A DNA stretch of 64,000 nt from Candidatus Berkelbacteria bacterium. Lineage in GTDB: Bacteria > Patescibacteriota > UBA1384 > JACPKC01. The position numbers and the translations under genes are program-made. The notes under the pieces are model-generated. The model saw only the letters and a list, made by a program, of their open reading frames with translations. It searched no databases and had not been told where the DNA came from. Within the stretch, counting starts at the first letter, position 1, and the number at the start of each line of letters is the position of its first letter. The stretch is taken from contig JACPKC010000010.1 of NCBI GenBank assembly GCA_016187225.1, forward strand, positions 67,541 through 131,540, read 5' to 3'. Below are positions 1 to 64,000 of the stretch, piece by piece.

Positions 1-1
1 C

Positions 2-484
2 TTTGGGCAGGGTGTTTCTGTGACGCCGATGCAAATCGTGCGAGCCTGGGCGGCGCTCATCAACGGTGGCAAGCTTGTCACGCCGCATGTCGTCAAAGCG
101 GTAACGGGTGAGCGTTCGATCACTCTCGCCGCCGATGCGCCGATTAAAGAAGGCGTAATTTCACAAGAAACGAGTTCCAAAGTTCGTGGTATGCTTGAAT
201 CGGTAGTTAAAAATGGCCCATATGGCCGCACGCGCATTAAGGGTTATCGGATTGGCGGTAAGACCGGCACAGCTCAAATTGCCTCCGATCAAGGCGGCTA
301 TTCTGAGACCGATTACACCCATTCACTGATTGGGTTTTTTCCAGTTGATGAGCCCAAATTTCTAATCCTCGTAAAACTTGACAAGCCTAAAAACGCCGAA
401 TTCGCCGAAAGTACTGCCGGTCCTATCTTTCACGACATTGCTCAATATCTTTTTGGCTACTATAAGATCCCGCCCACAGAATGA
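2..484 (+). CDS. ftsI: Penicillin-binding protein FtsI/PBP2-like transpeptidase, C-terminal fragment; the gene continues upstream of the window
   Basis: The frame is open from the window edge. It carries a KTG-type motif 'GGKTGTAQ' and the transpeptidase block 'FGQGVSVTPMQ'. It sits immediately upstream of murF in a dcw-type cluster. Confidence 0.8.
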   Translation, partial: FGQGVSVTPMQIVRAWAALINGGKLVTPHVVKAVTGERSITLAADAPIKEGVISQETSSKVRGMLESVVKNGPYGRTRIKGYRIGGKTGTAQIASDQGGYSETDYTHSLIGFFPVDEPKFLILVKLDKPKNAEFAESTAGPIFHDIAQYLFGYYKIPPTE

Positions 485-1647
485 GTATGAAAAAATTTGC
501 TAAATACATTCTTGAAAGCTTGCTTGCCTGGGGTGCGCATCGAACGATTAGGGTGCAAAAACCCTTGATTATCGGCATCACAGGCAGTTCTGGCAAAACT
601 AGCACTAAAGATGCTATTGGTCATGTGCTCAAATACACATTACACGACCGTGAAATAAATGTTGCGGAGGGCAATTTGAACACAGAATTTGGTTTGCCGT
701 TGGCTGTGCTTGGCCTGTCTAAACCAGAAACTAAACTTACTTGGTTGGAGGCTGGAATCAACGCTCTCTTGCTGGGCATGAGTCCAGTGCGCACGTCGCG
801 TTCGCCAATCTTAGTTTTGGAATATGGCGCCGAACAGCCCGGAGATATTCACCGTCTGGTTAAATTTGCCCGTCCCGATATTAGCGTGGTGACGAACATC
901 GGCGAAGCGCACACCGCCTTTCTCGGGTCGATCGAGGGAGTCGCGAAAGAAAAATCTTGGCTAGTCAAAGCACTGCCTAAATCCGGCATTGCAATTTTAA
1001 ATGGAGACGACAAGCGTGTCTGGGCAATGCGAGAATTTACACACTCAACGGTCGTTAAAGTGATAGGCAAGGGGCAAGATTTTGCTCGGTCAGCCGCACT
1101 TGCGGTGGCTGAATACGGTTTCGGAATTCAGGCGAAGAGTGCGCGCGCGGCGCTCAAAAGTTGGGAACCACCAGTTGGGCGGCTTCGCCTGCTAAAAGCG
1201 GTTAACGGCGCTTGGCTGTTAGATGATACCTATAACGCCAACCCGCTTTCAACCACTCTCGCTTTGTCTGAACTCGGACGTTTAGGGCGAGAGAAGAAGG
1301 CTAAGCGTTTGGTTGCGATTTTGGGCGATATGCTCGAACTTGGCTCTGAAGAACACCGGGCGCATCAGGGCATTGCTTTGCTTGGCGACCGGGTGGCTGA
1401 TCAACTCATTCTGGTCGGACCACGTTTTCGTCGAACTAAACTGGGAATCTGGTTTCCTGGCCCTATTCCAGCGGCCGCGTTTGTGCTCTCGCAAATTCAA
1501 AAAGGGGATTTGGTTCTCGTGAAAGGTTCGCAGAGTATGCGGATGGAAAAGGTAAGCGAAAGTTTGCTCGCCAATCAGCGTGAATCAAATCAGGTTCTTG
1601 TGCGCCAGACACGCTATTGGAAACAGAAACCGTACATTGCGCCCTGA
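481..1647 (+). CDS. murF: UDP-N-acetylmuramoyl-tripeptide--D-alanyl-D-alanine ligase
   Basis: Mur ligase P-loop 'GITGSSGKTSTKD' and the 'LLDDTYNANP' block are present. There is an ATGA overlap with the upstream gene. Confidence 0.9.
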   Translation: MSMKKFAKYILESLLAWGAHRTIRVQKPLIIGITGSSGKTSTKDAIGHVLKYTLHDREINVAEGNLNTEFGLPLAVLGLSKPETKLTWLEAGINALLLGMSPVRTSRSPILVLEYGAEQPGDIHRLVKFARPDISVVTNIGEAHTAFLGSIEGVAKEKSWLVKALPKSGIAILNGDDKRVWAMREFTHSTVVKVIGKGQDFARSAALAVAEYGFGIQAKSARAALKSWEPPVGRLRLLKAVNGAWLLDDTYNANPLSTTLALSELGRLGREKKAKRLVAILGDMLELGSEEHRAHQGIALLGDRVADQLILVGPRFRRTKLGIWFPGPIPAAAFVLSQIQKGDLVLVKGSQSMRMEKVSESLLANQRESNQVLVRQTRYWKQKPYIAP

Positions 1648-1671
1648 CGCACGCCTGTTTAGGATGTAAAT

Positions 1672-2700
1672 ATGGAAAGTATCTCGCTTGCAATTAGTGA
1701 TCTCGCCTTTGTTTTTTGGCTCACAACGCTTTCATTTTTGGTAGCGATCGCCTTGACGCCCATCTTAACTGACTATCTCTATACTCATCGAGTTTGGAAG
1801 CAAATTAAAGACACGGCAATAACAGGTGAAAAGGCGCCGGTATTCTACAAACTGCATAAAGCCAAACAGGCGCGCAGGATCCCGACAATGGCAGGCATCT
1901 TAATTTGGGGCGTGGTTGCGCTGGTCACCTTGCTTTTCAATCTTGATCGTGCCGGAACTTGGCTCCCACTCTTTACCTTAGCGGCTGCCGGCGCGCTTGG
2001 CTTAATCGATGACTATATTAATATTCATGCTGGTAAGACAGGGATCAAGGGTATTCGATTTTGGCTCAAGCTTGGTCTTCAGCTCTTAATCGGCATCGTT
2101 GGCGCGTGGTGGTTCTACTCTAAACTCGGTTTTGATGTGCTCCATGTGCCTGGAGTGGGTGACTTTTCGATTGGCTGGCTATATATCCCACTCTTTATTT
2201 TAGTCATTATTTCATCTGCCAATGCAGTGAATATTACTGATGGTCTAGATGGTCTGGCGGGCGGTTTGTTGGCGATCACATTTACAGCTTACGCCGTTAT
2301 TGCGCTGACAGAAGGCAAAATCGAACTCGCTGCCTTTTGCGGTACAATCGTTGGCGCAGTTCTAGCCTACACATGGTTCAATATTCATCCAGCTCGTTTT
2401 TTTATGGGCGATACCGGTTCGCTCGCGCTTGGAGCAACTTTGGGTGTAGTTGCAATGCTTACCGATACCGCCTTACCTTTAATAGTGATCGGCGGTGTGT
2501 TTGTCGCTGAAACATTTTCAGTCATTCTTCAGCTGGTTTCTAAAAAGATTTTTGGACGGAAAATTTTTTTTTCGACACCCATTCATCATCATTTCGAAGC
2601 AATTGGTTGGCCCGAAACTAAAGTTACGATGCGATTTTGGGTGATCGGAGCTGTTTTTGCCATCCTTGGTCTCGTCATCGCTCTTTTTGGTCGAGGTTAG
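1672..2700 (+). CDS. mraY: Phospho-N-acetylmuramoyl-pentapeptide transferase
   Basis: It is polytopic and carries the MraY signature 'NAVNITDGLDGLAGG'. It lies in dcw-cluster context. Confidence 0.92.
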   Translation: MESISLAISDLAFVFWLTTLSFLVAIALTPILTDYLYTHRVWKQIKDTAITGEKAPVFYKLHKAKQARRIPTMAGILIWGVVALVTLLFNLDRAGTWLPLFTLAAAGALGLIDDYINIHAGKTGIKGIRFWLKLGLQLLIGIVGAWWFYSKLGFDVLHVPGVGDFSIGWLYIPLFILVIISSANAVNITDGLDGLAGGLLAITFTAYAVIALTEGKIELAAFCGTIVGAVLAYTWFNIHPARFFMGDTGSLALGATLGVVAMLTDTALPLIVIGGVFVAETFSVILQLVSKKIFGRKIFFSTPIHHHFEAIGWPETKVTMRFWVIGAVFAILGLVIALFGRG

Positions 2701-2732
2701 AACTCTAGGTTGAGTTAACGTATAATAGTTAC

Positions 2733-4109
2733 ATGTTTCCCGATAGATTGCGACAGAGTCGAATCGGTATTTTAGGTTTTGGCGTGAATAACCGCGAATT
2801 GGCTCGTTGGTTAGTTCGTCATGGCGTTTCTAAATTAACAGTTTATGACGAAAATCCGGCCGTTACAGATGCACTTAAACGCCTTGGTCTGACTTCGATT
2901 CGAGTAGTTGCTGGCCCCGGCGCTTTCAAAAAAGTCGAAGCTGACGTTGCCTTTCGTTCACCTGGCATTCCACGCCATCGCCCGGAGTTTCAAGCGGCGC
3001 TTAAACGCGGCGTTGAAATCAGCTCGCAAACCGACCTTTTTCTAGAGTTTTGCCCGGCTCAAGTGATCGGTGTCACAGGAACAAAGGGCAAGGGGACAAC
3101 AAGCTCTCTTATAGCGCACTTGCTTGCCCAGGAGAAAAAATCGGGCGCCCTTCACTTGGCAGGAAATATCGGTCAAGATCCTTTTGAATTTTTAGATGCG
3201 CTGACAGCTCAAGATCGAGTCGTGTTAGAGCTTTCCAGCTTTCAATTAATCGATTTAAAGCATAGTCCAAGCGTTGCCGTGGTTTTGGCGGTATCGTCGG
3301 ATCATCTGGATCACCATTCAACACGTGAAGAGTATGTTGGCGCGAAGCAGAATATTGTTAAATACCAAAAATCGGACGACCTCGTGGTACTAAATTTAGA
3401 TAACGCAACCGCGCTCGCGTTCGGCGCCGCAACGCGCGCGCGCGCTTATTACTACTCGATCCGCAAAAGCGTCGATGTCGGCGCCTTCTATTCGAAAGAG
3501 ACAATTTATTGGCGTCAGCTTGGTCAGGAAATTCCGCAAGTTGTGGCGCACAGTGAAGATGTGTCTCTTATTGGAGAACATAATCGTCTAAACGTAGTCG
3601 CGGCGCTTACAACAGTGTTGGCTCTTGGTTACTCTCAAGATAAAATCGCGAGCGCCTTGCGTTCCTTTCCAGGTTTGTCGCATCGTCTCGAACTTGTTGC
3701 CGAGGATCAAGGCGTACGTTGGTACAACGATTCTTACGCCACCATTCCTGAAGCGACCATTGTCGCGCTCAATAGTTTTCAAGCGCCGATCCATCTCATC
3801 GTCGGCGGTTCGAATAAAGGCGCCGAGTGGCATGAATTGGGTGAGGCAATCGCGCATAGCCAAGTTAAGCAACTTTTAAGCATCGGCGAGACCGGGCCAA
3901 AGATCGCTGATGCGGCCCTGGAGGCTGGCTACGACAAAGCCCGGATTTTTGATGCCATAACCCTTGAGGCGGCTTTGCGACAAGCGCGGTCTCAAGCAAA
4001 ATTTGGTGATGTCGTTCTGCTTTCGCCAGCTTCGGCGTCGTTTGACCAATTTAAGAATGCCAGTCAGCGCGGTGAGATTTTTAAATCCTTGGTCAGAGGT
4101 CAAATATGA
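2733..4109 (+). CDS. murD: UDP-N-acetylmuramoylalanine--D-glutamate ligase
   Basis: Mur ligase motif 'GVTGTKGKGTTSSL' and the 'GEHNRLN' block are present, and its position is between mraY and ftsW. Confidence 0.9.
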   Translation: MFPDRLRQSRIGILGFGVNNRELARWLVRHGVSKLTVYDENPAVTDALKRLGLTSIRVVAGPGAFKKVEADVAFRSPGIPRHRPEFQAALKRGVEISSQTDLFLEFCPAQVIGVTGTKGKGTTSSLIAHLLAQEKKSGALHLAGNIGQDPFEFLDALTAQDRVVLELSSFQLIDLKHSPSVAVVLAVSSDHLDHHSTREEYVGAKQNIVKYQKSDDLVVLNLDNATALAFGAATRARAYYYSIRKSVDVGAFYSKETIYWRQLGQEIPQVVAHSEDVSLIGEHNRLNVVAALTTVLALGYSQDKIASALRSFPGLSHRLELVAEDQGVRWYNDSYATIPEATIVALNSFQAPIHLIVGGSNKGAEWHELGEAIAHSQVKQLLSIGETGPKIADAALEAGYDKARIFDAITLEAALRQARSQAKFGDVVLLSPASASFDQFKNASQRGEIFKSLVRGQI

Positions 4110-5242
4110 GCTTGTCGCGTTTCCGTGGTTCGAATCGCGACAAGGTTGATTCTTGGTTGCTTTTGAGCGTGCTCATGCTCGTCGGCGTCGGTTTGATCAT
4201 GATTTCATCAGCTTCAGTCGTGCTTTCATCAGAATACTTCGGCTCGAATTATGCCTATTCAAGCAAACAACTCCTACATTTTGGAATTGGTCTAGTCGCT
4301 CTGATTGTCGGTGTACTGGTTGACTATCGTCTATGGCAACGTTTAGCGCCGGCTCTTCTTGGCGTCATAATTCTGTTATTGCTTGCCACCCATATTCCTG
4401 GGTTGGCGCAAACTGCTCAAGGCGCCCAGCGCTGGATCGAACTTGGGCCGATCCAATTCCAGCCTTCGGAACTTGTCAAGATCTTTGCAATTCTTTACTT
4501 TGCCGCTTGGCTCGCGGCAAAAGGCAGTCATTTATCGAGTTTAACGCGAGGCCTTGTGCCATTTATCACCGTCCTCGGGGTGATTACTTTGCTTATTTTC
4601 GCTCAACCCGATGCTGGGACCGCGATGGTGATTCTATTTACGGTAACGACGATGTATTTTATTGCCGGTGCGCCTTGGATGCATTTGTTCTACGCAGGAA
4701 TTTTAGGCGGTAGTTTGTTTGGGCTCTTGATTCTTTCGGCGCCATATCGGCTTCAGCGGTTTTTGGTGTTTTTGAATCCCTCTGAAGAAACTCTCGGCGC
4801 CGCTTATCACATCAACCAGGCTCTCCTTGCGATCGGCGCCGGCGGCATGTTTGGCGTGGGTTTCGGCCAGAGTAAGCAGAAATTTCTCTACTTACCCGAA
4901 CCGCACACTGATTCAATTTTTGCAATTACGATTGAAGAACTTGGTTTTTTGCGGGCAATGTTAATCGTTGCTTTGCTTATTTTCGTAATGTTGCGGGGTT
5001 ATCAAATCGCCCGGGTGGTTCAGGATCCTTTTGGTCGTTACGTTGCCGTAGGGATAACAAGCTTGATTGCCATTCAGACATTTATCAATATCGGAGCCAT
5101 GTTAGGTCTAATGCCGCTGACGGGTGTCACCTTGCCATTTATCAGCTATGGCGGTTCCTCGTTAATCTCCTTGCTTTTTGGAGTTGGGATTCTACTTAAT
5201 ATCTCTCGACAAGCAGTTTTGATCCCGAAAGGAATGCATTAG
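4106..5242 (+). CDS. ftsW: SEDS-family cell division protein FtsW (peptidoglycan polymerase / lipid II flippase family)
   Basis: It is a roughly 10-TM protein with SEDS blocks 'GAQRWIELGPIQFQPSE' and 'LPEPHTDSIFA'. It lies between murD and murG. Confidence 0.9.
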   Translation: MSLSRFRGSNRDKVDSWLLLSVLMLVGVGLIMISSASVVLSSEYFGSNYAYSSKQLLHFGIGLVALIVGVLVDYRLWQRLAPALLGVIILLLLATHIPGLAQTAQGAQRWIELGPIQFQPSELVKIFAILYFAAWLAAKGSHLSSLTRGLVPFITVLGVITLLIFAQPDAGTAMVILFTVTTMYFIAGAPWMHLFYAGILGGSLFGLLILSAPYRLQRFLVFLNPSEETLGAAYHINQALLAIGAGGMFGVGFGQSKQKFLYLPEPHTDSIFAITIEELGFLRAMLIVALLIFVMLRGYQIARVVQDPFGRYVAVGITSLIAIQTFINIGAMLGLMPLTGVTLPFISYGGSSLISLLFGVGILLNISRQAVLIPKGMH

Positions 5243-5402
5243 ATGTGTTCCTCAATAACCTTTATGTCTAAATCGTCTCGAATTTGGCTAAACCAAACGC
5301 TTGCCTCGGTCAGTGTAACTCTCGTTACGTCTCTCTCGGCTTTCATTCGTTTCGCTCAAATTCAAACCAATTTCGAGCATGAAATTATTGGGGAACACAT
5401 CT
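5241..5402. repeat. 160-bp intergenic element flanked by imperfect 17-18 bp inverted repeats (AGATGTGTTCCTCAATAA ... TTATTGGGGAACACATCT); MITE-like or regulatory insert between ftsW and murG
   Basis: The left arm overlaps the ftsW stop codon and the right arm ends 2 nt before the murG ATG. The arms are reverse complements apart from one T/C difference. The same box recurs at 13148 and 63646. Confidence 0.5.
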
Positions 5403-5403
5403 A

Positions 5404-6480
5404 ATGAAGCGCATGATCGTCCTTGCCGGCGGGGGAACCGCCGGACACGTTTACCCGGTTTTAGAAGTGATACAGGCGTTGAGAAACTTAGACCCACTGC
5501 TAGATTTTGCTTATATCGGAAATCAGACTGGCCCCGAGAGTCAGTTGGTGCGAGCAGAGCAGGTGCCATTTTATGGCATTCCGGCCGAAAAACTTCGGCG
5601 TTATTGGGATTGGCGCACCTTTCTTCTACCCTTTCGAATTTTCAAAGGCACAGTCGAAGCCTTTGGGCTTTTAAGGATGTTAAAAGCGCAAGCGGTATTT
5701 TGTAAAGGCGGTTATGTGTGCGTGCCAGTTGCCTTAGCCGCTCGCTTCTTGCGTATTCCGATAATTTTACATGAGACGGATTCGATCATGGGACTTTCAA
5801 ATCGCTTAGTGGCGCCTTTTGCGCAAGCGGTTGCAATTAGTTTTCCACGGCCATCACTTATCGAAGCTGGTAAAAATACGCGCATCGTTTATACCGGTAA
5901 TCCAGTCCGACGAGAATTTTTTTCTCAAAAAAAGATCGAGCGTGTCGATGATCGTCCCTGCCTTGTCATAGTTGGTGGTTCGCAAGGCGCACATGCAATT
6001 AATTATTTCATTCAAGTGATTTTGCCCAAACTGCTCGAGCGCTATCGAGTGATTCATATTACGGGGCCCCAAGAGTTTTCAAATTTCCGTCAATTTACTC
6101 GCACAGATGTTTACGAGCCGGTTGCTTACGCCGAGAAAATCGTTGATCTTTTAGCGCAGGCGGATTTAGTTATCTCGCGCGCTGGTGGCACAATCTTCGA
6201 ATTGGCCGCTCTCGGCAAGCCGACAATCTTAATTCCAATTCCTAATTCAGCCAACAATCATCAGCGCGTGAATGCGGAAATTTTACTAAGTCGCGGGGCG
6301 GCGGTTATGCTGAATGAGCGTCAGCTTCAGCCCGCTCAACTTCTGAAAGAAATTACTACCCTTTTTCGAGATTCGATGCGTCGACAGAAGATGGGTGAAC
6401 GGATTCGAGAATTTGCTAGACCAAATGCCGCCCAAGATGTGGCGACTTTAATTTTAAACTCGATCGAGGACCGAGCATGA
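5404..6480 (+). CDS. murG: Undecaprenyl-PP-MurNAc-pentapeptide-UDPGlcNAc GlcNAc transferase
   Basis: N-terminal 'LAGGGTAGHVYP' glycosyltransferase family 28 motif is present, in dcw context. Confidence 0.9.
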   Translation: MKRMIVLAGGGTAGHVYPVLEVIQALRNLDPLLDFAYIGNQTGPESQLVRAEQVPFYGIPAEKLRRYWDWRTFLLPFRIFKGTVEAFGLLRMLKAQAVFCKGGYVCVPVALAARFLRIPIILHETDSIMGLSNRLVAPFAQAVAISFPRPSLIEAGKNTRIVYTGNPVRREFFSQKKIERVDDRPCLVIVGGSQGAHAINYFIQVILPKLLERYRVIHITGPQEFSNFRQFTRTDVYEPVAYAEKIVDLLAQADLVISRAGGTIFELAALGKPTILIPIPNSANNHQRVNAEILLSRGAAVMLNERQLQPAQLLKEITTLFRDSMRRQKMGERIREFARPNAAQDVATLILNSIEDRA

Positions 6481-7733
6481 GATATCATTTAATCGGCATT
6501 AACGGTTCGGCCATGAGCGGGTTGGCTGAAATTTTGCGTGGTTTTGGCCATACAGTAACCGGCTCCGATCTTGCAACTACCGGCCACAGCGCAACTAATG
6601 TGACTGGCGCCGAGCGGGTTATTTACACACCCGCCATTCGCGAGTCATCTCCGGGTTGGGTTGAACTTGCAGTGGCGCGAGCACAAGGGCTTGAAATCTT
6701 GCGCGCCGATGAGCTTCTTGGAGAACTTACACGGGACGCCAAACTAATTGCCATCACGGGCACACACGGCAAGTCAAGCACAACAGCGATGGTTGCTAAA
6801 ATCTGTGTAGACTTGGGTCTAAATCCGACTGTCCTAATTGGCGCACCCATTCCTGCTTGGAAAGGAAGAAACTATCGACTTGGCAATCCAAAGTTTTGGG
6901 TGCTTGAGGCGGACGATTACGATCGTAAATTTTTGACCCTTACGCCTGACATCGCCGTCGTGACCAATCTTGAGGTTGAACATTTGGACGTTTATCGAGA
7001 CCTCGCCGATATTCAATCCGCGTTCGCGAATTTTTTGCAGAAGGTCAAGGTTGATGGCACAATTATTGCTCATACTGAATCCACGGTCGACGAAATTTTG
7101 ACGAATCTTCCGGTTAGAATTATTCATTATGGAGGGGCAAGCGATGAGTATGTGCCCGCACTTTTGCCAAAACTTAAAGTTTTAGGCGAACACCAGCGCT
7201 TAAATGCCACGGCCGCGCTCGCTGTTGCTGATGCACTTGGTCTCGATCTAGGCGTAGCCAAACGATCTTTGGCGGGTTTCACTGGAACAGGGCGACGATT
7301 AGAGTATCTGGGTGAAAAAGCGGGTGTGCTCTTTTATGATGATTATGGTCATCATCCAACAGAAATTCATGTAAGTTTATCTGCCCTGAAACAAGCATTT
7401 CCCAACAGACGTTTGGTTGTTGCTTTTCAAGCCCATCAGCATAGTCGAGTCAAAGCTTTGTTTAATAGTTTTACCAAGGCTTTTAGTAATGCAACGGTCG
7501 TTTACCTTATCGATATCTATACAGTTCCCGGTCGTGATGAAAATGTTTGTGTGGAGACGCAAGACCTTGCCGCGGCTATTAGTGCCGCTGGCACAGAAGC
7601 GCGCTATCTTGGTTCTTTGCAAGATCTCAAACGCGTGTTGCCCACCCTTGTGGATAGAGGCGATGTGTTTTTAACTTTGGGCGCGACCGATATTACGAGA
7701 GTCGGTCGAGATTGGTTGGGGAAAGATAAATGA
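6477..7733 (+). CDS. murC: UDP-N-acetylmuramate--L-alanine ligase
   Basis: 'GINGSAMSGLAEIL' and 'ITGTHGKSSTTAM' Mur ligase motifs are present, with an ATGA overlap with murG. Confidence 0.9.
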   Translation: MRYHLIGINGSAMSGLAEILRGFGHTVTGSDLATTGHSATNVTGAERVIYTPAIRESSPGWVELAVARAQGLEILRADELLGELTRDAKLIAITGTHGKSSTTAMVAKICVDLGLNPTVLIGAPIPAWKGRNYRLGNPKFWVLEADDYDRKFLTLTPDIAVVTNLEVEHLDVYRDLADIQSAFANFLQKVKVDGTIIAHTESTVDEILTNLPVRIIHYGGASDEYVPALLPKLKVLGEHQRLNATAALAVADALGLDLGVAKRSLAGFTGTGRRLEYLGEKAGVLFYDDYGHHPTEIHVSLSALKQAFPNRRLVVAFQAHQHSRVKALFNSFTKAFSNATVVYLIDIYTVPGRDENVCVETQDLAAAISAAGTEARYLGSLQDLKRVLPTLVDRGDVFLTLGATDITRVGRDWLGKDK

Positions 7734-8713
7734 ACCAGCTTTATTCTAAACTTCAGCAGGAATTAAATGATCTCAAAGTTAATGAGTCGCTTGCACTTTT
7801 TTCCTATATGAAAGTTGGCGGTTCGGCTGATTATTTATATACAGCACGCACAACGGACGACCTGATCCAAGCTCTTCGCCTGGCGCGCAAATTTAATCTT
7901 CAATGGACAATTCTCGGCGGCGCAAGCAACGTTGTCATTTCCGACCAGGGGATTCGCGGTCTCGTAATTCGCAACCTCACCAATAATACTGGTTTTATCG
8001 TCGATGAAGGGCGAGCGATTGTCGATTCAGGTTTAAGTCTCGCGCGTTTTATTATGCTCGCAGCTCAACACGGCTTAGCTGGGCTCGAACCGCTTTACGG
8101 CATTCCAGGTACAGTCGGCGGCGCTCTCTATGGCAATGCTGGCGCGCATCAGACATCTATTAGCGATTATTTAGCTACCCTGACTGTTCTCACTGAAGCA
8201 GGTGAGATTGAGCAGTATGATAAGAGCTGGCTTAAACCTGAATATCGAGACACGGCGTTGAAATCCGCTCGCGCTCGGGGCGTAAAATCTGGCCCTGTAA
8301 TTTTATCGGCTCAATTTCAGTTGACACAGGCTAAACCTGAAGTGATTCTGAAACGCATTCGTGAATTCAATAGTTGGCGACTTGAGCATCAGCCGATTGG
8401 CGAACCGTGTTGCGGCTCTGTTTTTCGAAATCCCGATCCAAAAGTAAAAGAAAAAACAGCCGGTTTCCTTTTGGATACCGCAGGTGCTAAACAACTTAAG
8501 AATGGCGGGGCGCATGTTTCAAAGAAACACGCCAACTTTGTTGTTCACGATGGTACAGCAACCGCGTTTCAAATTAGAACACTCTTCGATAGAATGCGAG
8601 CACTTGTCCAAACCCAGCACGCTATCGCACTTCAGGAAGAGATTGAATATCTTGGCGACTGGAGCCTGACAGCTAAAGAGGGGAGTCACGATGCCCCAGC
8701 CGAATTGGCGTGA
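7730..8713 (+). CDS. murB: UDP-N-acetylenolpyruvoylglucosamine reductase
   Basis: FAD-binding PCMH-type N-terminus 'MKVGGSADYLY...ILGGASN' is present, with MurB C-terminal blocks. Confidence 0.88.
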   Translation: MNQLYSKLQQELNDLKVNESLALFSYMKVGGSADYLYTARTTDDLIQALRLARKFNLQWTILGGASNVVISDQGIRGLVIRNLTNNTGFIVDEGRAIVDSGLSLARFIMLAAQHGLAGLEPLYGIPGTVGGALYGNAGAHQTSISDYLATLTVLTEAGEIEQYDKSWLKPEYRDTALKSARARGVKSGPVILSAQFQLTQAKPEVILKRIREFNSWRLEHQPIGEPCCGSVFRNPDPKVKEKTAGFLLDTAGAKQLKNGGAHVSKKHANFVVHDGTATAFQIRTLFDRMRALVQTQHAIALQEEIEYLGDWSLTAKEGSHDAPAELA

Positions 8714-9485
8714 GCGTTATCGTCATCCTAAAATTTATCGCGCTACACCGACCTATGTCCAGCCGGTTAAGATTCGGCTTGACCCAAAATTAATCGGCAT
8801 GTCAGTCGGGTTGATTCTTTTCAGTGGTTTAATTTGGCTTATTCTCTTCTCAAAATTATTTATGATTCAGCAAATCGATATCGTCGGGACTGTTACGCCA
8901 GAAGTCCAAACCGAAATCACCAATCTGTATGGTAAAAATCTTTTAACTTATTCATCTGGCGGCATGGAGCGACGGCTCAAAGAGGCGCAATCATCAATTC
9001 GCGAGGTTCAGGTTTACAAAGGGCTACCTCGGACCTTGCGAATTGAAATTGCCGTTCGAACGCCGATCCTCGCTTGGCGATCCGGTGATACCACCTATCT
9101 TTTAGATGAACAGGGGATTGCTTTTCAAGCAGGCGTTGGTGTCGCAGTTGACGAACAAGGCAAATCGCTTATTACAGTTGTCGATAATTTTCGTCAGCCG
9201 ATTGTTTTGGGTAAACAGTTAGTCCGCCGCCAATTTATTACGATGGCAGCTGAATTGAGTCGCACTTTTCCAGTCCAATTCCCGTTGATAATTGATCGAT
9301 TGGAAGTTGGGCAAACCACTTTTGAACTCGTTGTTGTTACAAATGCCGGCTGGAAAGCGTATTTTGATACCACGCGTGATCTTGAGCCTCAACTCGAATC
9401 ACTTAAAAAAATCTTTGAAAACTTTCACGATGCAATTAAAGAGTACGTTGATTTACGCATCGTGGGTCGCGCTTATTATAAATAG
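8691..9485 (+). CDS. ftsQ: Cell division protein FtsQ/DivIB-like (POTRA domain)
   Basis: It has a single N-terminal TM helix followed by a POTRA-like region ('IDIVGTVTPEVQTEI'). It follows murB, where ftsQ/divIB normally sits. Confidence 0.7.
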   Translation: MPQPNWRERYRHPKIYRATPTYVQPVKIRLDPKLIGMSVGLILFSGLIWLILFSKLFMIQQIDIVGTVTPEVQTEITNLYGKNLLTYSSGGMERRLKEAQSSIREVQVYKGLPRTLRIEIAVRTPILAWRSGDTTYLLDEQGIAFQAGVGVAVDEQGKSLITVVDNFRQPIVLGKQLVRRQFITMAAELSRTFPVQFPLIIDRLEVGQTTFELVVVTNAGWKAYFDTTRDLEPQLESLKKIFENFHDAIKEYVDLRIVGRAYYK

Positions 9486-9494
9486 GAGGACAAG

Positions 9495-10181
9495 ATGCAT
9501 TTGCCGGAAACGCTGCGGATTGAAGAAGAAGTTGTCGAATCATTTGGTGTCTCAAAAAAGTATACGATTCTGATCATTTTGATCGGCTTCGCGATTATTG
9601 TTTTGAGTCTTGTGATTGGTACGGTTTTGGAAGAGTCGATTGCGACCGCTGTTCAAACCTTTGGCCCGCTTGCGCCTTTAATTGCAACCTTGCTTTTTTT
9701 AGTGCCGATTGTCCTTGGACTCTATCTTATTGCACTCGGACTTTACTTCCAGTTAGCTTACCAGTATTTTTTAACCACTGAACGCGTTATTCAGTCGATC
9801 GGACTCTTTGCTAAAGATACAACCAGCGCTGAATATAAAGGCATTACCGATATCACTTTGCGCCAGGATTTGTTTAATCGCTTGATCGGCACCGGGACAT
9901 TGCTCATCAATACCGCTGGTGGCCCGATGGTCGAAATTAAATTGGTCAATATCGATCGGCCGAGTGAACGTAAGGAACTCTTGCGTCAACTTGCCCAGGC
10001 CTCGCACCGTGGCAAGAAGATCACGCGTGATCTGTACCGCAAGTTCAAGCACGCGACAGCAATGGCAACTAGAGAAGAGATGATAGCATCTCCAGAACAT
10101 CCATCAATCGAAGATTTACACAGCGATGGGATCGATGAATCAGATCGATTGAGAGCCGCTCAAAAGCGAATTGCGGAATGA
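9495..10181 (+). CDS. Membrane protein with a bacterial PH domain (bPH_2/YdbS-YdbT-like)
   Basis: It has a strong SD (AGGAGG) and two TM helices. The bPH_2 pattern 'YFLTTERVIQSIGLF...GTGTLLINTAGG' is present. Confidence 0.65.
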   Translation: MHLPETLRIEEEVVESFGVSKKYTILIILIGFAIIVLSLVIGTVLEESIATAVQTFGPLAPLIATLLFLVPIVLGLYLIALGLYFQLAYQYFLTTERVIQSIGLFAKDTTSAEYKGITDITLRQDLFNRLIGTGTLLINTAGGPMVEIKLVNIDRPSERKELLRQLAQASHRGKKITRDLYRKFKHATAMATREEMIASPEHPSIEDLHSDGIDESDRLRAAQKRIAE

Positions 10182-10750
10182 GTTCTAGCTTATATATTCC
10201 AGTCATCTTGGGGACGATTCGTCCCGGACGTCTTTCAGAGCGAGTGGCGAGGCTTATTTATACCGAGTTGACAAAACTCTCAAATATTCAAACTGAACTC
10301 ATTGACATTCGTGCTTTGGATTTTGATTTCAAAAATGAAGGTCCGAGCGCCCGCATGCCTAAATTTTCTCGCCAAATGTGGCAGATGCACGGGTTAATTA
10401 TCGTGGCGCCTGAATATAATCACAGCTATCCTGGAAGTCTTAAAATGATTATGGATACCAATCTGGCAGAATATCGCGACAAAGCTGTCGGGCTCGTTGG
10501 GGTTTCAGATGGACCTTGGGGAGGCGCGCGCTTGGTTGAAAATTTGATCAACTACACGCAAACACTTGGCCTCAAGCCGCTTCGCACCGCGCTCTATTTT
10601 CCTCAAGCAGAGAAAATCATTGATCCAGAAGGGCAATTGGTCAATCCAAACTACTTGCCGAGAATAAATCGATTTTTCCAAGATCTTATCCTCCTCGCTC
10701 AAACTTTGGCGCCTATTCAAAAACACGCATCAAAGATAGAAGCACTATGA
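10178..10750 (+). CDS. NADPH-dependent FMN reductase family flavoprotein
   Basis: It has a flavodoxin-like N-terminus 'IPVILGTIRPGRLSERV' and the 'LIIVAPEYNHSYPGSLK' block typical of the FMN_red family (PF03358). Confidence 0.75.
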   Translation: MSSSLYIPVILGTIRPGRLSERVARLIYTELTKLSNIQTELIDIRALDFDFKNEGPSARMPKFSRQMWQMHGLIIVAPEYNHSYPGSLKMIMDTNLAEYRDKAVGLVGVSDGPWGGARLVENLINYTQTLGLKPLRTALYFPQAEKIIDPEGQLVNPNYLPRINRFFQDLILLAQTLAPIQKHASKIEAL

Positions 10751-12486
10751 GCTCACTGGAACGTCACTGGTTAGCGCCCGATCGCGTTCACGCTGATCTC
10801 GTTCGTCAACTTCTGGCGAATCGTTCGATTACCGATGAAGAAAAATTCTTTAATCCGGATTTTGAACGAGACAGCCATGATCCGTTTCTCTTAACTGGCA
10901 TGGACAAGGCAATCTTGCGAATTCAGCAAGCGCTTTCAGTAAAAGAAGTAATCGCAGTCTTTGGCGATTACGACGCCGACGGCATTCCGGGGACTGCCCT
11001 GCTGGTTAAAATTTTGCGGTCTCATCAGGCAACCGTTATTCCCTACATTCCCAATCGTGAGAGGGAGGGCTATGGCTTAAATGAAGCCGCTTTACGGCAT
11101 CTAAAAGATCAAAAGGTTGCCCTAGTGATCACAGTTGATCTTGGAATTACGAATAGGCATGAAGTCAAATTTGCGACCGAATTAGGTCTCGATGTGATTG
11201 TGACCGACCACCACCACATCGAGGCTCAACAGCTCCCTGACAAGGCGATCGCTCTTTTGCATCCCGCTCTGCCGGGTTCGCGCTACCCTTTTGCCAATTT
11301 GGCGGGCGGCGGTGTTGCTTGGAAGCTGACTCAAGCGCTTCAACGCACAACCGGAATTCCTTCCCTTGCACAACTTAAGTGGTGGTTCGAGCTCCCAGCT
11401 ATTAGCACCGTTTGCGATATTGTTCCAATCGTCGATGAAAATCGGATGATTGTTCACTTTGGTATGAAAGTTCTGGCGCAAACTCGCAATGAGGGTTTGC
11501 GGGCACTTTACAAGACGGGTGGAATTGATTCCACCCGTCTCACAGAGAGAGTGATTGGTTTTCAGATCGGCCCTCGCCTGAACGCGCCGGGGCGGATCGA
11601 TCATGCGGCTCTCGCGCTCGAACTTTTATTAACAGAAGATTCTCTTCAAGCCCAGGAGATTGCCGCTCGGATTGAGCTCCAAAATCGCACTCGACAGGAG
11701 CAGTTGGAAGCGATGGTCAATTCAGCGCGTCAAGAAATCTTACAGAACAAATACTACGATCAGGCGGCAATCGTACTTTTAAATGAACATTGGTCGATAG
11801 GTCTAATTGGACTAGCCGCCTCGCGCCTAGTCGAACAGTTCCATCGCCCAATTATCCTGCTTGGCGCCTATGGGAAAGAAGCGAAGGGTTCAGGACGGAG
11901 TATCGACGGTTTCAATTTATTCGGAGCCATTCATGCTCAAAGCCGATTTTTAACGAGTTATGGCGGACACGAAAAGGCGGCTGGATTTCATCTGCCGATT
12001 AAAAATGTCAACAAATTCAAGGCTCGATTTATTGAACATGCGCGGATACATCTCACGTCCGACCAACTTTTGCCGACGCTCAAAACTGACGCTGAAATCA
12101 AACCTGATGAAATCACCAATGAGCTGGTGACGAACCTCATGCGTTTCGCGCCTCATGGGCCGAGTAATCCAAAACCGCGCTTTATCATCGGACCGCTCAC
12201 GATTGCGTCAGTGAAAGCTGTTGGCGCCGAAAGTCAGCATGTTAAGTTCAGTTTCAATGAGGGCGCACCAAATCAGCTTGAGGCGATTGGTTTTCGATTG
12301 GGTGAAAAAGCGAGGAGCTATACATCTCACGACCGTATTTATATCGTTGGGTCGCTCGAGTTCAACGAGTGGAATGGTCTTGACCGAATTCAAATTAAGG
12401 CCGACGATATTAAACTGGCTCAAGCGTGGGAGATAGAACAGAAATCGAGCGATAACTTGCTTTTTGATACGATAAACAAAAGTTAA
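10747..12486 (+). CDS. recJ: Single-stranded-DNA-specific exonuclease RecJ
   Basis: DHH motifs 'VFGDYDADGIPG' and 'VTDHHH' are present, with a DHHA1 region and a C-terminal OB-like region. Confidence 0.9.
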   Translation: MSSLERHWLAPDRVHADLVRQLLANRSITDEEKFFNPDFERDSHDPFLLTGMDKAILRIQQALSVKEVIAVFGDYDADGIPGTALLVKILRSHQATVIPYIPNREREGYGLNEAALRHLKDQKVALVITVDLGITNRHEVKFATELGLDVIVTDHHHIEAQQLPDKAIALLHPALPGSRYPFANLAGGGVAWKLTQALQRTTGIPSLAQLKWWFELPAISTVCDIVPIVDENRMIVHFGMKVLAQTRNEGLRALYKTGGIDSTRLTERVIGFQIGPRLNAPGRIDHAALALELLLTEDSLQAQEIAARIELQNRTRQEQLEAMVNSARQEILQNKYYDQAAIVLLNEHWSIGLIGLAASRLVEQFHRPIILLGAYGKEAKGSGRSIDGFNLFGAIHAQSRFLTSYGGHEKAAGFHLPIKNVNKFKARFIEHARIHLTSDQLLPTLKTDAEIKPDEITNELVTNLMRFAPHGPSNPKPRFIIGPLTIASVKAVGAESQHVKFSFNEGAPNQLEAIGFRLGEKARSYTSHDRIYIVGSLEFNEWNGLDRIQIKADDIKLAQAWEIEQKSSDNLLFDTINKS

Positions 12487-12499
12487 GAAAGGCAACATA

Positions 12500-13132
12500 A
12501 TGTCTTATACATTACCTCAATTAGGGTACGCCTACGACGCGCTTGAGCCGGTGATCGACGCCCAGACCATGGAAATTCATCATAAAAAGCATCATCAAGC
12601 CTATATCGATAAACTCAATACTGTTCTCAAAAGCCAGGCTGATCTTGGTGAATACAACATTAATGCGCTGATGAGTCAGCTCGAATCGATTCCTGAAGAA
12701 ATACGAATGCTTGTTCGCAATCATGGCGGCGGTCATGCCAATCACTCATTTTTTTGGGAGATAATGTGCCCACTTCGTGACCGCGACGAGATGGCAGAAA
12801 AACAAGCCAAACAGATGCTTGCCAAAGTCTTAGAAGAAAATTTTGATAGTCTTGAAAAATTTCAAGCACAATTCACAGAAGCGGCGCTCAATCGTTTTGG
12901 TTCAGGTTGGACATGGCTCATGGTTAACAGTTTGGGCGATCTCGAGATCGCATCGACGCCAAATCAGGATAATCCCTGGATGGAGGGCAAGACACCGATT
13001 CTCGGTTTGGATGTTTGGGAGCATGCCTATTACTTAAAATATCAAAATCGTCGGGCTGACTATATCGAAGCCTGGTGGCAAGCAGTTAACTGGCCTAAGG
13101 CGGTCGAGTTTCTGAAATTAGCCCAGAAGTAA
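12500..13132 (+). CDS. sodA: Superoxide dismutase (Fe/Mn family)
   Basis: 'LPYAYDALEP', 'HHKKHHQAY' and 'DVWEHAYYLKYQNRR' metal-ligand blocks are present. Confidence 0.95.
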   Translation: MSYTLPQLGYAYDALEPVIDAQTMEIHHKKHHQAYIDKLNTVLKSQADLGEYNINALMSQLESIPEEIRMLVRNHGGGHANHSFFWEIMCPLRDRDEMAEKQAKQMLAKVLEENFDSLEKFQAQFTEAALNRFGSGWTWLMVNSLGDLEIASTPNQDNPWMEGKTPILGLDVWEHAYYLKYQNRRADYIEAWWQAVNWPKAVEFLKLAQK

Positions 13133-13147
13133 CATTGCATCATAAAA

Positions 13148-13165
13148 TTATTGGGGAACACATCG
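13148..13165 (+). repeat. Copy of the TTATTGGGGAACACATC box, ending 2 nt before the radA start codon
   Basis: It is an exact match to the box upstream of murG at 5385-5402, apart from the last base. Confidence 0.55.
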
Positions 13166-13166
13166 A

Positions 13167-14507
13167 ATGGCAAAAACAGCGACAAGCGTTTTTGTTTGCA
13201 CCGAATGCGGGAGTGAAACTGCGCAGTGGGTCGGGCGTTGCGGCGCTTGCGGCACTTGGAATAGTGTGCGAGTAATGCGTGGCTTATTGAGCCGATCACA
13301 AGTTCATCACGTTGAGCATAATCTTGGGTCAATCGACTTGACTCCGCTTGCGAACGCTAAACTTAAGGCGGCTCCGGAACGAAGGAGATCCTTGCAAGAA
13401 GTTGACCGTGTGTTGGGTGGTGGACTAATGCCGGGGAGCGCCATTCTTTTGGCGGGTGAGCCTGGGGTTGGCAAGTCGACACTGCTTCTTGAGATCGCAA
13501 AATGCGTCGCAGTTCAGGGCGAGGTGCGGTATATTTCGGGCGAAGAATCGGTTTTTCAAGTGAGTGATCGCGCTCGGCGCCTTCAAGCTCTCGCGTCCCA
13601 ACTCGTAGCTATATCACTCACGAACGTTGATCAAATAATCGAAATTATGCGCCAAACGCCTCGGCCGGGGCTCGTGATGATCGATTCAATTCAAACCGTC
13701 TATGATCCTCAATTTCCTTCCACGCCGGGGAGTTTGGTTCAAGTTCGAGAATGTGCTCTCAAGTTAGTCGCTGAAATTAAACTCCTTAACATCCCACTTA
13801 TTCTAACGAGTCATGTTACCAAAGAGGGTACCCTGGCGGGGCCGCGCGCGCTTGAACATTTAGTCGATGTCGTACTCTATTTAGAAGGGGAAAGGACACA
13901 TGCTTTACGCATGTTGCGCGGCGTTAAAAATCGCTACGGCCCAACCGATGAGATCGGTGTTTTTCAGATGAAAGAGTCCGGACTCGAGGCAGTTGAGAAC
14001 CCATCGGCACGTTTTTTAGCCGATCGCGCCGAGAATACATCTGGGTCAGTAGTTGCGCCAATTATTGAAGGCACGCGACCCTTTTTAGTTGAGGTGCAAT
14101 CGTTGGCGACAAAAACGACATTTGGTTATCCTAAGCGTCGGGCGCTGGGTGTTGAGACTAATCGACTCGAGCTCATTCTTGCCGTCCTCGAAACCCGTGT
14201 CGGTCTGTGTTTAGCTGAATATGATATCTTTGTTAATCTTGTCGGTGGCTTTCGTGTGACCGAGCCCGCCGTTGATTTGGCAATCGCAATGGCCGTGGCT
14301 TCCGCCGTTACTAATCTACCGCTTGATCCACATCTCGCTGTTTATGGTGAAATTGGTTTAAGTGGCGAGATTCGCCCAGTAACTTTTGCTCTGCGGCGCA
14401 AAAAAGAGATGGAACGGCTTGGCTTTCACCCGCTGACCGGTAAGCGTTTGGTTGATATTTTGAATCAAGTTTTGCCTGGCTGGCAAAAAATCAAGGGCAG
14501 GGGATAG
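13167..14507 (+). CDS. radA: DNA repair protein RadA/Sms
   Basis: It has an N-terminal C4 zinc finger '[23 protein letters not shown]', a RecA-like Walker A 'GEPGVGKST', the KNRYG motif and a Lon-like C-terminal domain. Confidence 0.93.
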
Positions 14508-14712
14508 AATCGTCGGGTGGCCAACAAGCATCGGCATCTGTTGGGGGCTGAATATCGGTGGTTGAAAGCGGCGGTTCGCCGATTGGTGTGATACTTGTCG
14601 CCCCGCCTACATTATTAGGCGGCTCTGCTTTGGGTATTGAAACCACGATCGTGATTAAAATGCCGAGAGCAAGAAATCCAATTAATAACCAGAATGAGAG
14701 TGGCCATTTCAT
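14491..14712 (-). CDS. Small membrane protein (73 aa) with an N-terminal TM helix and a Pro-rich extracytoplasmic tail; hypothetical
   Basis: Its start codon overlaps the PBP1A stop codon as ATGA, suggesting translational coupling. It has a clear hydrophobic helix. There is no homology signal, and its 3' end overlaps the radA 3' end. Confidence 0.35.
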
Positions 14713-17525
14713 AACGAGGGTGTAGCTGAATCTTGATATCGAACGCCAGTTGCTTGGTTGCCGGACGAATCAACGCTGATAAGTGTGAAGTAATACTTGA
14801 CCGCATTCGTCAGGCCGGTAACGGTATAGGTGCTGATTGTGTTTGGGTTTACTAGGACTTCAGTTGGATAGAGCGAGCCAATTTCGCTTGGCTTAGTTGA
14901 AAGATAAATGCGGACTCGTTCCAGATCTAGGTCAGTCGGATTCGTCCATGTTAGTTGAACTGCAGCATTGAGACCAGTGGCGTCGACATTGCTTACCGAT
15001 TCAGGTGGAGTAGCATCTGATCGAACAGTTACAGTTAAGGTTTGGCTAGTTGAGGCGCCATTTTGATCGTAAGTTGTGACGGTCAGCGTATGATCACCTT
15101 CCCCTAGATCAGATGCTTGCACTGTAAATTGATAAGGCGACACAGCATCAAAGCCTCGACCTTGACCATCTATCGCCAAGTCAACTGATCGGACTCCGAA
15201 GGTTGCACTCGCTTCCGCGGTAATGGTCACTGTTCCCGAAACTACCGCGCCATTGGTTGGCTCGAGAATATTAACGATCGGGATAGTGTCCTCGGTATAA
15301 TCAGTGTCAGTCTCAGTCGGCGGACTGCCAAGCTCGATTCCATTTGCTTGTGCCCAGGCAAGTACCGGATTCTCCCAACGCGGGTCGCCTGGTTTTTCAG
15401 AATGCAGAACGGTATAAGTTTTTTCCTCAACCAGACTTTGAGGCGTTAAGGATGTGGCGAGTTTACCGGTCAATTTGTTGATTTGAACTTTAACGTGAAT
15501 GTCGTCTTTCTCTTTCGGAATTTGCCACGGGGCAAAGAGATCGCTCACTAATTCGCCAGAGCTATCGGTTGGCAATTTGTTTGAAAATTTATCCACAGAG
15601 AGCGTTTTAAGTGTTTCCGGCTTCGTGAAGGTGCGATTGTCAGTTGGGTCAAGAGCGGCACTTAAATAATTGCGAAAGATTGGCGCCGCCACGACAGAGC
15701 CATCAGCGCCCTGACGCATCGGTGAATTATCGTTGTTACCAACCCAGACCGCGGTTGAAAGCCCGGGTGTGTAGCCAACGGTCCAGCCGTCGCGGAATTC
15801 CTGGGTCGTCCCGGTTTTGGCCGCGACCGCGCGATTTGGGAAATAGAGCGCCGAGCGCGGGCCAAAAATTGGAGTCCGAGCGTTGTTGTCGGAAAGAATG
15901 TTGGTAATCTGATAGGCAACGTTTGGGTCCAGGACTTCTTTTTCGCCCTTCCCAGGCCGGTGTTCTTTTAAAGTCCGGCCATTTGCGTCTTCCACTTTAA
16001 GAATTGAAACCGGTGGGCGGTAGGTGCCGCCGTTAGCGAAAACGGCAAACGCCGTGGCCATATCAAGCGGGCGCACCTCGCCGCCGCCTAAAACCAATGA
16101 TAAGCCGTAGCGTTCAGGTTGATTCAAAGTTGTAATACCCAGATCGTGGGCCGTCTTCAAGGTCTCATCGAGACCCACCAGCCATAGCATTTTTACGGCC
16201 GGGATATTAAGTGAATTTGCCAACGCGTGCCGAACTGTGACTGGCCCGCTGAACGATCCATTGTAGTTATTTGGCTCGTAGTTGCCAAAGTCAGTTTTTA
16301 CATCCCAGAGTACAGAGGCGGGATTGTATTTTTCCTTGAAACCTGTCGCGTAGACGATCGGTTTGAAACTTGAACCTGGCTGACGGGCGGCAAGGGTTAC
16401 GTTCACATTGCCGTCGTGTTCAGTGTCGAAATAGTTTGCCGATCCGACCATCGCTAGAATTTCACCAGTTTCAGGTTTAACCGAGACCAGTGCGGCGTTA
16501 TTTCCGCCCTGTCGACGAACATTTTCAATGCCTTTTGAGATTGCCGTTTGAGCGTCTCGCTGAAAGTCGAGATCGAGCGTCGTTGTTACACGCAGACCGC
16601 CTTCTTCCACCATCTGTTCACCAAATTCTTCCACGAGCTGTTCGCGGACATAGAAGACAAAGTGCGGCGCCTCAATCGAATCTCGGCGCGGCAAAACTGA
16701 AATCGGTTTCGCCAAAGCGATTTCAGTCTCATCTTTTGTGGCGTAGCCCAACTCAACCATGGAATTCAAAATCCAATCGCGTCGGATTTTGAGATCATCA
16801 GTATGCGTGCCATAAGGTGAATAATAGGTTGGTGCTTGAGGAATAGCCGCCAGCGTTGCCGCCTCATGAAGTTCAAGATCTTTAGCGTCTTTGCCAAAGA
16901 AAGCGCGCGAGGCAGCCTGAACACCATAGCTGTTCGAGCCATAAGGAATTTCGTTGAGATAAAAAGTCAGAATCTCGTCTTTGGAAAACATCGCTTCAAT
17001 CTCGAGCGTTAAGATTACTTCTTTAATCTTGCGGTCGAGAGTCTTTTTGTTGGTTAAGAGCGCGTTTTTAACATACTGTTGGGTGATCGTTGAACCGCCC
17101 ACTCGAGCGCCGGTGAAAACGTCTAAGAAAACGGCGCGCGCCAAACCTTTAAAATCGAGGCCAAAGTGTTCGTAGAATTTTCGATCTTCAGCTGTAATCG
17201 TGGCTTGTTTGATTGAAGAGGGGATATCCTTATCAGTTAAAATAGTGCGGTTTTGATCACCGTGGAGTTCGTACAAAAGCTCGCCGTCGCGGTCGTAAAT
17301 TTTAGTGGATTGAGCGGCTTCATACTTACGAATTTTGCCTGGTGTCGGCAAATCTTTAGAGTACCAAGCAAAGATCGCGGCCGTGGCGAACAAACTGACT
17401 ACGACCAACGCCTTCAGCGCCCGCCAAAAAAAACGCTTGTTCCAGCCCCGCTTCTTGAAAGCTTTTTGGACGCCTTTCTTGATTTGGCGAGGACGAATGT
17501 TGAGAGGATTATGAAAAACAGGCAT
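14709..17525 (-). CDS. Class A penicillin-binding protein (glycosyltransferase plus transpeptidase) with a roughly 300-aa C-terminal extension of Ig-like/FN3-like repeats
   Basis: The GT51 motif 'GGSTITQQYVKN' is present. Transpeptidase motifs 'SSFKP' and 'KTGTT' are present. The N-terminus is a TM anchor. The C-terminus is beta-rich and Thr/Ser/Val-rich ('TVTITAEASATFGV', 'LTVTTYDQNGASTSQTLTVTV'). Confidence 0.88.
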   Translation of the reverse strand: MPVFHNPLNIRPRQIKKGVQKAFKKRGWNKRFFWRALKALVVVSLFATAAIFAWYSKDLPTPGKIRKYEAAQSTKIYDRDGELLYELHGDQNRTILTDKDIPSSIKQATITAEDRKFYEHFGLDFKGLARAVFLDVFTGARVGGSTITQQYVKNALLTNKKTLDRKIKEVILTLEIEAMFSKDEILTFYLNEIPYGSNSYGVQAASRAFFGKDAKDLELHEAATLAAIPQAPTYYSPYGTHTDDLKIRRDWILNSMVELGYATKDETEIALAKPISVLPRRDSIEAPHFVFYVREQLVEEFGEQMVEEGGLRVTTTLDLDFQRDAQTAISKGIENVRRQGGNNAALVSVKPETGEILAMVGSANYFDTEHDGNVNVTLAARQPGSSFKPIVYATGFKEKYNPASVLWDVKTDFGNYEPNNYNGSFSGPVTVRHALANSLNIPAVKMLWLVGLDETLKTAHDLGITTLNQPERYGLSLVLGGGEVRPLDMATAFAVFANGGTYRPPVSILKVEDANGRTLKEHRPGKGEKEVLDPNVAYQITNILSDNNARTPIFGPRSALYFPNRAVAAKTGTTQEFRDGWTVGYTPGLSTAVWVGNNDNSPMRQGADGSVVAAPIFRNYLSAALDPTDNRTFTKPETLKTLSVDKFSNKLPTDSSGELVSDLFAPWQIPKEKDDIHVKVQINKLTGKLATSLTPQSLVEEKTYTVLHSEKPGDPRWENPVLAWAQANGIELGSPPTETDTDYTEDTIPIVNILEPTNGAVVSGTVTITAEASATFGVRSVDLAIDGQGRGFDAVSPYQFTVQASDLGEGDHTLTVTTYDQNGASTSQTLTVTVRSDATPPESVSNVDATGLNAAVQLTWTNPTDLDLERVRIYLSTKPSEIGSLYPTEVLVNPNTISTYTVTGLTNAVKYYFTLISVDSSGNQATGVRYQDSATPSL

Positions 17526-17573
17526 AGATTTAACTCATTGTTATTCTACCACATTCTTCTTATACTACTCATC

Positions 17574-18752
17574 ATGACGACTCCTTACTGGCGTCTTGCC
17601 GCCGATAAGATTTATCCAAGCAAAGATAGGCTCGTTCGTACGTTGAAGGCGCGTTCGTTAAGGATCTACTTTGGCGCCGATCCGACTGCGCCTTTTCTCC
17701 ATCTTGGGCACACTGTGCCGCTTAAAATTTTACGCGAACTGCAAGAGCAAGGTCATCGGGTCGTAGTCTTGTTTGGTGATTTTACAACTCTCATCGGAGA
17801 CCCGTCTGGTCGCGACCAGAGTCGACCGACACTTGACGAACAAGCGATTGCGACTAATCTTTTGACCTATCGCGAGCAAGTTCTAAAAATTCTTGACCCT
17901 AAGAAAACAGAGTTTCGTTCCAATAGCGAGTGGTATTTGAACCCCCGTTCAAGCGGCGCGCTTAGAGAATTCCTGCGTCTTGGCCTAAACTTTACCGCGG
18001 CTCAACTTTGGGAAAGAGATTTATTTCAGGAGCGTCAGAAAAAGGGCCAGCCAGTCTCTTTAACCGAATTTATTTATCCTGTGCTTCAAGCTTATGATTT
18101 CATCGCCTTGGAGGCCGATGCGCAAGTCGGTGGCACCGATCAAACCTTTAACATGCTAGCTGGCCGGGATTTGGCGAAAAAATTAGGTAAAGGAGAAAAG
18201 TTTGTCATCACGACCCAACTTTTGCGTGGCACAGACGGGCACAAGATGGGTAAATCGTTTAATAACTTCATCGCGCTTACAGATGCGCCAAATGAGATGT
18301 ATGGCAAACTGATGTCGGTTCGCGATGAACTTCTCCCAGAATATTTTATGCTTGCAGTTGGCATTGATCCAAATGCATCCAAAGTGCGAACACTAATCGA
18401 TGCGAATCCGCGCGAAGCGAAAGCAAAAATGGCCTACGAAGTTGTAGCTTTTTATCATGGCGCCGACAGAGCTTTGATGGCTCAAAAAGCCTTTGATCAG
18501 CAATTTCAAGCAAAAGAATTGCCAGGCGAGATTGAAAATCGGACACCATCGGTAACCGGGAATGAAAAGCTTGCCTTTTACTTGGTTGACCTTGACTTAG
18601 CGACATCTAAAACCGAAGCAGGTCGCCTCATTGAACAGGGTGGTGTCAAAGTCGATGGCGCTGTTATTGCCGATCTGCACGCGCTGATCACGCCGCATGA
18701 CGGCATGTTGATTCAGGTTGGCAAACGACACTTTGTCCGCATAAAATTATAG
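17574..18752 (+). CDS. tyrS: Tyrosyl-tRNA synthetase (compact, about 392 aa)
   Basis: It has the HIGH-type motif 'HLGH', the 'GGTDQTFN' block, the KMSKS-type motif 'KMGKS' and a C-terminal S4 domain. The ORF-track N-terminal extension from 17253 overlaps PBP1A on the opposite strand, so the internal ATG at 17574 is used. Confidence 0.85.
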   Translation: MTTPYWRLAADKIYPSKDRLVRTLKARSLRIYFGADPTAPFLHLGHTVPLKILRELQEQGHRVVVLFGDFTTLIGDPSGRDQSRPTLDEQAIATNLLTYREQVLKILDPKKTEFRSNSEWYLNPRSSGALREFLRLGLNFTAAQLWERDLFQERQKKGQPVSLTEFIYPVLQAYDFIALEADAQVGGTDQTFNMLAGRDLAKKLGKGEKFVITTQLLRGTDGHKMGKSFNNFIALTDAPNEMYGKLMSVRDELLPEYFMLAVGIDPNASKVRTLIDANPREAKAKMAYEVVAFYHGADRALMAQKAFDQQFQAKELPGEIENRTPSVTGNEKLAFYLVDLDLATSKTEAGRLIEQGGVKVDGAVIADLHALITPHDGMLIQVGKRHFVRIKL

Positions 18753-18762
18753 TTGCGAGATC

Positions 18763-20451
18763 ATGACCCACTTTGAAAATCTTATCCATCGAGTTCGTTC
18801 ATTGCTCAGTGGTGAATGCCAGATCACATTCGAGATTCCAAGCAATCAATCGGCATGGTTTTCGGTGCCAATTTTCCACTTGGCTCAAAAGCGCAATCAG
18901 TCAGTCGCCGAAGTTGCCAAGACGATCGTCTCTAGACTGAACTCTCTCTCTGGAGTGCAAGCGAAAGTCGTCGGCGGTTATGTCAATCTTGCGCCAACTT
19001 CAAGTTTCGCGAGGCAAATCTTGGCTGAACTGTCGACAAGTAAATATCAGCCAGAATCTCGCACCGAAACAATCGTCATTGATTATTCAAGCCCGAACGC
19101 CGCCAAACCGATGAGTATTGGCCATTTACGTTCGACTGTGATTGGGGATGCGCTCAAGCGCATTTACCAGTTTCTTGGTTATCAAGTAATTGGAGTAAAT
19201 CATCTTGGCGATTGGGGCACGCAATTTGGCAAACTCCTTGTGGCTTATAAACGCCAGTTTGGCGATCTCACTCCACGGCCAGAGTTGACAGTTAAAGATT
19301 TACTTAATCTTTATGTGCAATTTCATACTGACGCCGACCAGGATCGGGCGCTTGCTGACGGGGCCCGGGCGATGTTTTTTCAATTGGAACATGAACGGCG
19401 TGCGCAAGGACAGGCGAGTGAATTGGTCGCGCTTTGGCGGCAATTGGTGGATCTCTCTAAGCAGGAACTTCAGAGTGTTTATCGGCGTTTGGGGGTGGAA
19501 TTTTCTGACGAGGCGATTAAAGGTGAGAGTGAATATGATCTCGAAGTTAAGCAAGTAAGAAAACAAGCTCAAGAGATGGGGATTTTAGAAACAAGCGAGG
19601 GCGCTCAAATTATTCAAGTTGGAGATGCTTGTCCGCCTTTGATTTTTGAAAAAACTGATGGTTCCACTACCTACGGCGCCCGTGATCTGGGCGCGCTTCT
19701 TTATCGCTTAAAGACATATCGTCCAGCGCAAGTTCTCTATGTGGTCGGAAGCGAGCAGTCACTTCACTTTCAGCAGATTTTTGAGGCGGCGACTTCACTT
19801 GATCTTCTAGGTGTGAGAACGAATAAAACTATCCTTAAACATGTTAAATTTGGCCTTGTTCGTCTACCCGAAGGCAAGCTAAGCACGCGTCAGGGTCGCG
19901 TCATTTTACTCGAAGATGTTTTGAATGAGGCGGTGAAACGGGCGCAGGCGGTGATAGAAGCGCGAGTCGAAGGGCAACCAGGGGACGAGCGCATTAGCGA
20001 AGCAGTTGGAATTGGCGCCCTTAAGTATTTTGATCTCATGCATAATTGTCGCCACGATATCCTTTTCAATTGGGAACGCATGCTCTCACTCAAAGGCAAC
20101 TCGGCGCCGTATCTTCAATATTCCTACACGCGCGCCGTCCAGATTTTAGCTAAGGAGAGCGACATCGAGCAAGAAGTAGGCGTCGTTCCGGTTGAACTTA
20201 TGCCTTATATTCGCACCTTGGCTAGATTCCCATTGATTATTGAGCAAGTTGCCGAGCAGTCCACGCCGCATACCCTTGCTCAATATCTAGGTGAAGTCGC
20301 GGCGGATTTTCATGCCTTTTATGAACGCTTCCCAGTTTTGCAGGCGAGCGCCAGTGATAAGACAGTGCGCTTAGCCTACGTTCGGGCAACACAAAAAATT
20401 CTTAAGATTGGCCTTAATCTTCTGGGTATCGAAGCGCTTGAAAGGATGTAA
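18763..20451 (+). CDS. argS: Arginyl-tRNA synthetase
   Basis: It has a class I HIGH-like motif 'SPNAAKPMSIGHLRS', an ArgRS catalytic core and a C-terminal DALR anticodon-binding region. Confidence 0.88.
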   Translation: MTHFENLIHRVRSLLSGECQITFEIPSNQSAWFSVPIFHLAQKRNQSVAEVAKTIVSRLNSLSGVQAKVVGGYVNLAPTSSFARQILAELSTSKYQPESRTETIVIDYSSPNAAKPMSIGHLRSTVIGDALKRIYQFLGYQVIGVNHLGDWGTQFGKLLVAYKRQFGDLTPRPELTVKDLLNLYVQFHTDADQDRALADGARAMFFQLEHERRAQGQASELVALWRQLVDLSKQELQSVYRRLGVEFSDEAIKGESEYDLEVKQVRKQAQEMGILETSEGAQIIQVGDACPPLIFEKTDGSTTYGARDLGALLYRLKTYRPAQVLYVVGSEQSLHFQQIFEAATSLDLLGVRTNKTILKHVKFGLVRLPEGKLSTRQGRVILLEDVLNEAVKRAQAVIEARVEGQPGDERISEAVGIGALKYFDLMHNCRHDILFNWERMLSLKGNSAPYLQYSYTRAVQILAKESDIEQEVGVVPVELMPYIRTLARFPLIIEQVAEQSTPHTLAQYLGEVAADFHAFYERFPVLQASASDKTVRLAYVRATQKILKIGLNLLGIEALERM

Positions 20452-20516
20452 AAGATCGTTGAGAAAGTCTTATTCTTGCTCGAATGAAGTGATAGCAAAG
20501 TCGAGAATCGTTCTAT

Positions 20517-22826
20517 TTAGAACCCAGCCTTATAGAGTTTATTTTCCGCCAATACCCAGAAGACTTTACCATCTTCGTCAACTGCGATTTGATCGAGAGC
20601 TTGGACCCCATCCAAAACATACTGATTTTGGAATCGTCCGTCAGAGCCGAGAACCACAATTCGTTCGCCATCGACAACGTAAATTTTGCCACCCTCGCGA
20701 GTCGTTAGAATTTGTTTGGGCGAGGTGAAGTTCGAGGCTGGCGCTGGAATGTCATGGATACGAAATTCAACTCTTTTTCCGCGATTGAGTTTAATTACCT
20801 CTCCAAGTTTTGAAAGCACATAGACGTTGCCATCAATTGCTAAGTCGATGCCATCGCTAATTTGCGTGCCGTCGGTGATAAATGCTTCGGGCGCCTGAAG
20901 GGCGCCATCCACAGATGGAAATTTCCAGATCTGGTTTTCAGAGGGCGCTAGAAGATAGAGATTATTGAAGAATGCGGCGAGACTTTGGCCCAGCTTTGTA
21001 TTTGCGCCTTGAGGATTTAGGGCATTAAGTGGGCCGCTAGCGTCGGTTAATTCATAAAGCGCGGGTTTGTCGGTGCTGACAAGCGCGCCAATTTTTTCAT
21101 CGTAGACGCCAATAGCAGTGATTTTTTCATTGGCGGGCGAGACGACAGATACTTGCTCGCCTCCATTCTCGGGCAAGGTTATGAGTTTGCTATTCTCGAC
21201 TATCGTCAGTTTATTATCCCAACGCGTTAAAGATGATCCCTGCTCAAATTCTGCCAAACTTGCTAAGTTTTTAAGGCGCGTGGTTTTAGTTAACTCGTCC
21301 AGGGCGGTTTGCGCTTCGTCGCGAACCTGTGTAGCGATTTCAGTTACCGGGGAATTTTCAAGCGTTGCAACGCCGGTGATAACTTCAGCAAACAGTGTCT
21401 GGGCTTTTTCAGTCTGATTGAAAATTTTGGCAAGCTTTCCTTCCTCTAACTTATCTTCTAGGTTCTGCAGTTGAGCAGTTGCCTCAACCCGTTTTTGCTC
21501 CTCGCCGCGACGAGTCGCGAGCGCGCGCAAGTTTATTCCAAGCAAAACTATTAAGATCGCGGCGAGGACAATAAAACCCGCCGAGCGCGAGGCAAAATTG
21601 ACTTTTAATAAAGTTGGCAGAGGAAATTTGGCGGTCGGATGAGTTTGTGGGACTTGATCGTAGACGTGCACTGCGCCCACGGTTCCCAAGTTGTCTGAAG
21701 ATGGGGCCGTGTAATCATGAATCGCGAACACCGACTTGCCAATCAGGCTTTCTGTTTTTGTCGGCGGAGTGGGTAGATCGCTTGAGGGGTGAGTTTTTGA
21801 CAAGACGTCTGGTGGCGCCGCTGGGCGCCGATTTTTTAATTTTTCAATTTGATCGCGAAGAGCAGGCAGGGTCTTTTCACGAAATTCCTGATGGTGAGTT
21901 CGTGACCAGTTCTTAAATTGTGCCAGCGTTTGCTTGCTTCGCGGAAGCGCATGAATTCGAAAGGCGGTGTCTAATCTTCGATCCCAAACTTTCAGCCATC
22001 CACCTGCGGTTAAAGCAATTTCGTGCAAACGTTTCAGCCCTGCCAGACCAGTCAGACGCCAGTCGCTTACGCCGTTGCTGTCGAGATAAAACACTTCGGG
22101 GGATCGAGTTAAAGTTTGATTGGCTTGGGATGCGAGACTGGGAGATTCCAGAAGCAAAGCATTCACCCAACGCCCCTTTTTGGTTTTTAGAATGTTTGTC
22201 AAATGGTGAGCCGCTGTGCCTAGATCGGGTACTGAAAAGACATTTGCCTTGAGTTCCGGCACAGAGCTAACAGTTAAAAGGCCGATACTCCCGAAAAGAA
22301 AACGATCGCCGGATTCGAGTTTACCCGAAAGCACCGTCGAAAAAGTCTTGTTTGGTGTATTCACTGGGCTCGATGAGTCAAAAACATTCGAGGCCTTGCC
22401 TTCGCGAATCAACCAGCCGTGGATCGTGCCACAGGTTGTAATATGAATCTCATCTTGGATAACCAAAATTAACACGGCATTGAGGTGACCAAGCCAATCT
22501 GTTTGACCTGTCTGTGCCAAGTGTCCGAGAGTTTCATTGATTTTTTTAAGCGCCGTTTCAAAATTCACAAGTGGATCGCGATCAGCGCCGCGAAAATACT
22601 CTCTCGACGCAGTGTTGATGAGAGTTTGGCCAATTTGAGAGTTTGGGAACCATGGGCTCTCAATCTCGACTAAGGTAAAAATTCGACCAGCGGCGTTTGC
22701 CTCTGGATCGTGAGATTCCTTGACCTGGGTAGTTACATATCGATCCGAGAGTTTAGCGCTATTTGTAATGCGTACGTATCGAAACGCATCATTCGTTTTT
22801 ATATTCGCTTGTGACTCTGATTCCAT
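20517..22826 (-). CDS. Large membrane protein (769 aa): N-terminal cytoplasmic domain, Pro-rich linker, single TM helix, coiled coil and a C-terminal extracytoplasmic beta-propeller-like repeat region; hypothetical
   Basis: The TM helix is 'FIVLAAILIVLLGINL'. The C-terminal repeats are 'GNVYVLSKLGEVIKL', 'GGKIYVVDGERIVVLGSDGRF' and 'DGKVFWVLAENKLYKAGF', resembling YVTN/NHL/PQQ-type blades. The N-terminal domain is only loosely PP2C/SpoIIE-like and lacks a clear DGxGG motif. Confidence 0.6.
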   Translation of the reverse strand: MESESQANIKTNDAFRYVRITNSAKLSDRYVTTQVKESHDPEANAAGRIFTLVEIESPWFPNSQIGQTLINTASREYFRGADRDPLVNFETALKKINETLGHLAQTGQTDWLGHLNAVLILVIQDEIHITTCGTIHGWLIREGKASNVFDSSSPVNTPNKTFSTVLSGKLESGDRFLFGSIGLLTVSSVPELKANVFSVPDLGTAAHHLTNILKTKKGRWVNALLLESPSLASQANQTLTRSPEVFYLDSNGVSDWRLTGLAGLKRLHEIALTAGGWLKVWDRRLDTAFRIHALPRSKQTLAQFKNWSRTHHQEFREKTLPALRDQIEKLKNRRPAAPPDVLSKTHPSSDLPTPPTKTESLIGKSVFAIHDYTAPSSDNLGTVGAVHVYDQVPQTHPTAKFPLPTLLKVNFASRSAGFIVLAAILIVLLGINLRALATRRGEEQKRVEATAQLQNLEDKLEEGKLAKIFNQTEKAQTLFAEVITGVATLENSPVTEIATQVRDEAQTALDELTKTTRLKNLASLAEFEQGSSLTRWDNKLTIVENSKLITLPENGGEQVSVVSPANEKITAIGVYDEKIGALVSTDKPALYELTDASGPLNALNPQGANTKLGQSLAAFFNNLYLLAPSENQIWKFPSVDGALQAPEAFITDGTQISDGIDLAIDGNVYVLSKLGEVIKLNRGKRVEFRIHDIPAPASNFTSPKQILTTREGGKIYVVDGERIVVLGSDGRFQNQYVLDGVQALDQIAVDEDGKVFWVLAENKLYKAGF

Positions 22827-22845
22827 GTTGCCTCAATGTCTAACT

Positions 22846-22923
22846 TGGTCGGGGTGGGCGGATTTGAACCGCCGGTCTCCAGACCCCCAGCCTGGCGCAT
22901 TTGGCCAACTATGCTACACCCCG
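22846..22923 (-). tRNA. tRNA-Pro (anticodon GGG), CCA encoded
   Basis: Manual cloverleaf: acceptor CGGGGTG/CACCCCG, anticodon stem CCAGG/TCTGG with loop CTGGGGG, and T-loop GGTTCAAATCC. Confidence 0.8.
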
Positions 22924-22949
22924 GTTTGGTGCCCAGGAAAACAAGTATA

Positions 22950-22971
22950 ACAAAAGGAGGATCAGCCTCCT
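22950..22971 (-). terminator. Rho-independent terminator of the M50 protease gene; the hairpin overlaps the stop codon
   Basis: The stem is AGGAGG/CCTCCT with a 5-nt loop, followed on the minus strand by a U-run (plus-strand AAAA). Confidence 0.55.
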
Positions 22972-23573
22972 ATGAGAAACTGGGTAAGTCGAGTGACAGC
23001 TGAAACGAGTAAATCTCCGAGCGTCGTCGTTCTCAAGGCAATTAGAAGAAGGATGATAAGCAAAAAAGATGATGTTTCGAGCATTCGATATATTGGTTCA
23101 CCCAAGAAAGCTCGCAAGAACTTTGAGCCATCCAGCGGCGGTACGGGCAACAGATTAAAGAGCATTAAAAAGAGATTAAGTTGAATCATTAAGATGCCGA
23201 CCGTAGCGAGGTCAGATATTGGTATAACGCCGCTTCGGTATACAAGTGCGATTAGGCTGGCGAGGAGAAGATTGCTGGCTGGACCAGCGATGGCCACCAA
23301 GAATTCATCCAACGCTGGGCGGGTAAAGTATTGTGGGTTGACTGGCACCGGCTTGCCCCAACCAAATCCGAAAAAGAATAAGAAAACCGTGCCGAGCGGA
23401 TCGAGGTGGGCGAGAGGATTGAGAGTGACTCGACCTTGATTGCGGGCAGTTGGGTCACCTAATCGATCAGCAACATAGGCGTGAGCGCATTCGTGAACGG
23501 TAATCCCTGAAAGCAGGGCAAGACAAAAAGCGACAAAACCGAGTGGGTCAGTGAGAGCGTTGAGAAGAAGCAT
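22962..23573 (-). CDS. Site-2 protease family zinc metalloprotease (peptidase M50), small membrane form
   Basis: It has the HExxH motif 'VHECAHAYV' in a TM context, a second metal-ligand region 'LDG' and about six hydrophobic segments. Confidence 0.75.
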   Translation of the reverse strand: MLLLNALTDPLGFVAFCLALLSGITVHECAHAYVADRLGDPTARNQGRVTLNPLAHLDPLGTVFLFFFGFGWGKPVPVNPQYFTRPALDEFLVAIAGPASNLLLASLIALVYRSGVIPISDLATVGILMIQLNLFLMLFNLLPVPPLDGSKFLRAFLGEPIYRMLETSSFLLIILLLIALRTTTLGDLLVSAVTRLTQFLIGG

Positions 23574-23672
23574 AATTTGAGAGGGTTAAGATAGTAGAAA
23601 TAACACCATCATAAGTTGCATAGAAACCTAAATTATGATAACTTAACTCACGTTTTCTTGAAAGGATACTGT

Positions 23673-23876
23673 ATGCATGTTACTCACCTCTACGCGCCAG
23701 TGGCTTGGGTTTGCCAAGTGTGTGGTAAGAAGCCAGTCGCTGGTCGGGATCGATCGCACTCTATGCGTCAATCACATCGCTCAATCCGACCAAATCTTCA
23801 ATCCTATAAAAATGGGAAAATTTGCACTCGGTGTCTGCGGACTCTGAAACGCAAAACTAACGCTAACACGGTGTAA
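23673..23876 (+). CDS. rpmB: 50S ribosomal protein L28
   Basis: The 'VCQVCGKKPVAGRDRSHSMRQSHRSIRPNLQ' block matches the L28 core. The start is chosen at an ATG preceded by AAAGGA; the GTG at 23700 is an alternative start. Confidence 0.75.
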   Translation: MHVTHLYAPVAWVCQVCGKKPVAGRDRSHSMRQSHRSIRPNLQSYKNGKICTRCLRTLKRKTNANTV

Positions 23877-23881
23877 CTACA

Positions 23882-23907
23882 AAACCCCGCTTCTATGCGG
23901 GGTTTTG
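23882..23907. terminator. Bidirectional rho-independent terminator between rpmB (+) and the zinc-ribbon gene (-)
   Basis: It is a perfect hairpin AAAACCCCGC-TTCTAT-GCGGGGTTTT with A/T runs on both sides. Confidence 0.85.
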
Positions 23908-23929
23908 TGTAACGCTTGAGTAGTTAAAA

Positions 23930-24283
23930 CTACGCAGCTTTAGGCATATCCGTGCTTGCATCTGATGCACCTGCATCTGACCCCGAATCGGAGCCAGCCC
24001 CTTGATTGCGACGGGCATTGAAGCATTCGCCGCAGAGGACATCATCCCGCTTGGGCGGGAATGGCACTTGTCCTGGTTTACCGCACTGGGCGCAGACGAT
24101 GTCATACATCTGACCTCCGCCACCACGCTGTGAATCGCGCTCCGCGCGCTTTTTGGCGCGGCACTCTTTACAGCGAGTTGGGGCGCTCAAACCTTTAGTC
24201 GCGTAGAAATCTTGCTCACCTGCTGTCCAGGTAAACGTGTTCCCACAGTCTCGACAGGTGAGAGTTTGATCTTGATATTCCAC
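23930..24283 (-). CDS. Zinc-ribbon domain protein (two CxxC...C pairs, zf-TRCL-like), with a Gly/Ser/Asp-rich acidic tail
   Basis: The cysteine pairs are 'CRDCGNTF...RCKEC' and 'CAQCGKPG...CGEC'. Confidence 0.55.
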   Translation of the reverse strand: MEYQDQTLTCRDCGNTFTWTAGEQDFYATKGLSAPTRCKECRAKKRAERDSQRGGGGQMYDIVCAQCGKPGQVPFPPKRDDVLCGECFNARRNQGAGSDSGSDAGASDASTDMPKAA

Positions 24284-24427
24284 TGGAACCCTTTTTTATC
24301 CATAAAACTTGTTCGACCACTCAAGCGTCTTGCGACCGCGCAAGAACTTATTCGCAGTATAGGCGCGAATGCCCTAAAATGTCAACGTCTTGATTGTCAA
24401 TTTCTTGCCTGATACGCTACGAACATT

Positions 24428-25084
24428 ATGTTGCCCCAAGCTTTTCAGATTTTACTTAAGCGCAGAGTTATGAGCCAGACCACGCTTTTGAGCGGTCAAA
24501 CTCCTGCTAATCAACTCATGGTCGCTCGCAACATCGCTTCTATACTTAAAATCGCTCCAGTTGACACGCTTCTTGTTTTATCGCCGCCAAAAATCGCTGA
24601 CCTGCGTTCAATTCTAGAACGTCTCCAATTTAAGCCCTACCAATCAGAATATGTGCTGGCGCTTTTGATCTCGGTCGATCAATGGTCATCTGAAACAGCC
24701 ACGGCCCTGTTGAAAATTCTTGAAGAGCCGCCACCCCAGGCGCGCCTCGTTTTGTTTGCGCAGGACGAAGAGAGCGTTTTACCTACAATTCGATCACGAG
24801 CAAGCAGATTCAGGCTTCCTGTAACTTTTACGTCTCAAGAGCAGTCTTTGTCGCCCCTTGAAACACTTTTAAGCAAACCATTATCTTATCAAATGATGCA
24901 GACTGCTAAATATGCCGAGGAGTATTCAATTCCAGAAATTTTGAATTCTTGGCTTGTGCAGACTTCAAGCCGATCCCTTCAAGTTTATTTACTTACTTCT
25001 CTAACTGAAGTTGGAACACATCCGGTCAATAAACGCCTCTTTCTTGATTCATTACTCGTCAATGTTCCAGGAAGAAGAGTATGA
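24428..25084 (+). CDS. holB: DNA polymerase III delta-prime-like protein (truncated, no Walker A)
   Basis: The delta-prime signature 'ALLKILEEPPPQARLVLF...LPTIRSRA' is present. It is only 218 aa and lacks a P-loop. Confidence 0.6.
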   Translation: MLPQAFQILLKRRVMSQTTLLSGQTPANQLMVARNIASILKIAPVDTLLVLSPPKIADLRSILERLQFKPYQSEYVLALLISVDQWSSETATALLKILEEPPPQARLVLFAQDEESVLPTIRSRASRFRLPVTFTSQEQSLSPLETLLSKPLSYQMMQTAKYAEEYSIPEILNSWLVQTSSRSLQVYLLTSLTEVGTHPVNKRLFLDSLLVNVPGRRV

Positions 25085-25671
25085 TTCTTGAGATTCTAAT
25101 CATCGCGGCGATCATTGGCATGTTTATTATTTTGGCGCGGCGTCTGCCCGATGCACTTAAAGGTGAACAGGGTTCATTGCCGCCTCAAAACACACCCGCT
25201 CGTCCAGATTTTTTTACTAGAGCTCGAATTTGGTGGAAGACTGCTAAGCGAGAACAGTTGCGCCCGGCAAAATCACCAGTGGCTGTCGCTCAATCCGTCA
25301 AAGCGCCGAGCGAAGTGCTGACCGAAGATGTGCTCTTAAGAGAAGGCGATACTTACATGCAGGAGGGTAAGCTCAAGGAGGCCGAGCGGGCATTTTTAAG
25401 GGCGGTCGCCAAAAATCCTAAAAACCCCAAACTTTATAATCGCCTGGGTGCGATTTATCTTAAACAACGTAACTATTCAGATGCGCTCCAGGCATTTGAA
25501 GCCGCTCGCGATTTGGATTCGAGCAAAGCCTCGCGCCACTATAACGTCGCTCTCGCCGCCTGGCAGATGACTAATCTTTCCAAGGCTCGCCACTCGATTG
25601 CTCAAGCGATTAGCCTCGATCCGGTTTCGGCTAAATACCAAGAGCTTAAGCAACAGATTGAAGCGAAGTAA
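25081..25671 (+). CDS. Membrane-anchored TPR-repeat protein
   Basis: It has an N-terminal TM helix and TPR-like repeats ('AERAFLRAVAKNPKNPKLYNRLGAIYLKQRNYSDALQAFEAA'). There is an ATGA overlap with the upstream gene. Confidence 0.65.
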   Translation: MILEILIIAAIIGMFIILARRLPDALKGEQGSLPPQNTPARPDFFTRARIWWKTAKREQLRPAKSPVAVAQSVKAPSEVLTEDVLLREGDTYMQEGKLKEAERAFLRAVAKNPKNPKLYNRLGAIYLKQRNYSDALQAFEAARDLDSSKASRHYNVALAAWQMTNLSKARHSIAQAISLDPVSAKYQELKQQIEAK

Positions 25672-26668
25672 TTTGTCCCTCGAGCAATTCAATGAGTTCG
25701 GATTCGTTTTCGTCAGCCTCAATCTTGAGAGATTCAAGATGAGCGAGAAATTCTTGACCCTGCCGCGCAACCTCGTCGCCAGTTGCGTAATTCAGTTTTG
25801 GATCTAAAAATTGCCGGTTACCAATTTTCATTGATATATATTCTCGATAAAAATACTCATTACTCTCTGCGTTCACTAAGAGTGTTTGGACCATTGAGTG
25901 TAGTTCTTCTTGGTGCTGTTTGAAATATTCTTCGATAAAAATAAACTCTTGCGCATGGCGCGCAAGTCGCGGCAAAGAATTTCGTAAAATATCCCAGATT
26001 AAGGCGTGGGATTTGCGTTTTTGAGGTGGAGCAAAGGTGCCATCTTCTTGAATCATAAGCGTTGGTTCAATGTAAATACCCGAAGTTTGATTCACCTCAT
26101 CTTCATTATTGAGCGCTTCTTCAAGCACCAATCGCCATTCCTGCCGAGCAGTTTCAAGAAAAGCGATCTGCTCCGTTGCTTTCCACAACCTGCCTTCTAC
26201 CGATGATTCTGGCTTTTTTATCACTTTCTTGACGCGCAACATATCCACATAGAGTTTTTCTTGGTTACGGATCTTTTCCAAATGCAGATTAAACTGTTTC
26301 TCGGCGATCTCTTGGTTGAACCAAGTTTTTGTGCCATGAGGAATGTCGCCCTGGAATGGCCCAACTTCTTCAATGTCATGCGTTGTCAGGAGTAGGGCAT
26401 AAAATTTTCTGTCGATTTTAAGCTCCGGAACGCCGGCGTGGCCTCGCAACTTATTCTCGCGCGTCAAACATCCAAGGCCGCGTCGCAAACTGCCCTTGTG
26501 ATGAGTGGCCACCGTTCCTTCATGAGGGTAGGGCGCCTCGCCATGAACATAAGGCGCGTAGCGTTTTTCTGTTTGCGCCGCCGGTGAATAAGCAGTTTCC
26601 TTAAGAAATTCCTCTTCTTCAGGCGTAAAGATAAATTGTTCAGGTGAAAATTTTCTCGATCCCTCCAT
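25646..26668 (-). CDS. Hypothetical protein, 340 aa, with a possible HD-type metal-dependent phosphohydrolase motif
   Basis: A loose H...HD pattern is present ('ATHHKGS' ... 'LLLTTHDIEEVG'). It is otherwise helical and acidic, with no confident family assignment. It occupies the position downstream of rpmG-tRNA-Trp where secE-nusG normally lie. Confidence 0.5.
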   Translation of the reverse strand: MEGSRKFSPEQFIFTPEEEEFLKETAYSPAAQTEKRYAPYVHGEAPYPHEGTVATHHKGSLRRGLGCLTRENKLRGHAGVPELKIDRKFYALLLTTHDIEEVGPFQGDIPHGTKTWFNQEIAEKQFNLHLEKIRNQEKLYVDMLRVKKVIKKPESSVEGRLWKATEQIAFLETARQEWRLVLEEALNNEDEVNQTSGIYIEPTLMIQEDGTFAPPQKRKSHALIWDILRNSLPRLARHAQEFIFIEEYFKQHQEELHSMVQTLLVNAESNEYFYREYISMKIGNRQFLDPKLNYATGDEVARQGQEFLAHLESLKIEADENESELIELLEGQITSLQSVA

Positions 26669-26705
26669 CCCACCTCCTTTAGTTACCTAAAAAATAACAA
26701 ATATT

Positions 26706-26779
26706 TGGCAGGAGCTGGAGGAATCGAACCACCGACCGCGGTTTTGGAGACCGCTGTTATACCACTTAACTAAGCTCCC
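26706..26779 (-). tRNA. tRNA-Trp (anticodon CCA), CCA encoded
   Basis: Acceptor GGGAGCT/AGCTCCT, anticodon stem GCGGT/ACCGC with loop CTCCAAA, and T-loop GGTTCGATTCC. Confidence 0.8.
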
Positions 26780-26789
26780 TTTCTAATTG

Positions 26790-26978
26790 TTAGGTTCGCG
26801 GTTTTGGATTTGGCAATTTTGTCTCGTTATGTTGAGTGTGTTTGCGGCACCAAGTGCAGTATTTTTCAAGCACAAGCTTATCAGTTGTGTTCACAACATT
26901 TTTTGACACCACATAGTTGCGTCGCTTACATTCGACACAAGTGAGATTAAATTTTTGTCGTTTGCCTTTTTTTGCCAT
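26790..26978 (-). CDS. rpmG: 50S ribosomal protein L33
   Basis: '[27 protein letters not shown]...[16 protein letters not shown]' matches L33 with its Cys4 zinc-ribbon. The start is taken at the internal ATG (MAKKGK) rather than the ORF-track upstream extension. Confidence 0.85.
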
Positions 26979-27010
26979 ATTCTTCCTTTCTTTGTCTTTT
27001 TCTACAAAAC

Positions 27011-27085
27011 TGGAGCCCACGGGCGGATTTGAACCGCCGACCTATTCCTTACCATGGAATTGCTCTGCCTCTGAGCTACGTGGGC
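27011..27085 (-). tRNA. tRNA-Thr (anticodon GGT), CCA encoded
   Basis: Acceptor GCCCACG/CGTGGGC, anticodon stem ATTCC/GGAAT with loop ATGGTAA, and T-loop GGTTCAAATCC. Confidence 0.8.
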
Positions 27086-27086
27086 T

Positions 27087-27173
27087 TGGTGCTGGGGGTA
27101 GGATTCGAACCTACGAAGGCGCTGGGCCGTCAGATTTACAGTCTGATGCGTTTGACCGCTTCGCTACCCCAGC
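27087..27173 (-). tRNA. tRNA-Tyr (anticodon GTA), class II long variable arm, CCA encoded
   Basis: Acceptor GCTGGGG/CCCCAGC, anticodon stem TCAGA/TCTGA with loop CTGTAAA, a long variable arm and T-loop GGTTCGAATCC. Confidence 0.78.
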
Positions 27174-27181
27174 TTGTTATC

Positions 27182-27256
27182 TGGAGCCACCTGTCGGATT
27201 TGAACCGACGACCTTCACTTTACAAAAGTGTTGCTCTACCGCTGAGCTAAGGTGGC
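27182..27256 (-). tRNA. tRNA-Thr (anticodon TGT), CCA encoded
   Basis: Acceptor GCCACCT/AGGTGGC, anticodon loop TTTGTAA and T-loop GGTTCAAATCC. The anticodon stem has one mismatch. Confidence 0.7.
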
Positions 27257-27328
27257 AGGCAATTCTCCAGAAAAATAATACTAGCAAGGTAGAGAGGAAT
27301 ACTCAATGATGGGGGAGCTTATTTTATA

Positions 27329-27389
27329 CACTCTACGAACGTTAAATGATTAGAGAGTGTCTAGATACTCATTTAACGTTCGTAGAGTG
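27329..27389. promoter_or_regulatory. Perfect 21-bp inverted repeat (CACTCTACGAACGTTAAATGA / TCATTTAACGTTCGTAGAGTG) with a 19-nt spacer; candidate operator or RNA hairpin
   Basis: It is seen directly in the sequence. It lies between the tRNA array and the downstream hypothetical gene. It abuts a TATAAT hexamer at about 27390-27395. Confidence 0.6.
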
Positions 27390-27454
27390 TATAATTGACA
27401 GAAGTGGAGTATTCTGATATATTGCTAATGTACGAAGTGTTCTATGGAGGGAAA

Positions 27455-27961
27455 ATGGAAAAGAAGGATAAACAAAAAGACTTTCAACGTCTTTTCGATG
27501 AAATCGAGTTGCAAATTTTGTATGCCGAAACTCCAATTCAACTTTCTTCAGCGCTTGCAAAGATTACAAAAAACAATCGCTTAATCCAGCGAAATTTACA
27601 TCGTCTATATGATATCGCAAGCCCGGCACGGATTCTAGGGTTAGTCTTACGCGGTTACGAAATTCCTGATGCTCTAACGCGTCTAGAATCAAATCGTTCT
27701 TTGCTCGATCTAAATAGAACCCTAGAGACTCTGTCGAGAACAGCGCTTAAGGAGCAAATTTGGCTCATGCTGGCGCAACAACGTGAAGTTCTGCTTGCTC
27801 AAATAGAACAAGATTTAGAGACACTTGTGCTTAGGTCGTCTGATCAGCGAGCGATTGCAAGTAGAAAACAAATTTTACTTGCAACCTACGAGCTAATCCA
27901 GGAAAATACAAAAATTGCAGTTGAAAAGGTTTTTGGGCGCGCTTTGTCGGTGGAGGGGTGA
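27455..27961 (+). CDS. Hypothetical protein (about 168 aa, helical)
   Basis: The ORF has a strong SD (GGAGGG) 3-4 nt before its ATG. The ORF-track TTG start at 27395 lacks an SD. There is no recognizable family. Confidence 0.5.
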   Translation: MEKKDKQKDFQRLFDEIELQILYAETPIQLSSALAKITKNNRLIQRNLHRLYDIASPARILGLVLRGYEIPDALTRLESNRSLLDLNRTLETLSRTALKEQIWLMLAQQREVLLAQIEQDLETLVLRSSDQRAIASRKQILLATYELIQENTKIAVEKVFGRALSVEG

Positions 27962-28893
27962 TGATAACCGTTATTGAGGAATTTGAAGAACTGATTGACC
28001 ATGGTCACGAGCATTTTGCGTGGATAGAACGCTTTATTGCGATCTATCTTTTTCATTTTGTGATCAATGTTCTAGCCTAAGGGGCTATCCCGAACAAGAC
28101 AGTTTTTCTTCGTTTCAGGTAACCGGCTGAAAACTATTATTCTTCGACTCTCCGTTTTACGGCATTTTTTGAATGTCTCAAACAAGAGCCAGAAGTATAA
28201 ACCCGTCAGTGCGGGCAGATTTTGTTATCGCGAGTGAACCGTAGCGATCCTGGTAGATTGTCGCGGTTGCAACCTCGTAATTTTCAGGATTGCTTCGTCG
28301 TCCTTGGCTCCTCGCAATGACGACAATGAGAAAGCCCTGATAAATAGGGAAACAGGGGATTGAAGGTGGCGTGGATAACTGTGGATAACTTTCACAATGG
28401 GGGAGTGAAAAGGGGATGCCGCGCCTAAACTGTTTAGGCGATTATATGGTGCATGAAAAAGTTTATAAGAGGGGAGTAAAGATTATTTAATGCTAGGGAA
28501 GTGCAAATTTTTTTTATTGTGTGTAATTTTTTATCCTACAAACTCTCCCCCGCTTTCAGCTTGTCGTCGTAAGTCATCCAATTTTTGATAGGCGCATGTT
28601 GCGTACGCTAAAAAACTCATTGATATTTTAGAAATAAAATACTACTCCCCTGCTCCAAATTTTTGCATCATTTGAGATCGTTAGGAAATTTATTTTCTGC
28701 ACCTCGAAAAGAGCGCCAGCGACGCTTTTGCAGAGAAGTCCTCGACTATATAAATAATTCTCGATGCGCTTCGCTTACTCGAACAAGAATACTTTTTAAC
28801 CATCAAAAACTTTCGACACGCCCGGACAAGAACCCAAGGCCAGTCTTGAGCAAAACATTTCTTGCTAATGGGCGGGAGACTTAAGACAGAGAG
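27962..28893. other. About 930-bp gene-free AT-rich region between convergent genes; candidate ncRNA locus or replication-origin-like region
   Basis: No ORF of 60 aa or more on either strand across about 700 bp. Tandem DnaA-box-like motifs CGTGGATAA and TGTGGATAA at about 28370-28388. AT-rich tracts at about 28490-28540. A perfect 8-bp-stem hairpin at about 28422-28440. Confidence 0.4.
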
Positions 28894-30546
28894 TTACTCG
28901 TTCCCGTGGAAGGGTCGGCGGATAATAAAGTATGAGACAATACCCGAAAGGATCGATGCTATCAGAAGAACAATGATTAGATTCGCTCCAGAACTTGCGA
29001 GTTTGACGGGTGCGCCTTTGCCGTCGGTTTTGGTTTGGACGACAACCGGTTCTTTTGCTGTTACTGCTTGTGTGCCAAGTATCTTCTCGCCTTGACGAAC
29101 TGTAATCGTATAATTACCGGCCGTCGTGTAGGTATGTTTCAAAGTTGTTGGGCAAGTGACGTTGCTTTGCACAATGCCGTCTCCAAAATCAACAGTTAAG
29201 TTGGTAATCGTATCGCCGGTGCAAGTAAAGGCAACTTCAAACGGCACTGTGCCTGTGGTTGGGGTCACTGCAAAGGTTCCTGTTGGGGGAGTGACGACAG
29301 TTTGAATTTGGGTTTGTGAAATTGTAAAAGAGGCGCTCTTGCTTTGAGTTTTATTTTCGGCCAAATAACTAACAGTCACAATATAGTTGCCTGAAGCGGC
29401 CGTCAGGCCGTCGGATTTTTTCTGATCCCAGGTCCAGGTCTTCGACTGGCCAATACTTAAATCGATGAGCGCTTGAGTCGAGATCGGCTCAAAGATCGCC
29501 GTGGAACCTTGCAGAATCTTAAAGGGCGCCCCATTCGGCAATTGAACCTTTGCTTCGCCAGTGTTTTTAAGCGTAAATTCCACCAGTTCAGCCGGTTTGT
29601 AGATGCTTTTCGAGGTTGTCAAGCTAACCGAAATTACTTTAGGCTTCTCAATGGGTTTGGGTTCTTCTTTGGGCTGTGTAGTCGTGACGGTTTTTGTATC
29701 GACAGTCTTACCATTGACGATCAGAGTGACTGTAAAAGTTCCCACCGAAGTATAAGTATGGGTTTCAGCGGCATTTGCATCGTCTAGGGTTGTGCCATCG
29801 CCAAAGTTCCATTTAATCTTGGGCGAGGCGCTACCGCCTTGCGGCGGTGTATAGGTGGCTGTTACCTTTAAGGGAATATTTCCCGTTGTTGGCTCGACCA
29901 CCATTGTGCCCAAATCATTTGGATCATGCAGAGCACTAAACGCAAAATCATCAATTCCAAAACCGTCAGTAGTGCCAGGAGCATTTTTCTTTAAGCGAAT
30001 CTCGGCAATGCCACTATCCGCAGTGGTGGCAGCAAGAGTGACTGGTGAGTTTACGCACTGACCACCCCCAGGAGCATTAACGGTCTTTGTAGCGATGCTC
30101 TTACCGTCAATATCAAATGCTTCAATACTTACTTCGGCATTGCCAGCATTCCCAATAGAAAAATTCATAGAATCACTGACACGCCCCTGGGTAAACTTTA
30201 TCACTAGAGGAGCGTATGAGCTTGGTTTTGCGATTAGAATATTTGGCTCCGACGGCACTTTGTAGCTTGGGCAAGCCGCACTTGCCCCAGACGCCGCAAA
30301 AAGCGTTGCACCGCTACCGCCGCCGTCCGGACTCAAAATCTCTACACCTTTGTCGGCATAGGCATCGCCAGCAATATCGCCTGAAGATTTATCATCCCAG
30401 TTGAGAGTGGTTTTTTCTGTCGCAATGTCGGCTTGTGAGAGCTGAAAAGTTTGAATGCTCCAATAGCCTAAACTCGCACTAAAAATTAGCGCGCTCACAA
30501 CCAGCGCTTGCCGCACTCTCAAGTATAACGGTGGTATTTTAGCCAC
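28894..30546 (-). CDS. Cell-surface protein with PKD domains, an N-terminal signal/anchor and a C-terminal TM anchor
   Basis: PKD signatures 'KIKWNFGDGTT...THTYTSVGTFTVTL' and 'VDFGDGIVQ...HTYTTAGNYTITV'. The C-terminal tail 'KLASSGANLIIVLLIASILSGIVSYFIIRRP' has the form L-x-S-S-G-A-N + TM + RR. Confidence 0.75.
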   Translation of the reverse strand: MAKIPPLYLRVRQALVVSALIFSASLGYWSIQTFQLSQADIATEKTTLNWDDKSSGDIAGDAYADKGVEILSPDGGGSGATLFAASGASAACPSYKVPSEPNILIAKPSSYAPLVIKFTQGRVSDSMNFSIGNAGNAEVSIEAFDIDGKSIATKTVNAPGGGQCVNSPVTLAATTADSGIAEIRLKKNAPGTTDGFGIDDFAFSALHDPNDLGTMVVEPTTGNIPLKVTATYTPPQGGSASPKIKWNFGDGTTLDDANAAETHTYTSVGTFTVTLIVNGKTVDTKTVTTTQPKEEPKPIEKPKVISVSLTTSKSIYKPAELVEFTLKNTGEAKVQLPNGAPFKILQGSTAIFEPISTQALIDLSIGQSKTWTWDQKKSDGLTAASGNYIVTVSYLAENKTQSKSASFTISQTQIQTVVTPPTGTFAVTPTTGTVPFEVAFTCTGDTITNLTVDFGDGIVQSNVTCPTTLKHTYTTAGNYTITVRQGEKILGTQAVTAKEPVVVQTKTDGKGAPVKLASSGANLIIVLLIASILSGIVSYFIIRRPFHGNE

Positions 30547-30703
30547 AATCCCTCCTTTTGCTAGTATTTTAATACTAAATGGTAAATACTAAATGGTAAA
30601 TAGCGAACGGACCGAGTATTTTGATTGCTTTGCAAGTAAGCGGTGGAAAACATCGCTCACATATTTTTTCGGTCTGCTACAATATATATAATTGTTAGGC
30701 TAA

Positions 30704-31105
30704 ATGAATCTATGGAGGGGTATGTCGTTTTTAGATAAACGTTCGTCAAGGCGAACCATTATTTTTTTGATCTTACTCATCCTGATTGCTGGAGCGATTC
30801 GTTATTTTACAATTAAGCCTCAAACTATTATCACGCCAACCACCGCAACCATTAATGAGCAACTGGCAGAAAAAACTGGCATAATCCGTTCATTTGATGG
30901 CGCGACCGTAAAAGTTACCGATCAGGAAGGCAATGAGCAAGCTTTTACTTTAACAGATGACGTTAGAATTCGCGTCACGAATGACGAGGGTATTTTTGTG
31001 GAAGGTAAAAAAGATGATTTTAAGGCCGGTCGCGCCATTTCCTATTATCTTTTAATCGGCATCTCGAGTCCGATGAGTAGTTCAGTTGATATCGTGAAGG
31101 AGTAG
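30704..31105 (+). CDS. Small membrane-anchored hypothetical protein (alternative start at 30722)
   Basis: It has an N-terminal TM helix 'IIFLILLILIAGAI' followed by a beta-rich domain. It lies immediately upstream of, and is presumably co-transcribed with, the large secreted protein. Confidence 0.5.
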   Translation: MNLWRGMSFLDKRSSRRTIIFLILLILIAGAIRYFTIKPQTIITPTTATINEQLAEKTGIIRSFDGATVKVTDQEGNEQAFTLTDDVRIRVTNDEGIFVEGKKDDFKAGRAISYYLLIGISSPMSSSVDIVKE

Positions 31106-31107
31106 CC

Positions 31108-33114
31108 ATGACGCATGCTCGATTTTTAGCCCTTTTTGCTTTTGTTTGGGGATTGTTATTCTTAGGGTCGGCGCAAGCCCAGGTTTATGACCACCCGGGT
31201 TTGGGTCTTAAGGTGCCAGAAACTTCATGTTATACCTACCGAACTGGTGTTAGATTTGCCATAACTAATAGTTCTTCTATACCAATAATTGAGTCGAATA
31301 ATGATTCACAGTACGACTCATTCTATGCTTCATTAACAACGCCTGGCACAGGCGCACCAGCGAATAATTCAGTTTGTAACTTTGCAGTGCCGGCTGATAC
31401 CGCCGAAGTGAAATTACTTGCCATTCAACGGCCAGGAAGTCAACAAGCAATGCAACAATGGGCAAATTGTCCTAATTTACCTCAGTGGATGCAAAACATA
31501 TTTTGCCCCGGTGGCGCTAATCCAATGACTACGCCAGCTTCTATTAATTTCACGGGCGAATATCACAACTACGAGACCGGCAATCCTATCAATCCAAACG
31601 ATTTCACTCTTTATAAGCAAACTCAATATGCGCTGAATCCGGTTGTGCTCACAAGTAATAGCAATGGTATTGTCGACTTTTCAAACATTACTCCGGTGGA
31701 TGATCAGGTCTTGCCACCTCCGAATCTACCCACAGGCCGACCGTGGCAGTATCGAAATCAAAGAATCGGTATGAACAATGGGAGCAATGGGAATATTCAA
31801 ATCGCAACGGCTGGGTCGGTTTTCTACGTTAACATTCGCAAAGGTGCGATTCAGAGTCTACCGGGAAACTTTAATTTAAATTCTCCGACAACCTCATGTT
31901 CAGGCAACTCGCCTCGAGTAACATTAAATTGGGGATCATCGCAAAGCGCAACTTCGTACGCAGTTTACCGTAATAATGTGGCGCTTAGTTTGAATGTCAC
32001 AAGCCCTTGGACCGACAACTCCGTTGCGTCTGGCTCGCATACCTATAAAATTCGTGCTCAAAATTCAGTTGGCTATACCGAGAGCAACTCTCAATTAGTC
32101 AATGTGCCAACCTGCCAGCCTCAACCAGTATTATCCAGTGTTGCGATTAATCCACCTTTTGCCACAGTAATTACAAATAATATTGTGCAGTTTAGCGCCA
32201 ATTGCCGCGATCAGAATGGCGCCAACTTTAATGGCGCATCCGTGCTTTGGGGCGCGCAAAGAGGATCAATCAATCAATCAGGCCTTTATACTGCTCCGGC
32301 GACTGCGGGTTCCGATACCGTGACTGCCCAGTGCGCGGCTGTGGGCCAGAATCCAGTTACTGGCGCCGCGCCTGTGACAGTTAAAGGGGGGCAAATAACT
32401 GGGGATATCTTTGCCGAGGGCGATGTCAGCAATCTTAATATCGATCCGGATTCAGTTGTCTCATCGAATGGAAGCGTCACTGTGACTGGCACGAATAACA
32501 CAATTCAGCAATACGACAGCAATGCTTCTCAACAAGCAGATACTGTTATTCAAAAACTCATCAATGAGAAGGCCAATGTCCTTGGCGCTGGTAGTTCGGC
32601 AAGTTGCACTAATAGCAATAGCGGTAATTACACGCTCAATAGTGTCTTCAATCTAAATCCCAAACAAGCGGGCAATCCCAGTGACTCTGAAGAAAATGCC
32701 GCTAACCCAGAGGGCGGAGTTTGGTTTGTGCGTCACAATTTAATCATGCGCGGCGCTACCTTTAAGGGTAAAGGCACAATCATTGTCTGCGGAGATGTGA
32801 ATTTAATTTCACCTTCGAATGAGAAAACTATTGCTTACCAAGACGGTGGCACCGGCGATGATCTGGTTGGATTGATTAGCCTGAACGGCAATATCGATTT
32901 AAGAAATTATGATAATCTAGTCGGCGCTTATTACGCGCCAAATGGCACGATTGATGTTGGGCAGGGTAGTTCCTCGCTTGGGCTTTATATTGGGGAAAAT
33001 ATTACCCTTCAAGCCGCTGATGTGACTGTTGATTACGATGGTCGCATTACTAACGGTCCACCCCCAGGCTTCAGCAAATCCTTCGTACCCTCGCTTTCTG
33101 AGGTCGCGCCGTAA
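31108..33114 (+). CDS. Large secreted protein with an FN3-like domain, a Big_2 (bacterial Ig-like) domain and a C-terminal beta-helix-like region; candidate adhesin upstream of the pilus locus
   Basis: Signal peptide 'LALFAFVWGLLFLGSAQAQV'. FN3-like 'RVTLNWGSSQSATSYAVYRNN...HTYKIRAQNSVGY'. Big_2-like 'VAINPPFATVITNNIVQFSANCRDQNG...YTAPATAGSDTVTAQ'. Confidence 0.65.
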   Translation: MTHARFLALFAFVWGLLFLGSAQAQVYDHPGLGLKVPETSCYTYRTGVRFAITNSSSIPIIESNNDSQYDSFYASLTTPGTGAPANNSVCNFAVPADTAEVKLLAIQRPGSQQAMQQWANCPNLPQWMQNIFCPGGANPMTTPASINFTGEYHNYETGNPINPNDFTLYKQTQYALNPVVLTSNSNGIVDFSNITPVDDQVLPPPNLPTGRPWQYRNQRIGMNNGSNGNIQIATAGSVFYVNIRKGAIQSLPGNFNLNSPTTSCSGNSPRVTLNWGSSQSATSYAVYRNNVALSLNVTSPWTDNSVASGSHTYKIRAQNSVGYTESNSQLVNVPTCQPQPVLSSVAINPPFATVITNNIVQFSANCRDQNGANFNGASVLWGAQRGSINQSGLYTAPATAGSDTVTAQCAAVGQNPVTGAAPVTVKGGQITGDIFAEGDVSNLNIDPDSVVSSNGSVTVTGTNNTIQQYDSNASQQADTVIQKLINEKANVLGAGSSASCTNSNSGNYTLNSVFNLNPKQAGNPSDSEENAANPEGGVWFVRHNLIMRGATFKGKGTIIVCGDVNLISPSNEKTIAYQDGGTGDDLVGLISLNGNIDLRNYDNLVGAYYAPNGTIDVGQGSSSLGLYIGENITLQAADVTVDYDGRITNGPPPGFSKSFVPSLSEVAP

Positions 33115-33146
33115 TCCAATGTGCTATACTTTAAGCATACTTTCTA

Positions 33147-33809
33147 TTGAGGAGGGGCGTGTTAAGTTTCCAAAATGATGGCATTCAACCGGCTAAGACG
33201 CCGGCAAATGGAGCGGCAGGCCCAGCGCCTGTTCAACCAGCCAAATCTGCTCTTGACCCAAGTGTGGTAGCAATCAACCCGGAATCAAACGATTCGCTAA
33301 TCGCAATTTTTGCGGGTTTAAGTGTTGCTCTTAGTCTCCTCGGCGGTGTTGCGGCCTCATTTTTGCGGGCCCAAGCGAAAGGAGAAGCTGAAGCCTCAAG
33401 TCAAAAAGTGACGAGCCTTCAGCAGGAATTCGCCTCGGGCGATCTTAAAACTATGCTCGATAAGGCTGGTTTAGTTGAAAAACAGCTCGAGGTCACAAAA
33501 GAATTCTCTGCCGCCCTGCCTTGGCCAAAGCTCTTAAAAGCTCTAGCCGACAAAGTCCCTGGATCGGTTAAATTTACGGCCAATTCTTTTGAAACTGACA
33601 AGTCATTAAGAATTGACGGCTCGGCAAATAATTACGCCGAGGTAGCGCGACTCATGACCGCCATCGAGTCGACGGATGAGTTTTCGGAGATTGCGCTGAC
33701 GAGCGCAACTCTTTCTGAATCTGTCGACGGTAATTCGATTACTTTTTCAATCACGGCCAAATATGCGGCGCCAGTCGCTGGAGGGGATGATGGCGGAAAT
33801 ACAAACTGA
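33147..33809 (+). CDS. pilN: Type IV pilus assembly protein PilN-like
   Basis: It has a single TM helix, a coiled coil and the C-terminal PilN-like block 'LRIDGSANNYAEVARLMTAIESTDEFSEIAL'. It is the first gene of the pilus assembly operon. Confidence 0.65.
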   Translation: MRRGVLSFQNDGIQPAKTPANGAAGPAPVQPAKSALDPSVVAINPESNDSLIAIFAGLSVALSLLGGVAASFLRAQAKGEAEASSQKVTSLQQEFASGDLKTMLDKAGLVEKQLEVTKEFSAALPWPKLLKALADKVPGSVKFTANSFETDKSLRIDGSANNYAEVARLMTAIESTDEFSEIALTSATLSESVDGNSITFSITAKYAAPVAGGDDGGNTN

Positions 33810-34389
33810 ATCAACTAAACATAACACTTTGTTGTGGCTAATTTTAGGCGTGATTGGTTCAGCCGCGGCATTCTATTTATATACCTTGCCTCAAATTCGC
33901 GAGCTCAAGCTTTTGCGCACGCAGTCGGCGACGCTTGAGGCTGATCTTTCAAGCTTAAACGAAAAGAAAACCACTGTTGTTAAATTAAACGACGATCTTA
34001 AAAGGAGCACTGCGCTGACTGACAAACTTGCTCTGGCTGTGCCAGAGGATGAGGCTATCGATGAGCTCATTACTTCACTTGAAAAGATTGTTGAAAAAGC
34101 GGGCATTACTTTGTTGTCGGTTCAGCCGGCAAGCAATGTTGAAACAGGCAAGACAACCGCTATGCTTTCAACCCGAGGCTCATATTCCGGCACAACACTA
34201 TTTCTTGAATTTTTAGAAAAGAACCTTCGTCCGATTGGCGTCAATGATCTTGCACTCACAGCGACGTCGGATATTCAAGGCGCGTCGCTGATTAGCGCCT
34301 CATTCGAGATTACTCCTGCCCAGATTGCCAAGGCCGCACCGGCGGCAGAGACGTCCGCTCAAGACACAGAGACAAAAGGAGCCCAATGA
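33787..34389 (+). CDS. pilO: Type IV pilus assembly protein PilO-like
   Basis: It has a TM helix 'LLWLILGVIGSAAAFYLY', a coiled coil and a C-terminal PilO-like fold. The start is taken at an ATG after the GGAGGGG SD; the ORF-track start at 33763 overlaps pilN. Confidence 0.65.
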   Translation: MMAEIQTESTKHNTLLWLILGVIGSAAAFYLYTLPQIRELKLLRTQSATLEADLSSLNEKKTTVVKLNDDLKRSTALTDKLALAVPEDEAIDELITSLEKIVEKAGITLLSVQPASNVETGKTTAMLSTRGSYSGTTLFLEFLEKNLRPIGVNDLALTATSDIQGASLISASFEITPAQIAKAAPAAETSAQDTETKGAQ

Positions 34390-34637
34390 ATCGGCCCATA
34401 GTAATTGGCATCGGTTTAGGAGTGAATCTCATTCTTGCGGGTGTGACACTTTGGCTGATTATGCGCGCCGTGCCCATGACGTCGGATATTGAAAGCGCCC
34501 GGACAAAAGTTGAACCTGCGCCAAAATTTACGATCAAAGATATCGAGGCGCTTAAATTGGATGAAAAAACCCTGAATGGTGACTTGCCGATCTCGATTGA
34601 TGGAGTTGGGCGTGTCGATCCATACGCGGGGATTTAG
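34386..34637 (+). CDS. Small single-TM protein (83 aa) between pilO and pilB; possible minor pilus-assembly component
   Basis: There is an ATGA overlap with pilO. The TM helix is 'IVIGIGLGVNLILAGVTLWLI'. There is no family match. Confidence 0.45.
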   Translation: MNRPIVIGIGLGVNLILAGVTLWLIMRAVPMTSDIESARTKVEPAPKFTIKDIEALKLDEKTLNGDLPISIDGVGRVDPYAGI

Positions 34638-34642
34638 CAATT

Positions 34643-37153
34643 ATGGTGAACCCTCAAGCCCAAAATAATTTGGAGATTCTCAAAAAAACGGCCGCTGAAC
34701 TCGGCCTTGAGCTTGTCGCACTCACCCAGGACACTCCTGAACAATCCGCCCTGGCTCTGGTGCCCGAAGCATTGGCGCGTCAATATCAGTTACTGCCTTT
34801 AACTCTTAAAGAGAAATCACTCACTCTCGTCTTAACTGATCCAGCGCTCTTGACAAAACCAGCGCCCAAATTTCTGCAGGAACTCAAGCAAAACGGGTAT
34901 CATCTGCGTTTGCAACTCACATCCAGCGAGGATTTTCAAACTGCTTTGGGAGCTTATCGACCACAAGTCAATGGCCAGAGGCCACTATCCAGAGTGAATA
35001 ACGCTCAAAGTCAGAACATGCAAGCGAAAACAACTGTGCAGGCAGGTCCTCAACCAGTAACTAGTATACCCCCAGTCGCTTCACCCGCACTTTCGGTGCC
35101 AGCCTCGGTGCATTCGGCGCAAGTCGAGTTAGTTATATTGAAAAGCAGAGAAGTGCCTTTGAACGTTTTAAACAAATTCCCCCAGGACGTGGCGAAAAAG
35201 TATCAGATGGTTGTGTTTGAACTTTCAGCCGACGGTCAGGAGGCATCCGTTGCCGCCCTTAAACCTAACGACCGTCGAATTCGAGAAATTCTCAAGTTTA
35301 TTGAGGCGCGAAACAAGGTTCGAATTCATTTATTCTCGGCGAGTAAAGAGGATATTGAAGGAGTATTGAAGCAATATGACACAGAGCACAGAGAAGACAA
35401 AAAACCAGCCCAAGCTCCAACGCCAATTTCTTCGATCTCTACTCCGCCTGCGCAGAAGTCAGCCATGGTTTCGGCGCCACTAAAGCCGAGTTTTGCGCCG
35501 ACAATTCTCACTCCTTCAGTGAAACCTAATTCTGTGTCGCGCATTCCACCCAAACCCGTTTCAGCGCCGCTCCCAGTTGTCCCCAAAAGACCTATCTTGT
35601 CGCCTTTGCCGACGCCGCTGGCGGCGCGGCCAGTTACGCCCATTGGGCCCAAAATCGGCGGCCTTACACCAGCTCAACCAATTGCGCCCGAGACGCCAAA
35701 TAGTTTGGGCACGACCGATCTTAAATCATACCAAGAAGCAATCATTCGTAATTCTGCCACTCTTCGAGATCCAAGTACGCCGGTTCCAACGGTCGAAGTT
35801 GGTGATTTACAACTCCCAACCAATCAACTTGGCGTGGGCGAGTTGCCGGAAGGACAAGCGCCGATTATGATAACCAATATCGGCGCAGAAGATAAAAATC
35901 TCGACATAGTTCTCGGCACGACCGTTGAAACTTCTGAACAACTTGAGCAAATTCTTAAATCTGGCATGGTGCCAAAAATTGTCGCCGCGATCGTGTTTTA
36001 CGCCACTGCCGTGGCCGCATCCGATATTCACATGGAGGCTGGTGAGAAAGAGGTTCGGATTCGCTTTCGTGTTGATGGCACTTTACAGGAAATTATCAAA
36101 TTGCCGGTTCAACTTTTGGCGCCGATTGTGTCGCGCATCAAAATTTTAGCCAAACTCAAAATCGATGAATCGCGCATCCCGCAAGATGGCCGTTTCGGGG
36201 TGATTGTGCAAAAGCGGGAAATTGATCTGCGAGTTTCAACCCTGCCAACAGTTTTCGGCGAAAAAGTGGTTATGCGGATTCTCGATAAAGAAAAAAGTTT
36301 GAAAAAACTCACTGAATTGGGTATTCAGGGTACTAATCTCGCTCGAATCCAGTCAGCAATCAAAGACCCCTTTGGTATCATTTTAGTGACTGGTCCGACC
36401 GGTTCAGGCAAGACCACAACACTTTACGCGATGTTAACTGAACTCAATACCGCAAGTGTCAACATTGTTACTCTCGAAGACCCGGTCGAGTATCAGCTTG
36501 ATGGCATCAATCAGACCCAGGTCAAGCCAAAAATCGGCTTTGGTTTTGCCGATGGTTTACGTTCAATTCTGCGGCAAGACCCGAACATTATTATGGTTGG
36601 CGAGATTCGCGATGGAGAGACTGCCGGCCTGGCAACTCAAGCCGCGTTGACCGGTCACCTGGTGCTTTCAACTTTGCATACCAACGACTCATCTGGAGCG
36701 CTTCCCCGGATGATCGATATGCACGTTGAACCATTCCTCCTAGCTTCTTCGGTGAATATCGTGATTGCCCAGCGTTTGATTCGTCGCTTGTGCTCAAAGT
36801 GTCGCCAGCCAGCCTCAATTCCGGCCGAAACTCTCACTCGCATTCAGCAGGAGCTCGCCTCGGCATTCGCTCCTGAACTTAAATCAGCGGCGAGTAAGCA
36901 ACTTTCTTTCTTCGGCCCAAATCAAAAGGGCTGCAATGTCTGTCATAATGGTTATAAGGGTCGGGTCGGGATTTACGAAGTTCTAATTACCAGTCCGGCT
37001 ATCGCCGATCTCGTTCTTGCTAAATCCGCCTCGTCCAAAATTGCGGCTAAAGCTCACGAAGAGGGGATGATCACACTTAGAGAAGACGGCATCCTTAAAG
37101 CCATGCAAGGTGAAACATCGCTTGACGAAGTCATTCAAGCCACCAGCGAATAG
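34643..37153 (+). CDS. pilB: Type IV pilus assembly ATPase PilB (GspE family) with a duplicated N-terminal T2SSE_N-like domain and a Pro-rich linker
   Basis: Walker A 'VTGPTGSGKTTTLYAML', Asp box 'IMVGEIRD', His box 'GHLVLSTLHTND', and the tetracysteine motif 'CSKCRQ...CNVC'. Two N-terminal domains are separated by an approximately 150-aa Pro/Ala/Ser-rich segment. Confidence 0.9.
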   Translation: MVNPQAQNNLEILKKTAAELGLELVALTQDTPEQSALALVPEALARQYQLLPLTLKEKSLTLVLTDPALLTKPAPKFLQELKQNGYHLRLQLTSSEDFQTALGAYRPQVNGQRPLSRVNNAQSQNMQAKTTVQAGPQPVTSIPPVASPALSVPASVHSAQVELVILKSREVPLNVLNKFPQDVAKKYQMVVFELSADGQEASVAALKPNDRRIREILKFIEARNKVRIHLFSASKEDIEGVLKQYDTEHREDKKPAQAPTPISSISTPPAQKSAMVSAPLKPSFAPTILTPSVKPNSVSRIPPKPVSAPLPVVPKRPILSPLPTPLAARPVTPIGPKIGGLTPAQPIAPETPNSLGTTDLKSYQEAIIRNSATLRDPSTPVPTVEVGDLQLPTNQLGVGELPEGQAPIMITNIGAEDKNLDIVLGTTVETSEQLEQILKSGMVPKIVAAIVFYATAVAASDIHMEAGEKEVRIRFRVDGTLQEIIKLPVQLLAPIVSRIKILAKLKIDESRIPQDGRFGVIVQKREIDLRVSTLPTVFGEKVVMRILDKEKSLKKLTELGIQGTNLARIQSAIKDPFGIILVTGPTGSGKTTTLYAMLTELNTASVNIVTLEDPVEYQLDGINQTQVKPKIGFGFADGLRSILRQDPNIIMVGEIRDGETAGLATQAALTGHLVLSTLHTNDSSGALPRMIDMHVEPFLLASSVNIVIAQRLIRRLCSKCRQPASIPAETLTRIQQELASAFAPELKSAASKQLSFFGPNQKGCNVCHNGYKGRVGIYEVLITSPAIADLVLAKSASSKIAAKAHEEGMITLREDGILKAMQGETSLDEVIQATSE

Positions 37154-37161
37154 GAGTTCCG

Positions 37162-38268
37162 ATGGTTGAGACGCAATCCACGCAAGCCATGTTGGGCGCC
37201 AACGATCGCTCACTTTCACCACATTTAAGCGAGATGCTTAAATTCGCAATTGAACATAGCGCTTCTGACTTACACATTCAAATCGGCGTGCCGCCAGTTA
37301 TCCGCATCGACGGCAAACTTCGCTCGGTGCCAGATCAGCCCCTTTATACTCAAGAATCGGCGGCCGCCGACGTGCTTTCGAGTCTAGGGACCGTGCAACG
37401 CGAACGCTTTGCGACCGAACGCGAACTCGACTTTTCTTTTACCTTTGAAACGATGCGCTTACGTTGCAATGTTTACTATGAAAAAGGCAACATCGTCGGC
37501 GCTTACCGATTAATTCCAACTCAAATTCGAACTGTTGAACAACTTGGCTTGCCGCCGGTTTTGGTTCAGTTAACCGAACACAAACAAGGACTCGTGATTA
37601 TTACTGGCCCAACTGGCCATGGCAAATCCACCACGCTGGCGGCTTTAATCGACCATATTAATCACAATCGCTCCGAGCACATTATTACAATTGAGGATCC
37701 AATCGAGTACATTTTCGCAAATCAGAAAAGCGTCATCTCCCAACGTGAAGTGGGCTTCGATACCAAAACTTTCGCCAATGCCTTGCGCGCTTCCATGCGC
37801 CAAGACCCGAATGTAATTTTAGTCGGTGAGATGCGCGATTTGGAAACGATGGCTTCAGCGTTAACGCTCGCTGAAACTGGTCATTTAGTTTTCACAACTT
37901 TGCACACCAACTCCTCGGCCGAAACCGCTGATCGCATTATCGATGTCTTTCCGCCGCATCAACAACAGCAGATTCGCTCTCAACTTGCCTCGGTTTTATT
38001 GGGCGTCATTTCTCAACGTCTCCTGCCTAAAATCAATGGCGGGCGAGTTGCGGCGGCAGAAATTATGCTGGGCACAACCGCCGTTCGAAATACCATTCGC
38101 GAGGGCAAGACTCATCAGCTCGACAATATTATTCTCACCGGTTCAGCCGAGGGTATGATTAATCTCGATGCTGTGCTTGCCGGTCTCGTTAATAAGGGGG
38201 AAGTTACAATTGACGATGCGATCAACTGGGCGCGCGATTCTAAACAACTCAAGATTAATATCTTTTAG
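37162..38268 (+). CDS. pilT: Twitching motility (pilus retraction) ATPase PilT
   Basis: 'ITGPTGHGKSTTLAALIDHIN', 'ILVGEMRD', 'GHLVFTTLHTNS' and the AIRNLIRE-like block 'AVRNTIREGK' are present. Confidence 0.9.
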   Translation: MVETQSTQAMLGANDRSLSPHLSEMLKFAIEHSASDLHIQIGVPPVIRIDGKLRSVPDQPLYTQESAAADVLSSLGTVQRERFATERELDFSFTFETMRLRCNVYYEKGNIVGAYRLIPTQIRTVEQLGLPPVLVQLTEHKQGLVIITGPTGHGKSTTLAALIDHINHNRSEHIITIEDPIEYIFANQKSVISQREVGFDTKTFANALRASMRQDPNVILVGEMRDLETMASALTLAETGHLVFTTLHTNSSAETADRIIDVFPPHQQQQIRSQLASVLLGVISQRLLPKINGGRVAAAEIMLGTTAVRNTIREGKTHQLDNIILTGSAEGMINLDAVLAGLVNKGEVTIDDAINWARDSKQLKINIF

Positions 38269-38270
38269 TT

Positions 38271-39353
38271 ATGCCCGAGCCCGTAAAAAAACCCGCCCTC
38301 AAGTTCGAGATTGATATTCCTTTTTTGAATAATGTTTCAGTGAGAGAGAAGTCTTTTTTAGCGCGCCAGCTGGCCACGATGCTTGCAAGCGGTTTGGCGC
38401 TTAATCGTGCCGTGGCTATTCTCGTAGCTCAAACTCAAAACAAAACCCTTAAAACGGCGCTTCAGGGTATTGAAACAGATCTCGAGGGCGGCTTGCCGTT
38501 TTCGGGCGCAATTGCCAAACATCCAAAGATTTTTGACCGAGTTTTCGTGAACGTGGTAATTTCGGGCGAAAGCGTGGGGCGCTTGGCGGATGTGCTCAAT
38601 CAACTTGCCGACCAGCTTGAAAAAGATTCCGGCTTCATGAATCGAGTTAAAGGCGCTCTGGCTTATCCAGCCTTTGTCTTTGTGGCGATGATCGTTGTCG
38701 GCGCAATTACGATGGTTTACATCATTCCGCAACTTCAAAGTGTCTTCGAGGAAGCCGGCGCCGAATTGCCATTTTTAACTCGCATGATTATCGCTATAAG
38801 TCATTTTCTACAAAACTATTGGTGGTTAATTATTATTTTTGTCGTCGTAGGTTTAGCTGTTGGTCGCACATATTTTCGTTCCAAAGCGGGCGAGCGTCTC
38901 TGGGGGCTGATTCAACTTCACCTTCCAGGGCATCTTGGCTACGATATCTATATGGCCAGGTTTAATCGCACCCTGGGAATGCTCGTGCAAGCCGGCACAC
39001 CAATTATCGAAGCAATCAGTGTCACGGCGTCGGTGATGGATAATCTGCTTTATCGCGAGTATTTGGCGGCGGCGGCCGATCAAGTTAAACGCGGCGTCCC
39101 GCTTTCCGTGCCTCTTCAAAAAACCGCGCTTTTTCCGCTCATTGTTGGCCAGATGATCGCAGTTGGCGAGCAAACAGGTCGCCTCGATCAGATTCTCTTA
39201 AAACTCGCCGAGTATTATGAAGAGGAAGCAGATAGTAAAATCAAGCAATTAAGCAGTTTAATTGAGCCGATTGTAATCGTTTTGATCGGTGTTGGAGTGG
39301 GGATTCTTGTCTATGCGATCCTGGTGCCAATCTATAATATCGCACAGTTCTAA
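38271..39353 (+). CDS. pilC: Type IV pilus platform protein PilC (GspF family)
   Basis: It has two T2SSF repeats and about three TM segments. A GspF-type block 'AYPAFVFVAMIVV' is present. Confidence 0.88.
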   Translation: MPEPVKKPALKFEIDIPFLNNVSVREKSFLARQLATMLASGLALNRAVAILVAQTQNKTLKTALQGIETDLEGGLPFSGAIAKHPKIFDRVFVNVVISGESVGRLADVLNQLADQLEKDSGFMNRVKGALAYPAFVFVAMIVVGAITMVYIIPQLQSVFEEAGAELPFLTRMIIAISHFLQNYWWLIIIFVVVGLAVGRTYFRSKAGERLWGLIQLHLPGHLGYDIYMARFNRTLGMLVQAGTPIIEAISVTASVMDNLLYREYLAAAADQVKRGVPLSVPLQKTALFPLIVGQMIAVGEQTGRLDQILLKLAEYYEEEADSKIKQLSSLIEPIVIVLIGVGVGILVYAILVPIYNIAQF

Positions 39354-39870
39354 GGGTTTTACGCTTTTAGAGCTCATGATCGTTATCACGATCGGCGGTA
39401 TTTTAATTAGTGTTGTCGGCATGAATTTTTCGTCAACGCGAAGGCAGGCGCGGGACGCGGTGCGGAAAAGTGACGTTGAGGCGATTCAAACGGCGCTCGA
39501 GCTTTATTACAACGCTCACAATGAGTTTCCCAATTTCAATACCTGGGCAACGAGCAATAACTCGATCGGATCTGGCAATTGGGCCTCGCTTCAGCAGGAT
39601 TTAAGCCCATATTTAAGTTCAATGCCGACCGATCCGGTGAATGCGAGTGGAACTACGCCTGAAAATGGCGGGCTGGCTTACGGCTATCTATCCACAGCCG
39701 CCTATGGTTGCACTGGACAATGGTATGTTCTTGTTTATACACTTGAAGTTGAGAACGATCCCGCTTTAACTCGAAGCCCAGGGATTTCTACTTGCAACAG
39801 TCAAACGCTTAACGATAGCAACCTTGCAAGCGCTCCTTGGACGTTTTGGGTCGGTGTCTCTGGGAGTTAA
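39313..39870 (+). CDS. Type IV pilin-like protein (prepilin with an N-terminal methylation motif)
   Basis: Class III signal 'KG/FTLLELMIVITIGGIL'. The start is ambiguous (GTG 39289 or ATG 39313) because the leader overlaps the pilC 3' end. Confidence 0.75.
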   Translation: MRSWCQSIISHSSKGFTLLELMIVITIGGILISVVGMNFSSTRRQARDAVRKSDVEAIQTALELYYNAHNEFPNFNTWATSNNSIGSGNWASLQQDLSPYLSSMPTDPVNASGTTPENGGLAYGYLSTAAYGCTGQWYVLVYTLEVENDPALTRSPGISTCNSQTLNDSNLASAPWTFWVGVSGS

Positions 39871-39970
39871 AATATGCTAGAGTAATCAAAAGGTATTTAT
39901 CGATCGAAGTTGAGAACGTCTTGGCTCTATCGGACAAAAATTATCACTCACAATAATAAAAGGAGGCAGA

Positions 39971-40465
39971 ATGAATTTACATAGAAGTAAACAACGAGGT
40001 TTCACGCTCCTCGAGCTCCTCGTTGTGGTTGCGATTATCGCGATTTTAGCCGCGGTGATTGTGGCAAACTTAAACTCGGCGCGAAGTAAGGCAAATGATG
40101 CCAAGGTGAAGCAGGATCTCAATGGCGTCGATCAGGCACTTGCAGTTGCGACCGCTGACCCATCGGTTCTTGGATCGGCGCCTTTAAACGCCTTAAATAA
40201 TGGCGGCGGCGTTTTAGTTGATATCGACACCGAAACGGCGCTAACAGTTAATGGTTATCTTAAGACTTTTCCAATTCCACCATCGGGTATAACGCAATAT
40301 AACTATCGTAGCAACTATTCCAATGGGATTTTCGGCTATGTGTTGTGGGGTACACTCTCAACAAAAACTGGCGCAAACAATGACTGCTGGGTTATAAACA
40401 CCGGTAACGCTTTTCAGTCGAACGGCTGTCTTGCCGCCGATACAACTGGTGTAACACTTCCGTAA
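39971..40465 (+). CDS. pilA: Type IV pilin, probable major pilin PilA
   Basis: Strong SD AAAGGAGG. Leader 'MNLHRSKQRG' is followed by 'FTLLELLVVVAIIAILAAV', which is the canonical prepilin peptidase site. Confidence 0.85.
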   Translation: MNLHRSKQRGFTLLELLVVVAIIAILAAVIVANLNSARSKANDAKVKQDLNGVDQALAVATADPSVLGSAPLNALNNGGGVLVDIDTETALTVNGYLKTFPIPPSGITQYNYRSNYSNGIFGYVLWGTLSTKTGANNDCWVINTGNAFQSNGCLAADTTGVTLP

Positions 40466-40478
40466 TTTAAGAATTTTC

Positions 40479-41273
40479 ATGTCGGAGTTTGAGCAAGCGG
40501 TCAATTTTTGGCCGCTTGCGGCGATTTTTGGTCTGTTTTGGGGTTCATTCTTGAATGTTCTTGCTTTGCGCTGGGGTTCAAAGTATCGAGGCTTGACACT
40601 CGCAGAACGGAGTCACTGCCCAAAGTGCCAAAAAATTTTAAATTGGCACGAGCTTCTGCCCCTAATAAGTCTTATACTTTTACACGGCCGTTGCCGAGGC
40701 TGTCGAAAAAAAATTGACTTGCGCTATCCAGGCGTTGAAATTTTAACCGCAGTTTTTCTTGGGGGAATAGTTTTTAAGTATGGGTTGTCAGCTCAAGCCT
40801 TAACTCTGTCAGTTGCCGGGAGTTTGCTTTTGATCGCGGCGCTAGTTGATTTTGAAACTCAAATTTTACCCGATTCTTTAGTTGCAAGCGCTTTCGTTTT
40901 AACTCTCCTTGTAACACTTTTACTGGGTCAATCAGCGCTTGTGAATCTAGCGTTTCCAGTTTCCAGTTGGTGGCGGGGCGCCTTAACCGGCGGGTTGATC
41001 ATCGGCGCGATTTTTCTTCTTACGCGTGGGAAGGGGATTGGTTTTGGCGATGTTAAATTAGCGACCGTGCTCGGATCAGTAGTCGGTATGAGCGGCGCCC
41101 TACTTATGTTGTGGAGCGCGTTTATTTTGGGCAGTCTTGTGGGCGGAACACTTCTACTTCGTCGCCGCGCAACCTTAAAGACCGCTCTTCCATTCGGCCC
41201 CTTTTTATTTGCTGGCTGGCTGATCGCGCTTTTTTGGGGTCGTGACATCATTGCATGGTATACTCAATTATAA
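40479..41273 (+). CDS. pilD: Prepilin peptidase PilD (A24 family)
   Basis: N-terminal zinc-binding 'CPKCQ...CRGC', a polytopic membrane domain and the catalytic Asp motif 'GFGDVKL'. Confidence 0.85.
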   Translation: MSEFEQAVNFWPLAAIFGLFWGSFLNVLALRWGSKYRGLTLAERSHCPKCQKILNWHELLPLISLILLHGRCRGCRKKIDLRYPGVEILTAVFLGGIVFKYGLSAQALTLSVAGSLLLIAALVDFETQILPDSLVASAFVLTLLVTLLLGQSALVNLAFPVSSWWRGALTGGLIIGAIFLLTRGKGIGFGDVKLATVLGSVVGMSGALLMLWSAFILGSLVGGTLLLRRRATLKTALPFGPFLFAGWLIALFWGRDIIAWYTQL

Positions 41274-41292
41274 TATTGACGGGTAATAAGTT

Positions 41293-41796
41293 ATGCGTAA
41301 AAACGATACTAATCAGGGTTTCTCGCTTATCGAACTCTTAATCGTCATGGTTATTATTGGTATGTTGGCAACCGTCGTTACTATTTCGTCTTCAGCCTCA
41401 AGGGCGCAGGCGCGCGATAGTCGCCGCAAATCCGATGTCCAGACCGTGGCCGCGGCGCTTGAAACTTATCGAGTTGAGAACAAAGTTTACCCAACCGAGA
41501 ATAACTTCTCCGGAAGCTGGGACGACCTCAAAGTCGTGCTTTTCCCCGATTTTATTTCCGAATGGCCCGACGATCCACAAGGCAATGCCAGTCAATATGG
41601 CGAGGGGTATGTGTACGCAACCGACTCGCTTGGTTCGGCTTACGCGCTTGACGTCACCTTAGAAGGGGATGAAGACGTAACCTTGCAACCCAACGAAATC
41701 GACGAAACTTTGACAGTTAATCCAGATGAAGATTTTTTCGTCACAGGTATCTATAGTTATGGCGGCGACACCCATTACCGCTTCAGCGGCCGGTAA
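41293..41796 (+). CDS. Type IV minor pilin/pseudopilin-like protein
   Basis: Leader 'MRKNDTNQG/FSLIELLIVMVIIGMLA' is a prepilin motif. Confidence 0.78.
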   Translation: MRKNDTNQGFSLIELLIVMVIIGMLATVVTISSSASRAQARDSRRKSDVQTVAAALETYRVENKVYPTENNFSGSWDDLKVVLFPDFISEWPDDPQGNASQYGEGYVYATDSLGSAYALDVTLEGDEDVTLQPNEIDETLTVNPDEDFFVTGIYSYGGDTHYRFSGR

Positions 41797-42283
41797 GGGC
41801 TTTACCCTTATTGAACTTATCATTTCGATGGCGATCATCGTGATGCTTTTAGGTTTGGGAATTCCAGCTTTTCGACGCTATGGTTTACGAGCTGATCTAG
41901 AAAATGCAGGTGTGACTTTAGCCACTAATATCTTTCGGGCGCGCACTTTAAGTTTGGCGCCCGAAGCGAGCAAAGAAGGTAATATCACGGCCTACGGCGT
42001 TGCTTTTGATGCTCTGAATAATAAATACCGCATTGCGCGCTTTAGTGGCGAGGGGGCAAACGTTCAAGAAGAAAGCGTCGTCGATCAATTTCTTTTACCC
42101 AATCAGGTCGCTTTTTCGGTTGCGCCTGCCGAGCCGATTCTTTTTCCGCTTGCTCTTCAAGGCGAGCCGGCCCAGCTGCCCGCGGATAGCAACCTCGCTC
42201 TTTTACACACTCGACTCGCCCAAAACAACTCGCGGACTATAAACATCAATCAAGTTACCGGTCAAGTCAGCTTAGAGGAGTAA
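41759..42283 (+). CDS. Type IV minor pilin-like protein
   Basis: Prepilin motif 'AGKG/FTLIELIISMAIIVMLLGL'. The start is taken at the internal ATG; the ORF-track start at 41726 overlaps the upstream pilin. Confidence 0.7.
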   Translation: MAATPITASAAGKGFTLIELIISMAIIVMLLGLGIPAFRRYGLRADLENAGVTLATNIFRARTLSLAPEASKEGNITAYGVAFDALNNKYRIARFSGEGANVQEESVVDQFLLPNQVAFSVAPAEPILFPLALQGEPAQLPADSNLALLHTRLAQNNSRTININQVTGQVSLEE

Positions 42284-42284
42284 A

Positions 42285-42905
42285 GTGAAGACAGCTTTCA
42301 ACGCGCCACCGGCGACAAGAGGTTTCGGCTTGCTTGAGGTTGTGCTCGCAACCGGTATTTTGGCGCTCGTTGTTACTGGCGCAGTGGCGCTTTTGAATGG
42401 CGCCTTGCGCCGAGCGAATTTGTCAGCCGAGCGAACGACGGCTATGAACCTTGCGCAAGAGGGGATTGAGCTTGTTCGAGCCGCTCGCGATATCACCTTC
42501 ATTGACGATGAGAATAATGCTTGGGATGCAAATTTACCGATCTCAACCGATGAAGGCACTTTGCAAGCGGCTGGTAGCGATCCTTATGGAATTGCTTATG
42601 TGCTTGTACCGGGAAGCGGTGGTCTTTATGCATGGCAACTTAGAAAAAATTACCCGCCCACAGCATTCATTGGCGGTGGGATCGCAAATGGCATCCAAAC
42701 CATCCCACTCAATGATATCGATTACCAGCGTGAGGTTTATGTAACCGTGCCATCACTTGGTTACGTTACGCAGGCTGGCTTGCCAAATGGCGTCACCGAT
42801 GACGATATTATCCGCAAGATTAAGGTAATTGTGCGATGGGGAGATAGCGCCGGGCAGGCGGTTGAGTCGATTACTTATCTCACTAATTGGCGAACGGGAA
42901 CGTGA
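42285..42905 (+). CDS. Type IV minor pilin-like protein (PilV/FimT-like)
   Basis: Prepilin-like N-terminus 'RG/FGLLEVVLATGILALVV'. Confidence 0.65.
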   Translation: MKTAFNAPPATRGFGLLEVVLATGILALVVTGAVALLNGALRRANLSAERTTAMNLAQEGIELVRAARDITFIDDENNAWDANLPISTDEGTLQAAGSDPYGIAYVLVPGSGGLYAWQLRKNYPPTAFIGGGIANGIQTIPLNDIDYQREVYVTVPSLGYVTQAGLPNGVTDDDIIRKIKVIVRWGDSAGQAVESITYLTNWRTGT

Positions 42906-43492
42906 TGACCAAAGGCTTCACTCTTATAGAGGTGCTTATTGCTTCATCGATTTTTGTTGGAGTGCTAATGATCGGCACAATCTCTTTCAGTTCAACAAGC
43001 ACAAAAAGTGAAGAGGTGAAGCACATTCAAACCACAGCGCAAACCGCGAGATTGATTGCCGAGGCGATTTCACGCGATGTGCGAGCCTCTACCGGTGAGA
43101 AAGCGCCCGATGGCACATATCTGCAGTATCCTTTTACGCTTTTTAGTAACAATCAAAAAGTAACCTCTCTCGTATTGGGCGTAGCGAGTGGCGACGCACT
43201 CGAAATTGCGCGCTACGATCCGACTACGCAAGCTATCGTTACAAAGAAATATGCCGTAACTCTAAATGGCAATGGCGAAGAAATTTTTTCGGTCAGTAAA
43301 AATGGGGGAGTGGCCGAATCGCTTCTTCCAACTGGTTACTCAATTCAAGGCGTCTATTTTTGGGCTGTAACGCATGAACTTGCGGCCGATCGTTTTTATC
43401 CTTTTGTGAAATTCAGTTTTGCTGTTGTTCATAATGAGTCGGGCACTTCACAAAGAATCAGCTCGGCCGTTGCCACGCGGGAACTGTTCTAA
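42905..43492 (+). CDS. Type IV minor pilin-like protein (PilW-like)
   Basis: Prepilin motif 'MTKG/FTLIEVLIASSIFVGVL'. The ATG at 42905 gives a short leader; the ORF-track TTG at 42887 is an alternative. Confidence 0.72.
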   Translation: MTKGFTLIEVLIASSIFVGVLMIGTISFSSTSTKSEEVKHIQTTAQTARLIAEAISRDVRASTGEKAPDGTYLQYPFTLFSNNQKVTSLVLGVASGDALEIARYDPTTQAIVTKKYAVTLNGNGEEIFSVSKNGGVAESLLPTGYSIQGVYFWAVTHELAADRFYPFVKFSFAVVHNESGTSQRISSAVATRELF

Positions 43493-43644
43493 ACACAGTT
43501 GATATCCGCGTATCATTACGAGGAGCCAAGGGCGACGGAGTAATCTGGTAAAGATTACCGCATAGTCGAAAAGTCTCGACAAATTTGAGCAGAAACATGT
43601 ACACTCGGCGGAGTTTTGTAATCTTTCCAAGGAGGTAAGTTGTT

Positions 43645-44778
43645 GTGCGTATTTTCTTCATTCTGGCTTTCAGCCTCCTCTCGGCCGTGCCTACCTGGGC
43701 GAAGCTAAGCGAGCAGGAGGTCCGAGCTGTTCTCATCGGAGTGGAAGAAGACAATTTAAACGATCGCTATAGCGAGTCGTGGTGGACACGAGAATTTCGT
43801 CTTTTCAGTGGCACGAACGACGAGTGGTCGCTTGATTCTTACACTCGACAACATGTGCAAAAAGAAATCAGTCGACTCCGGAGTGGCAAAACTCCACTCC
43901 GTATCTGGGAGTATGATCCAGGTCATGCGATTGTAGTCATTTACCATCTCTGGGATAAAGATCAATCCAGGCTTGTAACGAGTTCAATCGCGCACCTTGT
44001 GCGAGAGGAGGGTCGCTGGAAACAGTCGGCAAGTTCCGGAATCTGGTTGAATTATAGTGTCCTCGGTTTCCCGCGAGCAACTCCAGCTTATCTTGATCAG
44101 GATTTCGCAAAGTCTAAAAGGAACTTCTTGAACAAGAAACCCAAGAAGACTTTGGTGACCGCGGCTCAAAAAGCGCTTAAAACACTTATCCCAAAGTACG
44201 ATCTGGGGGGAACATTGTCTTCGAGTAAGTGTCTGCGTGTCATACTTTGCGAGGGTTGGAACGAGCAACGTAAAAAGTCAACCATCAAACTTTTAATTGA
44301 GCTCAATCAACCACTTACTTCAAACACATACTCAAAATACGTCTTGTTCGAGGTTGGATTGGACGACCTGGCAACAGGGAAAACGCTTGTCGTGCGTCCA
44401 CTCGATGAAAATGGAATTTTTGATTTCCCAAAGGTAGCGATTTCATACGAACTAGCCCCTCAAGTTGCGTTTGGGCCGACACGCCAGGCGCTTGCCGAAG
44501 CGAAAGGCGCGTATAAACAGGGGTGTGTTTTGTTTGCATCCTGGTGCGCCCTGAACCGACTCGATCGCGTTCAGACCTACTTTTCTTCTGACAAGCAGGG
44601 GAAAGTATGGTGGCAGGCGGCTTTCCCATTCGCCAAACTAACGTGGCAGAATGTCGAGCTCGTTGAGTTTAGCTCCGCCAAGGTCAAGCTCATCTTGCCC
44701 ACCCGGCACGGAAAAACCGCGGTTGTCTTAGTGAAAGAAGGTAATCGTTGGCGCGCCCAGTCGGTCGACAATGAGTAG
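43645..44778 (+). CDS. Secreted hypothetical protein (377 aa) downstream of the pilin genes
   Basis: GTG start with an AGGAGG SD. Signal peptide 'FFILAFSLLSAVPTWA'. No family assignment. Confidence 0.6.
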   Translation: MRIFFILAFSLLSAVPTWAKLSEQEVRAVLIGVEEDNLNDRYSESWWTREFRLFSGTNDEWSLDSYTRQHVQKEISRLRSGKTPLRIWEYDPGHAIVVIYHLWDKDQSRLVTSSIAHLVREEGRWKQSASSGIWLNYSVLGFPRATPAYLDQDFAKSKRNFLNKKPKKTLVTAAQKALKTLIPKYDLGGTLSSSKCLRVILCEGWNEQRKKSTIKLLIELNQPLTSNTYSKYVLFEVGLDDLATGKTLVVRPLDENGIFDFPKVAISYELAPQVAFGPTRQALAEAKGAYKQGCVLFASWCALNRLDRVQTYFSSDKQGKVWWQAAFPFAKLTWQNVELVEFSSAKVKLILPTRHGKTAVVLVKEGNRWRAQSVDNE

Positions 44779-44809
44779 ATGAGTGGCGGGGCAGGTCGCT
44801 CAATTTTCC

Positions 44810-44834
44810 AGGCCCCACAAGGGCCTTTTCTTTT
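44810..44834 (+). terminator. Rho-independent terminator after the pilus-locus secreted protein
   Basis: Hairpin AGGCCC-CACAA-GGGCCT followed by TTTTCTTTT. Confidence 0.6.
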
Positions 44835-44869
44835 ACAGCTCACCCGAGCTTGTTATACTGCCACCATCT

Positions 44870-45304
44870 ATGCAACCCCTTGAGTATATTGTTAACACCG
44901 ACGGCGGCGCCCGTGGCAACCCAGGCCCCGCTGGCGCGGGCATTGTCATCCAAACCCAAACGGGCGAAATTTTAAGTGAGCTTAAAAAATCACTCGGCAC
45001 GCTCACGAATAATCAAGCCGAATACTGGGGCGTTATTTTTGCCCTTGAAGAGCTCAAGCAGTTTATCGTGAATGATATTGCGCCAGTTCGTTTCCATCTC
45101 GATAGCCTGCTCGTAGTTGAACAACTCAAGGGAAACTATAAAATCAAGAATGAAGGTTTAAAGCCGCTTTTTTGGAAAGTAAAAACTTTAATCGACGAAC
45201 TTGGTGTCGTGGTGAGTTTTAAGCACATTCCGCGCCGGGAAAATACTCGCGCTGACGAACTCGCCAACCAGGCGATGGATGAAGTAGATAGGTCACGAAC
45301 GTGA
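44870..45304 (+). CDS. rnhA: Ribonuclease HI
   Basis: 'NTDGGARGNPGPAGAG', 'NNQAEY' and 'HIPRRENTRADELAN' catalytic blocks. The start is taken at the internal ATG downstream of the terminator. Confidence 0.88.
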   Translation: MQPLEYIVNTDGGARGNPGPAGAGIVIQTQTGEILSELKKSLGTLTNNQAEYWGVIFALEELKQFIVNDIAPVRFHLDSLLVVEQLKGNYKIKNEGLKPLFWKVKTLIDELGVVVSFKHIPRRENTRADELANQAMDEVDRSRT

Positions 45305-48171
45305 AAAATATGCCGACGAGTAAATTGCAATCAGAAAAAAACGCAATTGTTCTTGCTGAAGAAAAAGTTTTAGATTTTTGGCGCGCCAAAAAGATTTTTC
45401 AAAAATCTCTCGAAGCACGAAAGAATGCCGAGCGGTATGTTTTTTATGATGGCCCGCCTTTTGCGACCGGCACTCCGCACTATGGCCACATCCTTGCCAG
45501 CGCCATTAAAGATGCTGTGCCACGTTACCAAACGATGCGGGGCAAGTACGTCGAGCGCCGTTGGGGGTGGGATACGCATGGTTTACCGATCGAGAACATA
45601 GTTGAGCGAAAACTTGCAATTTCGGGTCGAAAAGAAATCGAAAAAATTGGCATTGGAAAGTTTAACACAGCCGCCCGCGCGCAAGTGCTTGAGTATGCGC
45701 GGGAATGGAAAAAAACAATCGAACGCATGGCGCGTTGGGTTGATTTCGATGGTTCCTATAAAACAATGGATAACAGTTACATCGAGTCAGTCTGGTGGGC
45801 GTTTAGTCAGCTTTATGACAAGGGTCTTATTTATGAGAGCACGCGTGTTCTACCTTATTGTCCACGTTGTGAAACTCCAGTGGCTCAATCTGAAATTGCA
45901 ATGGATAACAGCTACAAGAAAATTAGCGATCTTTCAGTCTATGTCGCGCTTGAACTTAGCGACCGTCCGGGCACGTATCTAGTGGTCTGGACAACGACGC
46001 CTTGGACCTTGCCGGGCAATACTGCGGTTGCAATTGGTAGCGACATCGACTATGTGCTTGTCGAGCAAGGCCATAAACAGTATTTTGTCGCGGTTTTTGC
46101 GAAAGAAAAACTTTTTCCAAATTCAAGCGTGATCGAGCAAAAACGCGGGCGTGACCTTGTGGGTCTCTCATATAAACCGCCCTTTGACTATTATTTGGAG
46201 CGAGAATTTCCCAACAAAAAAAATGCTTGGAAAATCTACGCCGCTTCATTTATAAGCAATCAAACGGGGAGTGGACTCGTGCATATTGCTCCGGCTTTTG
46301 GCGAAGAAGATATGGAGCTTGCGCGCACCAAAAACTTACCGTCTATTTGGCACGTGACAGGGCAGGGTAAATTCGCGCTCGAAGTCAAAGATTTTGCCGG
46401 TTTCGATGTTAAACCTAAAAACAATCATCAGCGCACTGATGTGGAAATTATCAAATATCTATTCGCAAAAGAAATCCTGTTTAAAAAAGAAATCGTTATT
46501 CACCCTTATCCGCATTGTTATCGTTGTGAAACGCCGCTTTATTACTATGCAATTCCAGCCTGGTTTGTGAAGATTCAGGCAGCTAAGCCGCGACTTGAAG
46601 AGCTCAATGAAAAAATTCACTGGGTGCCAACTCATCTCAAGCATGGCCGTTTCCTAAAAAGTATGCGTGAGGCGCCTGATTGGAATATCTCGCGCAATCG
46701 TTACTGGGCTTCTCCACTTCCAATTTGGAAGTGTCCAAATAGTCATCTCACGATCGTTAGATCTATAGCGCATCTGCGAGAATTAAGCGGCTTAGAATTG
46801 TCTGATTTGCATCGTCCGCATATCGATGCTGTCACTTTTGCCTGTCCTACGTGTCAGACAGAAACCAAACGTGTCCCAGAGGTTTTTGATTGTTGGTTTG
46901 AATCCGCCTCAATGCCATTTGCGGCCGTCCACTATCCTTTTGAAAACAAAGATTGGTTTAAAGCCAATTTCCCGGCCGACTTTGTCGTTGAATATATTGC
47001 ACAAACCCGTACTTGGTTTTACTACATGCATGTTTTATCGACACTTTTATTCGACGAAGCGCCGTTCCGCCACGTGGTCACGACGGGTAATGTTTTAGCG
47101 CAAGACGGTCAGAAAATGTCAAAATCAAAACAAAATTTTCCTAATCCTTGGCAGATTTTTGATACCTATGGCGCGGATGCTCTTCGTTATTATCTCTTGG
47201 CCTCGCCGCTCATGAAGGCGGAGGATCTGAACTTTTCCGAAACAGGTGTCCTAGAAATTTACAAGCGTAACTTTCTTCGACTCAAAAATGTTCTTTCATT
47301 CTATTCTCTCTATCCTGCTGAAATTGAGGGCCAAGCGCCAAACGCACAATCAGCTAATATTCTTGATATTTGGATTTTGGAGCGTCTTCAGGAAAGCGTA
47401 AGCTTAATTACGAATGCCATGGAGCATTACGAGTTGGATTCAGCATTTAGGCCGGTCGAAACTTTGGTTGATGATCTTTCGGTTTGGTACCTGCGTCGTT
47501 CGCGGGAACGCTTAAAAGATGATTCTCCTGGCGCTCGGCTTACTTTAAGAGAGGCTCTGCTTAAAATGAGCCTGCTCTTGGCGCCTTTTGTGCCTTTTAT
47601 CGCAGAAGAAATTTTTTTACAACTGCGTAGTCCAAAAGACTCGGAAAGTGTGCACCTAGCTGACTGGCCAGTCAGTCGCTCGGTCGATCAAAAAATTCTT
47701 GATCAGATGGCAACGATTCGTCAGGCGGTCTCGCTTGGGCTCGAAAAGCGGAGTGCGCTCAATCTTCGCGTTCGTCAGCCTTTAAGTTCGGCTAAAATTA
47801 TGGGTCTGCCTTTTAAATTAAACGAACATTATGCAGAATTAATGCGAGCTGAACTTAATGTTCAAAATCTCGAATGGCACACCGGCGAAAAACTAACCGT
47901 TGAACTTAACCCACTCCTCACCGACGAGCTTCGTGTTGAGGGTTTAACGCGCGATCTTATCCACGCCATTCAAATTCTTCGTAAAAATGCTCAACTTAAA
48001 CCCAACGAACAAGTGCTCATCGCAATTCATGGGGTTGGCGATCAATTCTTAGATATGAAGCAAAAACAAACTCAAATTGAACAAGCAACTCATGTTCGCA
48101 TTGAGTGGCGAGCAAGCAGTAGTCAATACTCTACGACCGTCGATAAATTGACGATCATGCTCGAGCGATGA
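45301..48171 (+). CDS. ileS: Isoleucyl-tRNA synthetase (type 2 / eukaryote-like signature)
   Basis: HIGH region 'FYDGPPFATGTPHYGH', 'WNISRNRYWASPLPIW' and KMSKS 'KMSKSKQN'. The length is 956 aa. Confidence 0.85.
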   Translation: MKNMPTSKLQSEKNAIVLAEEKVLDFWRAKKIFQKSLEARKNAERYVFYDGPPFATGTPHYGHILASAIKDAVPRYQTMRGKYVERRWGWDTHGLPIENIVERKLAISGRKEIEKIGIGKFNTAARAQVLEYAREWKKTIERMARWVDFDGSYKTMDNSYIESVWWAFSQLYDKGLIYESTRVLPYCPRCETPVAQSEIAMDNSYKKISDLSVYVALELSDRPGTYLVVWTTTPWTLPGNTAVAIGSDIDYVLVEQGHKQYFVAVFAKEKLFPNSSVIEQKRGRDLVGLSYKPPFDYYLEREFPNKKNAWKIYAASFISNQTGSGLVHIAPAFGEEDMELARTKNLPSIWHVTGQGKFALEVKDFAGFDVKPKNNHQRTDVEIIKYLFAKEILFKKEIVIHPYPHCYRCETPLYYYAIPAWFVKIQAAKPRLEELNEKIHWVPTHLKHGRFLKSMREAPDWNISRNRYWASPLPIWKCPNSHLTIVRSIAHLRELSGLELSDLHRPHIDAVTFACPTCQTETKRVPEVFDCWFESASMPFAAVHYPFENKDWFKANFPADFVVEYIAQTRTWFYYMHVLSTLLFDEAPFRHVVTTGNVLAQDGQKMSKSKQNFPNPWQIFDTYGADALRYYLLASPLMKAEDLNFSETGVLEIYKRNFLRLKNVLSFYSLYPAEIEGQAPNAQSANILDIWILERLQESVSLITNAMEHYELDSAFRPVETLVDDLSVWYLRRSRERLKDDSPGARLTLREALLKMSLLLAPFVPFIAEEIFLQLRSPKDSESVHLADWPVSRSVDQKILDQMATIRQAVSLGLEKRSALNLRVRQPLSSAKIMGLPFKLNEHYAELMRAELNVQNLEWHTGEKLTVELNPLLTDELRVEGLTRDLIHAIQILRKNAQLKPNEQVLIAIHGVGDQFLDMKQKQTQIEQATHVRIEWRASSSQYSTTVDKLTIMLER

Positions 48172-49265
48172 GGTTCCAACTCTTGCGCTTTATCGACTGG
48201 TACCTCGTCGGGATAGTTTTAATTTTAGTAGTTGGTGGTGTGGCGATGATCTACAGTCTCACTTTTGCCCGCTCCGGTTCCGAACTCGCTTTCACACAAG
48301 GCGCGTTCGTGATTTTGGGCTGGATCACGGCGTCCATTTTGGCAGTTTTTGATTACCGCCGACTGCGTTCGTTCAGTCTGCTATTGTATCTTGCAGTTGG
48401 CTTACTGCTCTTGGGCGTTACGTTTTACGGTACGGTCGTTTTCGGTGCGCGTCGCTGGATCGAGATTGGCGCATTCCAACTCCAACCATCTGAATTGTTC
48501 AAGCTAGTCGCGGTCATCTTAATTGCCCGAGTCCTCGCCGCTCGCTTTGGCGCGATTCGTTTTAGAGATTTATTTGTTGTTAGTCTCTTATTAGGTCTTC
48601 CGATTACTCTAGTGCTGAAACAGCCGGACTTAGGGACAGCCGGTGTTATATTTTTAACGTTCGTAATAATTCTGACGATCGCAAAACTGCCGCGCTCGCT
48701 TTGGGTTAGCATCGGCCTAAGCCTGCCCATCCTTATGTTGGCGATTTTTTTGAATCTTAAAGACTATCAAATTGACCGGGTTCAAGTTTTCCTCAATCCT
48801 GCGTCCGATCGTTACGGCTCTGGCTATAACGTCCTTCAGTCCTTAATTGCAGTTGGCAATGGCGGTCTGTTTGGTCAGGGACTGGGTCAGGGAACGCAGA
48901 GCCAGCTTGATTTTTTACCCGTCATTCATACCGACTTTATCTTTGCCGGCATGGCTGAAGCAGTTGGCTTTTTTGGCTCTTTTGCCTTTCTCGTACTTTT
49001 CGCCGCTTTAATCATTCGAGCGCTAATGATTTCTCATCGAGCGCCGGATGCATTTGGTTCATTCTTGGCCTTTGGCATCGCTAGCCTGTGGTTCGTTCAA
49101 CTGGCGATTAATGTGGGGATGAATTTAGGGCTTGCGCCCGTAACAGGCATCCCACTTCCTTTCATCTCTTACGGAGGCACCGCGATTGTGTGTAATTTTA
49201 TCGCACTGGGGATTCTTGAAAGCATTGCAATTCGGTCACAGCAAGGTTATTTTCGCACATATTGA
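48168..49265 (+). CDS. rodA: SEDS-family protein RodA-like (second SEDS paralog in the window)
   Basis: 'GARRWIEIGAFQLQPSE' and 'LPVIHTDFIFA' SEDS blocks. It has about 10 TM segments and an ATGA overlap with ileS. Confidence 0.8.
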   Translation: MRFQLLRFIDWYLVGIVLILVVGGVAMIYSLTFARSGSELAFTQGAFVILGWITASILAVFDYRRLRSFSLLLYLAVGLLLLGVTFYGTVVFGARRWIEIGAFQLQPSELFKLVAVILIARVLAARFGAIRFRDLFVVSLLLGLPITLVLKQPDLGTAGVIFLTFVIILTIAKLPRSLWVSIGLSLPILMLAIFLNLKDYQIDRVQVFLNPASDRYGSGYNVLQSLIAVGNGGLFGQGLGQGTQSQLDFLPVIHTDFIFAGMAEAVGFFGSFAFLVLFAALIIRALMISHRAPDAFGSFLAFGIASLWFVQLAINVGMNLGLAPVTGIPLPFISYGGTAIVCNFIALGILESIAIRSQQGYFRTY

Positions 49266-49349
49266 CCGGATTGGGAGAAAAGTATATTCTAATGGAACGC
49301 TCCGCGAGAAATTTTTTATATTGATGAATTAGTAATCCTCTGGAGAGAT

Positions 49350-49634
49350 ATGAAAAAAGCTCAAGCTAAAAAAGTAGCGATTATCGAAACCGGCGGCAAG
49401 CAATATCTTGTCCAGCCAGGCGATACCCTTAAGGTGGAACTGATTAGAACGGAGAAAAATCAACTTACTCTCCGCGATCTCTTGGCCAACAAAAATGTGA
49501 CCGCAACCATTTTAACAGAAGGTCGTCATCCAAAAGTCTCCGGTCGCATCTTTCGCAATAAAGTCCGTTCCTCGCGTTTCCCTCGTGGCCATAAACAGCG
49601 CTATACTGCTCTTAAAATCGAATCAATGATTTAA
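49350..49634 (+). CDS. rplU: 50S ribosomal protein L21
   Basis: 'VAIIETGGKQYLVQPGDTLKVE' is the L21 core motif. Confidence 0.75.
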   Translation: MKKAQAKKVAIIETGGKQYLVQPGDTLKVELIRTEKNQLTLRDLLANKNVTATILTEGRHPKVSGRIFRNKVRSSRFPRGHKQRYTALKIESMI

Positions 49635-49645
49635 GAATACGTATC

Positions 49646-49834
49646 ATGATCCGCCCCATTGCATATCTTCGAGAAAGTTACGACGAATTACGGAAGGTGA
49701 AATGGCCAAGTCGCGAAACTACGATTCAATACACTTTAACCGTGATTGGCGCTGTTATTCTCCTGACAACTTTCTATGGCTTAATCGATTTTGGCCTTTC
49801 AGAAATTATCAGCCGGATGCTTAACCGTAGCTAA
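49646..49834 (+). CDS. secE: Preprotein translocase subunit SecE
   Basis: 'ELRKVKWPSRETTIQYTLTVIGAVILLTTFYGLID' is the SecE C-terminal TM signature. Confidence 0.85.
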   Translation: MIRPIAYLRESYDELRKVKWPSRETTIQYTLTVIGAVILLTTFYGLIDFGLSEIISRMLNRS

Positions 49835-49843
49835 AGAGTCAGC

Positions 49844-50482
49844 ATGACAGACATTTTTGATCAACCAGAAGAATTAGATTCCGAAACCTTAATCGGTGAA
49901 ACTATTAAACATGCAAGTCGACGGCCGCGACCTTCGCTTCTTGGGCAGAAACAAGCCGGTGAGCGCGGTTGGTATGTGATTCACACCTACACTGGCTACG
50001 AGGATCAGGTAGCCGAAACTCTCCGCCAGCGTATTGAATCACTTGGCATGGACGACAAGATTTTTGATGTGATCGTGCCAGTCGAGAAACAGATTGAGAT
50101 TCGCAATGGCAAACGCCGGACCGTTGAGCGCAAAATTTTTCCGGGTTACGTTTTGGTTGAAATGCTAGTGACAGACGACTCATGGTATGTTGTCAGAAAT
50201 ACTCCGAACGTTACTGGCTTTATTGGCTTGGGTGTCCGTCCAACGCCGATTCCGCTTGCCGAAGTTGATCGAATAAAAAAGAGAATGGGCGTTGAAGAAC
50301 CCAAATATCAGATCGATTTCACAATCAACGATCTTGTAACAATTACCGATGGTCCACTTAAAGGTTTTCAGGCGACTGTGAGTGAGATTGATGAAGAAAA
50401 AGGGAAAGTTAAGGTTCTCGTCAACATGTTTGGGCGTGAAACGCCCGCTCTACTCGATTTCTTACAAGTTAAGAAAGTTTAG
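49844..50482 (+). CDS. nusG: Transcription termination/antitermination factor NusG
   Basis: NGN domain '[14 protein letters not shown]...FPGYVLVEM' and KOW '[19 protein letters not shown]'. It has an approximately 35-aa N-terminal extension. Confidence 0.9.
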
Positions 50483-50501
50483 TAAATCTCAAAGGATGAC
50501 T

Positions 50502-50927
50502 ATGGCAAAAGCAATTAAGACCATGATTAAACTCCAAATTCCCGCTGGCAAGGCTAATCCGGCGCCGCCTGTTGGAACGGCTCTCGGGCCGCACGGCGTA
50601 AATATTATGGATTTTTGCAATCAATTTAATGAGCGCACCAAGCAACTTGGCAACACAATCATTCCGGTTGAACTTACGCTCTATGTGGATAGAAGTTTCG
50701 ATTTCATCCTTAAACAACCACCAGCCGCCGTCCTATTGCGTCAAGCCGCTGGTGTTGAAAAAGGAGCAAGTGAGGTTGGTAAGCAAAAAGTCGGTAAAAT
50801 TTCCCAAGCTAGACTTCGTGAATTAGCCGAGCAAAAAATGTCCGATTTAAATGCAAACGATATCGAATCAGCTATGAAAATTCTGACTGGCACCGCTCGC
50901 TCCATGGGAATTGAGATCCAGAACTAA
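50502..50927 (+). CDS. rplK: 50S ribosomal protein L11
   Basis: '[35 protein letters not shown]' is present. AAAGGA SD. The internal ATG is used rather than the ORF-track extension. Confidence 0.92.
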
Positions 50928-50942
50928 AAGAGGCTGTCAGGA

Positions 50943-52037
50943 GTGGAAAGAATTACGCCAGCCGAAAGAGCCATCTGGGCAGCGTTTGCGAGCGATCTCT
51001 ACTTCGGTCCAACTCATCTGAACGAACTTCTGGCATTGAATGAAACGTTGCAGAGCATTTGGGAAAAACCCGAGCATGAGCTCAAAAAAATTCCTATCCG
51101 ATCGGCCACTCTTCAAGCGATCGTCAAATTACGGACGAACGTTGATCCTATAAAAGTTCTGACTAACCTCCAGAAACAAGGAATTAAATTTATTACTCGA
51201 TTCGATGCCGATTACCCGGCGCTTCTTGGTGAGATTACTGTTCCGCCAGTAGTATTATATATACGCGGAAAATTAGAAAACAAAAATCATACGAACGTAG
51301 CAATCGTAGGCAGTCGACGCATGACAACCTATGGCAAGCGGACGGCTGAATATATCAGTCGGTCGCTCGCACAGAGCGGCATTACGATTGTATCTGGGCT
51401 CGCGCTTGGTATCGATTCGGTTTCTCACAAGGCCGCACTGGAGGCAGAGGGAATTACCTGGGCAGTTTTAGGTTGCGGATTAGATCAGATTTACCCATCC
51501 AGCCATACCCAATTAGGCGAAAGAATTTTGTCGAATGGCGGCGCTTTGATAAGTGAATTTCCGCCTGGTACGCCAGCGCTCCGCCACCATTTTCCGATCC
51601 GCAATCGTATTATTGCTGGCTTGTGTAGCGCAACAATTATTGTTGAGGCGACCGAACGCTCGGGGACGCTCAGCACTGCGCGCGCGGCCTTGGACGCAAA
51701 TCGCGAAGTTTTTGCCGTGCCTGGCTCGATTTTTTCACCCAATTCAGTTGGTTCTCATGCACTCCTCAAATCTGGAGCTGGGCTTTTACATACTCCAAAT
51801 GACATTCTCGAAGCGCTCGGCCTTGAAATGAAGTCATCGGATCGTCCAGTTACACAACTTACGAGCGTAGAAAGTGTAATTTTTGCCACCCTTTCACATG
51901 AACCGATGCTTCTCGACGACCTGATCACTGCCACCCAACTGACGTCGAGTGCGATTGTTAGCACTTTAACGTTAATGGAAATCAAAGGTCTTGTTCAAAC
52001 GGCTGGGCAAGGGCGATACGTTCGATCGCACTCTTGA
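50943..52037 (+). CDS. dprA: DNA processing protein DprA/Smf
   Basis: Rossmann-like 'VAIVGSRRMTTYGKRTAEYISRSLAQSGITIVSGLALGIDS' and a C-terminal winged-helix region. Confidence 0.88.
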   Translation: MERITPAERAIWAAFASDLYFGPTHLNELLALNETLQSIWEKPEHELKKIPIRSATLQAIVKLRTNVDPIKVLTNLQKQGIKFITRFDADYPALLGEITVPPVVLYIRGKLENKNHTNVAIVGSRRMTTYGKRTAEYISRSLAQSGITIVSGLALGIDSVSHKAALEAEGITWAVLGCGLDQIYPSSHTQLGERILSNGGALISEFPPGTPALRHHFPIRNRIIAGLCSATIIVEATERSGTLSTARAALDANREVFAVPGSIFSPNSVGSHALLKSGAGLLHTPNDILEALGLEMKSSDRPVTQLTSVESVIFATLSHEPMLLDDLITATQLTSSAIVSTLTLMEIKGLVQTAGQGRYVRSHS

Positions 52038-54037
52038 CGCATGAGTGCATCTTGCGTTTACTAGAACCCATTGTTATGCCAGCCAAACATCTTGTCATTG
52101 TCGAGTCGCCTGCTAAGGGTAAGACGATTGAGCGCTATTTGGGCAAGGATTTTCACGTTCTGGCTTCATACGGACATGTGCGTGATTTGCCAGAGCATAA
52201 CCTTGGTGTTGATGTCGAGCACAAGTTCAAACCAACGTATGTCATTCCGCAAAAAGCTAAGAAAACGATCAGCGCCTTAAAGACTGCCTTAAAGGGCGCT
52301 GACTCCCTTTATTTGGCAACAGACTATGATCGAGAAGGCGAGGCGATTGCCTGGCACATTCTTGAGGCGCTTAACCTCGAAAAGATGAAAATTCCTGTCG
52401 CTCGGATTACCTTCCATGAAATCACAAAATCGGCACTACAGGCGGCGATTAAAAAGCCGCGGTCTCTCGATCTTAACTTAGTTAATGCCCAACAGGCGCG
52501 ACGGATTCTCGATCGTCTAGTCGGTTATACTTTAAGTCCGTTTTTGTGGAAAAAAGTAATGAAAGGTCTTTCGGCGGGGCGCGTGCAATCAGTTGCAGTG
52601 CGTTTGGTCGTTGACCGAGAGCGCGAGATTAAGGCTTTTGTGCCCCAAGAGCACTGGAGTCTTGAAGCGCTTTTGGCAACACGCAAAAAGGAAGAATTTC
52701 GAGCGTCGTTGGCTGAATTTAAGGGGAAGAAGCTTGATAAACTTGGAATTAAAACCGAAAAAGAGGCGCGCGCGCTTGAATCGGCGTTGGCTGGTGTGAC
52801 TTACCAGGTTAAGTTGGTTGAAGAAAAAGAAATCACTAAACGCCCTTCGCCGCCGTTTACAACCTCCACTCTCCAGCAACAGGCCTCGCATCGTTTGCAT
52901 TTTTCAGCCAAGCAGACCATGAAGCTTGCTCAGGATCTATATGAGGCCGGTCACATTACCTATATGCGTACCGACTCAACTAATCTGGCTGGCGAGGCTA
53001 TTTCTGCCACCCGAGGATATATCGAAAAAACATTTGGCGCAAATTATCTTCCGTCTGTGCCTCAATACTACCGAACAAAAAGCAAAGGCGCTCAAGAAGC
53101 GCATGAAGCCATCCGCCCAACCGATGCAACCAAACAGAGTTCGGATTTAAACTTGCCTTCTGATAAACATGCAAAACTTTATGAATTGATTTGGCAGAGA
53201 ATGATTGCTTGTCAGATGGCGCCCGCGCGCCTTAAAGCGACGACCGCCTTAATTCAGGCTGGAGAAGGAATTTTTAAGGCGCATGGCAACGTCGTGGCTT
53301 TCGACGGTTATCTAAGGGTCTGGCCGAGTGATCGAACTGATTCAATTCTACCCAAGTTAGCATCGAATGATTCGCTCACCCTACAAGAATTTTTTACAGA
53401 ACAGCATTTTACCGAACCGCCGGCTCGTTATTCAGAAGCAACTCTCGTTAAGGCGCTTGAGGAACATGGCATTGGTCGACCGAGCACTTACGCGCCAATC
53501 ATCAGCACAATTCAAGATCGAGGCTATGTTCAGCTATTTGAGCGTCGTTTTCAGCCGACTGAAACCGGCGAGATTGTGACTAATCTGCTCGTTGAGCATT
53601 TTCCTGAAATTGTGGACTTAACCTTCACCGCCTCAATGGAAAAAAAGCTCGATCAAGTCGCTGAAGGCGAACAGGATTGGACTAAACTTCTAGGTGATTT
53701 TTACACACCTTTTGACCACAAACTTGAAGTTAAGCAAAAGGAAGTTGAAAAACTTGATCTTACTGAAAAAACCGACAAAACTTGTCCAAAATGCGGCAAG
53801 CCACTCATTATTCGTCGGGGCCGATTCGGTCGATTTTTAGCTTGTACGGGTTTCCCAGAGTGTCGGCATACTGAAGCCATTGTGGAAAAAACAGGGATTC
53901 AATGCCCTGAATGTGGTCAGGGCGAGCTCATCGAAAAGAAGACTCGTCGAGGTAAGACTTTTTGGGGCTGTGAGCGGTACCCAGAATGCAAACATGCCAC
54001 TTGGAATGACCCGCGTAGTCATGAATCATCTTCCTAA
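52034..54037 (+). CDS. topA: DNA topoisomerase I
   Basis: Toprim 'LVIVESPAKGKTI' and 'TDYDREGEAIAWH'. Active-site Tyr region 'SPPFTTSTLQQ'. C-terminal zinc ribbons 'CPKCGK...C', 'CPECGQ' and 'CERYPEC'. The alternative start at 52076 is also possible. Confidence 0.92.
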   Translation: MTHECILRLLEPIVMPAKHLVIVESPAKGKTIERYLGKDFHVLASYGHVRDLPEHNLGVDVEHKFKPTYVIPQKAKKTISALKTALKGADSLYLATDYDREGEAIAWHILEALNLEKMKIPVARITFHEITKSALQAAIKKPRSLDLNLVNAQQARRILDRLVGYTLSPFLWKKVMKGLSAGRVQSVAVRLVVDREREIKAFVPQEHWSLEALLATRKKEEFRASLAEFKGKKLDKLGIKTEKEARALESALAGVTYQVKLVEEKEITKRPSPPFTTSTLQQQASHRLHFSAKQTMKLAQDLYEAGHITYMRTDSTNLAGEAISATRGYIEKTFGANYLPSVPQYYRTKSKGAQEAHEAIRPTDATKQSSDLNLPSDKHAKLYELIWQRMIACQMAPARLKATTALIQAGEGIFKAHGNVVAFDGYLRVWPSDRTDSILPKLASNDSLTLQEFFTEQHFTEPPARYSEATLVKALEEHGIGRPSTYAPIISTIQDRGYVQLFERRFQPTETGEIVTNLLVEHFPEIVDLTFTASMEKKLDQVAEGEQDWTKLLGDFYTPFDHKLEVKQKEVEKLDLTEKTDKTCPKCGKPLIIRRGRFGRFLACTGFPECRHTEAIVEKTGIQCPECGQGELIEKKTRRGKTFWGCERYPECKHATWNDPRSHESSS

Positions 54038-54629
54038 AAGCATCCAACGAGTCATTGAAGAATTGAGCAAACTGCCGGGCATCGGGGGGAAAACTGCCGG
54101 TCGGTTGGCATTTTATCTTGTCCGTCAGCCCCCAAGTCAGAGCGAGCGCTTGGGGCAGGCTCTGATCGAGCTACGAACTCAACTTAAATTTTGCTCAAAT
54201 TGTTTTAATATTACCGAGCTCGATCCCTGCTCAATCTGTGCCAATGCTCGGCGTGATCAAACTTTACTGTGCGTTGTAGAACAGCCGCTCGATACAGTCG
54301 CTCTGGAAAAAACAGAGTATCAGGGACTGTATCATGTGCTTGGTGGTGTTATCTCGCCGATTGAAGGTGTTAGTCCAGATCAGTTAAGAATTCGGGAACT
54401 AATCATTCGTCTTGAGAGTTCATCCAGAATCAAGGAGCTCATCATCGCGACCAATCCCTCGCTTGAAGGGGAGGCGACTGCCTTGTATTTGCAAAAACTG
54501 ATAGCCGATCAAGGTCTCAAAAAAATTAAGTTGAGCCGAATTGCTCATGGCTTGCCAGTTGGGGGAGACCTTGAGTATGCTGACGCCGTTACACTCACAC
54601 GCGCAATTGAGGGGCGCCGTAGTTATTAA
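54021..54629 (+). CDS. recR: Recombination protein RecR
   Basis: HhH 'LSKLPGIGGKTAGRLAFYL', C4 zinc finger 'CSNCFNITELDPCSIC' and Toprim. The start is taken at the internal ATG (MNHLPKS) overlapping the topA end. Confidence 0.88.
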   Translation: MNHLPKSIQRVIEELSKLPGIGGKTAGRLAFYLVRQPPSQSERLGQALIELRTQLKFCSNCFNITELDPCSICANARRDQTLLCVVEQPLDTVALEKTEYQGLYHVLGGVISPIEGVSPDQLRIRELIIRLESSSRIKELIIATNPSLEGEATALYLQKLIADQGLKKIKLSRIAHGLPVGGDLEYADAVTLTRAIEGRRSY

Positions 54630-54657
54630 ACCCGTTTATAGCGGGAGAAGGAGGGGA

Positions 54658-54825
54658 ATGGCAGCGTATTTTTGCAGTGAATGCAACTATGAAACCGAAG
54701 AGAAACAATGTCCGCTCTGCGGGGGCGCAACCGAGATTCTAGACGTAAAAGACGATCCTTTGCTTGGTCAACTTTCACAGCATCCCCAGTATGCATTCGA
54801 TGATGAGGAGCAAACATATATCTAA
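54658..54825 (+). CDS. Small zinc-ribbon protein (55 aa)
   Basis: Strong SD GGAGAAGGAGGGG. 'CSECN...CPLCGG' is a Cys4 ribbon followed by an acidic tail. Confidence 0.5.
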   Translation: MAAYFCSECNYETEEKQCPLCGGATEILDVKDDPLLGQLSQHPQYAFDDEEQTYI

Positions 54826-56225
54826 AATTATTTAACACTGCAACGCAGAAACTTGAGTCGTTCAAGCCAATTCGTCCGAATGAGGTAGGTCTTTATGCGT
54901 GCGGCCCAACGGTCTATCAGTTTGCCCATCTGGGTAATTTTCGCACCTACCTTTTTGAAGATTGGCTCCGTCGCGTTCTTGAGTACCACGGATATGCCGT
55001 CAAGCACGTGATGAACATTACCGATGTCGGGCATTTGGTGAGCGATGCCGACTCGGGAGAAGATAAGCTTGCCCTCGCCGCCAAGAAAGAGGGAAAATCC
55101 GCTTGGCAAATTGCCTCGTTCTATACAGACGCTTTCTTTTTTGACACTGATCGGCTGAATATTGAACGGCCGCACAGTACGCCAAAAGCAGCCGATCACA
55201 TCAAGGATCAGATCGCGCTCATTCAACAACTCGACGCAAAAGGCTTTATCTATCAAACGAGTGATGGCGTCTACTTTGATATTCAGAAGTTCCCCGGGTA
55301 TGCAATCTTAGGTGGCCAATCACTGACTGATCTTGAGGCCGGCGCGCGGGTTGAAATTAATCCAGACAAGCGCCATTGGGCAGACTTTGCCCTGTGGAAG
55401 TTTTCTCCTTCTGATACTAAGCGGGATATGGAATGGGAAAGCCCGTGGGGGACTGGGTTCCCCGGTTGGCATCTTGAATGTAGCGCCATGAGTGTCAACG
55501 AGCTTGGTCAACCGTTTGATCTTCATGCCGGTGGCATTGATCACATTTTTCCACATCATACGAATGAGATTGCTCAAAGTCAGGCGGCCACGGGCCTGCC
55601 ACTGGCAAATTTTTGGCTCCATGGCGCGTTTATGCTTGTTGATAGCCAAAAAATGGGTAAATCCCTCGGCAACACTTTTACGCTTCAAGATATAGTTGAG
55701 CGTGGGCACGCGCCGCTGGCTTTTCGCTACCTCGCTTTGCAAACCCACTATCGCAAACAGTTAAACTTCACCTGGCAAGCGCTTGCAAGCGCCGAGCAGG
55801 CGCTTTTCAAGCTCTCGGCGTTGGCGGAATGTTTGCCAGAACAGGGGAATAAAGTGCCGGTGGAAATTGAAGAGAATTTTCGAGCGTTCATTGCCGACGA
55901 CCTAGCTCTCCCTCAAGCAATCGCGCTTTTTTGGGAGGTCTTGAAATCCAATCAACCTGATGAAGTTAAGGCTCAAGTGATTGTTCATTGGGATCAGATT
56001 TTCGGCTTGGGGCTTAAAGAAAAGTTGGGGCAAGGACAAAAGATCCCATTTGAAATTCAACGCCTGCTTAAAGAGCGCGACCAGGCAAGATTAAACAAGA
56101 ATTTCGTTATTGCCGATCGTTTGCGCCAGCAAATTGAGGAGCAAGGTTTTACGGTGCACGATAAAGATGCAGAGTCTTTCGCCACTCGAAATCCGAATGC
56201 CGATAGACAACCTTTCAACCATTGA
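54816..56225 (+). CDS. cysS: Cysteinyl-tRNA synthetase; the N-terminal 61 codons contain no ATG/GTG/TTG. The candidate start is AUA at 54816 with a GAGGAG SD 5 nt upstream.
   Basis: In-frame translation from 54825 gives 'KLFNTATQKLESFKPIRPNEVGLYACGPTVYQFAHLGNFRTY', which aligns with the CysRS N-terminus and its HIGH motif. Downstream are 'WHLECSAM' and KMSKS 'KMGKSLGN'. The in-frame stop is at 54804. Confidence 0.8.
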   Translation: MYLKLFNTATQKLESFKPIRPNEVGLYACGPTVYQFAHLGNFRTYLFEDWLRRVLEYHGYAVKHVMNITDVGHLVSDADSGEDKLALAAKKEGKSAWQIASFYTDAFFFDTDRLNIERPHSTPKAADHIKDQIALIQQLDAKGFIYQTSDGVYFDIQKFPGYAILGGQSLTDLEAGARVEINPDKRHWADFALWKFSPSDTKRDMEWESPWGTGFPGWHLECSAMSVNELGQPFDLHAGGIDHIFPHHTNEIAQSQAATGLPLANFWLHGAFMLVDSQKMGKSLGNTFTLQDIVERGHAPLAFRYLALQTHYRKQLNFTWQALASAEQALFKLSALAECLPEQGNKVPVEIEENFRAFIADDLALPQAIALFWEVLKSNQPDEVKAQVIVHWDQIFGLGLKEKLGQGQKIPFEIQRLLKERDQARLNKNFVIADRLRQQIEEQGFTVHDKDAESFATRNPNADRQPFNH

Positions 56226-56280
56226 CAGAAGAAAAGGTATCTGCTAGATTTTCACGTTCGTTAATGATATAAATAAATAG

Positions 56281-56308
56281 AAACCAGTGGAGGGCCGCTG
56301 GTTTTTTT
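56281..56308 (+). terminator. Rho-independent terminator after cysS
   Basis: Hairpin AAACCAGTGG-AGGG-CCGCTGGTTT followed by TTTTTTTG. Confidence 0.75.
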
Positions 56309-56461
56309 GTTCTTTCTCGCGTTCTGACTAGGAGCCGCGGAGAGTTGTCGGAGAGCGTTGCTCAAAGACAGTGCCCCTCCTTCCCGGCTGCCCCTCGGGT
56401 CTGGTTCCAGCTTGCTGGCGCCGGCCTGGTCAGAACATGGGGAAGAATAAAGAGGAAGCTA

Positions 56462-59434
56462 ATGTCAGAAAATCACGAGCAATCGAGAGCTAATCCAACG
56501 CCTGAAGGTTCGCATCAAGTTGAGAGTCAGGCAATTTCGCATATCCAAAATGCAATTCCTGAATATCAGCAGAATACGCCAAGTTTCGTAGCGTACAACT
56601 CGCACACTACTCAATCTATTGCTTCTGTTCGCGCTCAAATTGCAAACTACACTGAAAAACATCGCTTGAGTCAGGAAGCGCTTGCTATCCCGCGCGCGAG
56701 CATGCTTGGCAAAATTAAACAATCGCTCACGGTTCCCGCCACACCCGAACACCCAACTCGACTCCAGACTTTTTCCTCAAAGTTTCGAGAGTTTTGGCAC
56801 AAATCAAGCACGCGGTGGGCGCGTTTCGGCGCTGGCGCCGTTGCGACCGGTACAGCCTTCGTGGGCGTTGCCACAGCTAATCCGGTTTTAATTGGTCTTG
56901 GTTTAAGTGGCCGAGTCGCGCTTTCTGGAGCGGGCGCTTTCGCCACCTCTCAAACTTCTATGGAGGGCCGCGATTTGCGCCGTGAAACTAACACCAGCGA
57001 AAAACTCTCACCAATTCGTTGGCTAAAGGGTATCTTTAATAAAAACGCGCTTGCTTTAACTCCTCGAGAGCTTCAATCGATGCAAGTTGAGGAAAGGCAG
57101 GAGCGTTTAGGCAAAACTCTTGCAACGGCCCGAGCAATGGGCGCCGGGAATGTTTTTGATGTTACCAGCCAGCCAACGGCTCTTGAGCAACTCGTCACTT
57201 ATTCTCTGCATACCACGCGCCGGGTTGAACAAGTGCGCCAGGCGCTTCAGAATCGTTTAGAGAGAACTAAATCGAAAGATGCCGGAGTTCAAGCGCAGGC
57301 GCTTCAAAAGTTTGATCAATACAAACTCAACGCAACTCTAAATCGAATTCATATTCACCGATCAAAGTTTTTTGATAATCAAGAAGCCAAGATCGAGCGT
57401 GAAAATTTTGTTCAAGCGGTGGAAAATCATGCAGTCAACAATTTGGTTGAGGCTAAGCAGACTGCTAAAAAGCGCACCTGGATTGCCGCCGCATGGGGCG
57501 CGGGTGCGGCTTTGGTAACGGGATTAACGGGTTTAAAACGCATTGAAACGGCTGAACTTTCCTCCAATTACGGCGAAGGTGTTGGGCCGGCGCTCAAACG
57601 TCTAGTCGAAGGAATTAAGAACATTCCGGGCAATCTAAAAGCGATGGCTGAACGCATCTACGACGATTATTTGCGGCCGACGCCAGAAGTGACGGTTCCC
57701 CCTGCCAGTATTTCTTCTACCGTTCCTGAAGTCATTGGCAGTTACGCTTATCAAAAATCACTCTTGCAAGCCATCGAGAAGGCGCGTGAAACTGGCACGA
57801 ATGCGCCAATTTGGCAAGCGCTCACTGATCTTAAGAAGCAGGGAATTGTTTTAAGCGATGTCTTGACAGCAGACAATAAGAACGAACAGGGTCTCTCTTT
57901 CATTGATTACCTCAAGTTAAACGTTGATCGTTTTCAATCGCCAGAGGAACAGCCGGCGTTGCACAAGCTACTTTCCAGTCAGATCGATGCTCATGGCATC
58001 AGTTCAAGCTATGTCAATGAAAGTCATATCAACTACGCCAACGCGCGCGGTATCAGCACAACTCTTCACGGCAAAAAACTTGAAGCGATGTTCGATAGTC
58101 ATGGCCGTGTGGCGGATTTAGAACTTGGCGGCGTCAATCGTCCGGATCTAATTGAATATATCTCAACTAGCGATGGCCGCTTGTGCTTTGATGAAGTTGC
58201 TTTTAGCGCCGATCACCCGATGCCGGAAGTTGCGCGTCGAAATCCTTTTGCTTTGCCGCAACTGGTTCAAGATGAAATGGTACAGGCAACCGGTAAATTG
58301 CCAGCCACCGACGTTATTGAGCAGCCACAACCGATCGATGCTTTTATTGGGGCGCATAAAGGCGTTAAATACTATGAATATAACTTTGGTGATCATGAGC
58401 TAGTGACTTTCACGCAACCGAGTGGAACATTTGAAGTTTGGGAAAAAGTTGATCTAGGCGTGCGCGGAGTCGGCATTCAACCGGCGGCCGAATTTAGGGA
58501 AATTTTTCAGGGCGCGGAACTGCCAAAGCCAGATTATGGCGTTGAGTATCAGGGCGAGTATCAGGTTTCATTTGAGAATGACTTTGGCGGTCCGATCACG
58601 GCCGAGCGAGTTGCTGGTTTCAGTCAAGAAGAGTTAGCGCACTTCAAGAAAGTGGCCGCCGATCGAGAATCGATCACTCGGTTCTTGAGTCGGCACAGTA
58701 TTGAGAGCCAAAATTTCTTTGTGAATGCGGAATTAGTTAATAGCAAGAATGCGGCTGATGGTACCTGGACAACGTTCTATAATCCAAACGCCCAGTTTGG
58801 TAGCCCCGATACCGGTGTAAAGATTCGTTTCGACGAAGTTGGTCAGGTACAAGAAGTCAAAATGGCCCACATTCCAGTGAACGTTGAGGAAACCCGTCGC
58901 CTCGATGCCTATGTGAGCGAAATGGCCCGTCAGGCGGAGCAGAGTGGTACTGGCGTGAACACTGCCGAAACCGCACGGCTCGATGATGCAGTTCGCGCAC
59001 TGGCTCGCGGAGATCAGGCCAAAGCCACAGTTACTCCAGTTGCTTCGTTTGTAACGAACTCAATGGTGAATACATCGGTTCTGGATGCGCGACCTGAAGT
59101 TGTAGCCCCGCCTATTCAACAAGATGTTATCCATGAGCCAGTAGTAAAGGTTCCAGCGCATACTGATTTTCAAACGTCGATAATGTCGCCTGCGATAGAG
59201 CAGGTTCAGACTCAAAATGAACTTCCTCGAATCGATCTCGCGCCTGAAATTGCGCAACCAGAAGCAATCACTTCAAGCGAAGTACCATTTATGCAAGTCA
59301 TTCCTGAATCGGTTAACGAGACATCTCAAGCGCCGCGCTTGCCTGTAATTTCAGAAAATGTTGAACCGGCTGGATCGGTAGGAGAGAGCGGAGTTTTGCC
59401 GGTGATTCAAGTTGATTCCGAACTCGAAAAATAA
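56462..59434 (+). CDS. Large hypothetical protein (about 990 aa) with two Gly/Ala-rich hydrophobic segments and a Pro/Val/Glu-rich C-terminus
   Basis: The start is taken at the ATG after the AAGAGGAAG SD. The hydrophobic segments are 'GAGAVATGTAFVGVATANPVLIGLGLSG' and 'WIAAAWGAGAALVTGLTGL'. No recognizable catalytic motif. Confidence 0.6.
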   Translation: MSENHEQSRANPTPEGSHQVESQAISHIQNAIPEYQQNTPSFVAYNSHTTQSIASVRAQIANYTEKHRLSQEALAIPRASMLGKIKQSLTVPATPEHPTRLQTFSSKFREFWHKSSTRWARFGAGAVATGTAFVGVATANPVLIGLGLSGRVALSGAGAFATSQTSMEGRDLRRETNTSEKLSPIRWLKGIFNKNALALTPRELQSMQVEERQERLGKTLATARAMGAGNVFDVTSQPTALEQLVTYSLHTTRRVEQVRQALQNRLERTKSKDAGVQAQALQKFDQYKLNATLNRIHIHRSKFFDNQEAKIERENFVQAVENHAVNNLVEAKQTAKKRTWIAAAWGAGAALVTGLTGLKRIETAELSSNYGEGVGPALKRLVEGIKNIPGNLKAMAERIYDDYLRPTPEVTVPPASISSTVPEVIGSYAYQKSLLQAIEKARETGTNAPIWQALTDLKKQGIVLSDVLTADNKNEQGLSFIDYLKLNVDRFQSPEEQPALHKLLSSQIDAHGISSSYVNESHINYANARGISTTLHGKKLEAMFDSHGRVADLELGGVNRPDLIEYISTSDGRLCFDEVAFSADHPMPEVARRNPFALPQLVQDEMVQATGKLPATDVIEQPQPIDAFIGAHKGVKYYEYNFGDHELVTFTQPSGTFEVWEKVDLGVRGVGIQPAAEFREIFQGAELPKPDYGVEYQGEYQVSFENDFGGPITAERVAGFSQEELAHFKKVAADRESITRFLSRHSIESQNFFVNAELVNSKNAADGTWTTFYNPNAQFGSPDTGVKIRFDEVGQVQEVKMAHIPVNVEETRRLDAYVSEMARQAEQSGTGVNTAETARLDDAVRALARGDQAKATVTPVASFVTNSMVNTSVLDARPEVVAPPIQQDVIHEPVVKVPAHTDFQTSIMSPAIEQVQTQNELPRIDLAPEIAQPEAITSSEVPFMQVIPESVNETSQAPRLPVISENVEPAGSVGESGVLPVIQVDSELEK

Positions 59435-59540
59435 TCTTTGAGAGTCTTAGAGCTTTTCACTTTGTGTGTAAAGCTTGATAGGCGTTCAAAGCGGAACGTT
59501 AAAAATTTAGAAAAAATAAGAAGGAAGGGGGTACTCAAAG

Positions 59541-60455
59541 ATGGGTACTCGTAAAAATGGGAACGTTTTTTTTCTTATCGTCGCGCTGGTGGTGAGTGTG
59601 ATGACGATACCAGTGTTCGCACTGGGTTTTCTCGGGCCAATCCTGACTTTCGGGATGTGGTTAGCCGAACAGTTTCGTGACCAGCACCATCGGGCGGAGA
59701 CTCATTCGCCGACGGTTTCATTCGTAATTCAGGTGCCTGACAAGTATCGTCAGCGCGCCGATGAATTTCGGATCGAAACCGACATGGTGATAATCCCGCC
59801 AAGCGAGTCGGGCTACACGTACCGACTCATTAAGGAAGATGGTGGGATGCTTTGGCCAACGACCGTCCGCGTCTGGACTCCGACTTCGGGGTATGAGATT
59901 GAAAAGGTCGAACTGCGGGAGGGGAACCACGTTGTCGATAAGATCGAAGGCAAGCGACTGAAGGCGATGAAGTATTTCGACCTTCAGTTGCCAGATTCGG
60001 TCGGTAACGCGCGGGGTTCGCCCGACCACTTCGAAGTGGTCTTCTACCTTCCGGACGATGAGGAGGAGCGCGTGTCGTGTTCCTTCAGTGTTTTGGCGCT
60101 GACGATCTACGACTGGTATCTGCAGTACGATGAACTGCAAAACCAGCGGATTGGGCGCCGAATGGCTGAAACGCCGCGCCAACTCCACCCTGAGCGGACC
60201 GAGACGGTGACGGTAATCGTTGAGACCGAGACCGGTCTGACGGTTATCGACACCGTAGGGGTGAATCCGCAGGACCGGGCGGCAATCGCTTTCTCGGAGA
60301 AGGTTCAGCCGGGTGTCTATCGCATTCGGGTCAAACCGGGTGCGGTCCGCATCGGTCTGGACCGGCCCGGAGTGGCGACTCCGCCGCCGATTCAAGACGG
60401 TTTCTACGCCGTCGCGCCTGGGTCGCAAACCCAGATCACATTGAAAGGGAGGTAG
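59541..60455 (+). CDS. Membrane-anchored hypothetical protein (304 aa) in a GC-rich segment
   Basis: SD AAGGAAGGGGG. N-terminal TM hairpin 'VFFLIVALVVSVMTIPVFALGFLGPILTFGMWL'. Local GC and codon usage (CGG/GGG/GTC-rich) differ from the flanks. Confidence 0.6.
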   Translation: MGTRKNGNVFFLIVALVVSVMTIPVFALGFLGPILTFGMWLAEQFRDQHHRAETHSPTVSFVIQVPDKYRQRADEFRIETDMVIIPPSESGYTYRLIKEDGGMLWPTTVRVWTPTSGYEIEKVELREGNHVVDKIEGKRLKAMKYFDLQLPDSVGNARGSPDHFEVVFYLPDDEEERVSCSFSVLALTIYDWYLQYDELQNQRIGRRMAETPRQLHPERTETVTVIVETETGLTVIDTVGVNPQDRAAIAFSEKVQPGVYRIRVKPGAVRIGLDRPGVATPPPIQDGFYAVAPGSQTQITLKGR

Positions 60456-60460
60456 AAAAG

Positions 60461-61237
60461 ATGAAAATTTTTTTCATCTTGTTAGCAGTTTTTTTTCTGG
60501 CGGGTCTGCCCACCAGTGCGCGTGGGTATTTGGTACCCGGCAAGAACCCGCAGTCGCCGGCGATCCGGAACGCGGGCAACGAAGTGACGGCGCTCCGGAT
60601 CGCCCAGGAGAAGGGCTGGCGGGTCTACCAGTTGCCCGTCAATACCTACGTGGGTAACTACGGCGCTTCCGGCGAGTTTGTCCGGGGTGTCTTGCCCAGG
60701 GGCGCCTGGATGGGCACAGACGGTACCCACGAGTACGTCGTGGGTTATACCGACGGCCGAGGGGTTTGGCGTGGGTGCGGAAACCTGACCGATCGCATCC
60801 CACCGCCGCCGCCAGTGCGCATTCCACCACCATCGCCGCCGAAGCCGCCGCCCCTCATCCCCTTCATACCGATCACTTCGGGTCTCGTGGTGACTCACGA
60901 GTGGCGGGGTGAGAAGAGTGGCGCGGCGACCGCCAGCGAGTTCTTAACTCGCAACCCGGTTCAAGCGCCGACTATTGTCGGGGATGCCAAGGTGAGCATC
61001 AGCCAGGTGCAAACCCAGGCTCAACCCCTGGCCTTCCCAGACTTTAATATTTCGGCTTTGTCTTCGGCAAACGCCGAAACCGGGCCGATCCAAAACAACA
61101 ACTCCGCCACCTCCCAGGCGAGTAACGTGAACACCGTGCCGATCGGTGTGAACACCGGGCCTGGGAGCGTGACGGTGACTGGGAGTGGCGCGGGTACGCA
61201 AACCGCGCCCACCCAGCAGAACAATTTGATCAGATAG
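60461..61237 (+). CDS. Secreted hypothetical protein (258 aa) with a Pro-rich linker and an N/S/T-rich C-terminal repeat-like segment
   Basis: SD AAAGGGAGG. Signal peptide 'FFILLAVFFLAGLPTSARG'. Polyproline 'IPPPPPVRIPPPSPPKPPPLIP'. The C-terminus 'IQNNNSATSQASNVNTVPIGVNTGPGSVTVTGSG' resembles the repeats of the next gene. Confidence 0.6.
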   Translation: MKIFFILLAVFFLAGLPTSARGYLVPGKNPQSPAIRNAGNEVTALRIAQEKGWRVYQLPVNTYVGNYGASGEFVRGVLPRGAWMGTDGTHEYVVGYTDGRGVWRGCGNLTDRIPPPPPVRIPPPSPPKPPPLIPFIPITSGLVVTHEWRGEKSGAATASEFLTRNPVQAPTIVGDAKVSISQVQTQAQPLAFPDFNISALSSANAETGPIQNNNSATSQASNVNTVPIGVNTGPGSVTVTGSGAGTQTAPTQQNNLIR

Positions 61238-61399
61238 CAACAAGGAGGAGTTGCTGTCTGACAGAGTCTTACCCCGAGCTTCGGCTCGGGGGATATTTCC
61301 TCTAGTCAAATCATGTTGACTGGAGGAAAGTATCAATTGAGGGCGTGCGCTGGTCGAAGCGGGCGAGAGTGCAAATATCGGAAAGGTGGTGAATAAACT

Positions 61400-62230
61400 A
61401 TGCAAAAATCTATCGCAATCGTTGCGTTTGCCTTGATGGTGACAGCTGGATCCTCAAGTGTATTCGCGGCGACCGTGCAAAATAACAACAGCTCTACGAG
61501 TCAGAGCCAGAACACTAACGCCGTTACAACGGTTGTTAATACTGGCAGTGGCTCCGCGGCTGGTTCAAGTAGTTCGGCGAGCGCCCAGGATTCGTCAACG
61601 AATCAATCGAACGAGAGGCAATCAACTTCGACTTCGCAAAGTTCGGGCACTGCGACTACAGGTTTGGTGCAAAATAACAATGTTAGCACCAGTCAAAGCC
61701 AGAACGTAAACGCCACCACAACGGTTGTTAACACCGGCAGTGGGAATGTGAGCGGCTCGGCGAGCGCCAGTGGCGGTCAAGCGTCAGAAACAACGCAAAG
61801 CAACTTTGCTTCTGGAAACAGCCAAAATCGGACCGAAAATAACAACAGTTCGATTAGCCAAAGCCAGAACGTGAATTGCGGCACAACCGTTGTCAATACC
61901 TCATCAGGTGATGCCTCTGGTGCGTGTGCGGCGGCAGGTAGCCAAACGGCAACTACGACACAGTCGAACACAACCGAACAGACTCAAACGAAAAAGAATG
62001 AGACCAAGATTGAACAAGCCCAATCAGTGGCACAAGCAACTTCAGTGGCTGGTGTTCCAACCACAACCACTCAAGTCCCGCCGGTTACAACCAAAACCGA
62101 GCTTCCGAAAGAGCTCCTGAAGACGGGTGCAAATACGGTTGCTCTCGCGCTTGGTAGCGCAGTGATCTCAGCCGGTGGCGCAGCATTCGCTCGTCGCAAG
62201 CAGATGGTCGCAGATCTCATCGTTGGCTAA
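61400..62230 (+). CDS. Surface repeat protein: signal peptide, three tandem repeats of about 38 aa (VQNNNxSTSQSQNxNAxTTVVNTGSG...), Thr-rich stalk and a C-terminal LPXTG-like sorting signal
   Basis: Three tandem repeats are visible. The C-terminus 'LPKELLKTGANTVALALGSAVISAGGAAFARRKQ' is a motif + hydrophobic helix + basic tail. Confidence 0.7.
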   Translation: MQKSIAIVAFALMVTAGSSSVFAATVQNNNSSTSQSQNTNAVTTVVNTGSGSAAGSSSSASAQDSSTNQSNERQSTSTSQSSGTATTGLVQNNNVSTSQSQNVNATTTVVNTGSGNVSGSASASGGQASETTQSNFASGNSQNRTENNNSSISQSQNVNCGTTVVNTSSGDASGACAAAGSQTATTTQSNTTEQTQTKKNETKIEQAQSVAQATSVAGVPTTTTQVPPVTTKTELPKELLKTGANTVALALGSAVISAGGAAFARRKQMVADLIVG

Positions 62231-62255
62231 TGCTAACGGTATGTTTTAAGGGGCC

Positions 62256-62281
62256 AAAACGACGCGGAAACGCGTCGTTTT
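62256..62281 (+). terminator. Rho-independent terminator after the repeat protein gene
   Basis: Perfect 11-bp stem AAAACGACGCG-GAAA-CGCGTCGTTTT followed by T-rich sequence. Confidence 0.85.
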
Positions 62282-62321
62282 GCGTTGAAGGAGGGGGAGC
62301 CATCTGGTACACTACCGAACC

Positions 62322-63305
62322 ATGGAAGAGCAATTCGATGAGGGTAAACTCAAACTCTACGATCTTCTCAAACTCGGAGAGAAAGAAACGTTGATCCGGA
62401 CCATCGAAGCCGAAATGGCACTGCCGGAGTTTTGGGCTGACCGAATCCGCGCTGAAACTCGTTCAAAAGAGCTGGCGAGTGCCAAATCACTCATCGAGGA
62501 GTGGGAGCGCGCAGAGACTCCAGAGAGTTTACGAACGTTAGAACTCAAAGCAGTGTTGGCCGGCCAGTACGATGCCAGCAACGCAATCGTCTCGCTTCAT
62601 GCCGGTGCTGGTGGCACTGAAGCGCAGGATTGGACGAGTATGCTCAAGCGAATGGTAGAGCGCTGGGCGGAGCACAAGGGATTTTCAGTGACCCTGCTTG
62701 ATGAATCCCGCGGCGAAGAAGCCGGACTCAAATCCGCAACGCTCAAGATTGAGGGGCCATACGCCTATGGATACCTCAAGGCTGAAGCTGGGGTTCACCG
62801 TCTTGTCAGGATCTCTCCGTTTGATTCCGATAAAGCCCGCCATACATCATTCTCGCTCGTAGAAGTTGTACCGGAACTACGCGAGGTAGGGGATATAGAG
62901 ATCGACGAAAAAGATCTACGGATCGATCTCTTCCGAGCCGGTGGCCATGGTGGTCAGAATGTGAATAAAGTAGAAACGGCGGTTCGCCTTACACATATTC
63001 CGACCGGAATTGTTGTAACATCACAGAACGAACGATCACAGGCACAGAATCGAGAGTTGGCAATGAAGGTGCTGATTGCAAAGCTACAGGTACTTGCCGA
63101 ACAGGCACATCTCGACAAGATCTCTGAACTGAAAGGTGAGCATCGGAAGGTAGAGTGGGGGAGTCAAATTCGTTCATACGTCCTCCAGCCGTACCGGCTG
63201 GTGAAGGATGTTCGAACGGGTCATGAAGAGTCTAATGTTGATGCCGTGCTCGATGGTAATCTCGATCCATTTATAGAAGCGTATCTCGAACAACAGGTAA
63301 AATAA
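62322..63305 (+). CDS. prfB: Peptide chain release factor 2 (short form, 327 aa)
   Basis: SPF motif '[15 protein letters not shown]' and GGQ motif '[25 protein letters not shown]'. No in-frame upstream extension (stop at 62286) and no CUU-UGA-C frameshift site found. Confidence 0.85.
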
Positions 63306-63338
63306 CCAACAAAAGACGAATAGAAGAAAGGAACATCA

Positions 63339-63641
63339 ATGCCAGGCATGTTTGACCAAGCGAAAGCGCTCCTTAAGGCGCGGAAGGCCCAGCAAGAGTT
63401 AAAAAAAACCGAGATTGAGGCGAGTGGGGGAGAGGGTAAGGTATTGCTCGTTTTTACCGGAGATCTCAAGCTGAAATCGATTACTCTTGACGAGTCATTG
63501 CTTGCGCCAGAGCGTAAAGCCGAGCTCGAGCGCTTACTCAAGGACACTTTTACTCAAGGTATGCAGGAAACCCAGCAAGTGGCGGCCGATAAAACGCGGG
63601 GCGTGATGCGCGATCTCGGCATGAATATCCCGGGGATGTAG
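63339..63641 (+). CDS. ybaB: Nucleoid-associated protein YbaB/EbfC family
   Basis: 'MFDQAKALLKARKAQQEL...GEGKVLLVFTGDLKLKSITLDESLL...LERLLKDTF' is the YbaB pattern. Confidence 0.8.
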   Translation: MPGMFDQAKALLKARKAQQELKKTEIEASGGEGKVLLVFTGDLKLKSITLDESLLAPERKAELERLLKDTFTQGMQETQQVAADKTRGVMRDLGMNIPGM

Positions 63642-63645
63642 TGCT

Positions 63646-63662
63646 AGATGTGTTCCCAATAA
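63646..63662 (-). repeat. Inverted-orientation copy of the TTATTGGGGAACACATC box (plus strand AGATGTGTTCCCAATAA), 4 nt upstream of the pth start
   Basis: It matches copies at 5241-5258, 5385-5402 and 13148-13165, with one G fewer. Confidence 0.5.
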
Positions 63663-63666
63663 TTTT

Positions 63667-64000
63667 ATGAAAATAATCGTTGGATTAGGAAATCCGGATA
63701 TATTCTACGAACGCACAAGGCATAACATCGGTTGGCTGGCGCTCGATGTTTTGCGTAAGCAGTTGGTTTTAGAGCCAGATTGGCAAGTATCAGAGTGGGC
63801 CGAAAGCGAAAAATTTGAGGCTTTTATCGCAGAGGCGCATTTTAAAAAAGAAAAAGTCTTACTCATCAAACCGACTACTTTCATGAATAACTCCGGTCGA
63901 AGCGTTGAGCGGATTCGAGCCTTTTATCGTTTGGCGCCTGAACAAATTTTGGCTGTTTATGATGAGCTTGCTGTTTCCCTGGGTAGTATCCGGATTCGTT
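63667..64000 (+). CDS. pth: Peptidyl-tRNA hydrolase, N-terminal part (the gene runs off the window end)
   Basis: 'MKIIVGLGNPDIFYERTRHNIGW' and 'LIKPTTFMNNSGRSV' are Pth signatures. There is no stop before position 64000. Confidence 0.85.
   Translation, partial: MKIIVGLGNPDIFYERTRHNIGWLALDVLRKQLVLEPDWQVSEWAESEKFEAFIAEAHFKKEKVLLIKPTTFMNNSGRSVERIRAFYRLAPEQILAVYDELAVSLGSIRIR

Follow-up and report, generated by a model that had tools for sequence, protein, structure and literature searches.

A conserved AUA codon behind a strong Shine-Dalgarno sequence is the probable start of cysS in a lineage of Candidatus Berkelbacteria

The gene for initiation factor IF3, infC, is an essential translation gene with a conserved AUU or AUA start codon (AUU in Escherichia coli) behind a Shine-Dalgarno (SD) sequence; because this codon is weak, initiation is limited and becomes sensitive to proofreading by IF3. 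Model bacteria initiate poorly at AUA, and such a start is unexpected for an essential, single-copy aminoacyl-tRNA synthetase. In Staphylococcus aureus, infC (start codon AUA), ccpN, cvfC1 and citZ have conserved AUA or AUU starts that are directed by extended SD sequences (PMC13009471). Ribo-Ret and reporters showed lowered expression from the ccpN, cvfC1 and citZ starts, with the reporters at ~10-30% of the AUG level, and E. coli pcnB is cited as a second chromosomal AUU start (PMC13009471). Compensation between SD strength and start codon is documented, and Belinky et al. reconstructed one AUG-to-AUU switch among 61,358 ancestral AUG starts (PMC5622118). In co-directional overlapping gene pairs, a stop and a start within a few nucleotides of each other and an SD sequence in the upstream gene lead to tight coupling (Huber et al., 2019, PMC6728339; reviewed in PMC12548453).

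The locus described here lies in a 64,000-nucleotide stretch of DNA (the window) from a Candidatus Berkelbacteria bacterium, one of the uncultured CPR bacteria, and all features given below are on the forward strand. The open reading frame (ORF) at 54816..56225 (469 amino acids and a TGA stop) is cysS, which encodes a cysteine--tRNA ligase (CysRS), a class I aminoacyl-tRNA synthetase. Residues 3-451 matched positions 1-458 of the NCBIfam model TIGR00435 at 417 bits (cutoff 340; 1e-124), Pfam tRNA-synt_1e (PF01406) matched at 2e-97, and CysS_C also was matched. The sequence contains CGPTVY (54900-17), the HIGH-type motif HLGN (54927-38) and the KMSKS-type motif KMGKS (55650-64). The gene is part of a topA-recR-ZR-cysS block in which recR (54021..54629; Pfam RecR_HhH, RecR_ZnF, Toprim_4, and RecR_C) is followed by a 55-amino acid zinc-ribbon ORF (ZR; 54658..54825) that reads MAAYFCSEC...CPLC...VKDDPLLG...DDEEQTYI and has a CxxC...CxxC arrangement. 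An SD sequence for ZR, AAGGAGG (54648..54654), was read directly 3 nt 5' of its ATG at 54658. An intrinsic-terminator-like hairpin with a 12-bp stem and a T run (56279..56316) lies 3' of cysS and is likely the end of the operon.

The original prediction held that cysS lacks a canonical start codon, and the coordinates on which it was based were all verified. The CysRS frame is closed by a TGA TGA pair (54801..54806) four codons 5' of an ATA and is open after the second TGA (54804-06). After this stop, the first ATG, GTG or TTG in the frame is the GTG at 55008, or codon 62 if the codon at 54825 is taken as codon 1. From the stop, the frame reads GGA GCA AAC ATA TAT CTA AAA TTA TTT AAC (GANIYLKLFN), with the ATA at 54816..54818 and the AAA at 54825, from which the conserved CysRS N-terminus (KLFNTATQ...CGPTVY...HLGN) is encoded. 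From the stop up to the conserved KLFNT, the frame contains a single near-cognate codon, ATA 54816, which is the putative initiation codon. This ATA follows, after a 5-nt spacer, a GAGGAG at 54805..54810, the candidate SD sequence of cysS, which is made up of the two codons for Glu in the tail of ZR. As predicted, ZR contains this GAGGAG and ends at 54825. It is read in the +1 frame relative to cysS; its TAA stop (54823..54825) occupies +8..+10 if the A of the ATA is +1, and the last 10 nt of ZR are shared with cysS. The predicted duplex of GAGGAG with the anti-SD had an energy of -8.6 kcal/mol, a value reached by the best ~2% of random positions. Only 25 (1.7%) of the window's 1477 ATA triplets are preceded by an SD as strong as that at 54816, and the arrangement at cysS goes beyond what chance would give. 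Among ~60 long ORFs in the window, cysS was the only one whose missing canonical start was unexplained by an overlapping upstream gene, and genome-wide use of AUA, AUU or AUC (AUH) starts was rejected on this single case. A code variant with ATA as Met also was rejected: the internal ATA aligns with Leu, Val or Ile, as expected of the standard genetic code, and the start codon of sister lineages is ATT or ATC.

The first canonical in-frame starts, GTG 55008 and ATG 55011 (55008..55013), are those used by automatic gene callers. The Prodigal-type public call for the window gene (P0001, MNITDVGH...) has 404 amino acids, and the calls for orthologues (P0012, P0015, P0017, and P0082) are likewise shortened. 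On a rival reading, translation begins at these codons, in line with such calls, or cysS is a decaying pseudogene; we regard this as very improbable. A protein initiated at 55008 would lose CGPTVY and, as had been noted in the original prediction, the HIGH motif, both of which are needed for ATP binding by class I synthetases; P0001 is without the HIGH motif. The 64 codons upstream are conserved at the protein level across lineages and fit CysRS models from the first position. The ORF shows no disruption in any lineage, and no second cysS was seen within the window. NCBI annotation places the start at the ATA for the window gene and for one orthologue, and GenBank MBI2590034.1, from a 320-kb contig, is the translation from the ATA (MYLKLFNT..., 469 amino acids). 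Prodigal-type calls shorten CysRS by 20-65 residues in these genomes, sometimes with loss of the catalytic HIGH motif, and can skew completeness estimates and metabolic inference for metagenome-assembled genomes (MAGs) of CPR bacteria; the NCBI pipeline already calls the ATA.

Comparison with the 5' ends of cysS in relatives strongly supported a genuine AUA start with its SD sequence inside ZR, which was one of the two options put forward originally. The equivalent site was AUH, not ATG, in seven other lineages: ATA in L001, L165, L166/167, L176-178, and L173, ATT in L169/170, and ATC in L172. With the window included, the eight AUH lineages comprise six with ATA, one with ATT and one with ATC. 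In orthologues whose CysRS proteins are 57-74% identical where full-length sequence is available (L173 is partial), these codons are kept and their spacing from the SD sequence is constant. The topA-recR-ZR-cysS order is common to the seven further AUH lineages, and the conserved order was found in L001, L163, L165, L167, L169, L172, L174, and L176. All eight AUH lineages have GAGGA(G/C) or AAGGA at -11..-7, and none of the seven AUH relatives has a canonical start at the conserved CysRS N-terminus or close to it. In-frame stops occur 2-8 codons 5' of the AUH codon in the window, L166/167, L169, L172, and L176, with the TGA in L176 just two codons before it. The position of the ZR stop at +8..+10 also is found in L001, L166/L167, and L176. 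In the ZR frame, the A that opens the ATA occupies position three of differing codons (ACA, CTA, and CCA) or, at the corresponding start in L169 and L172, lies outside the ZR ORF, so the constraint acts in the cysS frame.

These comparisons bear on whether the ATA is a sequencing or assembly error, with a true ATG at this site or an indel that conceals a start further upstream. The ATA is one base from ATG and the window derives from a MAG; nonetheless, an error is scarcely credible. The Logan run-level assemblies SRR12113424 and SRR12113420 had 0 mismatches to the window over 5.4-7.2 kb, and these two independent assemblies and the GenBank MAG agree in sequence. ATA, ATT or ATC stands at the homologous site of the seven other lineages, and neither ATT nor ATC is derivable from the same ATG-to-ATA error. 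The in-frame stops close upstream of the AUH codon, in the window and in four of the relatives, also count against an error. The G-to-A error that the original prediction had offered as its other option is therefore contradicted by the identical run-level assemblies, the GenBank protein and the ATT and ATC codons of sister lineages.

The strength of the SD sequence and the overlap with ZR both were correlated with the start codon. Duplex energies were -5.9 to -9.5 kcal/mol in the eight AUH lineages and -3.8 and -2.1 kcal/mol in the clade's two ATG lineages; 139 further cysS loci that start with ATG averaged -1.95 kcal/mol (p = 5e-5 by Mann-Whitney, which overstates independence as the lineages are related). 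In all eight AUH lineages, the ZR stop falls at -12..+10 nt relative to the cysS start. Both ATG lineages (L163 and L174) have this stop 34-125 nt upstream of the start, and they have weak SD sequences and fully separate ZR and cysS genes. In a genome scan, 72 of 76 CGPTVY-bearing cysS loci had a canonical start where one is expected, the four exceptions being L001, L047, and the window's own copies L081 and L082. In a metagenome scan, this was true of all 69 scorable cysS loci, and the scan detected no relative closer than 54% and no additional AUH case. The neighbor-joining tree carries no support values, so the direction of the switches between ATG and AUH is uncertain.

Taken from sequence comparison, the start of cysS is very probably an SD-driven AUA at 54816 that is read by the initiator tRNA and is probably coupled to translation of ZR. 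The anti-SD of the 30S subunit would pair with GAGGAG and place the AUA, 5 nt downstream, in the P site, where, we infer, the codon is recognized by the initiator fMet-tRNA although its third base is mismatched. The product would begin fMet-Tyr-Leu-Lys-Leu-Phe-Asn-Thr. Selection appears to keep a weak codon, which is ATA, ATT or ATC and never ATG in the overlapping arrangement, and a strong SD sequence at a fixed distance may offset its weakness. Ribosomes that end ZR translation 7 nt downstream would probably aid cysS initiation, either by termination-reinitiation or by a high local supply of ribosomes. The expected outcome would be low, initiation-limited and IF3-sensitive synthesis of CysRS that is tied to translation of the small ZR protein.

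Translational coupling of cysS to ZR is plausible, and the evidence for it is correlative: the overlapping arrangement occurs in 8 of 8 AUH lineages and 0 of 2 ATG lineages. Like known termination-reinitiation pairs, ZR and cysS have the downstream SD within codons of the upstream gene and a stop and start a few nucleotides apart. Typical coupled overlaps are ATGA or TGATG with a canonical start, whereas the ZR-cysS overlap is 10 nt long and has a near-cognate start. Accessibility of the cysS ribosome-binding site was at or above background in seven of the eight AUH lineages, and coupling through unmasking of a structure is not indicated. The ribosome-binding site is not structurally masked, so direct initiation also is possible, and reinitiation and free initiation at the cysS AUA are indistinguishable on present evidence.

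The same overlap could be read as a site of recoding, in which a -1 shift (or readthrough) from ZR into cysS, with GAGGAG as an SD-like stimulator as in dnaX, makes a ZR-CysRS fusion. As with the dnaX -1 and prfB +1 frameshifts, an SD-like element lies within the upstream frame 5-6 nt before the change of frame, and seven of the eight AUH lineages have cysS at -1 relative to ZR, with the overlap geometry kept. We consider recoding improbable. An X XXY YYZ slippery heptamer is absent from the ZR-cysS overlap in the window (GGAGCAAACATATATCTAA) and from that of every relative, no overlap window has a common site for P-site re-pairing, and that of L176 is only 13 nt long. The ZR ORF of L172 is in frame with cysS and closed by TAA, and another mechanism would be needed there. 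No stable downstream structure was detected; 54760-54880 folds less stably than shuffled versions of it do (z = +1.28). The ATG members of the clade, L163 and L174, have wholly separate genes, none of the 120 CysRS homologues listed has an N-terminal ZR domain, and frameshifting leaves the conserved AUH codon at a fixed SD distance unexplained. Unlike dnaX and prfB, the locus has no slippery sequence, no stimulatory structure and, given L172, no conserved frame relation, and it was rejected as a member of the programmed -1 frameshift class. A release-factor gene in the window (62322-63302) also was checked for the prfB frameshift, and the CTTTGA site was absent.

Judged by its homologues, ZR is a real, conserved small protein. 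These form 22 clusters in which C6, C9, C18, C21 and the D-D-P motif are invariant. The AF2 model has a zinc ribbon at residues 1-30 (pLDDT ~85) and a disordered tail, and it is the acidic codons of this tail that supply the cysS SD sequence. Pfam, NCBIfam, PDB sequence, AF2 with Foldseek, and phmmer searches gave only a generic zinc-ribbon likeness, and no Pfam, NCBIfam or PDB family scored above threshold. The best Pfam score against named zinc-ribbon families (LysW-like PF21344, Spt4/RpoE'', and rubredoxin-like) was 16.5 bits (cutoff 27), no NCBIfam score exceeded 20 bits, where the cutoffs are 34-108 or more, and matches to PDB profiles (E >= 0.12) and by Foldseek (E >= 0.15, a 27-residue knuckle only) were weak. 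The phmmer search took in 1.8 billion representatives, and a single-sequence word search with ZR matched only itself.

The position of ZR raises the question of control by cysteine. The early Cys codons of ZR, acting as a regulatory upstream ORF ahead of the AUA start, could make the passage of ribosomes across the cysS ribosome-binding site dependent on Cys-tRNA(Cys) and so link CysRS synthesis to cysteine charging, through occlusion of the site or lost reinitiation. Four invariant Cys codons do fall among the first 21 codons of ZR, the cysS ribosome-binding site is inside ZR, and the lineages that conserve the overlap are precisely those with a weak start codon. We think this unlikely. With its zinc ribbon, the invariant D-D-P in VKDDPL and an acidic tail, ZR resembles a conserved protein that folds and not a leader peptide, and zinc binding accounts for its Cys codons. 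These codons are 100-160 nt upstream of the cysS ribosome-binding site, the direction of the effect is ambiguous, and ATG lineages retain ZR without the overlap. An RNA leader or riboswitch at cysS was rejected: Rfam gave no match at E <= 1 in 53800-56400 and only tRNAs at the gathering threshold in the whole window, so T-box-type control is absent here. It also is unlikely that the Cys4 ZR ORF, the SD in its acidic tail and the overlapping AUH start make up a dedicated CysRS control module, through sensing of Cys-tRNA(Cys) or with ZR as a stoichiometric CysRS partner made by the same ribosome; if true, this module would be a new way to regulate or assemble an aminoacyl-tRNA synthetase in CPR bacteria.

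The SD-driven AUA start of cysS compares most closely with that of infC, also an essential gene of the translation apparatus with an AUH start conserved across species behind an SD sequence. For infC, IF3 itself discriminates against the start codon, which results in autoregulation, whereas CysRS has, to our knowledge, no role in start-codon selection. An infC gene was sought in the window for comparison and was absent. Like ccpN (AUA in S. aureus and Bacillus subtilis), cvfC1 (AUU), citZ (AUA), and pcnB (AUU), cysS combines a conserved AUH codon with a strong, properly spaced SD sequence. Those genes have starts that stand free or come first in an operon, whereas the putative cysS start sits within the 3' end of an upstream ORF and may be, from lineage to lineage, any of the three Ile codons. 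The missing canonical start, the SD sequence at a functional spacing and the conservation in orthologues place cysS, as far as these can tell, among the AUH-start genes, and its AUA appears to be a further example of a rare, already known mode of translation tuning.

Conserved AUA, AUU or AUC starts are very rare in bacteria, and few (infC, pcnB, ccpN, and cvfC1) are understood; cysS would add an essential aminoacyl-tRNA synthetase to these. The co-variation of the cysS start with SD strength and with overlap of a small ORF provides a natural experiment on the trade-off among codon weakness, SD strength and coupling, and the weak start appears to have persisted over deep divergence in this CPR clade.

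The cysteinyl-tRNA synthetase (CysRS) gene, cysS, had no canonical start ahead of position 55008, in agreement with the original prediction. By direct reading, the cysS frame is closed by the stops TGA TGA at 54801-54806, the second beginning at 54804, and continues GGA GCA AAC ATA TAT CTA AAA TTA TTT AAC ACT... (G-A-N-I-Y-L-K-L-F-N-T-A-T-Q) into the CGPTVY motif (54900-54917) and the HIGH-type motif HLGN (54927-54938); the earliest ATG, GTG or TTG after the stops is the GTG at 55008. Between the stops and the conserved KLFNT, the ATA at 54816 is the sole near-cognate codon. The proposed Shine-Dalgarno (SD) sequence, GAGGAG (54805-54810), was confirmed 5 nt upstream of this ATA, inside a small zinc-ribbon ORF (ZR, 54658-54825) that is read in frame +1 with respect to cysS and whose TAA stop occupies +8 to +10 counted from the A of the ATA. 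The cysS product was full-length CysRS by Pfam and NCBIfam, and TIGR00435 matched the ATA-start product with 417 bits, model position 1 aligning at residue 3. A start at 55008 or 55011 was rejected, since the protein would lose motifs that catalysis requires and 64 conserved codons would be left unexplained. The sequence evidence supports a genuine AUA start for cysS as very probable.

A sequencing error changing ATG to ATA, the other option originally raised, was rejected, as two run-level assemblies were identical to the window and a GenBank protein equals the ATA-start translation. The automatic call at the locus, P0001, is truncated (404 aa) and was present on an 88-kb contig of run SRR12113424 and a 6.7-kb contig of a separate run, SRR12113420, which match the window with 0 mismatches for 7.2 kb and 5.4 kb, respectively. 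The 90% cluster of P0001 contains MBI2590034.1 (469 aa, 'cysteine--tRNA ligase [Candidatus Berkelbacteria bacterium]', on a 320-kb contig). Its N-terminus is MYLKLFNTATQ, so the NCBI pipeline already starts cysS at the ATA. The organism is a Berkelbacteria-like CPR bacterium, and the best other CysRS matches were 59-64% identical.

Two sets of 80 cysS loci, one drawn from GTDB species genomes and the other from JGI metagenomes, were inspected in the frame upstream of CGPTVY, and further contigs were sought through CysRS homologues with truncated called N-termini and through homologues of the small ORF. CGPTVY was found in 76 of the genome loci, with an ATG (one GTG) 26-32 codons 5' of the motif except in L001, L047 and the window's two copies, and in 72 of the metagenome loci, where none lacked a canonical start and three ended at a contig edge. 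L001, a Berkelbacteria genome (CysRS 59% identical), reads ...CGA GGA CGA TCT ATA CCT GTA GCC..., and its NCBI-annotated CysRS, MPVAIQLHNT, again starts at ATA. At L047:~3010 (CAZPLP010000014.1, Saccharibacteria), cysS has ATT TAT CTT TAT AAT ACT (I-Y-L-Y-N-T) at the usual start position, no obvious SD, and a sole upstream ATG 15 codons further 5'; the gene may likewise start at AUU or may encode a short N-terminal extension. A cysS of a different clade (L168:397; GCA_973788475.1, CCZJVJ010000049.1), sister to P0032 (MVKLFN...), reads TAG GCG ATC CTC ATC ATA GTC AAA CTC TTT, with ATA exactly at its relatives' initiator Met, a weak SD (-2.8 kcal/mol) and no ZR ORF; the ATA either represents independent use of an AUA start or is an error of that single assembly.

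Comparison of 5' ends revealed seven other lineages with ATA, ATT or ATC (AUH) starts, and none of these loci, nor the window, offered a canonical start at the conserved CysRS N-terminus or close to it. Given as SD, spacer and start codon, with the ZR stop numbered from the start codon's A, the junctions were GAGGAG-caaac-ATA (+8..10) in the window, GAGGAc-gatct-ATA (+8..10) in L001, GAGGAc-cagcc-ATA (+5..7) in L165, GAGGAc-gacct-ATA (+8..10) in L166/L167, GGAGGAtgacct-ATA (+8..10) in L176-178, GAGGAG-ctgct-ATA (+2..4) in L173, GAGGAG-taagt-ATT (-5..-3) in L169/170 and AAGGAacaagt-ATC (-12..-10) in L172, where ZR and cysS share a frame. An in-frame TGA lies just two codons 5' of the ATA in L176-178. 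Gene order topA-recR-ZR-cysS was common to all AUH loci whose contig reaches far enough upstream, and CysRS identity was 57-74% among lineages with full-length sequence. Two clade members with ATG have the ZR stop 34 nt (L163/164, the closest relative, CysRS 63-64%) and about 123 nt (L174/175) upstream and weak SDs (-3.8 and -2.1 kcal/mol). In a rough neighbor-joining tree (no support values), AUH lineages were basal and paraphyletic in the clade and enclosed ATG lineages in three or more places, which suggests that the AUH start is old.

Read in the ZR frame, the A of the ATA falls at the third position of differing codons (Thr ACA, Leu CTA, Pro CCA); the ATA of L173 spans a ZR Leu codon and the stop, and in L169 and L172 the AUH codon is wholly outside ZR. 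Conservation thus acts on the cysS frame, where an AUH codon keeps a constant distance from GAGGA, and a by-product of ZR coding was ruled out. Residues after the Ile codon differ (IYL-, IPVAIQ-, ILDIQ-, IPLTLS-, IAIR-, IPIR-, IEIK-) while AUH is invariant. SD duplex energies were -5.9 to -9.5 kcal/mol (mean -7.4) in the eight AUH lineages, in contrast to a mean of -1.95 kcal/mol at 139 ATG-start cysS loci, 15% of which reached -5.9 or stronger (Mann-Whitney p = 5e-5, inflated by relatedness). Within the window, the cysS SD (-8.6 kcal/mol) fell among the strongest ~19% when ranked against gene starts and the strongest 2% against random positions. Among about 60 long window ORFs, cysS alone lacked a canonical start without an overlapping upstream gene as explanation; the AUH start is gene-specific, not a genome-wide habit. 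The ATA codon is rare (two in cysS counting the start, none in topA), and the genetic code is standard since the internal cysS ATA aligns with L/V/I. No initiator tRNA was found in the window, whose minus-strand tRNAs comprise a cluster at 26706-27256 (Trp, Thr(GGU), Tyr, Thr(UGU)) and a separate tRNA-Pro(GGG) at 22846-22923.

Recoding of the ZR frame into cysS is unlikely: searches of every overlap window found neither X XXY YYZ heptamers nor credible P-site re-pairing, ZR and cysS stand in a different frame relation in L172, and the 54760-54880 fold was less stable than shuffles (z = +1.28). Predicted ribosome-binding site (RBS) accessibility was average to high in most AUH lineages, which argues against coupling by structure unmasking, and an Rfam search of 53800-56400 (E <= 1) gave no match. 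The RBS of ATG-start L163 (1480-1503), unlike those of AUH lineages, has an unusually high predicted degree of pairing (unpaired probability 0.13, 2nd percentile of background), which may limit cysS translation by another route.

ZR (55 aa, CxxC...CxxC) has its own AAGGAGG SD and is a real, lineage-restricted protein. The family (50-57 aa, MATYFCxEC...CPLC...VKDDPLLG...), always between recR and cysS, was restricted to Berkelbacteria-like CPR (window, L001, L163, L165-L167, L169, L172-L178). It formed 22 clusters in a 5.8-billion-protein set, those with a name being Berkelbacteria, and phmmer against 1.8 billion representatives gave 8 matches. C6, C9, C18 and C21 are invariant, as is D-D-P within VKDDPL, whose V, K and L are nearly so. 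The AF2 model has a zinc ribbon at residues 1-30 (pLDDT ~85) and a disordered tail; this acidic tail, with its aromatic or hydrophobic end (Y or L), resembles SSB-type partner-binding tails, and its Glu/Asp codons (GAG GAG or GAG GAC) serve also as the cysS SD. Searches for a named family (Pfam, NCBIfam, PDB profile, Foldseek) gave generic zinc-knuckle matches alone. The window's exact ZR protein occurred in Logan calls only and is absent from the genome's NCBI annotation. That the four-cysteine ORF and overlapping weak start form a dedicated CysRS control or assembly module seems very improbable.

Downstream, a terminator-like hairpin (56279-56306) probably closes the operon. Four consecutive ORFs (1029, 304, 258 and 276 aa) at 56345-62227 had no Pfam match at 1e-5, and GC was 0.57 at 60-62 kb vs. 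~0.47 in the remaining window. A release-factor gene (62322-63302; PCRF and RF-1 domains) starts at an ordinary ATG; a CTTTGA site for +1 frameshifting was looked for nearby and not found, and the product is either RF1 or an unshifted RF2.

In the best-supported model, the GAGGAG SD would direct fMet-tRNA initiation at a deliberately weak AUH codon, probably assisted by ribosomes terminating at the ZR stop a few nucleotides away; such putative coupling of cysS to ZR translation is plausible, and overlap-dependent reinitiation is documented (PMC6728339, PMC12548453). The conserved AUU/AUA start of infC, the AUU start of pcnB and the AUA/AUU starts of Staphylococcus aureus ccpN, cvfC1 and citZ are the same kind of device. 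Extended SDs direct the weak start codon in these cases, and expression from ccpN, cvfC1 and citZ reporters was about 10-30% of that with AUG (PMC13009471). Compensation between SD and start codon and the extreme rarity of AUG-to-AUU switches are also documented (PMC5622118). Our literature search found no paper on non-canonical cysS starts or CPR start-codon usage. No AUH lineage escaped truncation by automatic calls, which shorten CysRS by about 20-65 residues and in some cases remove the HIGH motif (window 55008-56225, P0001; P0012, P0015, P0016, P0017, P0082; calls in L172, L173 and L176), because callers allow only ATG, GTG or TTG starts. This truncation is a systematic annotation error for the clade; in the window's genome and in L001, NCBI PGAP placed the start correctly at the ATA. 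The cysS AUH start is a new, well-conserved case of a known type of weak start, and one that matters in practice when genes are called in CPR genomes.

What the first reader, a model, noticed from the sequence alone, without database searches (positions are those of the whole stretch)
59541..61240. Compositionally atypical (GC-rich) two-gene island encoding a membrane protein and a secreted Pro-rich protein
From about 59.5 to 61.2 kb the GC content rises to roughly 58-60%, against about 48% in the flanks. Codon usage shifts to CGG/GGG/GTC/GCG-rich. Long antisense ORFs appear on the minus strand, as expected in high-GC DNA. The island encodes a 304-aa protein with an N-terminal TM hairpin and a 258-aa secreted protein with a polyproline linker, both with good SDs. 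The composition break suggests horizontal acquisition. The C-terminal segment of the second protein resembles the repeats of the native-composition gene that follows. This hints at a shared surface-protein family assembled from parts of different origin.
Basis: seen in the sequence. Interest (0 to 1): 0.55.

Follow-up and report, generated by a model that had tools for sequence, protein, structure and literature searches.

The report
GC-rich native surface-protein operon, not island
The GC-rich stretch is real, but it is one two-gene operon of a cell-surface gene cluster that sits at the same chromosomal spot in every related Berkelbacteria genome found, so it is a native, fast-evolving surface locus with odd codon usage rather than recently imported DNA.

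Summary
Window 59541-61240 is 58.7% GC against 47.4±1.7%. Third-codon-position GC (GC3) is 0.67 and 0.74 against 0.46±0.035. The high-GC3 stretch matches two co-oriented genes: X (304 aa) and Y (258 aa).

Recent horizontal acquisition is not supported.
- Two independent assemblies reproduce both junctions exactly.
- There is no tRNA, flanking repeat, phage hit or Rfam hit.
- Seven other lineages have an X-Y-Z cluster after cysS; prfB follows in the four contigs that reach that far.
- GC3 is raised by the same amount in L013, the only relative with the same X type, although synonymous sites between the two are saturated.
- In the other relatives the rise is weaker, absent or reversed.

I conclude this is a native operon. 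It carries either a pressure of its own on synonymous sites or alleles exchanged with relatives; which one is unresolved.

Functionally, Y has a signal peptide, a confidently modelled ~95-aa domain with no match in the structure or family libraries searched, a proline-rich linker, and a tail. That tail copies the repeat module of the wall-anchored neighbour Z. In each lineage the tail matches its own Z, and the match is held by selection (dS>1, dN/dS 0.1-0.3). This suggests Y docks on Z. That step is inferred, not shown.

The parts
56345..59434 (+). BIG: 1029-aa protein with no family assignment and hydrophobic segments. It is the upstream member of the cluster and has normal composition (GC3 0.447). 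It is context, not part of the GC-rich unit.
   Evidence: ORF. No Pfam, NCBIfam or PHROG hit. Only L013 has a gene in the same place (939 aa), 33% identical over 84 aa, E 3e-7. GC3 falls to 0.30-0.38 at its 3' end.
59520..59531 (+). Shine-Dalgarno sequence GAAGGAAGGGGG, 9 nt before the ATG of X.
   Evidence: Read directly from the sequence.
59541..60455 (+). Gene X (304 aa; HYW32_03410, annotated from Met21 as 284 aa). It has an N-terminal hydrophobic anchor or signal of about 31 aa, a conserved W-x-AE-x-FRDQH-x-R-x-E-x-H-x-P motif, and a strand-rich body. It is the first gene of the GC-rich operon.
   Evidence: GC3 0.672. Self-hit P0001 only in the word-indexed search. A real homologue exists: L013:8995-9999, 41% identity over 305 aa, E 2e-67, and the alignment supports the 304-aa start. 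No Pfam, NCBIfam, PHROG or PDB-sequence relative. The single-sequence AlphaFold2 model is poor, pLDDT 50, with helix 4-50.
60444..60452 (+). Shine-Dalgarno sequence AAAGGGAGG of Y, inside the last codons of X. The X stop and the Y start are 5 nt apart, which suggests translational coupling.
   Evidence: Read directly from the sequence.
60461..61237 (+). Gene Y (258 aa; HYW32_03415), a secreted modular protein and the second gene of the GC-rich operon.
   Evidence: GC3 0.737. Family of 228-275-aa proteins with the same architecture.
60461..60523 (+). Y signal peptide (residues 1-21, MKIFFILLAVFFLAGLPTSA|R).
   Evidence: Judged by inspection of the sequence. All homologues have an equivalent N-terminus. 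No signal-peptide predictor was available.
60524..60805 (+). Conserved N-domain of Y (residues ~22-115): 2 helices and 6 strands. Invariant residues include Q57, W83 and C106-G-N-x-T.
60797..60871 (+). Proline-rich linker of Y (residues 113-137, IPPPPPVRIPPPSPPKPPPLIPFIP).
   Evidence: Translation. Modelled as disordered. Similar Pro-rich linkers occur in P0005 and P0009; other relatives have a VFGPTVYPTAPMP linker.
61073..61234 (+). C-terminal N/Q/S/T/G-rich module of Y (residues ~205-258). It is one copy of the repeat module of Z.
   Evidence: Smith-Waterman score 130 against its own Z, z = 15.3. 22-23 of 46 residues are identical to Z repeats 1 and 2. Nucleotide identity is only 50%, with dS saturated.
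61272..61291 (+). GC-rich hairpin CCCCGAGC-TTCG-GCTCGGGG after Y, terminator-like. It marks the 3' end of the X-Y unit.
   Evidence: Terminator scan. RNA fold of the spacer has z = -4.1. A strong hairpin lies at the same place after Y in the seven of eight other loci where I could see one; I saw none in L014.
61292..61334 (+). Second, 18-bp-stem hairpin or palindrome directly after the first. Its role is unknown (RNA structure or operator in front of Z).
   Evidence: Self-complementary BLAST hit, 84% over 45 nt. Predicted fold.
61400..62230 (+). Gene Z (276 aa): signal peptide, three repeat modules (cores at 61479-61542, 61671-61734 and 61836-61899), a T/Q-rich stalk, then a sortase-type sorting signal (LLKTG at 62114-62128, hydrophobic stretch, RRKQ). 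Composition is normal.
   Evidence: Repeat family D1. Orthologue L006_Z, 44% identity, E 1.5e-33, with canonical LPKTG. L013 and L011 have LPATG and LPKTG. Sorting-signal scan. GC3 0.509.
62260..62281 (+). Hairpin CGACGCG-GAAA-CGCGTCG followed by TTTT after Z, a probable terminator before prfB.
   Evidence: Read directly from the sequence. The consensus scan did not list it.

Best explanation
The GC-rich segment is one native two-gene operon, X (59541-60455) and Y (60461-61237). It belongs to a lineage-restricted cell-surface gene cluster that sits directly downstream of cysS in all seven other lineages recovered. prfB follows the cluster wherever the contig reaches that far. The window genome is annotated as Candidatus Berkelbacteria; the relatives are uncultivated bacteria of the same kind. 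It is neither a recently inserted foreign island nor an assembly artefact.

Shown:
- Conserved synteny.
- Homologues found only in this cluster.
- A composition shift confined to synonymous sites and bounded by the operon.
- The same offset, about +0.23 GC3, in the only other lineage with the same X type. Synonymous sites between the two lineages are saturated.

Inferred, on composition: the high GC3 is probably a steady-state property of this transcription unit. The cause would be selection on the mRNA or on translation, or GC-biased gene conversion at a recombination-prone surface locus. It is probably not a memory of foreign origin. The cause itself is not identified.

Inferred, on function:
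- Y is exported.
- Its new ~95-aa domain is held on a proline-rich spacer.
- The support is that each lineage's Y tail matches its own Z module, and that selection rather than gene conversion keeps the match.
- X is a co-expressed, N-terminally anchored, strand-rich partner. I guess it acts in assembly or anchoring; nothing tests this.
For: Synteny. Gene order is nusG-rplK-dprA-topA-recR-cysS-[X]-[Y]-[Z]-prfB-ybaB-pth-rplA in L006, L010, L011/L012, L013 and L095. Fragments of the same order are in L001, L004 and L009. The window shows the same order.

Restriction. The exhaustive profile search found 9 clusters, 7 of them with E<=1e-10. X has a homologue in L013.

Assembly. L098 and L099 are 100% identical to the window over 8460 and 5020 nt, spanning both junctions.

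No mobility marks.

Only synonymous sites are shifted. X has a fraction of G+A+R+P residues of 0.273 against 0.263±0.028. Its GC at fourfold-degenerate sites is 0.689 against 0.508±0.048.

This is not the codon bias of highly expressed genes. rplU and rplK have GC3 0.41. Ribosomal-protein genes of L006, L011 and L095 are at background.

L013 has X/Y GC3 of 0.89/0.87 against 0.65±0.04, with sharp gene-bounded edges.

Saturation. At identical amino acids the same codon is used about as often as chance predicts, for X, Y, cysS and prfB.

The BIG and Z flanks are too diverged to serve as homology arms for exchange with distant relatives.

Tail-to-Z match. Own-lineage Smith-Waterman z is 15.3, 14.0, 14.7 and 20.6, and cross-lineage values are mostly around 0-3. 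The exceptions are the window and L006, whose tails also match each other's Z because they share one module type, and two weaker cases near z 5. In L001, L006 and L011 the full-length alignment falls on Z's first module. A tail-only alignment in L006 picked a later repeat instead. dS is 1.2-2 or more, dN/dS 0.1-0.3, amino-acid identity 64-82%.

The N-domain is modelled with confidence. A hairpin follows Y in most lineages.
Against: The GC3 offset is not universal.
- About +0.12 to +0.14 in L006.
- About +0.03 to +0.09 in L009 and L095.
- Zero in L011.
- Negative in L010, at -0.10 and -0.04.
A general operon-specific force therefore has to be specific to one clade.

Other points against:
- The codons favoured are the genome's rare ones.
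- The island is the top outlier of 135 windows in dinucleotide signature, and second lowest in tetranucleotide correlation. However, X-Y segments of most lineages share the low-GpC, high-ApC pattern, including L011 where GC3 is not raised. That points to protein composition as the cause.
- Three X families that cannot be aligned to each other occupy the same slot.
- The window's Y N-domain is closest to L001, L004 and L009 (57-66% identity), although cysS places that group furthest away (42%).
- No physical evidence exists for Y-Z binding, for sortase anchoring (no sortase gene in the window) or for co-transcription.
- In the A/G/S-rich lineages L013 and L014 the tail-to-Z match cannot be told from a composition effect (z 1.8 and 0.7).
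Confidence: 0.62

Rival explanations
1. Cassette replacement within the lineage. The resident X-Y operon was replaced, after the window lineage split from the sampled relatives, by the equivalent operon of an unsampled relative with higher GC. The high GC3 and rare codons would be un-ameliorated donor composition.
For: - GC3 offsets differ in size and sign among lineages, from +0.27 to -0.10, as if cassette composition were uncoupled from the host.
- Dinucleotide and tetranucleotide signatures are outliers.
- Three X families that cannot be aligned share one slot.
- The window's Y N-domain is more similar to L001, L004 and L009 than cysS distances predict.
- Relatives with GC3 of about 0.8 in every gene exist (L011).
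Against: - No sampled lineage is a recent donor. Synonymous sites are saturated against all of them.
- The same +0.23 offset in L013 would need a second, independent event from an even GC-richer donor.
- The composition break coincides with the X start and the Y stop. The flanking BIG and Z genes are too diverged to serve as homology arms.
- X has host-like amino-acid composition.
- The Y tail matches the resident Z.
- Quartet distances do not give a clean topological conflict.
- The signature anomaly is shared by X-Y segments in lineages without raised GC3.
Confidence: 0.22
2. Foreign island. The two genes were acquired from outside this lineage, from an unrelated GC-rich bacterium, phage or plasmid.
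For: Atypical GC, GC3, rare codons and nucleotide signature. Neither protein has a family assignment.
Against: - The slot is conserved in seven other lineages.
- Apart from one low-scoring partial hit in a 965-aa repeat protein (P0010), homologues of Y were found only in genomes with this synteny, out of 1.84 billion representative proteins.
- No PHROG family, no viral contig for X, and no viral fold match for Y. The viral-contig scan for Y itself failed to run.
- No tRNA or flanking repeat.
- The Y tail is homologous to the native Z.
Confidence: 0.03
3. Artefact. Either the segment is an assembly chimera, or its composition is driven by a real overlapping gene on the minus strand.
For: The source is a metagenome-assembled genome. 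Antisense ORFs of 236, 138 and 153 aa exist.
Against: - Two independent assemblies from two sequencing runs are identical across both junctions.
- The antisense ORFs are in the codon-aligned frame and within the range of synonymous shuffles.
- GC3 > GC1 > GC2 periodicity fits the plus-strand frames.
- The plus-strand proteins have homologues.
Confidence: 0.02

Closest known systems
Streptomyces chaplins: long ChpA-C with a sortase signal, plus short secreted ChpD-H
   Same: A wall-anchored protein with several copies of a module and a C-terminal sortase signal is paired with a secreted protein that carries one copy of the same module. Co-assembly through the shared module is thought to tether the secreted partner to the cell surface (PMC5618241, read). 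Here Z has 3 modules plus an LPXTG-type signal, and Y has 1 module and no anchor.
   Different: - There is no sequence relationship. No Pfam hit of any kind, so none to the chaplin domain PF03777.
- The module is polar (N/Q/S/T/G-rich), not hydrophobic.
- Y carries a globular domain and a proline-rich spacer in front of the module.
- Amyloid or cross-beta structure is not shown here.
- The organism is a CPR (Candidate Phyla Radiation) bacterium, not an actinomycete.
Curli CsgA/CsgB (major subunit and surface-bound nucleator sharing imperfect repeats)
   Same: Two adjacent genes encode secreted proteins that share Q/N/S/G-rich repeat units. One is thought to template or hold the other on the cell surface. 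This comparison rests on my own knowledge of the curli literature.
   Different: No Curlin-repeat Pfam hit. I saw no CsgG/E/F-type secretion genes. Anchoring here is by a sortase-type signal. Only one module of Y is shared.
Sortase-anchored LPXTG surface proteins of Gram-positive and CPR bacteria
   Same: Z has a signal peptide, a repetitive stalk, an LPXTG-type motif, a hydrophobic stretch and a basic tail. Sortases are found in more than half of CPR genomes (PMC6744442).
   Different: The window's motif reads LLKTG after a four-residue duplication (ELPK-ELLK-TG). No sortase gene is in the window. NCBIfam sorting-signal models score below their cut-offs.
Classical genomic islands (horizontally acquired, compositionally atypical)
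   Same: Sharp GC, codon and oligonucleotide break over about 1.7 kb.
   Different: No tRNA or direct repeats, and no integrase noticed in the flanks. The genes are present at the orthologous site in the relatives. Homologues are confined to the lineage.
GC-biased gene conversion raising GC3 of recombining bacterial genes
   Same: GC enrichment limited to synonymous sites of a fast-evolving surface locus, with no change in protein composition. That recombining bacterial genes tend to have higher GC3 is from my own knowledge (Lassalle et al. 2015, PLoS Genetics); I did not check the paper here.
   Different: The enrichment in X is mainly G rather than G+C: at fourfold sites G is 0.47 and C is 0.22. 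The edges follow the operon. Recombination was not measured. The effect is absent or reversed in some relatives.

Membership tests
Horizontally acquired genomic island | Composition and codon usage deviate from the host genome | tested here: met
   GC 58.7% against 47.4±1.7%. GC3 z = 5.9 and 7.9. Dinucleotide distance delta* 0.122 against 0.057±0.019.
Horizontally acquired genomic island | Absent from the orthologous site of related genomes | tested here: not met
   X-Y-Z follows cysS in all seven other lineages recovered, and prfB follows the cluster in the four contigs that extend that far.
Horizontally acquired genomic island | Mobility marks: tRNA target, flanking direct repeats, integrase or transposase, phage genes | tested here: not met
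   - The nearest tRNA is 32 kb away.
- No flanking repeats.
- No PHROG hits.
- No viral contig for X.
- The neighbours are cysS, prfB and ybaB.
Horizontally acquired genomic island | Gene trees incongruent with housekeeping-gene trees | tested here: inconclusive
   The Y N-domain is 57-66% identical to L001, L004 and L009, against 42% for cysS. Quartet sums still allow a vertical tree with unequal rates. X groups with L013, as cysS and prfB do.
Assembly chimera | Junctions not reproducible in independent assemblies | tested here: not met
   L098 (run SRR12113424, 88-kb contig) and L099 (run SRR12113420) are identical to the window across both junctions, with 0 mismatches. Read coverage itself could not be examined.
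Sortase substrate (LPXTG cell-wall sorting signal), for Z | LPXTG motif, then a hydrophobic segment, then a basic tail at the C-terminus, plus an N-terminal signal peptide | tested here: inconclusive
   The window has ELPKELLKTG + ANTVALALGSAVISAGGAAFA + RRKQ. Orthologues have canonical LPKTG or LPATG. NCBIfam sorting-signal models score below cut-off, E 0.03-0.04.
Sortase substrate (LPXTG cell-wall sorting signal), for Z | A sortase encoded in the genome | not testable with these tools
   No TLxTC motif in any ORF of the 64-kb window. The rest of the genome is not available.
Chaplin (PF03777) or curlin-repeat functional amyloids | Sequence match to the family's domain model | tested here: not met
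   Y and Z have no Pfam family at E<=0.1.
Chaplin (PF03777) or curlin-repeat functional amyloids | Cross-beta fibre formation | not testable with these tools
   Needs biochemistry. The tail is modelled with pLDDT below 50.
Diversity-generating retroelement target | A template repeat matching a variable region, and a reverse transcriptase nearby | tested here: not met
   No repeat of any island segment elsewhere in the window. I saw no reverse transcriptase among the ORFs scanned, but not every ORF was scanned.

The most novel reading that the evidence does not exclude
A surface-display system specific to this group of CPR bacteria. A secreted protein with a previously unseen small fold is attached to a sortase-anchored stalk by like-with-like pairing of a short polar module. 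In each lineage selection keeps that module identical between the two partners while it diverges freely between lineages. In one clade the operon that encodes the secreted partner is also held at a GC3 about 0.23 above its genome by a force of its own acting on synonymous sites, independent of the genome's base composition.
Probability: 0.2. Interest if true: 0.62.

Novelty: new variant of a known kind. Interest (0 to 1): 0.4.

Why it matters
CPR bacteria are thought to live attached to host cells, and their surface proteins are almost entirely uncharacterised. This locus offers three things.
- A conserved, easily located slot between cysS and prfB that holds fast-evolving surface genes.
- A confidently modelled ~95-aa domain with no relative in the structure or family libraries searched.
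- A testable attachment principle: a matched module on a secreted protein and on its wall-anchored neighbour.

It is also a caution for island-finders. A textbook composition break, with z of 6-8 for GC3, lies in a gene pair that is native by synteny. If the GC3 offset proves to be a steady state, it would be a clean natural case for separating selection on synonymous sites from biased gene conversion in a small genome.

Tried and rejected
1. Family searches. Pfam, NCBIfam and PHROGs for X, Y, Z and BIG gave no family, apart from two sub-threshold sorting-signal hits for Z. PDB sequence profiles for X and for the Y domain gave nothing significant.
2. X structure. The single-sequence model is too poor to use, pLDDT 50.
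4. Collection scans.
- Genome contigs with Y patterns gave none.
- Genome contigs with prfB returned mostly unrelated phyla, plus one Berkelbacteria contig that starts inside prfB.
- The metagenome scan only re-found L003.
- The viral scan found none for X and could not run for the 9-sequence Y alignment.
5. The third homologous-protein search, with the 8-sequence domain alignment, returned nothing. This contradicts, so I treat it as a technical miss.
6. High-expression codon bias: rejected, because ribosomal-protein genes have low or average GC3.
7. Overlapping antisense gene: rejected.
8. Dinucleotide and tetranucleotide signature as independent evidence of transfer: rejected, because X-Y segments share the pattern in lineages without raised GC3.
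9. Recent gene conversion as the cause of the tail-to-Z similarity: rejected, because dS is saturated.
10. Remote homology between the three X groups. Groups B and C share only a weak C-terminal ~90-aa match (probability 41%). Group A, which holds the window's X, matches neither.
11. Rfam over 55-64 kb gave nothing.
Full report
**Source and context**

The window comes from a Candidatus Berkelbacteria metagenome-assembled genome, on a contig of 320,597 bp. The two genes are HYW32_03410 and HYW32_03415. The surroundings are housekeeping genes: ftsW/rodA, rplU, secE, nusG, rplK, dprA, topA, recR and cysS upstream, prfB and ybaB downstream.

**Observation**

The region 59541-61240 has 58.7% GC. 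All 1700-bp windows outside it average 47.4% (sd 1.7, maximum 51.2).

The excess sits at third codon positions.
- GC3 is 0.672 for gene 1 (X, 59541-60455) and 0.737 for gene 2 (Y, 60461-61237).
- The 41 other ORFs have 0.462±0.035, maximum 0.536.
- Along the DNA, GC3 is 0.30-0.38 at the end of the upstream 1029-aa gene. It is 0.57 rising to 0.75 through X, up to 0.90 in the first half of Y, and 0.62-0.80 to the Y stop. It is about 0.5 in the next gene, Z.

CGG rises from 0.13 to 0.39, GGG from 0.14 to 0.35, GCG from 0.31 to 0.51, GTG from 0.25 to 0.44 and CTG from 0.11 to 0.39.

The antisense ORFs of 236, 138 and 153 aa lie in the codon-aligned antisense frame. They are no longer than synonymous shuffles of the same genes produce (p = 0.09 and 0.59). 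They are a by-product of avoiding TTA, CTA and TCA.

The Shine-Dalgarno sequences, the polyproline linker and the tail similarity to the next gene are all present. Only the 'TM hairpin' is unproven. It is one hydrophobic stretch of about 31 residues, modelled as a single helix.

**Not an artefact and not a mobile element**

- Two contigs assembled independently from two sequencing runs (L098, 88 kb; L099) are identical to the window over 8460 and 5020 nt. Both span the junctions.
- There are no flanking direct or inverted repeats.
- No copy of any island segment occurs elsewhere in the window.
- No tRNA lies within 32 kb.
- There is no Rfam hit, no PHROG family, no viral contig for X and no viral fold match for Y.

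**Relatives and synteny**

The word-indexed search found only a self-hit for X and two partial relatives for Y. An exhaustive profile search with the Y N-domain over 1.84 billion representative proteins found nine clusters. Seven have E<=1e-10, and eight of the nine are proteins of 228-275 aa. The ninth (P0010, 965 aa, E 3e-5) matches only a 20-residue stretch and is not a family member.

The contigs that encode them show one gene order: nusG-rplK-dprA-topA-recR-(small ORF)-cysS-[X, 334-422 aa]-[Y]-[Z]-prfB-ybaB-pth-rplA-tmk-rplJ-rplL-tgt. This order appears in L006, L010, L011/L012, L013 and L095. Fragments of it appear in L001, L004 and L009. L014 shows only X-Y-Z, with no housekeeping flank.

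L013 also has a large gene (939 aa) between cysS and X, like the window's 1029-aa gene.

X is not an orphan. L013's X is 41% identical over 305 aa (E 2e-67), and the alignment supports the 304-aa start rather than the annotated Met21.

X proteins fall into three groups that cannot be aligned to one another with confidence.
- Group A: the window and L013.
- Group B: L006, L010 and L011.
- Group C: L001, L004, L009 and presumably L095.
- Groups B and C share a weak C-terminal match of about 90 aa. Group A matches neither.

So the two genes sit in an ancestral slot that holds very fast-evolving proteins.

**Composition in the relatives**

GC3 of X and Y minus the mean of the housekeeping genes on the same contig:

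| Lineage | X | Y | Background and note |
|---|---|---|---|
| window | +0.21 | +0.27 | 0.462±0.035, 41 ORFs |
| L013 | +0.25 | +0.23 | 0.647±0.039, edges as sharp as in the window |
| L006 | +0.12 | +0.14 | z = 2.6 and 3.0 |
| L001 | about +0.1 to +0.19 | same | only fragments available as background |
| L009 | +0.09 | +0.04 | cysS only as background |
| L095 | +0.05 | +0.03 | 0.517±0.048 |
| L011 | +0.01 | +0.02 | 0.792±0.036 |
| L010 | -0.10 | -0.04 | 0.642±0.027 |

At identical amino acids, the window and every relative use the same codon about as often as chance predicts. This holds for X, Y, cysS and prfB, so synonymous sites are saturated. Two things follow.
- None of the sampled lineages is a recent donor.
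- The equal offset in the window and L013 cannot be a leftover from their common ancestor.

In X the shift is purely synonymous. The fraction of G+A+R+P residues is 0.273 against 0.263±0.028. GC at fourfold-degenerate sites is 0.689 against 0.508±0.048, and most of that is G (0.47 against 0.23).

It is not the bias of highly expressed genes. rplU and rplK have GC3 0.41, and ribosomal-protein genes in the relatives are at background.

The island is an outlier in GC-normalised dinucleotide and tetranucleotide signatures. However, X-Y segments of most lineages share the same low-GpC, high-ApC pattern relative to their own genomes, including L011 where GC3 is not raised. I therefore attribute that signal to protein composition.

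**What causes the GC3 excess**

I favour a steady-state pressure specific to this transcription unit in the window/L013 clade. The reasons are:
- the offset is the same in two lineages that are saturated relative to each other;
- it starts and stops with the operon;
- it spares amino-acid composition;
- the flanking BIG and Z genes are too diverged to act as homology arms for exchange with a relative of different GC.

Whether the pressure is selection on the mRNA or on translation, or GC-biased gene conversion, is not resolved.

The main rival is replacement by the cassette of an unsampled GC-richer relative. Three observations favour it:
- the offsets differ in size and sign among lineages;
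- the three X families are distributed patchily;
- the window's Y N-domain is closest to the L001/L004/L009 group (57-66% identity), although cysS puts that group furthest away (42%).

Quartet distance sums still allow a vertical tree with unequal rates, so that last conflict is only suggestive.

**What the genes encode**

Y has four parts.
- A signal peptide.
- A proline-rich spacer.
- An N/Q/S/T/G-rich tail.

Z (61400-62230) has a signal peptide, three repeat modules, a T/Q-rich stalk and a sortase-type sorting signal. Orthologues carry canonical LPKTG or LPATG. The window reads ELPKELLKTG.

The last 70 residues of Y match the organism's own Z in every lineage where the module is not pure low-complexity sequence.

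| Lineage | Smith-Waterman score | z against shuffles |
|---|---|---|
| window | 130 | 15.3 |
| L006 | 157 | 14.0 |
| L011 | 167 | 14.7 |
| L001 | 191 | 20.6 |

Cross-lineage scores are at background, with three kinds of exception:
- the window and L006 share one module type, so each tail also matches the other's Z (z 6.7 and 13.7);
- the L006 tail against L001's Z gives z 4.9;
- the L010 tail against L006's Z gives z 4.6.

In L001, L006 and L011 the full-length alignment falls on Z's first module, just after its signal peptide. A tail-only alignment in L006 instead picked a later repeat.

The match is not recent gene conversion. In L001, 37 of 45 aligned residues are identical, but 21 of those use different codons and nucleotide identity is 64%. 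dS is 1.2-2 or more and dN/dS 0.1-0.3 in all pairs. Selection therefore keeps Y's tail like Z's module while the module itself differs greatly between lineages.

The simplest reading is physical pairing of the two like modules, which would display the Y domain on the wall-anchored Z stalk. This is inferred, not shown.

The closest known logic is the chaplin system, in which sortase-anchored long chaplins are thought to tether short secreted chaplins through the shared domain (PMC5618241). Sortases are common in CPR bacteria (PMC6744442). None is encoded in this window.

A strong hairpin follows Y in the window and in seven of the eight other loci inspected; I saw none in L014. The window's Y-Z spacer folds far better than shuffles (z = -4.1). 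This fits X-Y being a separate unit from Z.

X is co-oriented with Y. Its stop lies 5 nt before Y's start, and Y's Shine-Dalgarno sequence lies inside X. X has an N-terminal hydrophobic anchor and a strand-rich body. Its role is unknown.

**Verdict**

The 'horizontally acquired island' reading is not supported as stated. The 'shared surface-protein family' remark is right, and it holds in several other lineages.

The finding is a native surface-protein operon that evolves fast, is restricted to this lineage and has an unexplained excess of GC at synonymous sites. Its products have not been described. It is a new variant of known themes (sortase-anchored stalk plus a module-matched secreted partner), of moderate interest.

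Noticed in passing
window 62102-62128: The sorting motif of Z reads ELPK-ELLK-TG in this genome, where orthologues have ELPKTG or ELPATG. It looks like a 4-residue duplication that turns LPKTG into LLKTG. Z may therefore be a poor sortase substrate or none at all.
   Followed up: partly
window 61238-61399: The Y-Z spacer holds two adjacent strong hairpins: 61272-61291 with a UUCG loop, and an 18-bp stem at 61292-61334. Predicted free energy is -61 kcal/mol, z = -4.1 against shuffles. A hairpin right after Y recurs in most related lineages although the sequences differ.
   Followed up: partly
window 56345-59434; L013:6017-8836: A 1029-aa protein with no family assignment and hydrophobic segments lies between cysS and X. 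Only the window and L013 have it (939 aa there), and they share 33% identity over just 84 aa. Its last ~100 codons have unusually low GC3 (0.30-0.38), right before the GC-rich operon.
   Followed up: partly
window 59541-59603: The public annotation starts gene X at Met21 (284 aa). The Shine-Dalgarno sequence at 59520-59531, the alignment with L013's X and an independent gene call (P0012, 304 aa) all support the longer 304-aa product.
   Followed up: yes
window 61836-61950; L006:10971-11951: The third repeat of Z, and repeats 2 and 3 of the L006 orthologue, each carry a pair of cysteines 16 residues apart (QNVNCGTTVVNTSSGDASGAC). This suggests a disulfide across a beta hairpin within the module.
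   Followed up: no
window 62231-63305: prfB (RF2) is a single 327-aa ORF. I saw no short leader ORF and no CTTTGAC frameshift site in the 90 nt upstream. Relatives call it at 327-344 aa. RF2 appears to lack the usual programmed +1 frameshift and about 30 N-terminal residues.
   Followed up: partly
window 60629-60631 and 60776-60778 (Y residues Q57 and C106): The Y N-domain has one invariant cysteine (in G-C-G-N-x-T) and one invariant glutamine across all nine family members.
   Followed up: no
window 63339-63641: ybaB, a native 100-codon gene, has GC3 0.614, well above the window mean of 0.46. Its orthologues in the relatives are not unusual. This shows how far short genes can scatter.
   Followed up: no
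window 28894-30546 (-) and 34643-39353 (+): Other surface-related genes in the window: a PKD-domain protein, and a type II/IV secretion ATPase (T2SSE with an MshEN domain) followed by further ORFs that I did not scan. All have normal composition.
   Followed up: no

Follow-up and report, generated by a model that had tools for sequence, protein, structure and literature searches.

The window, a stretch of 64,000 nucleotides, was assigned to Candidatus Berkelbacteria (CPR/Patescibacteria). It encodes a repeat-bearing surface protein, a secreted partner that carries the same repeat, and a PKD-domain protein with a related C-terminal tail. The features are as follows.

28894..30546, minus strand: gene of the PKD-domain surface protein, divergent beside a type IV pilus operon (ORF; PKD domains, E=9e-16)
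28987..29001, minus strand: putative sorting pentapeptide LASSG, residues 516–520 of the PKD protein, then a transmembrane segment and RRPFHGNE (motif scan)
60461..61237, plus strand: partner gene for a 258-residue secreted protein with signal peptide, globular part, Pro-rich linker and no anchor (ORF)
61085..61225, plus strand: fourth copy of the 47-residue module, at the partner's C terminus, residues 209–255 (self-comparison and HMM, 31 bits)
61400..62230, plus strand: gene of the 276-residue repeat surface protein, with signal peptide, three modules, stalk and putative sorting signal (ORF)
61400..61468, plus strand: predicted Sec signal peptide, residues 1–23, MQK, hydrophobic core and SSSVFA, then A (read from the sequence)
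61472..61612, plus strand: module copy 1, residues 25–71 (HMM trained on the window's three copies, 73 bits)
61664..61804, plus strand: module copy 2, residues 89–135 (same HMM, 81 bits; DNA repeat family D1)
61829..61969, plus strand: module copy 3, residues 144–190, with the pair Cys160-x15-Cys176 (same HMM, 84 bits)
61970..62113, plus strand: Thr/Gln/Pro-rich stalk, residues 191–238, including a conserved LPKE before the pentapeptide (sequence)
62114..62128, plus strand: putative sorting pentapeptide LLKTG, residues 239–243, codons CTC CTG AAG ACG GGT; LPKTG in orthologues
62135..62227, plus strand: hydrophobic segment, residues 246–264, basic RRKQ, residues 265–268, and the conserved C-terminal MVADLIVG (hydropathy scan, alignment)

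The initial annotation had proposed a forward-strand gene at 61400–62230 whose product combines a signal peptide, three repeats and a sortase-type tail, and both the ORF call and the translation bear this out. An identical translation was obtained from two independent Logan assemblies. Cleavage of the signal peptide is predicted between MQKSIAIVAFALMVTAGSSSVFA and the following A; the n-h-c layout and the A-x-A-type cleavage site recur in the aligned orthologues. Positional orthologues were found in three other Berkelbacteria loci (L005, L013 and L014), just 5′ of prfB, between cysS and prfB, and in all three the partner gene precedes the repeat-protein gene. An exhaustive phmmer search of 1.84 billion representatives with the repeat protein returned a single match, P0112, which corresponds to the 5′ portion of an orthologue that is frameshifted, on a contig with 3x coverage; a word-indexed homologue search, whose index was crowded by low-complexity candidates, returned no match.

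Self-comparison of the 276-residue protein placed its three module copies at offsets of 64 and 55 residues. The count of three repeats had been predicted correctly, but the predicted tandem period of about 38 residues gave way to a conserved unit of 47 residues with variable spacers in between. An alignment of 14 copies, drawn from two protein families in four genomes, needed no indel within this unit, and 13 positions were invariant in the set comprising the window and P0112. A Cys-x15-Cys pair was kept in the membrane-proximal copy of all four orthologues. At the DNA level, the copies share a 64-nt core with 75% identity, spaced by 192 and 165 nt; Tandem Repeats Finder reported nothing for the repeat DNA because it is too diverged. 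Identity at third codon positions among the copies was 0.32–0.45, and about half of the identical residues are encoded by differing codons. Silent sites have thus diverged while the protein was kept, and the repeats are therefore old and maintained by selection at the protein level. The module is under purifying selection, its silent sites are saturated, and the repeats are neither low-complexity noise nor an assembly artefact.

Searches of Pfam and NCBIfam with the whole protein, single modules and the neighbouring proteins matched no family, curlin and chaplin models included; for Pfam, the thresholds were E≤0.1 with the whole protein and E≤10 with P0112 and single modules, and neither gave a match. 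We detected the module in four Berkelbacteria populations only, and this Asn/Gln/Ser/Thr-rich unit is a previously undescribed, lineage-restricted orphan. AlphaFold2 models were unreliable, both for the whole protein (two-sequence alignment, pLDDT 37.8) and for a single module (six copies as alignment, pLDDT 46.5, no secondary structure). The whole-protein model contained long β-strands in the modules by DSSP, at low confidence. The module fold is probably based on a β-hairpin, and, given that AlphaFold2 produced no confident fold, the module might be partly disordered.

A more extensive disorder would turn the repeat region into a wall-spanning spacer, possibly O-glycosylated, or a low-complexity coat that lacks any specific fold or partner. 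Such a hydrophilic surface brush is conceivable for a mature protein that is 54% Ser, Thr, Asn and Gln, has pLDDT below 50 almost everywhere and offers no other domain for display. We nevertheless judge it rather unlikely, as an indel-free unit shared by two families in four genomes, with its cysteine pair retained, does not suit a featureless spacer. The protein has been preserved in the face of silent-site saturation, and it is the inter-module stretches that vary freely, as true linkers do.

Downstream of the modules, the stalk differs among orthologues except for LPxE, and it leads into LLKTG, 38 residues from the C terminus. The tail had initially been read as LPKELLKTGAN, 21 hydrophobic residues and RRKQ; this order of elements stands, but we counted 19 hydrophobic residues, and the eight residues MVADLIVG follow RRKQ. 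The hydrophobic segment is Ala/Gly-rich and moderately hydrophobic (mean Kyte–Doolittle 1.84), and is followed by the positive charges of RRKQ. At the aligned position all three orthologues have LPKTG, their tails reading DLPKELPKTGAD (L013), ALPAELPKTGAD (L014) and DLPNELPKTG (L005). To judge from the codons, LLKTG derives from canonical LPKTG by a one-base change (CCN to CTG); we know of no documented sortase signal with Leu at the second motif position. When scored with the LPXTG_anchor model TIGR01167 (curated cut-off 15.9 bits), the window protein reached 12.5 bits as a whole, below the cut-off, and 17.3 bits for its 55-residue tail alone. The L013 orthologue scored above the cut-off as a whole protein (19.1 bits; tail, 24.3 bits) and the L014 tail scored 13.2 bits. 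For the PKD and Kelch proteins described below, the tail gave only 13–15 bits or no score. The canonical LPKTG of the orthologues supports reading the repeat protein's tail as a slightly degenerate LPXTG-type cell-wall sorting signal, with an anchoring mechanism that would be ordinary.

The likeness to LPXTG wall-anchored proteins of monoderm bacteria extends to the N-terminal Sec signal, the placing of a pentapeptide some 35 residues before the C terminus, the hydrophobic segment with Arg/Lys behind it, the Thr/Pro-rich stalk ahead of the signal, a His-Cys-Arg triad sortase in the genome and orthologues with exact LPKTG. The window protein differs in having Leu for Pro and in a conserved extension of 8–11 residues after the basic residues; it also comes from a CPR bacterium and carries the new 47-residue module as its passenger.

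The tail of the PKD protein is as first described, ending in ..KLASSGAN-LIIVLLIASILSGIVSYFII-RRPFHGNE. Among its orthologues (P0002–P0005; 37–45% identity), L-A-S-[ST]-G-[AG]-[NS] is kept, as LASTG or LASSG, while the preceding linker diverges; adjacency to pilus genes was seen in the window and in one further locus (L006). Apart from the repeat and PKD proteins, no non-polytopic protein of the window combines a hydrophobic segment at the C terminus with a basic tail. Across the 19,766 residues of window proteins there are 13 instances of L[PAVL]x[ST]G, a background of 6.6e-4 per residue. In the Berkelbacteria loci that we fetched, L[PAVL]x[ST]G abuts the C-terminal transmembrane segment of every non-polytopic secreted protein in which basic residues follow that segment, in the forms LLKTG, LASSG, LASTG (twice), LVSTG (three times) and LAATG, the last on a 270-residue protein. 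These tails span at least five unrelated protein families. The presence of the motif directly before the transmembrane segment in all comparable Berkelbacteria proteins examined is far beyond chance. Further proteins with the tail, and conservation of its motif, were thus both found in Berkelbacteria. The motif L-x-x-[ST]-G-A-N that the initial annotation had suggested for the two window proteins survives as a relaxed LPXTG/LAXTG signal, L-[PAVL]-x-[ST]-G, but without its A-N, since TGAD, TGGN, TGAS, TGNP and TGVG also occur.

Pfam scans covering nearly every ORF of at least 110 residues, and a search with the regular expression TLxTC, revealed no sortase in the 64-kb window; none was found in its 10-kb flanks either. 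A sortase, P0125 (MBI2589792.1), came to light when the surroundings of a similarly tailed Berkelbacteria protein were inspected. It matches PF04203 and scores 60.9 bits on the generic sortase model TIGR01076 (cut-off 39.35). Contigs carrying P0125 came from the same two samples as the window (SRR12113424 and SRR12113420), both taken from a groundwater community rich in Berkelbacteria, and the tetranucleotide correlation between the P0125 contig and the window was 0.96, compared with 0.93–0.94 among pieces of the window and 0.08–0.74 for other Berkelbacteria. The accession of P0125 lies 215 numbers from that of the window's PKD protein, MBI2590007.1. On the basis of samples, composition and accession proximity, P0125 was assigned to the same MAG as the window. 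Absence of a sortase gene from the genome had been named as grounds for abandoning the sorting-signal reading; the gene is there. It lies directly behind the gene of a Kelch/PKD protein with an LVSTG tail, and sortase genes were found immediately downstream of such tailed proteins in three genomes (L007, L009 and L011).

P0125 fits no class A–F model: it scored 54.3 bits on the class E model NF033747 (cut-off 160), 64.3 bits on class C, and 62.8 and 71.4 bits on class D, all far under the cut-offs. In 15 sortases of the P0125 clade, the catalytic His, Cys and Arg are invariant, as is the Tyr in GV[AV]HY, which is Tyr130 in P0125. In a sequence alignment with 4d70, this Tyr aligns with F92 of CpSrtD, a residue that has been equated with Tyr229 of SrtE1, the proposed determinant for Ala at P3 (PMC5148588). 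We infer from the alignment that the clade's Tyr, in the β3/β4 loop, occupies the class E-type position (SrtE1 Tyr229) and may allow Ala at P3. The suggestion of a lineage-specific sortase thus applies in a restricted sense, to a CPR clade below all class A–F cut-offs whose enzyme still carries a class E-type Tyr. The LAXTG system of class E, in which SrtE1/E2 of Streptomyces coelicolor anchor the long chaplins ChpA–C (PMC5148588), is similar in that Berkelbacteria substrates have non-Pro residues at P3 (LASSG, LASTG, LAATG and LVSTG), the sortase has Tyr at the SrtE1 Tyr229 position, and an anchored multi-domain protein and a secreted protein have a domain in common. It differs in that P0125 scores about equally on the class C and D models and reaches about 54 of the 160 bits that class E requires, that Berkelbacteria also have Val, Leu and Pro at P3, and that there is no sequence similarity to chaplins.

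The same tail could belong to a plain tail-anchored membrane protein, held in the cytoplasmic membrane by the helix and RRKQ, with LLKTG and LASSG left unprocessed. In favour of this reading, the canonical Pro is missing from the window protein, which as a whole scores under the TIGR01167 cut-off, and the conserved MVADLIVG after the basic residues is atypical for LPXTG signals and might reflect another role of the tail. The modest hydrophobicity of the segment and the low TIGR01167 scores of the PKD and Kelch tails likewise weigh against a sorting signal. There is a precedent in CPR, where the pilus proteins PamC, PamD and PamR are thought to be held by a C-terminal helix (bioRxiv 10.64898/2026.03.03.709456). 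Like the proteins described here, these envelope proteins have a signal peptide and one helix at the C terminus; in the present case, however, a conserved sortase-type pentapeptide abuts the helix, and we found neither a Pam operon context nor significant similarity, the PKD protein scoring a weak, sub-threshold 18 bits on the PamR model (cut-off 300). We consider a plain anchor unlikely, because the pentapeptide is kept in unrelated families, always against the transmembrane segment, while the flanking linkers diverge, because orthologues carry the canonical motif, one scoring above the TIGR01167 cut-off, and because sortase genes lie beside the genes of such proteins, one of them in the same genome.

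The partner protein encoded immediately upstream matched no Pfam or NCBIfam family. It carries one module copy in four genomes, a copy that the initial annotation had overlooked in the window, and the module is the sole stretch that aligns with the L013 counterpart. This pairing of the repeat protein with an unanchored neighbour hints at a function in docking or co-assembly. Shared sequence and gene adjacency are the basis for this idea, in which module–module association would tether or co-assemble the unanchored partner onto the anchored protein.

A related possibility, raised in the initial annotation along with a β-solenoid, is a functional amyloid or fibre like those of chaplins or curli, with the anchored three-module protein nucleating the polymerization of secreted module-bearing subunits into a fibre or sheath. 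The modules are Gln/Asn-rich with predicted long β-strands (the low-confidence DSSP assignment), and an anchored multi-module protein paired with a secreted single-module protein resembles both the long (LAXTG-anchored) and short chaplins (PMC5148588) and CsgB/CsgA. Curli and other Gln/Asn-rich β-repeat proteins likewise have imperfect Gln/Asn/Ser-rich repeats with Gly-containing turns, and a repeat common to a surface-attached and a secreted protein. By contrast, the unit here is 47 residues with a predicted disulphide, against about 22 residues in curli, there is no HMM match, a CsgG/E/F-type secretion apparatus is missing, and attachment would proceed through a sortase signal. The partner is mostly a non-repeat domain with one module, unlike a fibre subunit, and the modules are polar, whereas chaplins are hydrophobic. 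With the structure predictions unreliable and no chaplin, curlin or other Pfam or NCBIfam match even for single modules at the relaxed threshold, we regard an amyloid as improbable.

Recognition by a non-sortase C-terminal system (exosortase/PEP-CTERM, rhombosortase/GlyGly-CTERM or archaeosortase-like), the exosortase-like variant of which had also been raised at first, is very improbable: its one favourable sign is a weak match of the tail alone to the GlyGly-CTERM model MprA_tail at 18.0 bits (the other score being 14.7), both under the cut-off of 19.7 and with no other match, the tail has no PEP, GG or PGF motif, no exosortase- or rhombosortase-like protein was found among the window ORFs scanned with Pfam, and there is a sortase whose gene is linked to those of proteins with this tail.

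Taken with the observed architecture, motif conservation, sortase presence and sortase–substrate gene linkage, the best explanation overall, and one that we consider likely, is a sortase-anchored surface protein with a proposed role in display and docking. Under this model, Sec would export the 276-residue protein and the signal peptide would be cut after VFA; the protein would then be held in the membrane by its hydrophobic segment near the C terminus, together with RRKQ as stop-transfer sequence. Membrane-bound P0125 would cut between Thr242 and Gly243 of LLKTG and transfer the protein onto peptidoglycan. Genes for peptidoglycan synthesis are present in the window (MurE, MraY, MurD, FtsW, MurG, MurC, MurB and PBPs). 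P0125 may also handle the PKD protein (LASSG) and the Kelch/PKD protein encoded upstream of the sortase (LVSTG), and its invariant β3/β4 loop Tyr could explain why Pro, Ala, Val and Leu are all tolerated as the second residue of the motif. Three folded modules on the Thr/Pro-rich stalk would be displayed, the wall-proximal copy stapled by a disulphide, and the anchored protein may tether or co-assemble its unanchored partner through module–module contact.

A bolder proposal, which we offer tentatively as a speculative possibility, is that the 47-residue module is a new self-associating β-module, and that the sortase-anchored three-module scaffold captures or co-polymerizes with secreted proteins that combine a single C-terminal module with variable N-terminal domains; the sortases serving it would come from a CPR-specific clade whose relaxed P3 specificity admits Pro, Ala, Val and Leu. 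If true, this would be a two-component display system, cohesin–dockerin-like or chaplin/curli-like, in an ultra-small episymbiont, possibly for host attachment.

Most CPR/Patescibacteria are episymbionts that have not been cultivated, and they make contact with their hosts through surface proteins. Sortases are common in CPR (PMC6744442); the searchable literature holds general statements on CPR sortases only, and substrates or recognition motifs are not described there. The locus and its relatives supply a substrate set and the motif L[PAVL]x[ST]G–transmembrane segment–basic residues for one CPR lineage, together with a candidate enzyme bearing a putative class E-like specificity determinant. 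The motif can also serve as a rule to predict which Berkelbacteria surface proteins are wall-anchored. Current understanding is not overturned; a well-known mechanism is extended to a poorly studied group.

Two impressions of the neighbouring genes were also revised. The upstream genes for proteins of 990 and 304 residues (56345–60455) were rejected as operon members, as they are not kept beside the orthologues. A programmed frameshift, suspected at first in the downstream RF2 gene, was likewise rejected; its 327-residue ORF is complete, and the orthologues are of similar length.

The gene at window positions 61400-62230 (+) is a 276-aa open reading frame preceded by a ribosome-binding-like stretch (GGAAAGGTGGTG) and set apart from both neighbours by hairpins at 61272-61291 and 62260-62281. 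Three genes without a family assignment in Pfam or NCBIfam precede it in the interval from cysS to prfB, and two Logan contigs assembled independently encode the identical product. The open reading frame call and self-comparison agreed with the initial annotation on the gene, its signal peptide, its three repeats and a sorting-type tail. The repeat unit proved to be 47 aa with spacers under a module HMM, rather than about 38 aa, and we counted 19 hydrophobic residues in the tail where 21 had been claimed.

Parts of the repeat surface protein, in amino acids
1-23, +, Sec-type signal peptide, ending ...SSSVFA, cleavage before A
25-71, 89-135 and 144-190, +, module copies 1-3, from an HMM built on the three copies
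between modules and tail, +, Thr/Gln/Pro-rich stalk
C terminus, +, tail of LPKE-LLKTG-AN, a 19-residue Ala/Gly-rich hydrophobic segment, and RRKQ-MVADLIVG

G+C content is 0.57 at 60001-62000 and about 0.47-0.49 elsewhere; the rich interval overlaps the Pro/Gly/Ala/Ser/Thr-rich coding sequence of the two module genes and probably reflects amino-acid composition, not foreign origin. Downstream, release factor RF2 (SPF motif; 62322-63305) is short at 327 aa, with a PCRF match starting at profile position 75. A small overlapping open reading frame at 62230-62394 was rejected as a frameshifted RF2 N terminus, the RF2 frame being uninterrupted.

A word-indexed homologue search with the protein found no match. 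Exhaustive phmmer against 1.84 billion representatives returned a single relative, P0112 (locus L005; 49% identity), and matching of degenerate patterns against GTDB genomes and JGI metagenomes added two further loci, L013 (named Ca. Berkelbacteria) and L014. All three relatives sit upstream of prfB, as in the window. P0112 covers the 5' portion of a gene broken by a frameshift, on a contig at 3x coverage, and the other frames of that gene supply a third module and the tail; the orthologues carry two or three modules each. Their tails read DLPKELPKTGAD..RKKQATTTLADLIVS in L013, ALPAELPKTGAD..RQKFAKSASLIVG in L014 and DLPNELPKTG followed by ANTMALAGL..RRKQQLAAELILG in L005. Because these orthologue tails have LPKTG, the LLKTG of the window, which was seen in both sample assemblies, derives from the canonical motif by one base change (CCN to CTG). 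With the LPXTG-anchor model TIGR01167 (cut-off 15.9), the L013 orthologue scored 19.1, above the curated cut-off, and the window protein scored 12.5 as a whole (below) and 17.3 for its tail alone (above).

The PKD protein at 28894-30546 (-) ends KLASSGAN-TM-RRPFHGNE, as first described; its exact sequence is GenBank MBI2590007.1, from Candidatus Berkelbacteria bacterium. Apart from it and the repeat protein, no non-polytopic protein of the window combines a C-terminal helix with a basic tail. L-A-S-[ST]-G-[AG]-[NS] is preserved in PKD orthologues (37-45% identity) although the linker ahead of it is rewritten, and P0020, an unrelated Berkelbacteria Kelch/PKD protein, has the C terminus LVSTGAN-TM-RR. 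Across all fetched Berkelbacteria loci, L[PAVL]x[ST]G abuts the helix in every non-polytopic protein that ends in a helix and a basic tail (LLKTG, LASSG, LASTG twice, LVSTG three times and LAATG). This relaxed pattern occurs 13 times in the 19,766 residues of the window proteins; its placement before the helix in no fewer than five unrelated families cannot be put down to chance. Residues following the motif glycine differ (AN, AD, GN, AS, NP, VG), so that 'G-A-N', contrary to the initial annotation, does not belong to the shared signal. Beyond the basic stop-transfer, an extension is kept in the repeat protein family (..ADLIVG, ADLIVS, ASLIVG or AELILG; window 62204-62227, aa 269-276, and the L013 and L014 C termini) and in the PKD family (IIRRPFHG; window 28894-28920), which is unusual compared with LPXTG sorting signals.

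No sortase gene was found in the window or its 10-kb flanks. In L007, a PF04203 sortase, P0113, is encoded 68 nt downstream of P0020, and a search with it returned 249 relatives, several titled 'sortase [Candidatus Berkelbacteria bacterium]'. Among them is P0125 (GenBank MBI2589792.1). The samples whose Logan contigs bear P0125 are exactly the two in which the repeat protein occurs, the tetranucleotide correlation of its contig with the window is 0.96 (0.93-0.94 among window pieces; 0.08-0.74 for other Berkelbacteria loci), and its accession is 215 numbers from that of the window's PKD protein (MBI2590007.1). We concluded from these three lines that P0125 is part of the window's MAG.

Sortase genes, in positions of their own loci
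L009, 5126-5962, P0125
L007, 4280-5137, P0113
L011, 8001-8903, P0118

The P0125 gene directly follows a Kelch/PKD protein gene whose product ends TTLVSTGNPAW-TM-SRHK, and that of L011 follows the gene of a 270-aa protein ending NLAATGVGD-TM-RGR. At all three loci the gene just ahead of the sortase gene encodes a protein with an LVSTG or LAATG tail, and two small genes separate the sortase gene from murJ.

The sortase interpretation of both tails thus passes on the two points at which the initial annotation had left it open to refutation, with a sortase gene assigned to the window's genome and the tail motif recurring in other proteins. P0125 scored above the cut-off of the generic sortase model and, against the class models, 64 (C), 63-71 (D) and 54 bits (E), all under cut-offs of 140-165; the Berkelbacteria clade falls under every class A-F NCBIfam cut-off. 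In fifteen clade members the catalytic residues His (GHSS), Cys (LMTC) and Arg are retained, with GV[AV]HY invariant; GHSSYYWWD is also invariant and a C-terminal ..IELIPGL conserved. In the alignment, the Tyr of GV[AV]HY falls on Phe92 of C. perfringens SrtD, which has been equated with SrtE1 Tyr229, proposed to allow Ala for Pro at P3 in class E; SrtE1 is reported to take both (Kattke et al., PMC5148588). This Tyr could plausibly account for the occurrence of Pro, Ala, Val and Leu at P3 of the predicted Berkelbacteria substrates. The mechanism would be the well-known sortase pathway, here in a CPR lineage, with an unclassified, class-E-like enzyme and a relaxed pentapeptide; that sortases are common in CPR was known before (PMC6744442).

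The repeats recur at offsets of 64 and 55 aa. In the DNA, no more than a 64-nt core can be recognised (75% identity), and Tandem Repeats Finder reported no repeat in the gene. Third-codon identity between copies amounts to 0.32-0.45, and roughly half of the matching residues are encoded by different codons, so that the repeats must be of ancient origin and kept at the protein level. Fourteen copies aligned without indels, with the consensus xxQNNNsstsQaQNVxxtxVVNTGsGdaxGsxxaaGxQxaxtnQxN. One or two wall-proximal copies have Cys at positions 17 and 33, symmetric about the TGxG turn, which would fit a disulphide-stapled beta-hairpin or neighbouring solenoid rungs. Neither the whole protein nor, even at E<=10, single modules had a match in Pfam or NCBIfam, curlin and chaplin models included, and AlphaFold2 was uninformative (pLDDT 37.8 for the whole protein, 46.5 for one module); these results speak neither for nor against the solenoid or amyloid idea of the initial annotation. 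The module that the protein carries is an orphan restricted to this lineage: of the billions of proteins searched, it occurs in those of four Berkelbacteria populations.

One further copy lies in the upstream neighbour.

Upstream neighbour, in window positions
60461-61237, +, gene for a 258-aa secreted protein that has a Pro-rich linker and lacks an anchor
61085-61225, +, one module copy, within the last 50 residues

Counterparts in L013 (4879-5787), L005 (2541-3203) and, more weakly, L014 (29-562) also have a single C-terminal module, and their N-terminal parts cannot be aligned with that of the window. The conserved pairing, in sequence and gene order, of a variable secreted protein bearing one module with an anchored three-module protein suggests module-module association, as docking or co-assembly. 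That an ultra-small symbiont builds a docking or fibre system for its surface from such modules is a speculative and rather improbable extension.

The window also holds housekeeping genes, a complete dcw/peptidoglycan cluster (MurE, MraY, MurD, FtsW, MurG, MurC, MurB, FtsQ and PBPs) and a pilus operon.

Pilus operon, in window positions
33147-43492, type IV pilus operon with PilN, PilO, PilB, PilT, PilC, PilD and pilins

The PKD gene stands divergently beside this operon in the window (28894-43492) and in a second Berkelbacteria genome (L006), a shared placement that suggests a functional link between the predicted wall-anchored protein and the pilus. Neither Pfam nor NCBIfam gave a match for the sizeable open reading frames at 56345-59434, 59541-60455, 20517-22826 (-), 25646-26668 (-) and 43645-44778 (990-1029, 304, 769, 340 and 377 aa); related genomes do not keep the first two at their place between cysS and the module gene pair. 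In L001, 7-10 kb past the window end (17107-20831), two large genes with DUF8128 and TrwB/T4SS coupling-protein-like domains, downstream of ribosomal protein and tgt genes, may belong to an apparatus for type IV secretion or DNA uptake. An Fe/Mn superoxide dismutase gene (12500-13132; both Sod_Fe domains, E=2e-40 and 6e-29) adjoins one for an NADPH-dependent FMN reductase (10178-10750), a combination that, in a CPR genome, hints at exposure to oxygen.
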